Below are positions 1 to 64,000 of a stretch of 64,000 bases of DNA, one piece after another (the first letter of the stretch is position 1; each line of letters opens with the position of its first letter). Origin of the DNA: Selaginella moellendorffii. Lineage: Eukaryota > Plantae > Lycopodiophyta. Where the stretch lies: positions 16,850-80,849 of the forward strand of contig NW_003314265.1 in assembly GCF_000143415.4 (NCBI RefSeq), read 5' to 3'. The position numbers were made by a program, and so were the translations under genes. Under the pieces are notes generated by a model that worked only from the letters and a program-made list of their open reading frames with translations, was not told the origin of the DNA and searched no databases.

Positions 1-480
1 TGGTTCACTAAATTAAATTTTATTTTTGGGTACTGATAAGTACTGATGGTTGAGGAAGATAATCCTAAGACTACTTTTTATACACCATTTTTTTTGTATG
101 AATTCTTGATGATGCCATTTGGTTTGAACAATCTTCAACATCTTTTTAGTGGATGATGGATGAGATTCTCTATGATATGTTAGAGGTGACTATTGACTTC
201 ATTAATGACGTCTTGATCCACCTAAAGGGGATGTGAAAAGAGCACATTCATGATGTTCATAAAGTGTTTAATTGATTATGGGAAATTAGTTTAAAGTTGA
301 AGTGGTCAAAATGCATCTTTGGATCTAAAAATATAACATACCTTGAATACCATATTTCTTGTAAAGATTTATAAATTGATCTTGACAAATTTATAGTTAT
401 TTTAAAGTTCCTTATTCCGAAGTGTGTAAATGATGTGTAACACTTTCTAGCAAAATGCAATATCTTGATTGTTTTGTTGA
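1..480 (+). mobile_element. Degenerate Ty3/Gypsy reverse-transcriptase fragment
   Basis: Frame 1 from base 1 reads WFTKLNFIFGY**VLMVEEDNPKTTFYTPFFLYEFLMMPFGLNN, a decayed form of Gypsy RT FSKLDLxSGYWQV...DxPKTAFxTPxGLYEFxVMPFGLxNAP. It is followed by DFINDVLIH (YxDD-box remnant). Many stops and frameshifts. Confidence 0.85.
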
Positions 481-1674
481 TCATTTTTCTGATCATAAAG
501 TTGAGACTTTTATATATAAAAATAAATGGACCAAATTTAGTCCCAGATAGAATGTTCATATGTTATAGTACTATAATTAACATATTACCTTGGCAAGGTA
601 ATACATGTTTATATGTATATATACTTATAGACCTTAGACCTCCTCCCCTTCGAAAGATGAAAACATAATAATGATAAGTTAGGTGGAACATCAAGAGCTT
701 TTGTTAGGTGATTATAAATTATTACAAGAATCTGAAGTTCTCACCAGATTACGAATAAAAATTATAAGTCATAAATGATTATCATGTTAAGAGAAAGGAA
801 ATACTGCAAATAAGAAAGAATAGTAAGAATATAAAAAGGTGGCTCAGACCAAAAAATAAAAAAAGTTGGGAAAGAGTATAAAGTAAAGAGAAATGATTAA
901 ATGATATATTCAAATATTAACACCTACCTTGTGAGATTTCTAACTTGCTTTCAAAATTATCTTTATAATAACTAAGTTCCTCATCACAATCTAGAATCCA
1001 CTTGAGCTCATATACATCATCTTTTCATAAAATTAATCTGTAAACATTCTCTAAAAATCATATTACATCATCCATAATTTTTCAATTAATATCACAATCA
1101 CACTCCATATATCACTTCAAGCCATTGATGTTACTTTATTAGATTGAGATTTTGATGTTGTGCGGCATAATTCAATTGGTGTTACTCCAATCTATGATTT
1201 ATTGCCATCTTTTGCTTCTCTGGGATGTAATTATACAACTTCTTTTATTCTTAATGTCTTACCATTTCTTATTGACAATGTGATATAGCAAAAGGAAATG
1301 TAGTGAAGATAAAAAAGAAAAATAGATTAGATAGCTAAAATCCTAGATCTAGCAAAAAGTTACAACAAATCTAGCGAAGAAAGGAAAAATGATAAAACAA
1401 AAACATAATATTGAACACTGAACAAAGCACTACCAGAAAATTTTGCCCTCTAAAGATAAATTGCAATGCCTTTCAAAGTGCTTGGGTGGTGTACGGAAGA
1501 ACTTTCGTATAATTCCAGAAGCATGAAGCCTCCTTTATCCCCACCATCACATAACTACTTTTTATATATTTCATTTTAAAACGAAGTCCCTAATGGGTAT
1601 CCGTAACCAATAAGTGACATTGTTTGTGAAGAGAGTCTTCCAAAAGGACTCGAACACACGACAGAGGGTATAGT

Positions 1675-1682
1675 TAGGGTTT
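1675..1682. promoter_or_regulatory. Telo-box (TAGGGTTT/AAACCCTA) just 5' of GUF1
   Basis: Exact motif ending 13 bp before the ATG. The same motif occurs upstream of several housekeeping genes here (26580, 53321, 53921). Confidence 0.5.
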
Positions 1683-1694
1683 ATCATTTTGTGA

Positions 1695-4256
1695 ATGGCA
1701 GCATGGCGGGCGTTGCATCGCCGCTTTGCGCCTACGATCAGGCCAGCAGCATTCGTTTGGAGCGCGCGATGGAGCTCCAATGCAGCCAGTGCCGCCGCCA
1801 AGAACATCGATCTCAGCAAGTTCCCGGTCTCGCTGATCAGGAATTTCTCCATCATCGCACACATTGACCACGGCAAGTCGACCCTCGCGGATCGATTGCT
1901 GGAGCTCACCGGAACGATACAAAAGGGTAAAGGCCAGCCGCAGTATCTCGACAAGCTCCAGGTATGAGAAATCTTTGTGTCAAGCCAGGAAATTCTTTTG
2001 AGTGTGCTAGAATTCTCAGCTTTGTTAATGCTGCAATTTTTTTACTCTATCGCTCCTTGTGGATTCTGATAAATCTTTTTCGTTTCGTTTCTAGGTGGAA
2101 CGGGAACGAGGTATTACTGTGAAAGCACAGACTGCCACCATGTTCTACGACCTCAAGAACGAAGATGATGGTTCTTCCGAGCAGTACCTTTTGAATCTTA
2201 TCGACACACCGGGTCACGTCGACTTTAGCTACGAGGTTTCTCGATCGCTCGCTGCTTGCCAAGGTGTGCTCCTGGTGGTGGACGCGACGCAGGGCATTCA
2301 AGCACAGACAGTGGCCAACTTCTACTTGGCTTTCGAGGCCAACTTGACGATCATTCCTGTGATCAACAAGATCGACCAGGCGACTGCTGATCCAGAGAGA
2401 GTGAAAGCGCAGCTCAAGACCATGTTTGATCTGGAACCCGAGGATGCACTGCTTACCTCTGCAAAGACTGGGCAAGGACTCTCGGAGGTTTTACCGGCGG
2501 TCATCAAACGAATTCCTCCTCCGACTGGTAGATGCCATTTGCCACTGCGAATGCTCATCCTGGATTCTTACTTCGATGAGTACCGGGGTGTCATTTGCAA
2601 TGGTGCCGTGGTGGACGGATCCATCAAGAAAGGTGACAGGATAGCCTCGGTAGCGACTGGTCAGACTTATGACGTTCTCGACACTGGAATTCTACATCCG
2701 GAGCTAACGTCGACTGGAATGCTTCAAACCGGCCAAGTTGGATACTTGATTGCGGGGTTGAAAGCTACGCAAGAAGCACGGGTTGGAGATACTATGCATC
2801 ATGCGAATGTGTCTGTTGAAGCTCTTCCTGGTAAGCATTTCTCTTTTATGCTTCTACAATTAACTTACATCCTTGTTGTTGATACTCAGGTTTCAAGCCT
2901 GCGAAGCATATGGTTTTTGCTGGCATTTATCCGGCTGATGGATCAGATTTCGAAGCTCTGGCTCAAGCCATGGAACGGCTCACATGCAACGATGCTAGTG
3001 TTAGCGCTACCAAAGAAACGAGTGCTGCCTTGGGCATTGGGTTCAGGTATGATGCATGGCAATGCAAAGTTAACGAACACAGACTTTATAAACTATCAGG
3101 TGTGGCTTCCTTGGACTTCTTCACATGGATGTGTTTCATCAGCGGCTAGAGCAGGTTAAAATTTGTGGAGTGTTTGAGTTTTCTGATTTTTTCTTTCTTT
3201 CAGGAATTTGGAGCTCAAGTCATAGCAACAGCTCCAACCGTGCCTTACATTTTTGAGTTTCAAGATGGGAGGTGAGTGAGCTGCATGCGATGCTGTGTTC
3301 TTAACTCCAAGAGTTGCAGCAAACTAAATGTCCAAAATCCAGCGCTCTTACCTTCCCAGCCAGCTCAGAAAATAGTTTCCGCTATGGAACCAGTCGTGGT
3401 TGCGACGATTATTACACCTAGTGAGTAAGCCCGTGCCGCTTGTTCTATGATGAATTCGTCCCGTCACTGAAAGACTGCTTGTTTCAGGCATGTTGGAGCT
3501 CTGATCACTCTTTGTTCAGATCGAAGGGGTGAACAGCTTGAGTTTTCCTACATTGACAGGTAAAGAGTTTGCTCTAGACTTTCAGATCTTTTGATAAACG
3601 ACGTTGCAGCCAGCGGGCATTACTAAAGTATCGGCTTCCCTTGCGTGAAGTGGTCGTCGATTTTTACAGTGTGCTCAAGAGTATCACTTCTGGCTATGCT
3701 TCCTTTGACTACGACGATGACGGGTAAAGCCATATGTTCCTTTTCAATTCACCGTGACATTGCTGCGTGTTGCACAGCTACCAGGAAGCGGACCTTGTGA
3801 AAGTCGACGTGCTGCTCAATGGTCAGGCAGTGGACGCTCTTTCCACCATAGTTCACCAGGCCAAATCCGTGAGAACTGGTCGAGAGATTGTGGACAAGCT
3901 AAAGAAAGTTCTTGACAGGTAAGTCTCATTTTCCAAAGTCTAGATCGATCATACTGACGCCTCAAATCCAGGCAAATGTTCGAGGTAACGATACAGGCAG
4001 CAGTAGGAAGCAAAGTTATAGCTCGAGAATCGTAAGTCACGATCGTTTCAACTCTCTAGCTCTACAATCTCATCTTTTTCTTTTTGTGTACAGGATTTCT
4101 GCTTTGAGGAAGAATGTGTTGGCCAAGTGTTATGGAGGGGACGTAACACGAAAGAGGAAATTACTAGACAAGCAAAAGGAAGGGAAGAAGCGAATGAAAC
4201 GCTTTGGCTCGGTGGACATACCACAAGAGGCATTCCACGACCTCTTAAAGCAGTGA
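1695..4256 (+). CDS. GUF1: Translation factor GUF1/LepA (EF4), probably mitochondrial; multi-exon
   Basis: [54 protein letters not shown], and the LepA C-terminus [19 protein letters not shown]...GKKRMK. Arg/Ala-rich N-terminal presequence; GT-AG introns. Confidence 0.96.
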
Positions 4257-4595
4257 GAGAGCGCGAAACGCCGCCACGTGGCGGCAGGCAGTTGGACCAG
4301 TAAATTTTGAAATTTGTTATCCCGCCGAGTTGCGCGGAGTTAAAAGCGCTGTACGGCGTCCGAGGTAGAATCCACCGGCGATAGGCGGTGGCCGGTGGGC
4401 CAAGGCGGCGGGCGGAAGCTAGAACGGGCGAATATTCCTGGGCTTTCCTGTCTTAGGGGAGGGGGATATTCGCCGGCGTGCAAAGATTTGTGTGCCTGGT
4501 GATGGAGCGCATGCAAGAGCGCCGGCAGGGCGATCGCGGCTAATCGCTTGGCGGCGCGGCGGTGGAGGAGAAGGAGGTGGCCGATCGATCGATCC

Positions 4596-6803
4596 ATGGT
4601 GCTGTACCGGCCGCCCAAGCGTGCTCGCGTGGTGGAGCGCTTCAGCCTGGAGAGATTTGGGAGCGGCGGCTACCCGGCGGATTTCTCAGGGCCATTCCGG
4701 AGCAACGTCCGCGCCTTCTTGAATGAGTTTGGGCAGATGATGGCGGCGCCGATGCCCGGCGTCCAGCGCTGGTGCGTCCCCTTAGTGTCGCAGCGCGGCG
4801 CCGAGCAATCGCTGCTGGTGCTCGAGGAATTGCCGTTCGAGTCGGGCGCTCTCGGCTGCTCCCACTGCCGCATTATCGGTACGTTTCGATCGCGCGCGGT
4901 CGCGAGATCGCTAGCGCGAGAGGGAGAAAGAGAGGATTCTAGAATGAAATTTCGATCGATCGTGGTGTTTCTTTGTTTCTTAGGCTGGAGCCATCACCCG
5001 GTTTGCGGTGCGCGGTACCATTTTATTCTCCACGCTCCTGGAAAGCTGGAAGCTTTGGGAGTGGGCAAGGGACATAAGCTATGCAGTCACTGTGGCAGCG
5101 TCATTGCTTCGTCTATCACAAGGTAACCATGGCTGTGAGAAAAAAACTCTATACAGAGAAGCTAGAAAAGAGGTTGCAGATGTCCAAAGTGTGGGCTAAG
5201 TTCTTCGCGAACTATCGTTTTGGAGAACACGTCCCATCTCCTCCACGGGATCATACACTCGAATGGCTACGGGCATCTCTTGAGAGTCAATGGCTTCGAG
5301 GGAGGATCCTCGTCTCTCTCCGGCCGTGAGATCATGAACTTGTGGGATCGCTTGTGCACCATGATGCGAGCAAGGTATGCTTCACTTTGGTTTTCTTTCG
5401 CTCAACCTTCTCTTGTTTCTTCGTTTTTATCCCAGGAAAGTTAGTGTTCTTGATGCTTCCAAGAAGTTTGGGACCAGCTTTCGATTGCTTCATGCTGTTG
5501 CAAAGGGTCAGCCCTGGTATGGTTTGTGGGGCTATCAGTTTGGGAGGGGAAGCTTTGGCATAACAGATGCTGCGTACAAGAAAGCCGTCAATCAGATTGC
5601 TAGCACTCGGCTCAGCTTTTTCCTGGATTTGGGAGACGAAAGGCTGCGCCGCATCGCTACTTATTATCGGAACGGTCGGACTGGGAACTTGCAAGAGCTC
5701 GTGAGCCATTTCATGGAGCTTCTTCACGCACTCAGCAGCAAGGCGACGGGCTCCAAAGCTACTGTGCCCGCTGGAGTGAATGCTCCTCCGGCTCCGGCTC
5801 CGGCTCCAAACCGTAACTCCCAGCGCTGGTCGGCCAAGAGACTGGACAAAACACTGGACGTCCTCCTGACTGCGCTGCGGCAATTCGGCTTGAACGAGTG
5901 GATGCCGAGGATCAAGCTGCGAGAGCAAGCCCGACTGCACATTGGCGATACGGGCTTGCTTGATCACAGCCTGTGCAGCTTCGTCGGAAAGATTGTGGGT
6001 GATCTGGTCGTGCAAAGACGGCGTGACGAGCAGTTTCGGCAGCTCGAGTACAGGTAAAAGAGCGTCTTACCTTTTCTCGTGCTAATTAATGATCTCTCAG
6101 GCTGGCCAGGATTGAGTCGCCAGAGATCCAAGAGAAAAAGGAAGAGGCAGACGCGCCAGAGTTTTCCAAAGTTCTGGATGATCTAAGGTACTTATACAGC
6201 AAAGTTCTTGCGGGTGGTCTTCTTCCCGAGGACGATCCTCTGGCACAAGCGAGCAGGACAGTCCTGGACACGAAGCACTTCATAAAGGACTACAATGGAA
6301 ACTCCGAGACAGATCCATGCGACGAGCCAGGAGCGGAGGTATTCAGAGTCCAGTGCCGGATGGAATCGGTGGAGCAAGGTGGCGATCAGGGAGGAGCTCC
6401 CAGCGAGCTGGTGGTGCTGCCGGCGAGCGCTACGGTGGGAGATCTCAAGCGAGAGGCGGCCAAGGCGTTCAGGGACGTGTACCCGAGCTTGGGCCAGCTG
6501 CGCGTGACGAGCATCCCGGTCCTGGAGGGCGAGGCGGACGAGAGGCCGCTCAAGCTGGTGAAGATCCAGAGGACGGCGGAGGTGGCGATCAGGGCGACCG
6601 GGATCGACAACAGGTTCTCGGCGGGGAGGTTTGAGAAGGGAGTGGACGACTGGGTGGTGAATTGCCGGTGTGGAGCTCGAGACGACGATGGCGAGCGCAT
6701 GGCGGCGTGCGATTCCTGCGGCGTGTGGAGCCACACGAGGTGTGCGCACATCAGGGATGGCGATGATGTTCCAGAGCAGTTTTTCTGTGGCGGCTGTACA
6801 TAA
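4596..6803 (+). CDS. PHD finger protein of the MS1/MMD1 family, At1g33420-like clade; multi-exon
   Basis: MVLYRPPKRAR start, GPFRSNVRAFL, CSHCRIIG|WSHHPVC, an extra CxxC..CxxC, HLLHGIIHSNGYGHLLRVNG, ARLHIGDTGLLD, and C-terminal PHD VNCRCGARDDDGERMAACDSCGVWSHTRC. Confidence 0.92.
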
Positions 6804-6941
6804 CTTTTCTTTCTTCCTTCGTTATCCCCTTATATCTCATTTGAGAAAATTTAGGGTTTATTATGGTCAATATGTAAACCGTTTTCCCTTACATATCCTT
6901 AATAGTCAAAAGGTCAACGGTCGTAGAATTTAGGGTTTGTC

Positions 6942-8999
6942 ATGGGATATGGTCAACGGTCGAGGGTTTTGAATTTAAGGGCTTTTATGCTTTGTTCCTT
7001 GTGGAGGAGGAGAAGGGCGCCCATGGCGGCAATGGCGGCGCTCTTCTTCAGCAGCGCGCTCTCCAGCACCAGCGCGGTGGCGATGGCGACGGCGGCCCCA
7101 GTGCCGTGGCCGGTCGCGGGGACGGTCCCTCTGGCGGAGCTGCTGCGAAATCTTCCGGCGCTCAAGGAGGTGAGGGTGATGAAGCAGCAGGAGCAGCAGC
7201 AAAGCGAGGCGGAGCTGCGCTGCATCGTGGTGGGAAGCCTGTGCGAGAATGCGCGCGTGTACAAGCAGCCGGCGCTGGGCCTCCTCACGGCGCTGCGAGA
7301 CGAGCGCGATCCCGGATGCACCATCAAGCTCCTGGTGTCGAATTTCACGCTCTCGTCTTCCACCGACGCGGATGCCCGCGCGTGGTTCCCTCGGGGAGCG
7401 GTGGTGAGAATCACGGAGCCGCGGGTTCTTCTCGCTGGAGCAGTGGGAATGGCGATGATGGTCGACAATCCAGCGTCCGTGGAGATCGTGGGCTATGGCG
7501 ATCTGGCCAACGAGGATGCGAATTCTCTGTGGAAGGAAGCCAATGCTGCGTATTCGCGTGGGGAGTACCGGAGAGCGGCGTTTCTCTATGTGGAGTGCGT
7601 GGAGCGTGGATTTCCCGGAGCCTTGCAAGCTTTCTCCCGTAGCAGCGAGGCTTGGCTCCGGCTGGGATTCCACGAGAAGGCCTTTCTCGACGCGAGCAGG
7701 GCTCTGGCTGTGAATCCTTCGCATTTCCAGAGCCTGTTCGTCAAGGGACAAGCTCTGCTCGCCATGCAAGAGTATGCTATGGCGCTCGAGTGCTTGCAAA
7801 ACGCGGGGAAAGTTCTCGCCGCGTCCCCGGACGAACAAGGCATGGCAAGAAAGGTGGCGGAAGCTTGCGAGCGCTGCTCGGCACTACAAGAACAAAGCGT
7901 GACCGGCGCTTACGATCTCTCACAGTTCCTGCTCGGCGGAAGGAATCCAAGCCTCGCTCCAGTGCTCAGCGACTTCGTGGGATCCGTGAGGCTGCAGCTT
8001 GTCCAAGGCAAGGGACGGGGCTTGTTCGCCACCAAGGACCTCAAAGCTGGCGACCTCGTCCTCGTATCGAACTCCATCGCCCGCTCGACCAAAGGCGGCC
8101 TGGAGTTCCACGCGAAGATTGGCCGGGTTTGCGCGGCAAACCGGCGAGTCCTCGCGCAGCTCACGGCCTTCTTTGACGAGAGGGAGATGTTTGGCATGGA
8201 TCTGTTCCTCCCAAACAGCGGCTGGTTCCAGGCACATGACGATCACTCCACGCCAACTTCGTCGTATCGCTACGTCTTCAAGGAGCTGGGAAGCAGGAAT
8301 GGCCTGTGTCCTCTCGCAACCATGATCAACCACTCGTGCCTCCCAAACGTCTCGAGGCATCCGGTGGGAGGAGCTCTCTTCGTGCGAGCTGGGAGGGACA
8401 TCTCCGCCGGGGAGGAGCTCATCACTAGCTACGTGAATCCATTCCAGCCGCTGGCCCAGCGGCGCAAGCAAATGGCCGAGAGGAACTTCAAGTTCGTGTG
8501 CCGCTGCGACCGGTGCAAGCTCGAGGAGAGGATCGAGGCCGAGAAGCCGGGGGTGGCGACGAGATACATCAGCGCTCTGCAAAACCGGGGGGATCCAAGC
8601 GCGGCTCTCATGGAGATGGTGAAGATCTCCGAGGAGCTGGACTCCATGGTGGAAGTCGGCAAGACCAGGGACTGGATAGTTTCCTCGTATCCATACGTCT
8701 ACTGGACTGCCGGCTATCTCTCCCGCGGGAGCAAGGCCGAGAAGGAGGCGAGGCTGGAGAGCGCGGCCGCGGCGTTCCACGAGACTGCCCCGGGGGACTT
8801 GCTCACGCTGCGGAGGATGGTGGAGCTTTGCAGCCCCGGCGGGAGTGACTTTAGCGGCGGCCCCGTGCACTGCAGCCGTGCCATGAGGGAGATCTTGGAG
8901 CGAGAGGCTGTGTCGTGCTTTGGACACCATAACCAAGAGGTGCTGGATGCTGTGATACGTACCCCCGGTGCTACTGCCGCGGGAGATCTCTCGTTCTAG
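6942..8999 (+). CDS. Intronless TPR + SET-domain protein (putative lysine methyltransferase); true start may be 7023
   Basis: 685-aa ORF with TPR-like helices ([37 protein letters not shown]), SET motifs [34 protein letters not shown], and post-[11 protein letters not shown]. Confidence 0.9.
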
Positions 9000-10106
9000 A
9001 TTCACAGATGGAGTGTAGCCGCCTAGAACTCCCAGCGGTGCTGCCGGGTGGAGACGCAGTGATTCCTTGACGATGGCTTCGCTGTATGGGAGGTTTGGAA
9101 GATCGGACTCTTGCACTGGGCGAGCTCTGCCTACGACGCTGTCCATCTCGTCTTGAGCCTTGGGCATGACTCGGGGATGGTTTAGGAGCTCTGCCATTGT
9201 CCACTCGAGCGTCACTAGTGAAGTTTCCAACCCGCCACAACCATGTCCTGTGATTGCAACAAGGAAAGAAAGAGGCTTTGACCACGGGCGAGATGGAAGT
9301 TGGTAGAACTTACCAGTGCCAGAATGGAGATGTTTGGCAACTGAGAGATATAAGAATCATATAAGAACGTCGGTGAAGTCTGGAGGGACGAACGCGTCCC
9401 CAGCTTGATCTTTCCTGCGTCGATGCTTGTCGATTTGATCTTCCAACAAGAGCTTCGGGCGAGGCATGAGCTCCGAGTTGATTTTCTTGTAGACTCCAAT
9501 TGAAGATCCAGCCGATCTAGTGCCGGAAGCAGGATTCCAACGTTCAAGTACAAGCTTAGAGCGGCTATGTTCTCCACCACCTCCAGCCCTCGCTCGCTGA
9601 AAAGAATGACGAGGCAAAGCGAATTTGACAAGAGAGTGCTGAAAACCTCTTGCGGGTTAATCGCTTTCCCGGACTGCTGGAAGATGGACGTGACTGTTTG
9701 GTTCATCTCCGACTCGCGGAATCCTGCGCTTTGCCTTGAGCATGTTGTTGCTAAACAGGTGTGTGCTGCAAATCCTCCGAGGATGAGATCGTTCCAGTTG
9801 TGGCTAACGATCCGGACGAACTCGTCGTCGCCGGCTTGCAAACTCGATGAGAACCTGTGCGGCCGTTTCGTTGTCGTTCACCACTACCAACGGGGCCATT
9901 CCGATCTTGAGGTAGATAATCGGCCCATACTTCTTGCTGATCTTTGCAAAGTAGTGGTGGAGTGGCTCCTCGAGGGAGAAGAGCGCTCCGAAAATGGGGA
10001 AAGAGAATGGACCTGGAGGGAGCTCCGACGATCGAATTCTCCCGATGAGAAGGCAGGGTGTGATCCAGCCGATGCCAAGGACGAGCAAGGCCACACCCAA
10101 GTTCAT
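9000..10106 (-). pseudogene. Cytochrome P450 (CYP71-clan-like) pseudogene, frameshifted and 3'-truncated
   Basis: N-terminal TM helix plus LPPGPFSFPIFG...KKYGPIIYLKIG; I-helix [18 protein letters not shown]; K-helix [10 protein letters not shown]. Pieces lie in different frames; no PERF or FxxGxRxCxG heme motif. Confidence 0.85.
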
Positions 10107-10650
10107 CTCGATCGATGGTCTGGATCTACGAGCCGTCGCCATATTATAGAGGTGCAACTGCACTTGCATCCAGAATTCTCCCGGAATCACGCGGCTGGTA
10201 TGGAAAAGTAGAGCAACTGGTAGATTTTTCTTTCTAGGCAAAGATCGTTGAGCAGTTGGAGCAAGACTTGTCGCTGGACGCTGTTTGCCATAAGAAGGTA
10301 TGCTGCCGTCAACCTGCTGCAGCATCGCGATATGTGTTTAAAATGGTTCTTCCTTTTAACTTCTTGTATTTATAATTTATAAACTTTCCTAAACACTTTT
10401 TAGTATATTCTAGTTTATTTTTCTCTTCAAAAAGAATAACTTTCTTTTATCCAAAGCCTCCTAGTGAAGCCAGAAATTTGAGAGAACGGAAAGAAGCGTA
10501 AATTTAGCATCAGCTATGACGAAAGTGGCCGTATTTCTCCCAAATGGAAGTCGAATCAAACGCTGGAGAAGGGATTTTGTGGAGGAAAGCGAATCGCAAA
10601 ATAAAAACTCGTATTGTAATGAGAGCTTTGCATTTTAATATTTTTATTAA

Positions 10651-10723
10651 GGGGTTGTAGCTCAGATGGGAGAGCGCTCGCTTAGCATGCGAGAGGCACT
10701 GGGATCGATACCCAGCATCTCCA
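10651..10723 (+). tRNA. tRNA-Ala (anticodon AGC)
   Basis: GGGGTTGTAGCTCAGATGGGAGAGCGCTCGCTTAGCATGCGAGAGGCACTGGGATCGATACCCAGCATCTCCA folds as a cloverleaf with anticodon stem CTCGC/GCGAG and the G3:U70 Ala identity pair; one acceptor mismatch (U5-U68). Confidence 0.9.
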
Positions 10724-10899
10724 AATATATTTGCCAGGTTTTGACTGATGTTGAGTAACCGTCAAGAGCTTCGGGACTGCGCACCAGCGCTCCAGCCTGA
10801 ATAGAAGATTGTAAAGGTGGAATCGTTGGGCATAGGCTTGGGTCTACACGCGAAAAGTTTGAGAAGAAAGAGGACGCGATCATCATGAAGATATCAAGA

Positions 10900-11120
10900 C
10901 TGTGATCGATATGTACACCCTGGTATTGGAGCTCTTTGACAGGATGAACTCTCGAAGTTTCATTGCTGCTATGCGCTGCTCAAGCCGAGGAGTGGAGGTC
11001 AGTGCCAAGAGGCCACTACAACGCCGAATGTGTTCGTAGGGAATGGTCTCGTGGATCTATCTGAAGCATGCTCGGGTTTTTATATGAACCGATGCCACGA
11101 AAGAACGATGGATCCTTTCT
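10900..11120 (+). pseudogene. Decayed PLS-type PPR gene fragment
   Basis: Broken-frame snippets IDMY, LELFDRM, PNVFVGNGLVDL and MPRKNDGS resemble PPR motifs NVFVGNALVDMY and FDxMPxKNVVSW. Confidence 0.5.
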
Positions 11121-11413
11121 AGGTGATCGAAATGGAGGGCGTCCATTTCCACAAAGCTCCATCATGGCGTGTTACATCATTTATCCTCTCACCCAGATTA
11201 CCTTCCATAGCATGTGGAATTCTAAGGTTGTGAAGCTCTTGATTTTATGCTTGCCCTAACATCCGTTGGATTGAGAAATATCCTCAAGTTTCCTCTCCAA
11301 CCAGTACTTCAATCACTTACGCTTAAATGTATTCCTCCATAGTATTAACAACAAATCGCCTGTGAGATAGTTTTACACAAATAAAAATTGTCTCTCTTCT
11401 CCAAACCGTGCTT

Positions 11414-14400
11414 TCACATAAAGTACGTCAGTGTCGCCTTCTTCCGAGTGCCCCCTTCACCGTACTGCTCGTTCCATTGCTGCAACTCTCCCATGATACC
11501 AGCATCCGAGGACACGCTTGATCGAACCTGTGACGAAGAAAGCTCTTGAAAACCATTCCAAATCGAAACCTTCTCACCTTCTCCATTGCGTGCCGCATGT
11601 CAGCCATTGAGATTGGACGAATGTAGGGCGTGACTCCGGTTGGAGCTGCCGGCTTCTCAACCCCTTGGGCTTTCGCTTTCTCCATCTCCTGCAACCAAAC
11701 AATCCCTTTTAGCGCGAGCTTGCTCTAAACACCACTTACCTTCTTTTCTTGTTCCAAGAGTTCTCGTATCCGGATGTAGGCCGCCGTTGTGCACAGATTC
11801 TACACGCCAAAGGAAACAACTCAAATTCCTGACAAACTTTGATTTAGACTACGAGCTCACTTTCAAATCGCTCCCGGAATACCCATCTGCCGCCGCTGCC
11901 ACTTCCTCCATGTTAAAATCGGGGGAAAGATCCTCGTCACTAAGTATAACTTTGAGAATTTTCGCACGGTTCTCGGCATCAGGAACATCAATCATCAACC
12001 TGAAAAAAATCGTCAAGCCGATGTTTACAATTGTATTAGATTTACCTTCGCGGAAATCTCCGTATGACAGCTTCATCCAGATCGAATGGACGATTTGTTG
12101 CTGCCAGTACAATGACCCTTTCCTTCTCACGCGTTCTTAATCCGTCCCAGCTAGCCATGAATTCGTTCTTCAGCTTCCGCATGGCTGAATGCTCGTGGTC
12201 TTTACCTCTTCTACCCAACATGCTATCAACCTGTAGAGAAACATACATCAAATGTAACAAACATCCGATTGCATACCTCGTCAATGAACACCACGCTTGG
12301 CGAGATTTTGCTGGCCAAAGTAAATACTGCCTTGACATATTTCTCCGCCTCACCAAACCACTGCGAAGAAAGAAAACGGTAAACTTGAACACTATCACGT
12401 GGTAAGTGCTTACTTTAGATGCAATTGTGGACATTGAAATATTGATGAAATTTGCACCAGCCTCTGTAGCAACCGCCTTAGCAAGCATGGTCTTACCAGT
12501 TCCTGGAGGACCAAATAAGAGTAGGCCCCTACAAGGCTGCCATATAGATTCGTTAGACAAAGAAAAAAAGCAAATAACAAACACACAGACCTTCGTAAGT
12601 TGGCCTTTGACGAATAACTCTGGCCGTTGTAATGGAAGCATCACCAGCTCGCGTAGGGTCTCTTTCACATTATCCAAAGCACCAATGTGATCAAAAGTTA
12701 CTCTAATCTCATCTGGTGGTATGACTTCGGGCAGTAAAATCTTTTCGAACTCATTGTCACAAACTACATCCTGCAACCCACTATCAGACAATGTCCCCAA
12801 GAAAATCGGGCTTGCCTTGAGAGTCTTTTTACGCTGAGTAGACCCTCTTTGAATTGCTTGGAGCTCTGCTAGACTATGCTCCAAACTGAAGCACCCATTC
12901 AAATACGTGACCAAAAGTACGAGGTTTTATGAAAACATACCTCTCCGCTTTGATGACGATCTTGCCGTTTCGATGTAGAGGCTCTACATGATGCTGTAAA
13001 TGATGGCTAATCCCCCATCCGACCACCTTCTCGGCCACTGTAACAAGACATACAAATTACATTAAAGAATTGACAAGGGCTACCGCTTACTATCATGTGT
13101 CAATAAATGAGTCTGGATGTTGATTGTTGACAAGTCGTTGCACTCAACATTGGATGTGGACATAATCTGGACACATCAATTTAAAATGTGAGTAATCTAG
13201 ATCGGGAGCAACATTACACACAATTCGCAGAAGTTGTCTGTTCGCTTCCGCTTTCAGCCTCTCCGTATCCTGTTCGAGTTGACGATTCCACACGAGTAAC
13301 ATATTTTCATCCTGATCATAAGCTGTTAGTCGGAATATTCGTACACGTTTCTTCATTACCTGTGGTTGCTGCACATATATTTTACTAGGAAACAGTTTAG
13401 CAAGCATCCTAGAGCATTTGGAACCATCTGGTTTATAGTCTTCAGCTCGCGTAGAAAGATGATCCTGCATGTTCCCTGTCAGTAGGTTTGAAATTACGGC
13501 CACGAATCGGAGGGCTCACCAGTAAAGACATATCGAGGAACGCCGTAAAATTGTTACCCATCTTGGAATTCGAATGATATGAACCAGAGCTCCCCTGCTT
13601 GTTTATAAAATTTTAAGAAAGCGTCCGTAATTGGTATAACTCATAAGTACCTTGTCCTTATGGTGGTCAGATGTGTGAGATCCAATGATTACAAGCTTCA
13701 CATCGGCCTTTTCCAATCTTTCCAGCTTCATGTACCGCTCAAAGTTCCCCATTATAGATTTTTCCACGTTTTTAATAAGTAAAATCAACGGCACTTTAGA
13801 AGCTTCCGAAACCAGAACCTGGCCAAAAAACAAACTCCTCAGAACCCATTGTAGATAGATAATTCACGCCGTACCTCAATTAAAGAGTCGAGTATCAGCT
13901 TATCTACGTCCTCTCCAGAAGAATGTTCCAACCGAAGCTCTGAAACTGCACGAGAGATTCGTTGCCAGCTGTCAAGCAAGCAACAAAATAATCCTGAGCA
14001 GAACTAGACTCATGCTTCTAAGTATTGCAGCTATACAAAAGACTCTTGGGATTAACATACTAGGCGGAAATGCCTCATACCGCTGCAAAAGTAGCCGTGT
14101 CCATCCTCGCATAGATCTACCAGATTGTTGCCACCGTAAACTGGTTTATCGAACCGCACGCCAACCTTGCTTGGATTGTCTTCGAGTACTAGCAGCACAC
14201 GTCCTCTCGCCCCAATGGACGGTCCTTTGCTTCTTTACAATACACAAACGTCAGCATTATAGCAGAGAGCACAGGTGGCTTACCCGTTCGAGCTTCCACT
14301 GACTAAAACAGCTAGGCCGGAAGGAGTTGCAGGACACGTAGGGCCAGCGAACTTTACTCGATCGCCTTCACAATATACACGCTATAGAATTATGCGGAAC

Positions 14401-15498
14401 AAACGCGATAGAAATTACCTTTCTTCAACGCTCGTCGTGATGATTCTACCACTTGTGTCGTTGCCCCTCCCGCGCTCATTAGTGATGTCGCCAAATCCTT
14501 TGCCTGATCTTTCGATCTAGAACTCGGTAAAGGTAGCTCGACTGCCTCGGAGGTTTTGGTTCTCGTGGGTGAGCTAACTGATTTCGGTGGCTTGCTGTTC
14601 TCTTGGGGTACAGTATCGAGTATAGATGGCGGAGCCACGCCGTTGACACCATCCTGCAGCACCTGACAAGAATAAACACCATGAAAAATTACACGAACAG
14701 AAGAACAGCGAACCTCTTTCGTATCCACATTTTCACCATCTACAATTTGAATGGTCACCTCATCACTTTCCACGGTCTCCTCCGAGACGCTTACGGGCTC
14801 CGGCGTCAGTTCGTTAGCCTGTGAACAAACTTTCTATGATAGCGCTGCTAAAATTGATGGTACCTCCAAACAAATGCTGGCACTGTCGAAGATAAGCAGG
14901 TTCACCTGGAGCTTCTGAGCCAAAGCCTTGACAAGTGTTTCTTGAAAGATTTCCGAGCCTGGCATGCAATTGAATTAAGTGAAAGTGAAACCAACACGCA
15001 AAGACCTAAACCACGAACCTGGAGGTCCTGTCAACAGTATCCGGGGGCTCACAGACGCTAGCTCCGACGTGAATTTCACAAACTCCGGTCTCTTTAGATA
15101 GACGTAGAGTGAATCCAGCAACGCTGTCTTGGTACTCTCACTGTAAGCAGCACGCATGAGAAGGAAAAACAGAGAAGAAGACCGAGGGCTCACTTGAGAA
15201 AGTATGGAAAATTGTCGAGCTCGACGTCGATATCCTTCCACTCGGCAATTGACTTGCGAATGGCGTCCCTGTAAGCCTTGCCCTCTTTGGGCTTCCCAGA
15301 CAATCTCTTCACCTTGTCCGACTTGTAGCGATGCCGATGCTCACGCAGCTCCCTCTTCCGCTTAGATCTCAGGGCGGCGAAGGCGGCCCCAAAGAGATAC
15401 GGGAACGTCGTAGCCGTCATGGCCGCTGCTGTCCCCGCTGCGAAGCCGCCCGCGACAGCCAGCGCCAGCAAAAGAGCTCGATCCCTACCCGATTCCAT
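11414..15498 (-). CDS. AAA+ ATPase of the plant MSP1/ATAD1-like family (At1g02890/At4g02480-type C-terminus); many exons
   Basis: [30 protein letters not shown], Walker [33 protein letters not shown]-terminal KATLTYFM*; N-terminal hydrophobic segment. Confidence 0.92.
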
Positions 15499-15855
15499 GC
15501 TCGAAGCCACAAAATTTCAGCCAAGCGCGCGACGATCCGCTACGCATTCCCTGCTCGCCATGCCGGAGATGGATACATTCCCGCAGCTCCGTCCCCCCCG
15601 GCGCCCTACTCAAACCCTCCTCTCTCGCTAAAACATTAATAAGCTAAAGCCCATGGAAAAGAAGGGCGAGATTAGAGCCGTCGGATGAAGCTCACCGCAA
15701 CAACGGCCGCGATTAATCACGGTTTGGCGCTTCATTTCTCCGTCGGATGGACGGTATCGTACGGCTGACAGAAAAGACAAGAACAAGGCTAGGGCTTTTT
15801 TTTTTTTACAGCACGTGTTTGTGATGTGAAAAGAGTGATGATTTGGAAGTTCTTT

Positions 15856-16589
15856 CTATCGATGATCGAGTGATCGAGTGTTTCTCTCGGCTGGGATGGG
15901 ATTCATAGCTTTGATGGCTAATCGATAGCATTCTCTCCAAAATTCTACGCTGCTACTCGTCTCATCATCTAGATTGGTGAGCTCCTCTGCGAGCTCCACG
16001 CCCGAATCCGAGCTGGGATTGGAATTACCCGATGGAGTGTCGGGGCGTCCAGCGCTCGCGGTCGAGGAATCCGTGGCAGCAGCAGCAGCAGCAGCAGCTA
16101 GGGGCAATTGCAGTGGCGCTTGGAATTTGCGCTTCTTGCTCTGGCTCTTCCGCAGGATCGAATACCAGAAGTTCTTGACATCGTTGTCTGTTCTTCCGGG
16201 GAGCGCGGCGGCAATCACGGCCCACCTGTAAAAGCAAGCAACATCCATTCCATTTGCCATGCGCAAGCGTTAAAATCTCTGTACCTGTTGCCCATCAGCG
16301 AGCGTAGCTCCACAATCTTCTTCTTCTCGTCCGCGGTGAAAGGATCCTTGCGAAGATCTGGCCGGAGGTAATTCCTCCACCGTAGCCGGCAGCTCTTCCC
16401 GCAACGCTGGAGCCCTGATCACCAAGAAAGGTGGCTTGAGAACCAGAAAAAAAGCTATGGATATCGATTACCCGTCTCGTTTGGCACGCTACTCCAAAAT
16501 GTAATTCCTTTGGTGATAACATAGTCGAGAAGTATAGAGTCTTCCTCAGGTGACCACAAGACTTTCCTCTTCTCCTTGTGTCTTGCCAT
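15856..16589 (-). CDS. R2R3-MYB transcription factor (3 exons)
   Basis: [20 protein letters not shown]|[28 protein letters not shown]|[21 protein letters not shown], with the usual R2R3 intron positions. Confidence 0.93.
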
Positions 16590-17279
16590 TTCGTGATCAA
16601 CCAAATTGATAATGTGTGGATTTATACCCACCATTGCCCTTCTTGCCCAGCACGTGGGAACCACACGGTTTTTTGTTGAGTCGTCCTTTCTTCTCGAGCA
16701 AAAAAACACGTGTTGTTTACATGAGTTTTACATTACTGAGTTGCAAGAAAATTTAGAAAACACGACTGTCAGAACAACATATAAATAGATAGATAGATTA
16801 GTATGGCGTGCAATTCATGAAAAAGTGAGTGTTACTGTTGCAAATTTCACTCACAATACATTGTCCATATGGCAATTTTCTATTGGTTCGGCATTAAATG
16901 TCATTTGGATGCCTCATGAATACCCCATGGCCTGATAAGTCAATGATGTCCCTATAATATGAACAATGTGCTATATATAGACCACATATCATCAAGTTTG
17001 ACCCCATGACATAAGGATTCATTAGGTCATAGGGTTTAAGAGATGCTTTCTTGCTTGAGCACCCTGCTTTAGTGCTCTATTATTTGGCATGTTTCTTGGT
17101 AGTAGATATAAAAAGTAACTTAGTTTGCTAGTGATTGGTTTCAAATGTTTTTGTGGGCAGTGTTAGAAGTGGCTTTGATTTATTATTAGATTGCTCTCTA
17201 TAAACTTTCAAGTTCCTACCATAAGTATAGTTCCCTCCTTAGTTTACTTCAAATTTGTGTCACTGAAACTTTTTTTTTT

Positions 17280-18430
17280 AGGTTTACTGGAAGACGTGGA
17301 AGAAGATGAAGTGGATGGCCTTCCATCCAATTTTAATGATTTGGACTATAGTTCAAGTGTGGATAGTGACAATAATGCTCTCCCAAAGGTTTGCTTAGTT
17401 TCCAGCCTCCTAAATTCATGATTTGCATGTTTCTAGGCCTTTCATAATTTTTTGCGATCAATGGGATTTAGTAGTCTAGCCACATTTGGCACCTAGATGC
17501 ACATGAAAATCCTCAAGACTAAGACTATTGCTTATCCCACATGCTATTTTAGAATTTCCAAGCCAACACTATACAAATACATGCAACTTGTTGATCCAAA
17601 TTGGAGAGGTGTATTGGAAGAGGTATTTCATCACGTTCGAACTAACAATGCCCTAAATCAAAGTGGCACAAATTGGGGGATTATCAATTCCTGATCTAGC
17701 TGTCGAACTGGAGGATACCGGTTTAGCCGACGCCAAATTGGTGAGGCCTTAGCCACTCACGATCCGACTAGGTTAGAACAAAGGCACATAATAAAGATTT
17801 GATGATAGATTTACAAGAACAAGGAGGTTTATGCACTTTGCCATATGGATTATGAATATTCTTTCATTTTTGCTTTTTAGTCAGCATATGTGGTAACATG
17901 TTTATTGTAGTATATTGCAAGCTTGTAAGCTATGGTTTCTATGTACATGTCATTATTTGCAGGGCAACTCATTATATTGTAGCTTGCAAGCTAACTACCT
18001 CCAAAGAATCCCATGCAATATTCAACACATATGCGTAAATTGTTCGTCGATTTGGAAGGCCTAAGCGCATTCGGACAATGCTCTAAAGCACAATAAGGTT
18101 GAAAGGGACATAGTCTACTGTTGGGGTCTTGCAACTAGGAGCTTCATATGTGAGACATCAACACGTAACTAGGTACTCACAACATTAAAGTTTTTTCGAA
18201 TAAGGACTAAATCAAATTTGTTTTGCAACACATAAAGTGTTTGTGGAGAGAGCTCTTTGAGCACGTGGTGTGGTTTTATAAGCACATTTTTTGAGTCCAT
18301 GGAAGATATAGAAATTCTTGATGGCACAACTAATTCATGGCACAACTAAAGTCTATGTTGTGTTTTTGCTCTGTACCTCAAGAAGAATATTTCAGTTGCA
18401 ACTTGGAACCTCCATGACGTCTGTCTATTC
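17280..18430 (+). pseudogene. IS3/integrase-like DDE transposase relic with introns
   Basis: HTH-like FRISKPTLYKYM; GYRFSRRQIGEALATHDP..EQR..KI***IYKNKEVYALCHMD; YCKLVSYGFYVHVII; IVRRFGRPKRIRT; RSFICETSTRN*; IKCLWRELFEHV; WNLH. These are colinear with the eukaryotic integrase-core consensus RRxYxxxGPNxLWHxDGxHKLxxYGFxIHGxID...YGxPxRIRxD...RGSFIxGxSxHNQRIERLWRD...WNxH. Confidence 0.85.
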
Positions 18431-19099
18431 AATGTGGTGATTACTTCAGAGTATCTCATGTTCCTGCAAACTTATTTCAACAGATGGAATGAGAGATTGG
18501 GTAAGAATTTTGGTAATGTTATAGAATTTTTTATAAATTGTGTTTTTGTAGGATTATGCCGGCTGTTGGTGGAAAAAAATATTGAAGACCTTCTTGGACC
18601 ATTTCTCTCCAATGTCAAAAGTGCAACTCTATCAGAGGTAATTTTTAGAGCAAGAATATAATAATTTCTTTTAATCTATTTTGTTATGCTTAGTTACCTT
18701 ATAGGCTTTTGACACTGTTTGAAACCAAGCATTTTTAATACATTGGGAGGGACTCAACTTGGACAAGCAATATCTACTTCATTTAGATTTAACAATGGAA
18801 TGTGCAATCGCTAATGTTGTGAGTGTAAATCTACCACTTTACATCAAGAGTGTTTTACCTATAGCAACACCAATGAAGCGATGAGCTTTTGAAAAATTAT
18901 ACTTGGCTATACTCAGAGAAAACTAAGTGTTCTTTAGTGTACATTTCAAATTTAAATTCAATTTTTAATTTCCTCAATTTAAAGGTTCCCATGTTCAGGA
19001 TTAGAGTTTACACCAACCATATTAATTGTGCCTTGGATATGGGCAATTTCATTTTATGACATAATTTTGTCGATGGTTTGTTCATTCTTCCAATTGATT

Positions 19100-22000
19100 C
19101 GTATTATCTAACTAAAGGCAAGGCTTCTAGTGCACATTCCCCCGATTGCAAAACCACCGCGAAGCAAGAGCACCACAACTGCGATAGTGGGTAGCTTCTC
19201 CTCGATTAGGTTTGCATAAACAATCCTTTGTGGTTTGTAAGCTCGAAGCAAGAACACCACATGCCTTAACAGTAGTACACACTATGCAAGAAACACCTCA
19301 CGAGCACACACCCAAGAACTCGATGTTCTACAATCGGTACAGCCAACAATTCCACAAGACACACGCCAGCCACTTGATTTCCAAGCTCTGCAGCAGGGAC
19401 ATTAACTCCAACAACATCCCATCCACAGCTCCTGACTGCATTTGAGCAAGTAGAGTGCTACCTAACATTGCATACACTACAATATATGCAAAACCTCTAG
19501 CATGTTTCATTTTCCTTGCCTTCCCTGGAAAGCAACAACCTGAGCATTCAAAATGAGGAAGTTTGGATGCCTTATGCTCATGGTGTTGTCCAATCTGGAA
19601 CGTTGCCACCAACACCAACTACAAGACATACTCACGAAAGCCCATATAGTGCCATTGCTACCAGCCCCGCAAATCCACCAGCCGCTACAACTCTCACAAC
19701 TCCATCTACTAGTACAAGTGCCAGTACCTAACCATCTACCTCATGAAGTAACCAAGCGGTCCAGCTTAGTAAGTTTTTCATTTGTACCTATCTTTTTTCC
19801 ATATGTTTTTTTGCGTAGGGTTGACAATGCTGCCACACCAACGAGCTTATAGTTCCCTATTAGTATTCCACAACTACTCCCAAGGATCGACATCGTCATC
19901 TAGTGCAGCTTCGACATCCAGATATATTCAAATTGACCCTCAAGGTGGGCTACCATATGAGCCACAGGTATAACATGACCCCATGCACTCTTCAAAATTT
20001 TTTTTCTTTAGATTTGTTTGACTTATTGTCATTTCACTATGCTATGGTTACAATGCACACCTATGCTAATAACAATCAGTAGTCTTTATCTTGTCGTCGT
20101 GGACATCATGGCAGTCGATCCAAAGTCATTGGTTGGATGTCATTTATGACACCTTTGGTCCCCTGGCCGTTCACCACAGTTCTTGTCACCAAGTGGATTG
20201 CAATCTTGAAAACTTAGCATGTACACTTGTATAGGCGGAAAAGAGAGCCATCTATGAAGGTGATAGAACTTGACGAGCTAGCAATGGACCTCCCAAAGTG
20301 TCTGATATGGGGTGGCTTATACTCCAGTATTCCTTTCCAACCCGACACGGCTCAACATGTGATTCTACTATCACTCTAAGCCTCAAGAATCTAACTTTCA
20401 TCCATGACCAACCTAGGAGCATTTATCTGGTGTGCAAGGTAGTCCAATGGTGGTGAGGCCCATGCTAAGTCTGCAAAATTTAGCCTCAGCTTTATTCAGC
20501 TTTGCTACTAGCCTCCTCAAACATCATGGGGAGCTATAGCAAACAAGGCTAATGACAACTGGGTAATAGTAATATACTTATACAATATTATGGAGCATTT
20601 TACTGACAAACATTGGCTAAATTATCAAAAGCAAACCTGAGCACTCGATAAGAAGGATATTCGTGAACGTAAGTCATTATTTTTTTAAAGTTCCCTCCTC
20701 ACAAATATATGTTTGGTTTTTGCAGTTGTAGTTGCTACAAATACCTTAACTACAAATGATGATCCCTTGGTGATAGAGCCATTTCTCCCGAGGCTAGCCA
20801 TGTAGGAACCAAACCAAGACGAAAATAATGAAGACGAAGACTTTGCAGATGAAAAAGACATTCTTCCATTACCAAAAGAAACTTTCCCCACACAAGACAA
20901 CATCATTGGAAGGATTGGGGGAGTGTTCTCTTTAAGCTTAGTTTTTCAAAAGCATAGTATGAGGATGTCTTTTGTGATAACACAATCCAGTAGCTCTTTG
21001 TTGAAGGAAGTATTAATATGCCTTCTTCAATTGTTGAGTCCACAATAACATGGTTCATTGAGAAAAGGTACATGTATCTATTTCTTAGCACTTAGTACCA
21101 TTTAATTATTTTGTGCAGAAACCTACGTAGGAATTGGGTAGCTGCACAACAATTGAGAGAACTATTTGACACTGCTAAAACACTGTATTGTAAGTTCTTT
21201 TGTTTTTGCATTGAAAAGGCCATGCTTTGGCCATACAGACTTACTCGTACATGTTTGAGGTCGTCTTGCATTCTAGTAAGCAATGAATTGCCTATGAATT
21301 GGAGTTCCCTCACTTGTCCTTCCAGATTGCACTAAACAATGAATTCAATTGTTTCCAATTCACCTTCAATACTAATCTCCACATATCAAATTACAAAGTG
21401 GTCTATGCATCTAAAATTAGAGGAGCTTTGGTGTGGGAGGAAGCCACAATAGATGTGGGTGGGCCACATGCAAAAGCCATTAAGGAGGTTGTTTGCCAGA
21501 TTTCAAGATCGGTAAGTTTAATTTTCATTTGGCTCACTAGAGTAATTTTGTGTTATAAACGCATGGACTGTTTGTGTTTAGGGAAGGAGTCATGTATTGG
21601 CATCCTAGGATGCCAGTGCATTCTAGGATGTTACAACAAAAAGCATAGAATGTGGTAAGTTAAGTTTAAAGCACAAGTTTTATATACTCCTCATTTCTAT
21701 ATGCATAGGCTATCTTTGTGGGCTAGTTGCTATTCCAAGCATTTAAATGTAATGCATAAGTATCTCGTGGGTGTATAATTGCAACATTAACAATTGTAGC
21801 CAGAGAGGTTCTAAACAAAAATGACTGATGACTTGCCCTAGGAAGACTATATAAGATGGACCTTAAGGCATGTGTGCCACATATCTAAAATGCACTCAAT
21901 CAATTGTGATGTGCATCAAGCCTAAAGGAGGAGGGTGATTGACACAAGTCTGTGGATTCCATCTTAACGAATTTTGCAATTACCAACTACAATGCAGTGC

Positions 22001-22332
22001 TTGAGTCTAGACTCACCAAACTTGGTGAAGGTTATGAGCAGGCTGTGGAGGCATGCATGGCTGCAGTGGTCTAGTATTACCTATTCATTGAACCAAACAT
22101 AGTGGGAGACTTACTTTGAGATGGCTTCCAACACTCAATGCGTATGGAAGCTTATTAGAGGCTTTACAAGAGTCTAGCATTGCTAGGTGGGCTTTCACTC
22201 ATTGGGATAGATGCTTTATTACAAATCGTTCGGGTAAGGATGATCATTCTTCCCACAGAGTTCATCAATTGTCTAATCTTTGATAAGGACTTTGGAGAGA
22301 ACTTCCACAACTGGATTGTGGACATCATCTGA
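19100..22332 (+). pseudogene. Second gene inside the transposon: Q/P-rich region, acidic region and a putative HECT-like domain relic
   Basis: Spliced, decayed coding sequence. YKVVY...EEATIDVGGPHAKAIKEVVCQI (21452-21466 = DxGGP, resembling the HECT N-lobe motif), YLCGLVAIPSI, and terminal MIILPTEF...FHNWIVDII*. Confidence 0.5.
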
Positions 22333-24177
22333 AGTAACTATTTACTTTCACAAACAACTAAAACTCTTGTATGTTTGAATATTTTATAGATATAAGCTCG
22401 AAAGAGTTATCCAAGTTCCATCATTTTGTGATTGATTCTCCAAAGTTTCGACCGAGAGAGCCTATTTAGATCCAAGTTGAAAGACATGGTACATCATCTA
22501 CTCGATTTCCCAGGTTCTTCACATACACACGAAAAGTTTTCTTCCCTTTAACATACCCATCAATGGAGTGGACCAAACACAAGATCCACCAGGCACTCCA
22601 AAATCTAGAGAGTTTATATGGATTGGGCTGATGTTGTGGAAGTATCATAATCTAGACACTTTCACAATAAAAAAGGTAATTTCTTAAAATATGTTTCACA
22701 CTTTGAAAGAGACTCTTTCTAGTTCATTGGCAAAGTTAAAAGTAAGAATATTCAAAATATTCCATAAATGCCCATTATAGGCACTTGTGGCCCTTTTTTG
22801 GCTTATGCTTGCCTCACTAAAGGTAATCACTATAGCTTCCAAAGTAGCTCCCAATTGAGTCAAAACTATTGAGCTTGGATGCTATATAATGCCCATCCTC
22901 GCTTGAGGAATTTTCAACCTGTTTCATGGTAGAACTAAAAGCACCCTCTGGGTCTGTGAATTCGTCTTTGCTTGTATCTCGAGCAGTAACATATCCCTCC
23001 CTGTTACTTTCTTCAACAGGACCTTTCCCCTCAGTGATTGGCACAACATTAGGAGTAGTTTTGGGCTGCCTTGTCAGAAGGATTGTTGAGCCTTGAGAGG
23101 AGGAGGCATTATATAGAATCCTTGGTTCTATCCCTTATTAGATCCATTGTTGTGCCTCAAAGAATTCATAGAATCCTCTTTAGTTTACCATGCCAAGAGG
23201 AAACACAAAAACCTCAAATATTGCAAAAGGGTTAGAGCATATAAGAAATTATCACAAATCTACTCTTACCAAAGTGAGCATAAGTTTCTAATCCTTGAAA
23301 ACTCCAATTCTTTGGCAACATACATTAGATAGTTTTGCCCCATTCTTGGAAACCCTTTTTACAAATTTCAAAATTTAAAATGGTTATGATTGGAAAATGT
23401 TGAAAGTGTCCATTGTTATTTGAATGTTATTGCATGCAATTGCAACTTCCATATTCTCAAATTTCCTTCTGCATGCTCCTCTTGAGAGAACTCCAAGTCT
23501 AAACATTAACATTATGCACTTTTGCGTAATACATAATTGAAATATAAGCCCCACCAATTCATGGAATTGGTTAGACTTCAATTTACTTTTGAGTTATATG
23601 TAAATCTTCTAAGCATCATGGTACAAAACTAAAGTGTTGAGAGAGCTACACTAGAAATCAATGCCAAGGATAAGCTTAATGGGATGCATTAGAGACATGA
23701 TTCTAGACAGTATATATCCATGGCTTTACAATGGAGCTAGATGGAGTTCAATTATGCTTGCTATGAACATTATGTTAAAAGAGATGTGCCAAAAAAGGAT
23801 AATTCAGTTCTTTTGCCATGAGTAAGATGTGAGAACATAGTGCTCTAGATAAAGTAGTATGGTATGCAATTGTCCATTTGGTTTGCAACATTAACAACTT
23901 ATGGGATGAATGGGTCTATGGGCCATGAATGGCTCCATTCCATACATAGCATAGGTCGTTGCTATGGGCATGATGCCCCATCCGGGGCATAAGGATTGGA
24001 TATTTGTAAAATATTCTATGCTTGTGTTTTTTTCACTCATAATACACATGGACCAATAGCAGGCATACACGTAGTGTGAGTGAAATCCATGTAAAATCCA
24101 CCCTTTTACGAATTGCATGCCATAATTAGCTTCTTTATAATCCCCATCCACGCTAGCCAGAAAACGGCGCTGTCGTT

Positions 24178-26541
24178 TCAGTTACCATTTGCTGAAGTGG
24201 TGATTATGTTCTCCACGACTTCAGGAACACTTCGGAGTCTCGCTGGAGATCCGTTCTCGGCCGGCATCGATGAAACTAGCTTCCGGAGACCGTTGTTACT
24301 GGCTTTCGTGTCAGTGATTGCGGATGGATAGCAGCGACTGAAACACGCGACACAGTATGGAGAAGCTACCTGAGTAGAGAGTTGTTAGTGTTGGATCATC
24401 TTATCGGTTGGTTGGCCCGCTTACCTCCAAGTACGCACGGCACGAGGACATGAAGAGATTCGCTTCGCTGTCCTTGAGAATCCGCGTCGAGGAGTAGCGC
24501 AGCAGGGAATCCGAGACACTGCACAGTGCTTTCTGGAACTCGAGCGCTAGCCTGTTTGACAAGCTCACAGGAGCACACAGCCTTAGTTCGTTAAGAGCTG
24601 CCAGAATGCCTGTGAAAACACGATTGTGAGCGGCTCACGAGAGGAAGTGGCACGTACCGTTGACAAACACGGCTAGAGGTGGATGTTCGATGAGAGACTG
24701 AGGAGGGGCGTTCTTGTCCTCGGAATCTCTGCTGGACAATCTAACTGAAGGCAAAGGAACCCAGCGGTGGGAATCGAGCATGTGCTGTAGACATAAAAGT
24801 TTATTCTTCCTCTCAACACTCGCTGAAGAAGAATTACCTGGAAGTTTTGCAACGCTATCGACAAGTTCCGCACAAATAAGTCATACACGCACCTGCAAAA
24901 GACAATCACCAATAAGAACTATCCCCCGGAAGAGCTCAAGATAACTTACGATTCAAAAATTGGTGGCAAAAGACCTCTAAAGTCGAGACCCACCCGGCCA
25001 AGACTCACCCCGCAGTACTGCCAAAAGCTCAAAACGTTGAAGCAAAGACTAGACATAGGATGCTCAACGTACCATGCACAAGTCTAAAATAAGAGCCAAG
25101 GATGCACCCTCGGTGACTTTGGGAAGCAACTCGCGCAGTGTGTCCAACAGGCAGGTTATGCGATGTGTTGCCCAGCTAAACAGGAGGCCACCATCCGAGG
25201 GCTCAGAAGTGTCATCTGAAAAAATAGCACGATATTGAGTGACAACATCGTGAATGTTCACACGATGGCACTCGGTCATGCTCTTCAAATACATGTAAGG
25301 ACTGCCTTGGTCCAAATCGTCGAGAAGGCCAGCAAGCCAGGCCTCCCTACATTTTAAAAACTGAAAGCATCAATTCAATAGGTGCTCACGAGCATTAAAA
25401 CTGGAAGGTAGCTTACTTGCAACCGCAGCTCAATGTCGTGGAAAACTCCCAGTCTACGTAGATATCCTATTATTCTGAGGCACTCCGGAACCTACAACAT
25501 TCAAAGCTCAACAAAGTATTCGACTGTTCCACGAAAACTACCTGAATATTGGACCGCAACCTCTGGAGGAGCTGTGCAAGAAGAGACTGCGTGTTTTGTC
25601 TCACATCCGCTACGAGAGACTGGATGACTGGTAGTCTATAAAGCAACTACAAAGATGAGACGAGAAAAAATACCGCAAACTAGATTGACGCACCTCATAT
25701 GCATGGTGGCGAGCTTTGCCACGAACGCCTCAAGATCAAGAGCCTCGTCATAGTTACCATTCCGCACACACCTGAAATCTGACTCAAACAAAAGTAAAGA
25801 CAGAGAAAATAAGCCCGCTAACGTAAGGTACTTACGTATCCATCAGCTGAGGGATCTCAAGTAAATCCAGCAGAGTACTATGGTTCGCAAGCAATGTCCT
25901 GTTAAGCTTGCGTTTCTCAAGAATTTGCTGAGCCGAATCCATGAATTCATTGCAGCCGGCGGTCAGCTTAGGAATCTCTGCAATCTAAGATACGAACAAG
26001 TTAACAAAAGAAAATCTAAGCGAAAAAATCAGGAGCACACAAACCATGCCGAGCGATAAAAATCTAGCACAAGAATCATCTCAGGCAATCGAAAACAACT
26101 GAACAAACCATCTCAAGAACACATCAGAAAAATCATCTCAGAGCTAAAATCATCGCAAACAATATAAGAACACACAAGCGAGTGAAACGAATCATCAAGC
26201 AAATCCAGATAAATGTACTTCACCAGGGATTCCACATGCTGATCGATACTAGCCACTTCCTTGGTGATGAACTGGAGCGATTCAGCCGCCGTGATGAATG
26301 CTCGATAATGCCCCACCGCGACCTCTTGCATCTGGCGAGAGATCCGCTCGGCATCGACCCGCAGGAGCTCCGGTTCCTACAATCGGTCCGATGGATCTAG
26401 AAATATTTCGTCAAGAACTAGATCTAGACTTACCTTGTGGAGGCGATCCAGCGGATAGGAGAGTAGATCCGAGACATAGGACTGCTGGAACACATTCTCC
26501 AGTCCTGGCGGAAGCGCCTGCTGGTCGGGCGCCATCGCCAT
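24178..26541 (-). CDS. COG8: Conserved oligomeric Golgi complex subunit 8 (Dor1 family); multi-exon
   Basis: [16 protein letters not shown]|[54 protein letters not shown], and [19 protein letters not shown]. Confidence 0.93.
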
Positions 26542-26612
26542 TCCTTCCCAGCAAAATAAAATAAAAGCTACTACCGCGATAGGGTTTGGTTTAGCTCATC
26601 TAGGGTTCTTCA
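26542..26612. promoter_or_regulatory. 71-bp bidirectional promoter region between COG8 and SRP72 with telo-box(es)
   Basis: Divergent ATGs at 26541 and 26613; TAGGGTTT at 26580-26587 and TAGGGTTC at 26601-26608. Confidence 0.6.
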
Positions 26613-28849
26613 ATGTGGAAGGGAGGAGGCGTCTCAGCTCCGCCGCAGCAGCCCGACGATGATGCGCTCCACGATCAGCTGGCGCAGCTGGAAGCGCTGC
26701 TCAAGAGCTCCAGGAAGAACTACAAGCAAATTCTCAAGATCGCCGAGCAAGGTGTGGAGTTTTTGCGAAGAGAATGCTAAATGCGATGTGTTTTTCGCTT
26801 GTGTAGTGCTGGCGGTGCATCCAGATGACCCGGATGCGCTGAATTGCAAAGTGGTTGCTCTGATCAACAGTGACAGCTTTGGCGATGCTTTGGCTGCGAT
26901 CGACTCGGCAGGATCGGTGGTGGATCTGAAATTTGAGAAGGTGAGGATTGAAACATTGTTCTTCTCCAGTCAAGCGTTTTTCATGACCTTTGTTTTTTCC
27001 TTTGTAGGCATATTGCTTGTACCGTCTTGGTCGCTTCGCGGAGGTCTTACAGATCTTACAAGGAGTGGAAAACAGCCCAGGTGTTCTCCAACTCAAAGCC
27101 CAGACTCTCTTCAAGACAGGTGATCTTAACGCCTGCGTTGAAACTTACGAGACCATTCACCGCGAGTTTAGCATCGAGTCGAGCGAAGTGAAGAGCAATG
27201 CCATTGCTGCCTATGTCTCTGGAGGAAGATCCAGGGAGGCTTTCGAGCGCATGCGATCGATGCAAGTCAATCCCAAAACTCTTTTCGAGCTGGCATATAA
27301 CGTCGCATGCGTTTTGATAGACCAAGGAGAGCTCTCGCAAGCCGAAGAGCATCTACTTCTGGCACGTAGACTCGGGCAGGAAATGCTGCTCGAGGACGAG
27401 TACAGCGAAGATGAGATTGAGGACGAGCTTGCTCCAGTAACAGCTCAACTGGCCTATGTGCTACAGGTAACCACACTCTAGTTTTCCATGCGGCTCGATT
27501 CTTATGACATTTTTGTCTCAGTTACAAGGACGTGCAACCGAGGCCACGGAGAGTTGCCTTGCAATCTTGAACAGAGATTTGAAGGAGAAGGACCTGCCAA
27601 CCTTGGCTGTCGTTTCGAACAATCTCGCAGCTATTCGCAAAAACAAGGATGCATCCGACTCCTTAAGGAAGCTCGAAGTTGTCCTGAAGAAGGATGCAGA
27701 TGGTAAACGTCTCCAGTTTCCCGAAGCCTTGGGACAGAAGATGTCCATCAATCAGAAAGAGGCTCTAGTCTATAATTACTTTCTACTGCTTCTCAGCACC
27801 AACAAACTTAACCAGGTGAGCTTTCCGATTATCTGCCGCTCTTTTTTTCTTAAACATTCTTGCTGTTCCAGGCGCGCGAACTTATACCATCACTCGTGGA
27901 AGAATACAGCGGCAGCAGCATGCCCGTTGTTCTCAAGGCCTGCTTGTCATTGAAAGAAGGAAAAATCGATCTTGCGGAAGAAGTTTTGGGGGAGTACGCA
28001 GAGAAAAACTCCGAAAGCACCGTTGAGCCGTTGCTCCTGTGTGCGCAAGCCAGGACCACTGCTGGACACTATCTGGAAGCTGCGGACGTCCTCCGGAAGG
28101 CCACAGATATCAGGCATATGCCAGCGATAGTGGCGACGGCAGTTGATCTCAAGGAACGCGGAGGCGACGTGCAAGGGGCCCAAACCATCCTGCTCGAGTC
28201 TGTGAAATGGTGGGAAGACAGTATGGAGGAGACGAGGGACGAGATAGTAGAGCTGCTGCTGCACGAGGCTGCGAAGCTAAAGCTGAAGACGAAGGACTTT
28301 GCAGGGGCGGCTGAGTTATATGAAAGGCTTGCAAAGAGCTCTTCTTCCAAGGCAGTCGGGCTGGAAGCCATCACGGGGCTCGTCTCCTGCTTTGCCGAGA
28401 CCGACGTGGCCAAAGGAGAGACTTTTGAGAAACAGCTCCCGGACGTAAAGGTGGTGGACGCAAGCAAGCTTGAAGAGAGCTCTGTGGTTCCGGGTGGCAG
28501 TAAAACGATTCAAGCGAACGTCGAGGAGAAACCAGCCGAGGAAAAGAAGAGGAAGAGGAAGAGAAAGCCTCGGTATCCGAAAGGCTACGATCCAGAGAAC
28601 CCGGGGCCGCCGCCGGATCCAGAGAGGTGGATGCCAATGCGGGAGCGGTCTTACTACAGGCCCAAGAAGAAGGACAAGCGCACTGCACAGCTGAGAGGGT
28701 CTCAAGGAGCGATTTCCAGGGACACTTCCTCTTCCTCGGCAGTAGCAGCAGGAGCAGCAGGAGCAGCAGCAGGATCGAATGGTCCCAGCACTTCCAAGCC
28801 TGCCGAGACAAGAGGTGGTGGCAAGAACAAGAAGAAAGGCCGGCGGTGA
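26613..28849 (+). CDS. SRP72: Signal recognition particle subunit SRP72; multi-exon
   Basis: CKVVALI..FEK|AYCLYRLG TPRs, FELAYNVAC, EIEDELAPVTAQLAYV, and the RNA-binding signature KRKRKPRYPKGYDP..PPDPERWMPMRERSYYR. Confidence 0.95.
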
Positions 28850-28952
28850 TGCTCTTCTCTCCGAGGTACTCGAAGCTTTCTTTTTGTTCTTCCAGATCAT
28901 GAGAAACATTTTTGTTAAAGCTCTTATGACAAGTTCTCCAAGTTCTTTGGTT

Positions 28953-31900
28953 TTACAAGACTTTAATGGACCAATCTTTGTCGATGGATACGTTTGGCAG
29001 CCTGACGGCCACAGCGTTGGATTTGAGCTTGGCTCGCAAGACCGGAGGCGCTGCCTCGATGTCGGCCTGCCTATCTTGGCCCCCCTCCTCCACAAGAGCT
29101 CGGTGTGCTGCCGGGACTTTCTTTGCATCCAGGCCCAGGATGATGATCCTCTCGACCGTGGAGAGAGTCTTGTAGCTCTTGCTGGCTGGTGAGGCCGAGG
29201 ACGAGGAGAGTTTGCCTCCCGAGAAGCTAAAGCGACGGTGGATGAAAGCTCCTTTCTCAAACTCGTAGCTCTTGCCGTCGTCGATGTAGAGCTCTCCTTG
29301 TGCTTCTTGAGTAGAGTTTAGCGCGATCACCTATAAAAGTTTGTGCTTCGTGAGATTCTCGTTCAAGCGATGGAAGTAAAAGAGGATGGCTTACCAAAGT
29401 GTATGGATCATCCACCATCTGGGATGAGCTGCGCCTAAACCTGTCCTTGCGAGGAATTATCGTTCCACCCCGCTGGAATGCAGGGATGGAGTCTTGTGAG
29501 ACAGCGAGCTTGTAAGTTTTGCCACCATTGAAACTTTGGCCGGTCTTTATGTCAAACCATGGCTCGGATCCTGGCAGATAGACCGTCTCCAAATTCGATC
29601 CCTGAAAACAGCAACGAAGTTGGAAAACATTTTATTTTCTTCTCAAGCAGAAGTTTACAACTTACTTCCGTGTACACGCTGCGGACGAGCAGTGCATCGC
29701 CGATAAGGAACTCGTCGTCCATTGCAAACGTCTCGGGATCGTTCGGATGCTCAAACCAAAGTGGTCGCATCACAGGAATGCCTGTTTCGTGCGCTTCCCG
29801 GAAAAGAGTGTAGTAGTAAGGGAGCAGTGCATAGCGTGTATGAATGGCTTCACGAATCCGAGACGTGTATGGCTCCCTGCACAACAAAAAAGCAGTTTTT
29901 CATAGCCTTCTTAGGAAAAGCTAGCAAAGAACTTCATACCCAGGAATCCATGGTTCTCTCCGCTTTGTGTCAAGGTGAGCATGAGCTCTAAAAAAGGGAT
30001 AAAACGCTCCTAGCTGATACCAGCGAGTCAGTAACTCCGAACTAGGATTCCCAAAGAATCCTCCAACATCCGCCCCTGGAAGAGCATTGTCAAGGATGTC
30101 TTTGATAGAAATGTATCATACCTGTGAACGCGATTCCAGTTATCCCGAGAGACAAAATCATAGGCACTGAAACTCTGAGCTGTTCCCAGTCTGCAGTGTT
30201 ATCACCAGTCCAAATGGGACCAATCTTCTGAGTTCCGGCAAAGACAGCTCTTGACAGAACAAATGGTCTTTGGCCTTCGCGATTCCGAAGGCCTTGCGTT
30301 GTGGCCATATGGAAATAGTAACCATAAGCATTGTGAACGTCACGGTGCTCAATGCCGTTATAGTGAAGGTTGTCTCGCGGCATGGAAACCTGGAAGCGAA
30401 CGTGAATCCCTGAAGAAAAAATCGAGCAAACGTACCTCCGGCCCATTAAACACGGATGGCTCGTTCATGTCATTCCAAATGTGAAGAATCGACGTTGAGC
30501 CAACGTAGTTCTTCAGCGTGAACTTCTCCGCCCACCAAGCACGAATCTCCGGATTCACCAAGTCGGGGTAGGACGATGAGCCCGGCCAGCACCAGCCATC
30601 GTAGTCGCTTCCATGCGAGTTTTTCACGTAGTAGCCTTTGGACGTAGCTTCTTTGTGGAGAGCAAAGCCTTCGTCCCTCTTGATGTGTGGATCCACTATC
30701 GCCACCATATGCCGACCTTTAGCCTCGAGCTTAGCTTGCATCTCCTTTGGAGTGGGAAAAGTGATCGGATCCCAAGTGAAGTAGCGCTTGCCATCGGTGT
30801 GCTCGATATCCAGCCAGATGACATCATACGGGATATCATACTCGTCAAACTTCGCATCAACCTGAGCAACATCAGCTTCGTCCTTGTAGTTCCAGCGGCA
30901 CTGATGATATCCGATGGAGAAAAATGGTGGCATCGCTGTTGTTCCAGTGACACCGGTGTACTGCTGCACCACGTCCTTGGGTCCAGGACCAACGAAAACG
31001 AAAGCGTCCACGATCCCAGCCTCCGCAAACCAATGAGTGTCGATGCCTTGCTTGGACTCCTCCCCGGCGGCACCGTCCCAGCCTGGTGATAAAACGTCGA
31101 TGAGCATCTCCGCCGCGTTGAGCCAGAAGAACCCCGAGGTCCTCTTGGAGCCGTGAGAGAGCATAAACGGGATGGATCCATACAACCCGAATGGCGACTC
31201 GGCGAGGTACTCGAACACGTCCAGGTTGAAGAGTCGATAAGGCTCCGAGTGTTCTTCCGTCCCTCTCGTCGGCTTCAAGGCCAAGCTCGTTGCTCGCTCT
31301 GGAATCCCGTAGACGTGCTCGGCACCGTGGAAAGAAACGTCGAAGCCGATGGATTGAGGTCCATATGGCCTCGAGTCAGTGTGGCTTCGGAAGTGTTCCT
31401 CCCAGTTCTCGCCTTCTTGCTTCTCCCGGCGCTGCTCGAAGTGAAACAAGCCTTTGCCGTTGACGGACACAAGCTTTTCCTGTCCTCTGGTGACATACAC
31501 CTGGAACGGCTCGTGTTGCAACACGACTTCATGACCGGAAGAAAGGTAGAACGTTGAGAGTCCATCTTTCGCTGTGATCCGCTGGAGCCACAGCCGCTTC
31601 TTCTCCAAACCGTCCACAAGAACGTCGGGGACTTCGAAACGCTTCTTGCCTCCGGGGACGTTCTCTTGGTCGACTTTGATCCGCAGCACACCACCTTGAT
31701 ACACCATGAGCTTGAGCACCAAGTTGTCTGACCCGGTGGAATTCTCGGGGATTAGCCGTGCTTGCACGAATCCATCCACAACTTCGGCGGGCGAGGCTCG
31801 GAATCCAGAGCTCCCGGGTTTGCGAGCGCGAGAGTCCTTGCAAAAGGGAGTCTGCTGGCACTTTCGAAACTCCTCGCTCTTAAAGCATGTCACCGTGTTG

Positions 31901-31953
31901 AGAGCAAGGAACACGAACACCACCGAGGCTGCGAATGCGAAGCTTCTTGCCAT
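28953..31953 (-). CDS. RSW3: ER glucosidase II alpha subunit (GH31); multi-exon
   Basis: Signal peptide, [42 protein letters not shown], catalytic [10 protein letters not shown] and WTGDNTADW. Gene symbol follows the Arabidopsis orthologue. Confidence 0.95.
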
Positions 31954-32489
31954 CTTTTACAAGCCTGCAAGGAAAACGTATGAAAAATGTAAGCCAAGAG
32001 CAAAGAAAAAACTAGAAAAACAATCTAAGATCAAAGAGAGACTCCCAGGAACAATTGCTTCCCATCAAGCCAGCGCTAAGAAAAATCTCCCAAGAACAGC
32101 CCCAGCAATGCAAAACTCCAGACACCAAAAAGCCATACCAGGATCGGCCAGGAGGAAGAATGCGCCGATTAAAAACCCTCTAAAACCCCTATGACCGAGC
32201 AAAATACTCACAGAGATCGATGGAGCACTCACAGCGGTGTTGCGCGATCAGGCCAGCATCCCTATCGATCGATCGCCGGCGTCGTCGCGTCCAGGGCTGG
32301 ATCGGGCGAGGAGAATATACCCTTTTACATAAAAGCATGGCCCTAGCCCTAAGCTATGGCGGATCTCTTTAGGTAGAGCGCGATCCAATTGAGCTTGTTC
32401 TTGGGAGAATTCGCGCGAGCATGGCCGGAGTCGATCTACATTCAAGACGAGAGGTATGATCCGATGAAATTAGCGGCGCTTCTAGATTC

Positions 32490-35400
32490 ATGGACAAGGC
32501 AAGGAAGAAGAAAGGGCAGGACAAGCGGGATGTGACGCAAAACAGGAAATCTAGAGGCCGAGAGGAAGACGATGGTGCCGCTGGCGCGCAGAGAAGCTCC
32601 GCGCCTGAGATCGCGAAATCGAGGCTATCCAGTTGCTTTTCCAGGTCTGGGGGTTCGTCTAAGCCCGACGCTGCCAGTCGCGGGATTGAAATTTCGGTGA
32701 ATAGCAGCAGTGGCAATTGCGCTGCTGCTCCTCCTGGAGAAGAAGATCTGCCACCTGGTTTTAGAGAGACGACTGCCAGTCCGGTTGGTGTCAATCCTGC
32801 TCAAAGTCTCTCCGGGGGTTTTACGAGGAGATTGACAGAAGAAGAAAAGGAGAAGTTTAGGAAGGAAAATAGGTGCTACACTTGTGGTGAAGAGGGACAT
32901 ACGTACTTTCGCTGCCCCAAAGGAGAGAAACGTTTGCATGCTATCCAGGCAGAGAAGAACGCAAGATCCAACTACAAAGTAAGCTTCCTCTCTGTTTTTT
33001 TTTTCCTTTCCTTTCTATCTTCTGTGTGGCTCACAAAGTTCTGTGTATTTCCTTTCTTCAGCTCTGGCGTGATCCTTATTGGTCCTATAAATCTCAAAGT
33101 GGAGAAATGCAGGGTCCTTTCTCGCTGCTGACGCTTGCTAGCAAGCTTCACGATGGTTACGTAAATGGATGGTGCGAGGTAAAATCCAACACTATTCTCT
33201 AAGCTGGCTAACTTCTTTCCTGTTGTTTATGAAGGTCATGCATGTGCATGTCCAAATCGCATGCTTTGCTCTCGGCAATCTTTTGGAACTAGCCGACCAG
33301 CAAGCTCTCGGAGATTTGATTCAAGCCAAGGTAGCCATGCAGGATTCGACACCGGACGATAATCCATCGTTGAGCCACGTCCAAACCAATCTGTATTTGG
33401 ATGTCGTCGATGAAATTGTCGATGATCTCGTGGACGCGTGCTTGAGTTCCAGGCGGAAGCGGGGAAGATCTTTACAAAACGACAGCTATCCAGCCACTGG
33501 ATCTGTCAAGGCTGAGGCCAGTGCTCCTGTGGCATCACATCCGGAACCAACAGCTCATAAACCAGATTGTGACAAGGTTAGCGTTCTATAGTACGACGTT
33601 TTATCTCGTCCAACATTTTATTGTTGCAGGAGCCAGTATTTGAGCAAGCACAAGAGGAAGTTCGGCAAACAACAAGAGCCGAGATCCTAACGCTGGAGAG
33701 TATACAAAAAAGGCTTCATACAACTGTTGTCGAGGCAGCTAAACGAACGATACTAGATGCTGCCGTCGGACAGTATTTAAATGGGTGGATCTTGCAGCAG
33801 GAGAGTCGGAAAAAATCCCAGATTGAGCAAGAAGCTCTTTGTCAGAAATTGGTTAGTTTTTTTCTTCGCAATTGGCAACTAACTGGAGTTTCTTTTCAGG
33901 ATGATGCACCTACTGAGTGCGATGTTGATAAAATGGCCTGTGATCAGCCCATACTTCCACGAAAGTCGCATAAGCAAGAAGACGGGAAGCGACGAAATAA
34001 AGCGACGAAGCGTGCACCAAGTACGGGCATCGAAGAAAATGGAGCAACCGTAAGAGAAGAAGCTGCAGATGAACGTGTTCCACGAAAACGCCTCAAGAAG
34101 CGGAAGGAGCTGGAACAAACTCCATCTGTGGAGAACAAGGAACAGGGAAAACTCCAAAATAGCGAAATGCAAGATGCTGTCGCCGCCGACTATCAGTCTC
34201 AGTCCTCGCTTCTTGAGACACATCCAGCGGCCGACATGTCAAATAAGGAAGAGGGGTCTCCAGAAGTGAACGTGGTGAAAGCTGGAAAGCAAGTGGTGAA
34301 GAAAAAACGTAAGTCACACAAGGATAACGACGGGGGACGACGAAAGAAATCGAAGAAGCGTGTGGCGTCGGGCGTGGTGGCGGGGGAAGATAGTGGAGCG
34401 GCTTTACGTGACGAAGTAGCCCTGGAACGTATTCCACGGAAACGTTTGAAGAAGCTGGAACAGGTTCTTGAATCGCATATGATGGAGAGAACCGAAAAGA
34501 AAGAAGAAAGTCCACAAGAGCATGGAGGAGAAATGCTAGCAGAGGAAACAATCGAACAGGATCACGAGGAAACAACAACTGAACAAGATCAGGAGAACAA
34601 GGTTCCGGAGCTTTTCTCTGATAAACCATCAAGCACAGTGATAGTCGTCGAGGAGGAGAAAGGACAAGACGAGACTGGAGAAGCAGCGCCGCTGATCGAA
34701 CTCGATGAAGACACTTTTCAGCGTAAAGTTTTGGAGGCTGCTGAACTTAGTGCGAAGTACAGAGATCTGGACATGACGATCAGCGTAGAGGGTGATGCAA
34801 AAAAAGCAGATCCTTTGGCTTCAGTAAGCTGTGCGAGGTGCTACGGGCTGAGCGGATGGCAATGGCGGGAATGGCCTGGTAAGGCAAGACATCCTACCAA
34901 AACAGCTGCTGTTCAACAACATCATCATCCACAACCACAACAGCTCCGCCACCATCAACATGAGAATAGAAAGACAGCAGCATCCTCTCAAGTCCAACGG
35001 AGCAGAAGAAACAGAGTGGAAAACCGATTGCTGGGAACACATTTTAAGGTGCATTACTGGTTTTCGAGACGTATGCTAAAGCTTGTTCTCTTCTCTTCAT
35101 GCAGGCCCGCACGAAGAGTTTGAAGTTTCAGCGCAGCAAGATACATTCCTGGGGCGTCATTGCGCTTCAGTCTATAGAGCCTGAAGATTTTGTCATCGAG
35201 TACATTGGCGAGCTGGTTCGTTCGAAAGTGAGTATGATCTTTGCTTGTTTGGAGGCGAACTACTGCCGATGATTCTTTAGGTGGCGGACTTGCGTGAGCG
35301 TCGATACGAAAAGATGGGAATCGATAGCAGTTACTTGTTTAGAGTAGACGCGGAGAACGTCGTAAGTGTCACAGTTCTGTGTTTTCTTCTGACGCATTTT

Positions 35401-35751
35401 TTCCGTTAGGTGGATGCGACCAAACACGGGGGCCTCGCGAGATTTATCAATCACTCTTGTGACGCACGTATCCTCGTTGCCAATTTGTCTGTCCTAACAC
35501 CTTCCTTTTTCTCTTCCAGCCGAATTGCTACACGAAGATTCTAACTGTCGAAGGACAGAAGAGAATTTTCATTTATTCCAAGAAGCATATTAAGGTTGGA
35601 GAGGAGCTCACGTACGACTACAAGTTCCCGTTCGAGGAACAAAAGATTCCATGCCTTTGTGGCGCTGAAAGGTAAGAGCAGCACTCTCAAAGTTTGGCTC
35701 TCTCTCTCAGCTTTGGGCTGTGTTTGCAGGTGTCGGCTTTATCTTAACTAA
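32490..35751 (+). CDS. ATXR7: SET1-type histone H3K4 methyltransferase, ATXR7/SDG25-like; multi-exon
   Basis: GYF-like [26 protein letters not shown] motifs [50 protein letters not shown], and post-SET CLCGAERCRLYLN*. Also an N-terminal CCHC knuckle. Confidence 0.88.
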
Positions 35752-36514
35752 GCGCTCCCGTGCTTGTCTGGCGATAGCTTGTTCTATTGCAGCTCCAGAC
35801 TCCTCAGGTACATGGATTAAAGGATTTGCCAAAACATCTAGGCTTGTAAGCTGGATTTATTTTCATATATTAAAAAGCCCAGAGTTTTGCGGTGATGAAA
35901 AGCTTTCGCGTTTTGTGTTTTTGCAGAGTCTGGAAGTGCGGCCCCAAAAAGTCGTTCCAAAGGACCGATTTGGTACGGCTGAAATTCTCGTTGTCTGCCT
36001 CACTCTAATTTTTATCAATCAGGTTCCAGGCGTAAAACAGAAAAGCATCCATCTCCTTTAGAGGCGCTTGTTTTATATATGGATGTAAGTTCGTTCCTTC
36101 AGTTTGATAATATCTCTAACACATTGCAATTCCAGAAAAGTTCCATGTTGAAGAACATTCGAAAGGCCTGAAAATTCTATTTTATTTCCCCATTAGCAAT
36201 TGCTTACAAAATTAATAATGCCAAAGCTTTTATTACTAGAAGCTTTTTTATTGCAAAGCTTTAGAGAAAATTTAATATAATAAACCTCTAAACTCTTCAT
36301 GTAAAAGAGTGATAAGATGTTAAGATGACTCACACTATAGTTATAACTATAAAACAATAATAAAACTTATGAATATATAAATATATATTCACAAGTTTTA
36401 AAGCATTAAATACCTCCTAATAGAAGAACTTTTAAAATAATAGGTTAAATGTAAGCAATAAAAATATATATAAATATAAAAAAATATATAAAATAAATTG
36501 TTACACCTAGCAAC

Positions 36515-36810
36515 ACTTGGTTTGCCTAATAGTAGTGTTATTTTTACTTGTTCATCCAATTGATCAAATAAATTTTATAATTATAAGCATGTTTCTAATT
36601 TATAAATACAAGATTAATCTTATTGCATATCAACCATTAGATGATAGAATAAAAAAAAATACTAGAAAGAGTTTAAGAAAGTTTATAAATTATAAACATG
36701 TTTATAAAGTATAAATACAAGATTAATCTAAATGAATAACAACTGTTAGATGGTAGAATATCTTAGAATATCCAAGTATATTCTAGGTATATCCATTATC
36801 ATCCCAGCAC
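36515..36810 (+). repeat. Copy 1 of a ~300-bp AT-rich direct repeat
   Basis: ttggtttgcctaatagtag...acaagattaatcttattgcatatcaacca...atcccagc recurs at ~38520-38806. Confidence 0.8.
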
Positions 36811-38519
36811 CAAGTTTGCTAAAAAAACGAAAAATAATTCAAAAAATAGTATATAAGAGTTTAAATTATAAAAAAAGTTTTTAAACAAAAGTATATCTTT
36901 TTTATAATTATTTAAAAATATTGGGATACTTGGGTTAAGTATTTTTGAGTTTGAGTAATACTAAACTGAGTAATCTTTCGGGAAGTCCAAATTAAAAAGT
37001 TTACACTAAATTTTTATTAATATAGTCATCAAGCCTATTTAAAGTGTTCTTTAATTAAATAGTTTTATGAAATAAATTTTGAAATACATTTGTAAAACTT
37101 AAATCCTCTTTCTTTATTTTTACCAAAGTTATCCTCATTTGATAGTACTGATTTGCCATCTAATAAACCATAAAATTCAGGAATTATAATATATAAATCA
37201 AACCAAAATTAGTGCAAAATAATATAATTAAACTATATTCCACAAGGAAAGATAAATTTTTTGGCCTTAAAAAAAATCTACTATACAAAATTTTTAATAT
37301 TTATTCTATTATATTGCCATATGTTATAATTTATATTTAAATCACAAATTTCACGAATTTCAGAAAGTTAATAATTGAAATTTTAGAGAATGGATATTAA
37401 ACACAATCTCATATTTAATACACTATAAATTTTGCCCACTTTAAAGGTTTTCTAAATTTATCTTTCATTTTAAATTTGATATAAATTTATAGCTTAGGTA
37501 GAAATTGAAAAAACAACCAATAATACAGACCTTTTGCCATCGTGACAATAAAAAAAAAATATCTAAAAGAACTAGTTAATAAATAATTTTAAATACCTGA
37601 AGTTACATTTGCAACACTGCTCCCCCCCTTAGGGAGGATCGACATTTTGTTGATGTATATTTGAATCTAAACCATCGGCAAGGAAATAACTCTAAAAAAA
37701 ATTTATGATCATATTATATAAGAAATTTACCAACTTAAGTTAAAGTAACTTTTTTTTCTATTTAATTAACCCATTTCCATTTTTTTACTTAGAGTTTTCC
37801 TTCCTTCACTTCATTTTATACCACTTTTTTTTTCCTTCTTTGCTTTATCTTTTTTATAGGTAGATGGATGAGTTAGAGTTAGTTAGTTCACTTAGAGTTT
37901 AAAAGCACAAAGTTAGATTGGATTTGAGATTTCAAAACTTTGGAATTAATAAAAATATTATAATTTTTTATGGTATGAAAAAAATGGAGTCTATAATTTT
38001 TAGTGGCATGAAAAAGTGGCATGATGAGGTTATTAAAGAGGCACTTGAAATAGAAAAAGAATTAAAGAAATAAGAAGGGATTAAAATTTTGAGAGAGTGA
38101 TGTTGATATAAATGTAAAAATTTGCTTAGGATGAGATAAAAATAGAGGATGAAATATATTTTGTGATGGTTTTTCTATAATATTTTGAATTAAAATGAAA
38201 TGAACTAAGAAATTGGCATTAATTTTAATCACTTTTAATGAACAAAATTCTATTAATTATTTCGCCAAGCTAAAGGGCAATTCCATATGTCTATGTGTCC
38301 TTTAAAGAAAAATTTTCTAAAGAGGTAATTTTTAAGTTTTTATTCTATGCACCCACTAGTGATATATGGAGAAATTTGCACCATTTAGTATTTAGTGTTC
38401 CCCGAAAATGTCTTATAATGTTTGGAATTTAGTAAAACAAATTAAATAATTACTTTTAGACAATAAAAATAATTTAGATGATCTTACAAAAAATTTGCGA
38501 TGCGTTGCATGTAGTAATG

Positions 38520-38806
38520 TTTGGTTTGCTTAATAGTAGTTTTATTCCTTATTATTAATCTAATTGATCAAATAAAAATTTGTAATTATAAACATGTTTA
38601 TATTTCATAAAAACAAGATTAATCTTATTGCATATCAACCATAAGATGGTAAAATAAAAAAGAATATAATAGAAAGTGTTTAAGAAAGTTTAAATAAATA
38701 TATTCATAAATTATAAATACAAAATTAATCTAAATGAATAACAACCATTAAATAATAAAATACCATATCTAAGCATGTTCTAAATGTATTTACTACCATC
38801 CCAGCC
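38520..38806 (+). repeat. Copy 2 of the ~300-bp AT-rich direct repeat
   Basis: Colinear diverged match to 36515-36810. Confidence 0.8.
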
Positions 38807-39040
38807 CTAAAGTAAACCTAAATTTTGGAATCATTTGCACTCAGAATTTTGATGAAAACTCAATATTAATATTATTAATATTATTAATGCTTAAAACAGA
38901 ACTTTGAAAACCCAAGATCTCGGCCGTTCGTTGTAGATGCCCAATATTTCTTTTGTGATTTTAGGGCTTGTGAGGGGTGGGGAGCGCGGGTCTCTCAGCT
39001 GGCGGATTGACGCATTCGCTGTTTTCGATCGCCATCGGCA

Positions 39041-41873
39041 ATGCACGACAATGTGCTGCTCCATCTCTCCTCCAATTCCAACCATTCAGACTCGCTGCCG
39101 TCCAAGCTCGCCAAGCTCGAAGCCAGGATGGCTGGGAAATCTATCCCCGCCGCCAAGCCCCTTCCCGACGCTTCTCCCTCTTCCACAGACTCGGACGAAG
39201 ATGTAAGTCTAGGCCACTAGACAGAATCTCAACTCCCTGTTTTCTTCTTTTCCATTATATGCCACAGAACGCTGGAGACTTTATGATCCAAGCCAGCGCC
39301 AGCTCACAGAAGAGAAAGACATTTCAAATGGACGAGTCGCGAGAAGTAAGCGAATGGACAGTCACGTATACATTCTCGCTAAGTTTTTTTTTTTTTTCTC
39401 CAGGAGGAAAAGCTGGATCACGAAGGCAGGACAACAAAGAGCAGCCGAGGAATGGGCCAACGAGGCCGGGGTGGAAAAGCAAAAGAGGCCAAGCGTCCTC
39501 ACTCACCACCTTCTGCAAAGGTAGATTTTTCTTTTCTATTCAGTTTGAGCGTCTTGTATCGTTTCCTGAAGGTTGACAACGGGAATGGTGCGGAACACAA
39601 GGTCAGTGTTGCTCTCGTGGGGCTTTGTTTTTCTCTCTAATAACTCTTCTATCTTATTGTTTCTCAGAGGTTTTCGGAGGACGAGCGACTTAAGGTACGT
39701 TTTTATATTTGATACGTTCGTGAGGTATTTCTTTTTCCTGGCAAATTTCAGGTTTTCCTGAGAGATGTCTTGTGGAGTAAATTTTCTACAGAGGATCATT
39801 GGATAATCTGTTGGTAGCAGGAAGACCTGATGACATTGAATGCGAGGTGTGCGGGGCTTGGTGAGGAGCTTGACAAAGCTAGATCAGAAGCTTGCCAATA
39901 CCAGAGAACCTGCCAGCAGCTAGAGAAGGTGATATGCTGTGTCTTTTGGCAATTTCGGACTTCATTCTTGAAATGTTCTCAGGAAATAAACGACATGAAG
40001 GAAGTACAGCTCGAGAAGGAGCGAAAGGTAGACATGAACGTTGTTGCCTTTTGCTGACTCGTGTGTGGTCACAGCGATTGAAGGTCGTGTCTGATCTACT
40101 GATAGCAGTTGCAAAAGGTGAGAGGCAGGAAGCAAGATTAAGGGTCCGTCAGGATTCAGTCCGGCTTGGAAACGTGGGAGTCATGCGGTAAGTGACTCTA
40201 TGAAAGTATGATATTGTATCCATAGGCTTGCATCTGGCAGGGCAGGCACCTTACTGTCTGAGGTTTGGGAAGATGGACAAGCATTGAAAGACATTCAAGC
40301 TCGTCTGGTAAACTCAAAAGTTTTCTGTGCCAGCGCGTTATATTTTTTCTATGCAGAAATCGCTCTTGGAACAAAAAGATGCTATTGAGAAACAAAGAAA
40401 GCTTCTAAAGAAAAAACAAAACGGTATTGGTTTCGGCTACTTTCCGCAAAGCATATTTCTTATAAAAATTCATGCAGATAAAACAGATGCTTCGGAAAGT
40501 GATCAGGGACTTGCCGAAGAAGAATGTATAGCAACGGAAGAGATGTACAGGGCGCGGATTTTTTCGATTAAAAGGGTTTGTGAATGTTTCACTTTGGGGG
40601 ATTACTGACTACTCTTGTACAGGAGGAGGAGAACACACTGCGAGATCGCGAGCGCTATGAGCTAGAAAAAGCCTGTTTCATTCGCGAGCTCAAAAGAATC
40701 AGGGACGAAGATGGATCGCGTTTCAATCACTTTCCAATCCTCAACAAACGTTACGCGTTGCTGAATCTCCTGGGAAAAGGCGGCTTCAGCGAAGTATACA
40801 AGGTAAGCCCCACTCAGCTGGGATCAACTTCCTTTCCAGAAAAGTGATGTTTGTCGCGCTTGTTAGGCTTACGATATGGTGGAATACAGATATGTGGCCT
40901 GCAAGCTGCACGGTCTTAACGTCCAATGGAGCGAAGAAAAGAAGCAAAACTACATCCGTCACGCCATCCGAGAGTACAACATCCACAAGAGCTTGGTGCA
41001 CTCTCACATTGTGAGGTTGTGGGACATTTTCGAGATCGACCACAATACTTTCTGTACCGTGCTACAATACTGCGGAGGTTTGTCTACGCTTTTCTTTTGC
41101 ATCAGACTTACTCGTGGTTTGCAGGCAAAGATCTGGATGCCGTCTTAAAATCGACGTCAGTGCTTCCGGAAAGAGAAGCTCGGAGCATCATGGTCCAGAT
41201 CTTCTCCGGCCTCGTATACTTGAACAGAAGATCGCAGCGCGTCATCCACTACGATCTCAAGCCTGGGAACGTCCTCTTTGACGAAGCTGGCGCGGCCAAA
41301 CTCACAGACTTCGGACTAAGCAAAATAGTGGAAGACGAGGTTGGCTCGCAGGGAATGGAACTCACGTCTCAGGGCGCAGGGACATACTGGTAAAACTTTC
41401 CTTCCATCGTCGAAACAATACAAGCTAGAGAGCCATGACTTTGTTACAGGTATCTTCCGCCCGAGTGTTTTGATGTGAACAAGACACCACTTATATCGTC
41501 AAAGGTGCGTTGTTCTCTCTTTTATTTCTTCAGTGGATAGATATTGAAACTACTGCGTCCAGGTTGATGTGTGGTCGGCCGGAGTGCTCTTCTATCAAAT
41601 GCTATTTGGGAAGAGGCCGTTCGGGCATGACCAAAGCCAGGAGAGGATTCTACGCGAGGATACAATCACCAAGGCGAGGAAAGTGGAGTTTCCAACGCGT
41701 CCTAGTGTCTCCGCTGATGCCAAGGTAATGCGCTTCGTTTCCACTGGCGCTCCATTCTATTTCTTGTGCAGGACTTTATCCGGAGGTGCCTATCATACGA
41801 TCAAATGGACAGGCCTGATGTCTTGACCGCAGCACAAGATCCTTACTTGTCCTATGTCAAACGCAAACCTTGA
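39041..41873 (+). CDS. TSL: TOUSLED serine/threonine kinase; multi-exon
   Basis: [89 protein letters not shown]. Confidence 0.96.
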
Positions 41874-41957
41874 GAACGAAGGAATGACCGTGTAAGAAAA
41901 AACCAGAGCTTACCATTATCAACACTTAGAAACAAGCCTTCGATTCCAAATTGGTGT

Positions 41958-43732
41958 TCACGGCTCCAGTGCAGCCAAAACAATACGCGCTGCCGTCCGG
42001 CTTGGACTCTGTAACGCTTCTGGCGGTTGAATCATGTGTAGCACCGACTCGGCGGCTTTAGCTTGATCTTCTCTGGCAGCCACAGGGTCTTCCAGAATAT
42101 TTCTGTGAAGATAGACAAAGTTTAATACCAAAAACTGCGAAAGAGTGAATTCTTACCCAAGCAAGCATGCCAGGCGGTCTGGTTTGCAGGAGGAGAAAAG
42201 AGCTTCTGGAACAGCAGGCGAGTCCAGCAAAATGTTTGGCAAAGAAACATACTTGAGCACTGTCCGCTGCTTGATGATCCACTCGGTAAGAATATTTGCT
42301 CGGTACGCAACCACGCAAGGCACACGACACATTTGTAGCTGCATTACTGCCGTACCCGACGTAACCAAGGCAGCATCACTGGCCTGCGAAAGGAAAAAAA
42401 AGCAAAGAGCATGAGAGTATGAGATGGCGACTTCGAAACTTAACTGCGAACGAGTTGTACTTGTCTTCGAGGGAGGCACCCGGGACGACGACTACAGGCA
42501 GCCCCCAATCTCTCACAGCCATGTCAATAATCCCGGTAAGCGTGCGATTTGGAACGGTTGGTATAATAGCAGCCAGGCCAGGAAAGCTTCGAGACAGGTG
42601 TTTCAATGCCGAGCCATAAATCGGGAGCATTTTATGAAGCTCCTGCGCTCGGCTTCCTGGAAGCACTGTAATAACAGGTGATTCTGCAAGAAAAAAGCGA
42701 GAAAATAAGTCCACAAAACCGAAATAGTTTGATAATTTTACCACTTGTAAGGTTATGATCTTGCCGGAACTTCTGGCCATTCCCGTGAATCATCCACTTG
42801 CTCTGAATCACGTTAAAATCCTGCAAAAACGACGTAAGAAACTGGAGTGTTGCTTTGCTAATCAAGAAGCTAGCCATACAGCAGATTTACCAGCCAAGTC
42901 AAATGCGTCGTCCAGCACGGGATGCCCAACAAACGAGGCATTTAAGCCGCTCGACTTGCATATCCCTTCTTCAAACGGAAGAATGCAAAGCAAGTGATCC
43001 ACAACTTCTGACAAGTTTCGAAGTTTCTCCTCGCCCCCTTTCCAGGCCCAGAAGGACGGGCACACATAATGAACACAGAATGGACCCGGTACCTTCGACT
43101 TTGCACAGAAATCTAAGCAAAGAGCAAGGTGACATAAGAAAGAAAAAACAAGAGGAAGCGAACTTCACACAAGAATACAAAATCAAAGCATAATATCCGT
43201 ACCTTTGATTTTTCTTAGAAAGCGAAACGAGAAACCTTTAGAGTCGATCGTCACAATGATATGTGGATCAAATCGGACAGCGGCGTCCACGGCTTGATGC
43301 AACCTCCTCTAACAACAAACAAAGCTTTTGGTAAAAGAGTAAAAGCACCGAATTGACAGAGCTTACCGATAACGTTATCAAGTGCGGCAAAAGCTCCGGT
43401 ACTCCCATGACCGCAAGATCATCCATCTCGAAAATACTCTTCACTCCCTCTCGCTCCATGCAAGACCTGGATGAAAATGACCAATGCCAGCCAGTTCCCT
43501 CGAATCGAAGAACTTACCCACCGATGCCAGACAGCCGCAGAGAAGCCGGCCACAATTCTCGCATTGCCGCCAAGAGGCGCCCGCCGATGACATCACCGGA
43601 CGGCTCTCCAGCCACGACAAACACACGCACAGGATCGTCGATCGTCCTCCTCCCCGGAGAAACCGCATCGCCAGACAGCCATCTGCGCCACACGCGCCGC
43701 GCCGGGCAAGAGCGCAGTAGCCATGGCGCCAT
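41958..43732 (-). CDS. LpxB: Lipid-A-disaccharide synthase (GT19), organelle-targeted; multi-exon
   Basis: VFVVAGEPSGDVIG, DLAVMG, VTIDSKGF, CPSFWAW, ILPFE, FVGHP, VLPGSR, TSGTA, YVSLPNIL; Arg-rich presequence. Confidence 0.95.
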
Positions 43733-44250
43733 AGCCCCGCCCGCTAGAACCCTAAAATCGAAAACCCAAGCCCTAAATCTGACCGTTGGAGGCGCGTTAA
43801 CTACGGTTAGCCAAACAACCACGGCAGTTAAAATCTGACCTCTTCAAACGTCAAAATTCACTCACATGGCACAAAGATACCTTTGATGCCGACACTCCAC
43901 CACCTTTGATTTTTTGGCATTGAAGAAATTCTGCGAGCTAATTGGCCGCGTTACTCGTTCGCCGGTTTTTTCCAGTTTTCCCGTCCACATCACCTCCACG
44001 TCACCTGACATACCATGCCCGCTCACGTGGCAGGGCTCCACTGTGGAATGGGCTGTTTCTTGGATTTTATTCTCGAGCCATAGAACCTCCAGTGTATAAA
44101 TGCCATCATCTCTGGGCGAGCCAAGTAACTACACTCCAGGTACCCTCCCCCAATTAGCTTATTAGATTGACTCTAAACACTTCATCCTTCCTCCTCGTTC
44201 TTCGGCGTGTTCTTGGAATTTTTTTTCCTGCTGGCCTCGCTCGATCAGAA

Positions 44251-45246
44251 ATGATCCAACAAGAGCAGCAGCACCTTGATGTCATCTCCCAGATCCCTCC
44301 AAATCCTCGCGCGGTGCTGTTCATCGCCCACGAAGGAAACGGATCGCCGCTCACGTATTGGGAGCCGCAGCCGCAGCAGCCGAATTGCACGGGAGTCCCC
44401 GACCACGTCGCCATTGTCAAGCACGCCCTCAGCCGCGGCTACGCCGTCATCGCCATCAAGAGCGTCAAGAGCTTCTGGCAGGACTGGCCGCCGCAAGCCT
44501 CGCAGGACGCTCACAACGTAGTGTCCGTCCTCGTCTCCTGGACCGCGCAGCACGGCCTGGAGCGCGCGCCGATCGTCGGTCTCGGCTCCGGCTCCGGCGG
44601 CAACTTCCTCTCCATGCTCGCGCTCACCATCAAGTTCTCGGCGCTCGTCTTGATGGTGTCCCCGGGCCTCCACAAGGCGCTGGAGCGAGCGAAGATGGCC
44701 CCGGCTTCAACTTATCCTCCGGTTCTGTTCGTCCATATGCCGAAGGACCAGACCACCGCGTCAAAGATCCACAGTCACGAGCAGCTGCTGCGAGCAAAAG
44801 CCATACCTGTTGCTCAAGTCTGCTGCGAGGAGTTCCCGATCGCTCCCTTCTACTTTGCTGCGCACATCCCCGGCTTTGGATCCGATGCCTCCACCAAGCT
44901 CCATGCAGCGATGCAGGCCGAGGGCGTCATCGACGGTTTGGGACGTGTTCTATCGGCTCCCCGGCCTCCGGATGTCTGCCTCATGCTCGAGAAGTTTGAT
45001 GTTTTGCCACTCCAGAGGGACGACCACAGCTATGCGAGGCTCCTGGCTGAGCACATTCACTCGCTGATGAGAGTCGCGCAAGGCCGGCATGCTACCACCG
45101 GGAGAAAGTGTCCGGAGATTTTCAACTGGCTCGACAACCAGGTGTGGGGGCATCCACTTCTTCCAAATTTTCCACATCCAAAGCCACCACCAATTGCCAC
45201 CTCGCAGCATCGGCTGCCGTTTTCGAAGTTCCATCACGGGAACTGA
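44251..45246 (+). CDS. Intronless alpha/beta-hydrolase-like protein of an uncharacterised plant family
   Basis: QIPPNPRAVLFIAH, HALSRGYAVIAI, IVGLGSGSGGNF, YPPVLFVHMPKD; TATAAA at ~44095 and ACGT boxes upstream. Confidence 0.75.
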   Translation: MIQQEQQHLDVISQIPPNPRAVLFIAHEGNGSPLTYWEPQPQQPNCTGVPDHVAIVKHALSRGYAVIAIKSVKSFWQDWPPQASQDAHNVVSVLVSWTAQHGLERAPIVGLGSGSGGNFLSMLALTIKFSALVLMVSPGLHKALERAKMAPASTYPPVLFVHMPKDQTTASKIHSHEQLLRAKAIPVAQVCCEEFPIAPFYFAAHIPGFGSDASTKLHAAMQAEGVIDGLGRVLSAPRPPDVCLMLEKFDVLPLQRDDHSYARLLAEHIHSLMRVAQGRHATTGRKCPEIFNWLDNQVWGHPLLPNFPHPKPPPIATSQHRLPFSKFHHGN

Positions 45247-45917
45247 GAGATCTCTCTCACAATCACTCTAGAGTGATTGCCTCTCCACGATCGATCCGCG
45301 CTCCACGAGGTTCCTGCGCTTGCAATGTGTTTGTATTGTAACCGATTACTGCAAACGGAAACAGTAGTGTCAGTACTAGAGAAGATTAAATCTGATACGC
45401 AGAGCTCTTACGTGCAAGATCCACGACCTGCTTGAGCATCAGATGCGATATCATCGGATGTCATCCAGTTATCTATCCATATGTGCTACACTGTGAGGAA
45501 AAATAAAATCTTTCAGTTCAGTATCATTAACAATGGTCTAAAAGCTCACAGGGAGGAAGAACGCAAGAGAGCAAACAAATATTTCTTCTACAAGCACACA
45601 GATTTCTCCTCCTCCTTTGCATTCAACACAGGACAGTCTATCTCCGGCAGAAGAAGCAGATCAAACGCAACGAGATCAAGCGCGCAGCGCAGCTATTCCG
45701 CTCAAAATCTAGCGATGACAATGGCGTTGGACTAGGATACCTTTGGGAATGGCGCCCGCCGCCATCGCCGGAGGAAGAGCGCGCCGGCGAAGAGAAGGAG
45801 AAGCCCTAGAACGTTCTTCCGTTGAGATCGATGTGATGTGGCAAACGGGCTTCCGTAAACTACGAGGAGGAATTACTCTCCTGTTTGCATTACCGCTTTC
45901 TAGGGTTTTAGCGATCG

Positions 45918-46557
45918 ATGGAGGCGCGAGGGGAGGCCGCGGCGGATGACGCGAGCCTGGCGGAGATTCTAGCCCATCCAGACATCTCCGCGCAGCTCCA
46001 TCGCCCGGAGGAATTCTCCAAGGTAAAATTTGCCATCGAAATATCGACATTTCGTGGGGATTTCTCTCGTTTCTCGTCACGGGCAGTCGCAGCACGGTGG
46101 CTCGCACAAGTTCCTGGTGAGCATCAGCGTTGTTGATAGCGCCGGGCCATTGCGATTCGTGGTGGATTCGAGCGATACTGTGGAGAGCGTTATCCGCCAT
46201 GCGCTGCAGGAGTACGAGCACGAAGGCCGCATCCCGCCGCTGGGAACTGATCCCAGGCCATTCGAGCTCTATTCTGCTCACGACATCTCGGAAGGTAATC
46301 TCTCTCGGCTTTTTCATTCATTGTTCTACCATTTCTTCATGTGTTCTAGATGCTTTGCTTGTACAGCTCTAGAGGATAAGCTCCGGATTGGCGATGCTGC
46401 TGGAGTGCGAGACTTTATCCTTCACAGACGTCCCGATGGCGATCGAATTGCAGCGCAAAAGGATGATCACCCAACTTCTTGGAGATCGAGACTAATTGCA
46501 GCGGTGGCTGCTCACTTTGGCAGCAACAGCAGTGGTGGTGACTCGCATCGCCCGTGA
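45918..46557 (+). CDS. At4g22758-like uncharacterised plant protein (3 exons)
   Basis: KFLVSISVVDSAGPLRFVV..TVESVIRHALQEYEHEGRIPPLG..PFELY; GT-AG introns after 46022 and ~46293. Confidence 0.8.
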
Positions 46558-48452
46558 ATTTGCGACCAAGGCAAGTTTCCATTTTTTTTTTCTCCTTTTC
46601 GTTGCTCTGGAGATCGAAAGTAACGCTCGGTAGTTTCTCTTCACCTCGCCCGCTGCTGCGAGTCCCTTGCCATTTTTACAGGCGTTTCCAGCGAGGACGG
46701 ATCGAGCGAGCGATCCACGATCAAATGAACGATTCCCCAAAATGCGATCATCGATAGAGGCTGTGTGGCTCTGACACAATCACACACACCCACACACACG
46801 AACAGAGAGCAGGCGATACGAGCCATTGGTTTCACTTGTCATAATAATACTTTGCTCTTTAATTTGTTGCTCGTCGATGGGGATGTTACAAGCGAATGAT
46901 TTCCAGCGCGTAAGCTTTTTTTGCGCAGCACGTGGCCCCGGCGGCTCACGTGACGTGTGACGGGGGACGTGGGGTTCGAGCCGCACGGGGCCAAAAACGT
47001 ACTGCCACGTCATGACCATAAGCCATGAGCTGGCATGCCATGTTACATGCCCCCATGCCGCGTATGCATGGGGCAATCATGGATTGTTGATGGTGGCCGT
47101 TAAGGGGGAATTTGGCAAATCGGAGGGAATCCGATCCCGGTCGTCGCCGGTCAGACAGCCCCCGTCAGTCCCCGTCAAGCCCGTCGCCAGGCCTTCCGAG
47201 CTTTAGGCAAATCCGCCCACGTGGTTACCGCCACCTGGCGGCGTTCCATTGAGCGCGGGAAAAAACTGCCGGAGATTCGCCGGAAGCGGTTAAAAATGCA
47301 AACGCCTTGGGGTGAGAGCGCGCCAGAATCGTGGTCCAAATTTCCTTTCAAAGGGTGGCCGAAAACCATGGCCACCACCCCGGTCTCCCGCACTGAATCC
47401 AGCAAAAAAACCCTCAAGCAATCTAGCAAGCCCAAACGACGTACTCGCAAGCTCATTCCCGCATTGCCCTAAGAATCCAGCAAATTGGAGGGAAAAAAAC
47501 TACAGGAATTCCCCACAAGAGCTTACTGGCGCTTATAATCGATTTTTTTGGCGATGAATGAGTCCATTTTCCATAAGCTATCGAGCGCAGCAGGTCTTAA
47601 GGCGTATGCATTGCGTGAGTTGAGGGGGATGTGCCTATTCGCAATCAGTCAACGCTATTGCAACTCATTAGATCCAATTAAAAAACTCGCCCCACACGCA
47701 CAACACCTTTGCATGCGGCCTGCGTGCATGGGGGCCTCGTCATTGACACTCCCCCAAACAAAAGCACAAACCCTAGAAACCCAAAAGGGGAAGGGAAGGT
47801 AAAGGGGTCAGTCAACTTTCCGCCCTTTTCTTAAACCTAGGGAATATACTCCCCCGCCCATAGCAACGGTTTATCTCCTGTTGTCTGCTCTGTTGGGGAG
47901 ATTAATTAGTGAGCCTTAAATTAAGTGCCTGGCAGACACACTCTCCGCAAGAATTGATTTCGCGGGTGATGCCGCGAGAGCTAAAGTAGCTAGGTTTGCC
48001 AGATTTTGTGGGAGGGCGAATATTCCCGACATTTAAATTTCAAATCCAACAAACTCGCAGTACGCAACGCAACAGCGCGAGCGGCTGCCACGGCAATCTA
48101 AAAAATGGATCCAGCGGCAACAGCAAACGGATTCTTATATAATTCGATCTCGTCGCGGGCTCTCCCGGAAGCGGCAAAGCAACAATCTGGATGGCGAATG
48201 CCGTTTCCCATGTCCAAATTCTCGCAACAGCAGCAACAGATCCAATATATGAAACGAAACCGGAGAGAACCAAAGTCCCAAAATCTCGCAATCGATCCAG
48301 AAAACCCAAAGTATTATCGTACAAAGTGTTGTGTTTTCTTAAAAGGATTTGATACAAAAGTTCCCACAAAGGAAAGAGAAGAGGACATATGTTAGTTCTC
48401 ACGTAAGCTCCCGAGTTGAGAGTGTTTGCCCTGGAGGATTTTGATAAGAAAG

Positions 48453-48455
<3 letters not shown>

Positions 48456-48483
<28 letters not shown>
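48456..48483. repeat. (GA)n microsatellite
   Basis: gagagagag... run just 3' of the MMD1-like gene. Confidence 0.9.
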
Positions 48484-48489
<6 letters not shown>

Positions 48490-48593
48490 GTTTTACAAGA
48501 GACAGATCGCGAAAAACCAAGGAGCTTACTTGCGTTGTGAGCCAAGGCTATAGCCGATACGATCGATCGATCATGGAGAGACCGATCGATCGA

Positions 48594-59897: not shown

Positions 59898-61703
59898 TTA
59901 AGAGCTTACTGGAATGTCAACTGGTGGTACTGGAATGTCGTCTCTTATGAGGTCCTCCGTTGAGAATTCCTCGATCGCCGGTGGAAAGAGATGATCTCTG
60001 CTGTGCTTCGACTTGGTCTCCCGGCCAAGGAACCGGGTGTATTCATAATCGATAGTGGGAAGGAGTAAAAACCGGGCTTGAAGATCTTGAGGAACCACTA
60101 CGGGATGCCCAACGCACTGTCTATAAGCGCGCCACATCACTGTGTCCGGTGGCTTTGCGAGATCGTAGTCCACTGGCCGCATGTTCATCAGCCATCCCTT
60201 TTCGTCGGGGACCAACCTGCATCACAGAGATTTAAATCTATGTATTGGAGATCATGGAAGATATTACGAACCACATGGCTTCCACNNNNNNNNNNNNNNN
60301 NNNNNNNNNNNNNNNNNNNNNNNNNNNNNNNNNNNNNNNNNNNNNNNNNNNNNNNNNNNNNNNNNNNNNNNNNNNNNNNNNNNNNGCTTACACGTCAAGT
60401 TGTGGTCGTAATAGATTCGGAGTTCGTAGCGTCCAAGCCAGATGCGAGCATGCTGCGTGCAAGTCGAGATGGCATGATAGTGCGGCAACACAGACAACGG
60501 TGGCCTCTCGATAGCAAGCGATCGCAGGAGCTTGTTGTTGTGGATCCCTTCGAGCAGCAGTACCAGTTCCTTGACCCGCAGAGGTGCAGATTCTACGGAG
60601 TCCACTTCAACATACGGGTGAGGCGGCCGGACTCGATGTCCCGCAAGCTGCAAGTAAACCAGTTTTACTTGGTCTTGTCGAGCTCGGTCCCGTACAAGCG
60701 ATCTCATGTTCCACCCCTGTATGGAAAGAGTACGAAGAGAGCTCAAGGATTTCAAGGGCTGAGTTACTCACCAGATTTTCCACTGGGAGAAAACTGAAGA
60801 AGTCGCACATTACAACTTTGAACACCAAGTTCAGTAGCTTTGGCACTTTCCCCGTAAACGTGGTACTCAAAGGGGACATTTTGATGCTCCACTTCTCCTC
60901 CGCCTCCCCTTTGCATCGCCCTGCAACTGTTGTTGACAAGAGAAACCAAGAAAAAAAGACTTCTTACATCTGAATTCACCATTGCAAGGCTTGCGGTAAG
61001 GCTCTGCCGGCAAGAGATCCATATCAATAACGTTGCGCGCCACCTCAGTGGAACTCACTGTAAGACGACGTAACGAAACGAGAAAACTTTGGTCCCAATA
61101 CAAACCTTCGATGTTCCTGTCCTTGGAAAACTCGCTCCACAAACGCTCCAGGTGCTCCGTCACCTCCTCATCTTGCTTCGACGCGTCTAGCGAGGCAAGG
61201 CTTGTAAGTCCATTCCGCGAGAGCAGCACGCGGCGAGCGAAATCAACCATGCAGTCCATCTGCGCTCGCGCGCCATCCCAACCCAGCGTCGCAGCACACG
61301 CGCTCCTCTGGGCATCGGAGAGGCGGGCGATGTAGCAGAGTGCCAGCACCAGGAACAGCGTCTCGTCCGGATCAGAGGGATGCCATCTCGAAAGAATGGC
61401 ATCTAAGCATGCGCTTTCGTGCTCGTCCAGCGCCGCTGCCTCCTCTTCATGCGGCCGAGCTGCTCTGGAGACGAACCTGGACACCGCCTGAGCATAACCA
61501 ACATCCCTTGAGATGAAGTTCCTGACAACATCGTCAAACCCTTCCCCTGGTTTCAAGATCTCGGTTGCCTTGGGGACAGGGCGATAGATGGGTAGCGTGG
61601 TACGCCTCAGATCGGCAGATAAACTGCCCAGCAACGGAGATAAACGACACAGCGACGGCAGTGGAGAAAAACTACCTAGCGACCAGAGATTTCTGGAAAG
61701 CAT
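59898..61703 (-). CDS. Uncharacterised lineage-specific gene (or pseudogene) spanning an assembly gap
   Basis: GC-balanced ORFs 60867-61703, 60264-60755 and 59898-60215 on the same strand with plausible introns; no family recognised. Confidence 0.45.
60286..60385. other. Assembly gap (100 N)
   Basis: Run of N. Confidence 1.
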
Positions 61704-62109
61704 CCTGTAAATTATATATCGTGTAAAATTTAAAATAGTGAATACAAAGATAATTAATTCTATATAATGTTATATAATTATTAATTTATATAATTTTATA
61801 ATTTTATAAAAGTATAGAAATGTTTAGGTTTCTGCAACAATTCAATTTGAACAGTATTTTGAGTTTTCTTTTGTTAATTTCATAATATGGAATTTATTTA
61901 AAATGTTTAATACTATTGACATTAAGAAATAATGTTTAGTTTTATTTTTCAAGTTTCTAAAACTGTTTATTGATTGTACAAATAAAATATCTATATGAAT
62001 GCTTTGCCCTGATTGCAAAGAGTAATGGTCTTTATGAACTCTGCTAGTAATATTTTAGAGTCTAAAATGTTTTTGCCATTACTATTACCTGCTTAAGCAT
62101 AACCCCAAT

Positions 62110-62290
62110 ATTCTCTTGAGATGAAGTTCCTAACAACATCATCAAACTTCCCCTGGTTTTAAAATCTTAGTTGCCTTGGGGACAAGGTGATAGATGGTAT
62201 GCCTCAGATCCACAAATAAACTGCTTAGTAATGGAGATAAATGGCAGTAGTGAAGAAAAACTACCTAGTGGAGAGAGATTTCTACAAAAA
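62110..62290 (-). pseudogene. Decayed duplicate of the 5' end of the 59898-61703 gene
   Basis: Colinear with 61505-61695 (cttgagatgaagttcct...aaaaactacctag), differing mainly by C>T and G>A changes. Confidence 0.9.
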
Positions 62291-63474
62291 AAAACCTAGA
62301 AAACCTGGAAAGCATTGCTGTATGGTGTCCCAATACTCATGTCCTTGTTAACACAAGAAAATGATATTATATAAAACTTATATATATATAAAATTAATTG
62401 CAATGTTAAGAAAAATATTGGATGAATAAAAAAATATTTATCATATTGTGATTATATAAGATTTATTTTCATCATAGTTTAATTCATCCAAGAATATTAT
62501 TAAGGGTTTTAGCATGTAATTAACTTAGAGGAAAGTTATGGTTGCATTAAAACTACCAAACCTTTCATACCTATATTAAACAAGCTCTATCTTAATCTAA
62601 ATTTAGGGTATATAAAAGATATAAAATATTTTTATAGCCAAATATATACCTCTATAAGAGAATCTTTTTTCTCATATAAAGAAAAATAAAACTCTAGGAA
62701 GTTTTCATCATATTTATTAGTTGAGTTTATAATGCTTTTATATTAGAGCCACTATAGTTTATAAAATACCATTGCAACAAATAATACATCCCATTTCTAA
62801 GTCTGCCTATTAATGATTCTTTAAGACCACCATTAACTCAAACTTACAATTATAAGTAGAATTTGCTTTTGCATCTTCCCTTCGATCAATATCTTGTAAG
62901 TTCTTGAATTTAGACTTCCTACAAAATCATCTAACCTGCTTAACCTTAAGTATCCCAAATTTTTTAATCAATTAGTAAAGAAGGTGCACTTTTATTCATG
63001 GGTCTTTACTTTTATTCATGGGCCCTTTCCTTTTATATTTAAATTTTGTGGATTATTTTTTAAATTGTTCTCTTTAGTTATTTACACATTCAAAACCTAT
63101 GTTAACTTAAACTCAAGACCATCATTCTCATCCAACACCACATATGAAAAATCAAACTCACTTTATTTGTCTTCTATATCTTCTTTATCCTCTCCTAGAA
63201 GGAATTTTTTTTTAAGCATTAACTCAATTTTGATTTATTATGTTTATCCTCACTTTACTATCTATGTTTGGCCTCACTCCCTATCACTTGGCTTCACTAT
63301 ATTAGGGTTAGATGTTCTTTTTGGACTTGTTATATTTGTTCTCACTTTACAATTTATATCATTTATTCTTACTTTATTATTATATTCGCTCATTTTCACT
63401 TTTGTCCATCCCCTCATCCTTCTCCTCTAAAGTATAAAGTAGATAATTTAATGTTATTTTTTTTTCCCAATCTT

Positions 63475-63635
63475 ATGGTACATGGTTTGTCTAAAGATTT
63501 CCTTGCTCAGTGGAAAGGACCATACAAAGTGTTATAGCATGTTAGATCACAAATTTATAAGGTTTGGCATGATGTTTAACAAATCAATCCTTTAGAAATT
63601 ATGCATATGCAACAGTTAAAATGTTTTATACAAAG
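63475..63635 (+). mobile_element. Ty3/Gypsy integrase C-terminal GPY/F fragment
   Basis: GLSKDFLAQWKGPYKVL*HV..IYKV...MHMQQLKCF matches KLxxxWxGPYxV...Y...HVxxLK. Confidence 0.75.
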
Positions 63636-63854
63636 GGATCATGAATAATTAATACCGCCTACAAATCATTAGTGTCTCCTTTTGATGTTCTTTTATATTT
63701 TAGCCCATTAACTAATAGTTACAATACTGTATATTAATATTAGCATAGTGGGATTTTAATAGCTGTTGATTGGTTTTAATTTGAACCACTCACTTTATAT
63801 ATAGAGTTTCTAGGCTAATATCTCCACTTAGAATTTACAAAGTGAATCAAAACA

Positions 63855-64000
63855 TGTGTGTGTCTCTATGTATGTGTGTGTGTATATATATATGTATATA
63901 TATGTATGTATATGTATGTATATGTATGTATATGTATATATATGTATATGTATGTATATGTATATATATATATATATGTATATATGTATATATATGTATA
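63855..64000. repeat. (TA)n/(TATG)n microsatellite
   Basis: Visible directly. Confidence 0.95.

What the first reader, a model, noticed from the sequence alone, without database searches (positions are those of the whole stretch)
16802..24124. Complete 7.3-kb IS3EU-like DNA transposon (TATGG...CCATA TIRs, 5-bp TSD) in a land plant, missed by the ORF track
Seen: ~60-bp imperfect TIRs beginning TATGG and ending CCATA, flanked on both sides by ATTAG. Inside is an intron-split, stop-riddled transposase whose motifs (HTH; RxxxxALxxxDP; CHMD for WHxD; KLxxYGFxxH; FGxPxRIR; SFIxxxSTxN; IKCLWR for IERLWR; WNxH) follow the eukaryotic IS3/integrase-core family rather than LTR-retrotransposon integrases. 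Recalled knowledge: IS3EU elements have TAY..RTA ends, usually 6-bp TSDs, and are described mainly from animals and fungi. GingerRoot, described from Selaginella, has TGT..ACA ends, so the termini argue against it. Inference: a poorly known or undescribed plant lineage of IS3EU-like transposons with a 5-bp TSD, possibly horizontally acquired. A 6-bp GATTAG TSD with a 1-bp loss on the right is an alternative reading.
Basis: partly seen in the sequence, partly recalled or inferred. Interest (0 to 1): 0.88.

Follow-up and report, generated by a model that had tools for sequence, protein, structure and literature searches.

The report
Dead spikemoss GingerRoot/IS3EU transposon copy
This 7.3-kb stretch is a long-dead, internally deleted copy of an abundant cut-and-paste jumping gene of the IS3EU/GingerRoot kind, already described in spikemosses; its family differs from published ones in duplicating 5 instead of 6 bases at the insertion site and in carrying two extra genes.

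Summary
The element at 16802-24124 has TATGG...CCATA ends, about 54-86 nt of imperfect inverted repeats, and ATTAG on both flanks. Inside is a frameshifted, stop-riddled integrase-type transposase.

Eleven paralogous copies in the Selaginella moellendorffii assembly (83-87% identical by blastn) begin and end homology exactly at these two coordinates. Their transposase models pass Pfam rva_4.

The IS3EU-like call is correct. However, GingerRoot (Cerbin 2019, Selaginella) ends in TA..TA, not TGT..ACA, and has been merged with IS3EU (Kojima 2023). Fungal IS3EU elements end in TAYGG..CCRTA, exactly as here. So this is a known kind, known from this plant genus, and nothing points to horizontal transfer.

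Two features are not in the papers I could search:
- All 8 independent insertions examined have a 5-bp target duplication, never 6.
- The roughly 8.5-kb family carries a HECT-like ligase gene and a small gene with an RNase H1-type hybrid-binding domain.

The window copy is not complete:
- It has a ~686-bp deletion.
- The catalytic Glu is Lys.
- The HECT Cys is Tyr.
- It carries 497 private substitutions, 84% of them C>T/G>A.

The scan found this family before at three other places in this genome.

The parts
16797..16801 (.). Left target-site duplication, ATTAG
   Evidence: identical to 24125-24129
16802..16887 (+). Left terminal inverted repeat. It starts TATGG. The core 16802-16855 is conserved in all copies, with similarity to about 16887. 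It contains a GTGAGTG...CACTCAC subterminal pair.
   Evidence: homology to other copies starts exactly at 16802
17133..18923 (+). Remnant of the rva_4 (IS3EU/GingerRoot-type) DDE transposase gene, spread over three frames with many stops. HTH-like ISKPTLYKY lies around 17560. D1 is in CHMD at 17839-17850. D2 is the GAC codon at 18074-18076, preceded by a 4-bp deletion. The catalytic Glu is replaced by Lys (AAG, 18235-18237).
   Evidence: Pfam on pieces: rve E=0.0014, rva_4 E=0.11. phmmer hits to P0001-P0003 at 83-88% identity, and these pass the rva_4 gathering score. tblastn maps. Catalytic codons.
17852..17910 (+). 59-nt phase-1 intron of the transposase gene. The donor GTGAGT is mutated to ATGAAT in this copy.
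   Evidence: GTGAGT...TTGTAG is conserved in other copies, and the models P0001-P0003 read HMD-SY-CKL across it. Also.
19241..19680 (+). Pro/Thr-rich, coding-like segment conserved in the family. It is included in the S. moellendorffii gene models either as the transposase tail or as the head of the HECT gene. Which gene it belongs to is not resolved.
   Evidence: tblastn of P0003, P0005 and P0013 at 70-79% identity
20341..22631 (+). Remnant of the HECT-like gene. P0012 residues 1-83 map to 20590-20925. Residues 84-258 are deleted. Residues 259-747 map to 20904-22628. There are at least 22 in-frame stops. The C-lobe lies at 22347-22628 and ends ...LYGLG followed by a stop. The catalytic Cys codon TGC is TAC (Tyr) at 22524-22526.
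20903..20904. Junction of an internal deletion of about 686 bp, specific to this copy
   Evidence: L004, L005, L007, L008, L010 and L011 each have 674-690 extra bp here, and L001 has 1284 bp. Contigs of other copies run on as loose ends at 20903.
22775..23343 (-). Remnant of a small third gene on the opposite strand. Its first exon encodes an RNase H1 N-terminal (Cauli_VI) hybrid-binding domain in better copies. Here it is broken by a net loss of about 22 nt and by stops.
   Evidence: blastn and translations. Pfam Cauli_VI on exon 1: L004 25.6 bits (gathering score 21), L005 20.2, L002 17.6. The N-terminus of P0001 maps here.
24039..24124 (-). Right terminal inverted repeat, ending CCATA
   Evidence: homology to other copies ends exactly at 24124
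24125..24129 (.). Right target-site duplication, ATTAG

Best explanation
Positions 16802-24124 hold one old, dead insertion of a multi-copy IS3EU/GingerRoot-superfamily DNA transposon. The host is a Selaginella genome, most likely S. moellendorffii.

The intact family is about 8.5 kb long. It has TATGG...CCATA termini and TIRs of about 54-86 nt. It carries three genes:
- an intron-containing HTH + DDE transposase of the Pfam rva_4 type, on the + strand;
- a HECT-like protein gene, on the + strand;
- a small protein with an RNase H1-type RNA:DNA-hybrid-binding domain, on the - strand.

Inferred mechanism: the transposase bound the TIRs, excised the element and integrated it by a 5-bp staggered cut, which left the ATTAG duplication. 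What the two accessory proteins do is unknown. Interference with host silencing or with target choice is conjecture.

Shown here: this copy landed about 210 bp upstream of the start of an R2R3-MYB gene. It has since been inactivated by cytosine-deamination-type transitions, small indels and a 686-bp deletion, so it can neither make its proteins nor, probably, be mobilised efficiently.
For: - Ends and TSD.
- Eleven paralogous loci in GCA_000143415.2 (Selaginella moellendorffii), 83-87% identical by blastn, with homology stopping exactly at the two termini.
- Multi-copy status: about 1,000-1,500 contig pieces at least 80% alike, and a depth jump at the left border.
- Transposase type. Pieces of the window hit rve and rva_4 weakly. 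The family models P0001, P0002, P0003 and P0013 hit rva_4 at 32-51 bits, above the gathering score of 26 and better than rve. The nearest Atlas clusters are rva_4 proteins of Basidiomycota, Mollusca, Cnidaria and Chordata, followed by bacterial HTH+rve IS transposases.
- Literature. GingerRoot was described from Selaginella with TA..TA ends (PMC6839031). IS3EU and GingerRoot are one lineage, and IS3EU always ends TA..TA (PMC10045372). Fungal IS3EU end in TAYGG..CCRTA and can carry extra genes (PMC12730594).
- 5-bp TSD in 8 of 8 independent insertions.
- HECT-like gene.
- Hybrid-binding-domain gene.
- Decay: 497 private substitutions, 415 of them C>T/G>A. Glu to Lys, Cys to Tyr, mutated splice donor and a 4-bp deletion.
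Against: - I could not place the transposase in a phylogeny with reference IS3EU, GingerRoot, Ginger1/2 and integrase sequences. None were available: the supplements are not held. The superfamily assignment therefore rests on the Pfam family, the termini and the published descriptions.
- The 5-bp TSD departs from the 6 bp (6-8) reported for GingerRoot and the 'usually 6 bp' reported for IS3EU.
- The TIRs are shorter than the 100-150 bp reported for S. lepidophylla GingerRoot.
- The HECT call is below Pfam's gathering score. My own structure model failed (pLDDT 29).
- The species of the window was not verified through an orthologous flank. It rests on the paralogues and on earlier notes of the scan.
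Confidence: 0.9

Rival explanations
1. It belongs to a previously undescribed plant lineage of IS3EU-like transposons, distinct from GingerRoot and possibly acquired horizontally from animals or fungi.
For: The 5-bp TSD differs from the published 6 bp. TIRs are shorter than in S. lepidophylla GingerRoot. The nearest named Atlas clusters are fungal and animal. S. moellendorffii is not named in the main text of the GingerRoot paper.
Against: They are TA..TA. GingerRoot was reported in three lycophyte species and in mosses. The family has conserved GT-AG introns, many old copies about 9-13% apart in the aligned set and host-type C>T decay. None of this suggests recent transfer. No tree was made, so 'distinct lineage' is untested rather than shown.
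Confidence: 0.07
2. It is a Ginger1/Ginger2 (TDD) element or another derivative of a gypsy-type retrotransposon integrase.
For: The rve domain is detectable. A 5-bp TSD is typical of LTR elements. The GingerRoot authors found Ginger2 as the best Repbase match to their DDE.
Against: The termini are TA..TA, not TG..CA. There are TIRs, not LTRs. No HHCC zinc finger or GPY/F pattern is visible in the family models upstream or downstream of the core (by eye). rva_4 outscores rve in every model. No reverse transcriptase or RNase H lies inside the unit.
Confidence: 0.02
3. The TSD is really 6 bp (GATTAG) with a 1-bp loss on one side, so the family is an ordinary 6-bp IS3EU.
For: G precedes the left ATTAG. 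This copy has many small indels.
Against: In 8 independent insertions, k=5 gives 5/5 matches five times and 4/5 three times. k=6 gives 0-2 matches of 6 in seven of the eight and 4/6 only in the T-run case.
Confidence: 0.01

Closest known systems
GingerRoot (Cerbin, Wai, VanBuren & Jiang 2019, Selaginella lepidophylla; PMC6839031)
   Same: - Same plant genus.
[quoted passage not shown]
- TA...TA termini.
- No HHCC or GPY motifs.
- Similar full length (about 8.5 kb here; 8.6-8.9 kb on average there).
- Hundreds of mostly inactive copies.
   Different: - TSD is 5 bp here in 8 of 8 insertions, against 6 bp (rarely 7-8) there.
- TIRs are about 54-86 nt, against 100-150 bp.
- This copy sits in gene-rich DNA about 210 bp from a MYB start codon, whereas GingerRoots were reported to lie far from genes.
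- The TSDs here are not GC-rich.
- The paper does not mention HECT or hybrid-binding-domain genes (0 occurrences of HECT or ubiquitin).
IS3EU superfamily of Repbase (Kojima & Bao 2023, PMC10045372; fungal TET+ IS3EU, Kojima 2025, PMC12730594)
   Same: - Terminal signature TAYGG..CCRTA, matched exactly by TATGG..CCATA.
- TIRs longer than 30 bp.
- HTH + DDE transposase without HHCC.
- Multi-gene elements exist, with an accessory gene in the same orientation as the transposase and another in the opposite orientation.
   Different: - TSD is 5 bp rather than 'usually 6'.
- The accessory genes here are a HECT-like gene and a hybrid-binding-domain gene, not TET/JBP and alpha-kinase.
- The host is a lycophyte.
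Ginger1 / Ginger2 (TDD) DNA transposons
   Same: Eukaryotic cut-and-paste elements with an integrase-like DDE core and short TSDs.
   Different: Ginger elements end in TG..CA. Ginger1 has YPYY/HHCC/GPY motifs. Neither feature is present here.

Membership tests
IS3EU/GingerRoot superfamily | Bounded by terminal inverted repeats, not LTRs, as a single mobile unit | tested here: met
   TIR alignment of 8 copies. Homology to 10 copies stops at the two termini.
IS3EU/GingerRoot superfamily | Termini 5'-TA...TA-3' (fungal IS3EU: TAYGG..CCRTA) | tested here: met
   TATGG...CCATA in the window and in all copies with both ends. Criteria taken from PMC10045372 and PMC12730594.
IS3EU/GingerRoot superfamily | Target-site duplication of 6 bp ('usually' for IS3EU; 6-8, mostly 6, for GingerRoot) | tested here: not met
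   5 bp in 8 of 8 independent insertions. 6 bp is at chance level. The published wording makes 6 bp a usual rather than invariant trait, so I treat this as a variant within the superfamily and flag it.
IS3EU/GingerRoot superfamily | HTH + DDE transposase of the IS3/IS481/integrase type, without an HHCC zinc finger or GPY/F module | tested here: met
   rva_4 (PF24764) hits above the gathering score in P0001, P0002, P0003 and P0013. D, D and E were located, with about 56 and 34 residues between them counted by eye in P0001 and P0006. No HHCC pattern is seen in the models. A weak HTH_17 hit appears.
IS3EU/GingerRoot superfamily | Transposase core groups with reference IS3EU/GingerRoot sequences in a phylogeny | not tested
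   No reference sequences were obtainable. No supplements are held, and protein searches returned only S. moellendorffii models. Atlas neighbours are rva_4 clusters with the taxonomic spread reported for IS3EU/GingerRoot, which is a lead only.
GingerRoot as described in S. lepidophylla | TIRs of 100-150 bp | tested here: not met
   Recognisable left/right similarity ends by about 86 nt.
Ginger1 / Ginger2 (TDD) | Termini TG..CA; Ginger1 also has YPYY/HHCC/GPY motifs | tested here: not met
   The termini are TA..TA. Moving the boundary to TG..CA destroys the TSD (reasoning from the sequence).
LTR retrotransposon (gypsy/copia) integrase | Direct long terminal repeats, with a reverse transcriptase/RNase H/protease polyprotein | tested here: not met
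   No such Pfam hits in any long open stretch of the element on either strand. The ends are inverted, not direct.
HECT ubiquitin-ligase domain (second gene) | HECT fold with a C-lobe catalytic cysteine near the C-terminus | tested here: inconclusive
   - Pfam HECT scores 21.4 and 20.7 bits (E 2e-4 and 4e-4), just under the gathering score of 23.9, covering profile positions 213-301 of 306.
- UniRef names P0012 a HECT domain-containing protein.
- In the Atlas, 29 of 30 feature neighbours are HECT (score 0.95), with TM 0.56-0.60 over residues 380-747.
- The TGC Cys codon is conserved in 7 of 7 other copies and is TAC in the window.
- My AF2 model failed, and the PDB sequence searches were blank.
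RNase H1 N-terminal hybrid-binding domain, Cauli_VI (third gene) | Match to PF01693 at the gathering score | tested here: met
   Exon 1 of the L004 copy scores 25.6 bits (gathering score 21). L005 scores 20.2 and L002 17.6. The window's own exon is broken by a deletion.

The most novel reading that the evidence does not exclude
The Selaginella moellendorffii family is a distinct three-gene branch of IS3EU/GingerRoot. Its integration chemistry uses a 5-bp stagger. Its conserved HECT-like ligase and hybrid-binding-domain protein are functional partners of the transposase, for example by targeting a host silencing or repair factor for degradation, or by recognising R-loops at targets. They would not be captured host fragments. 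This would be an unreported accessory module for a eukaryotic cut-and-paste transposon.
Probability: 0.3. Interest if true: 0.55.

Novelty: new variant of a known kind. Interest (0 to 1): 0.3.

Why it matters
Integrase-type IS3EU/GingerRoot transposons in spikemosses were published in 2019, so this is not a new plant lineage.

Two points are worth keeping:
- TSD length is used as a superfamily diagnostic. The GingerRoot census required 6-8 bp TSDs to call an element intact. A family with a consistent 5-bp TSD would be scored as truncated by such pipelines, so copy numbers in Selaginella may be underestimated.
- The family keeps two extra genes in fixed order and orientation across copies, a HECT-like gene and an RNase H1-type hybrid-binding-domain gene. 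Fungal IS3EU carry TET/JBP and alpha-kinase genes in a similar layout. This suggests the superfamily repeatedly recruits accessory proteins, possibly against host silencing.

The insertion lies about 210 bp upstream of an R2R3-MYB gene and could affect that promoter. I did not test this.

Tried and rejected
- The gapless inverted-repeat finder did not report the TIRs. Alignment did.
- Pfam on 20 further open stretches of the window copy (18.7-24.1 kb, both strands) gave nothing meaningful. This copy is too decayed.
- A word-index protein search with the 60-aa transposase piece found nothing. The exhaustive phmmer search did.
- Later word-index searches returned only S. moellendorffii models, so no distant or named IS3EU relatives were obtained.
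- No supplements of the GingerRoot paper are held, so no reference DDE sequences and no tree.
- An AF2 model of the HECT-like half, from a 3-sequence alignment, failed at pLDDT 29. I ran no fold search on it.
- PDB sequence and profile searches for the HECT-like region were blank.
- I considered and rejected moving the element boundaries to TG..CA, or by one base. Both destroy the TSD.
- An empty-site test in the other haplotype was not possible. Read laying is limited to 6 kb here and the two junctions are 7.3 kb apart. No tool searches plant assemblies by DNA.
Natural gene models from less decayed copies served instead.
- The majority-rule comparison only counted differences.
Full report
**1. 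The observation.** The left end reads TATGGCGTGCAATTC from 16802. The right end finishes GAATTGCATGCCATA at 24124. ATTAG lies immediately outside both ends. The gapless repeat finder missed the inverted repeats because they contain indels. A pairwise alignment and a 16-row alignment of both ends from eight copies show a core of about 54 nt conserved at both ends, with further similarity to about 86 nt. The exact 15-nt terminal motif occurs only at these two places in the 64-kb window.

**2. It is one copy of an abundant family.**
- Pfam on the stop-free pieces gave only weak hits: rve at E=0.0014 for 17856-18035, and rva_4 at E=0.11 for 18211-18291.
- An exhaustive phmmer search with the 60-aa piece found three proteins at 83-88% identity. 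All are 'hypothetical protein SELMODRAFT_...' models of Selaginella moellendorffii, encoded on scaffolds of GCA_000143415.2.
- I fetched eleven such loci (L001-L011). Blastn shows colinear copies 83-87% identical to the window element. Homology starts exactly at window 16802 and stops exactly at 24124. This fixes the boundaries independently of the TIR/TSD argument.
- Laying the contigs of four DNA runs of the organism on 16300-22200 gave about 1,000-1,500 pieces at least 80% alike. Depth jumps by more than tenfold at the left border.
- Full-length copies measure 8,458-8,762 bp.
- The window copy, at 7,323 bp, lacks about 686 bp that every other copy has at 20903/20904. Contigs from other copies run on as loose ends at 20903. 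So it is not complete.

**3. What kind of element it is.**
- The less decayed models P0001, P0002, P0003 and P0013 pass Pfam's gathering score for rva_4 (PF24764, 'integrase core domain') at 32-51 bits. They always score better on rva_4 than on rve.
- The nearest ESM-Atlas clusters are rva_4 proteins of Basidiomycota, Mollusca, Cnidaria and Chordata, followed by bacterial HTH+rve insertion-sequence transposases. There are no retrotransposon integrases among them (a lead, not a test).
  - GingerRoot, discovered in Selaginella lepidophylla, ends in 5'-TA...TA-3' in 72 of 77 intact copies. It has 6-bp (rarely 7-8) TSDs and 100-150-bp TIRs, and occurs in lycophytes and mosses (PMC6839031).
  - Rust-fungus IS3EU 'end with TAYGG..CCRTA' (PMC12730594). 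This is exactly the TATGG...CCATA seen here.
The element belongs to the kind already known from this plant genus.
- I could not make the confirming tree. No reference sequences were available: no supplements are held, and the word-index searches returned only S. moellendorffii models.

**4. The target duplication is truly 5 bp.** I compared the flanks of every copy that has both ends.
- Five insertions show perfect 5-bp duplications: ATTAG (window), GAGAG (L002), GCTCA (L004), TTTTT (L005), GAATG (L008).
- Three show one transition: ACTAA/ACTAT (L007), CACCG/CGCCG (L010), CAAGC/CAAAC (L003).
- L003, L006 and L011 share flanks. They are one insertion copied along with its surroundings, so I counted them once.
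- For k=6 the matches are at chance level.
The family departs from the published 6 bp.
- The eight TSDs are not GC-rich and show no consensus.

**5. Gene content.**
- *Transposase (about 17133-18923, + strand).* It has an HTH-like N-terminal part (ISKPTLYKY). The catalytic residues are D in HMD, D in RSDN and E in NQRIEHLWRE, with about 56 and 34 residues between them, counted by eye in P0001 and P0006. I saw no HHCC or GPY pattern.
- *Its intron.* A 59-nt phase-1 intron with GTGAGT...TTGTAG is conserved in the other copies. It is needed to read HMD-SY-CKL. So 'intron-split' is right.
- *Second gene (about 20341-22631, + strand).* It corresponds to P0012 (747 aa).
  - UniRef calls P0012 a HECT domain-containing protein.
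  - Pfam HECT scores 21.4 and 20.7 bits on P0012 and P0013, just under the gathering score of 23.9, on the C-lobe.
  - In the Atlas, 29 of 30 feature neighbours are HECT (score 0.95). Its own model superposes on HECT ligases at TM 0.56-0.60 over residues 380-747.
  - My own AF2 attempt failed (pLDDT 29) and the PDB sequence searches were blank. I call the domain HECT-like, probable but not proven.
- *Third gene (22775-23343, - strand).* Its first exon in better copies matches the RNase H1 N-terminal hybrid-binding domain: Cauli_VI scores 25.6 bits in L004 against a gathering score of 21.
- The searchable literature does not mention HECT or such a domain in GingerRoot or IS3EU. Fungal IS3EU with TET/JBP and alpha-kinase genes have an analogous three-gene layout.

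**6. State of this copy.**
- Against seven other copies it has 497 private substitutions, 415 of them (84%) C>T or G>A. It is the most decayed of the eight. Read laying shows the same bias.
- The catalytic Glu codon, GAG in five of seven other copies, is AAG here.
- A 4-bp deletion precedes the second Asp.
- The intron donor is ATGAAT.
- The HECT Cys codon, TGC in seven of seven other copies, is TAC.
- tblastn alignments cross dozens of stops.
- The third gene has a net loss of about 22 nt.
- The element is dead.

**7. Context.** The left end lies about 210 bp upstream of the start codon of an R2R3-MYB gene on the minus strand. A COG8/Dor1-like gene and an SRP72 gene follow on the right. The insertion is therefore in gene-rich DNA, unlike the gene-poor preference reported for S. 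lepidophylla GingerRoots.

**8. Method notes.**
- I did not revert mutations or splice or join the pieces. Each piece was searched by reference, and natural models of other copies stood in for a reconstruction.
- The comparison only counted differences.
- Earlier notes of this scan (s1-341407, s1-432101, s1-366114, and s1-418132 for this same stretch) had already identified this family as a dead GingerRoot/IS3EU with HECT and hybrid-binding-domain genes elsewhere in the genome. I re-tested those claims here. They hold at the level stated above.

**Verdict.** This is a known kind of element. The family-level variants (5-bp TSD, two accessory genes) deserve a line in an annotation, not a headline.

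Noticed in passing
window 15856-16709 (- strand): An R2R3-MYB gene. Two Myb_DNA-binding hits fall on separate exons. Its start codon lies near 16590, so the transposon's left end is only about 210 bp upstream, in the probable promoter.
   Followed up: partly
L003:5882-6004 and 8967-19133; L006; L011:9483-17596 and 20480-21477: The same insertion recurs several times on two scaffolds. Its flanks are ...ttaaacaagc | element | caaacaaaattg..., with about 2.9 kb of spacer. So one old insertion was amplified together with its surroundings by tandem or segmental duplication, or the two haplotypes are both present.
   Followed up: partly
L002:8744-13159: A rearranged 4.4-kb copy. The transposase segment is inverted relative to both ends and most of the HECT gene is lost. 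The annotated protein P0001 is a chimera that fuses the start of the minus-strand third gene to the transposase.
   Followed up: partly
window 16826-16854 and 24030-24086: Each end carries a short inverted pair of the subterminal motif (GTGAGTG ... CACTCAC; TTTCACTCAyAmTAC on both strands at the right end). These are possibly transposase-binding sites. The statistics in the window alone are weak: 3 matches against 0.9 expected.
   Followed up: partly
window 24200-30000: The neighbours are ordinary host genes: a COG8/Dor1-like gene (- strand, around 25.1 kb), SRP72 (+ strand, 27.0-28.8 kb) and a glycosyl-hydrolase family 31 gene (- strand, from 29.0 kb).
   Followed up: partly
window 36001-38000, 56001-58000 and 62001-64000: Three stretches have very low G+C (0.24-0.28), against 0.45-0.6 around them. 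I did not examine them.
   Followed up: no
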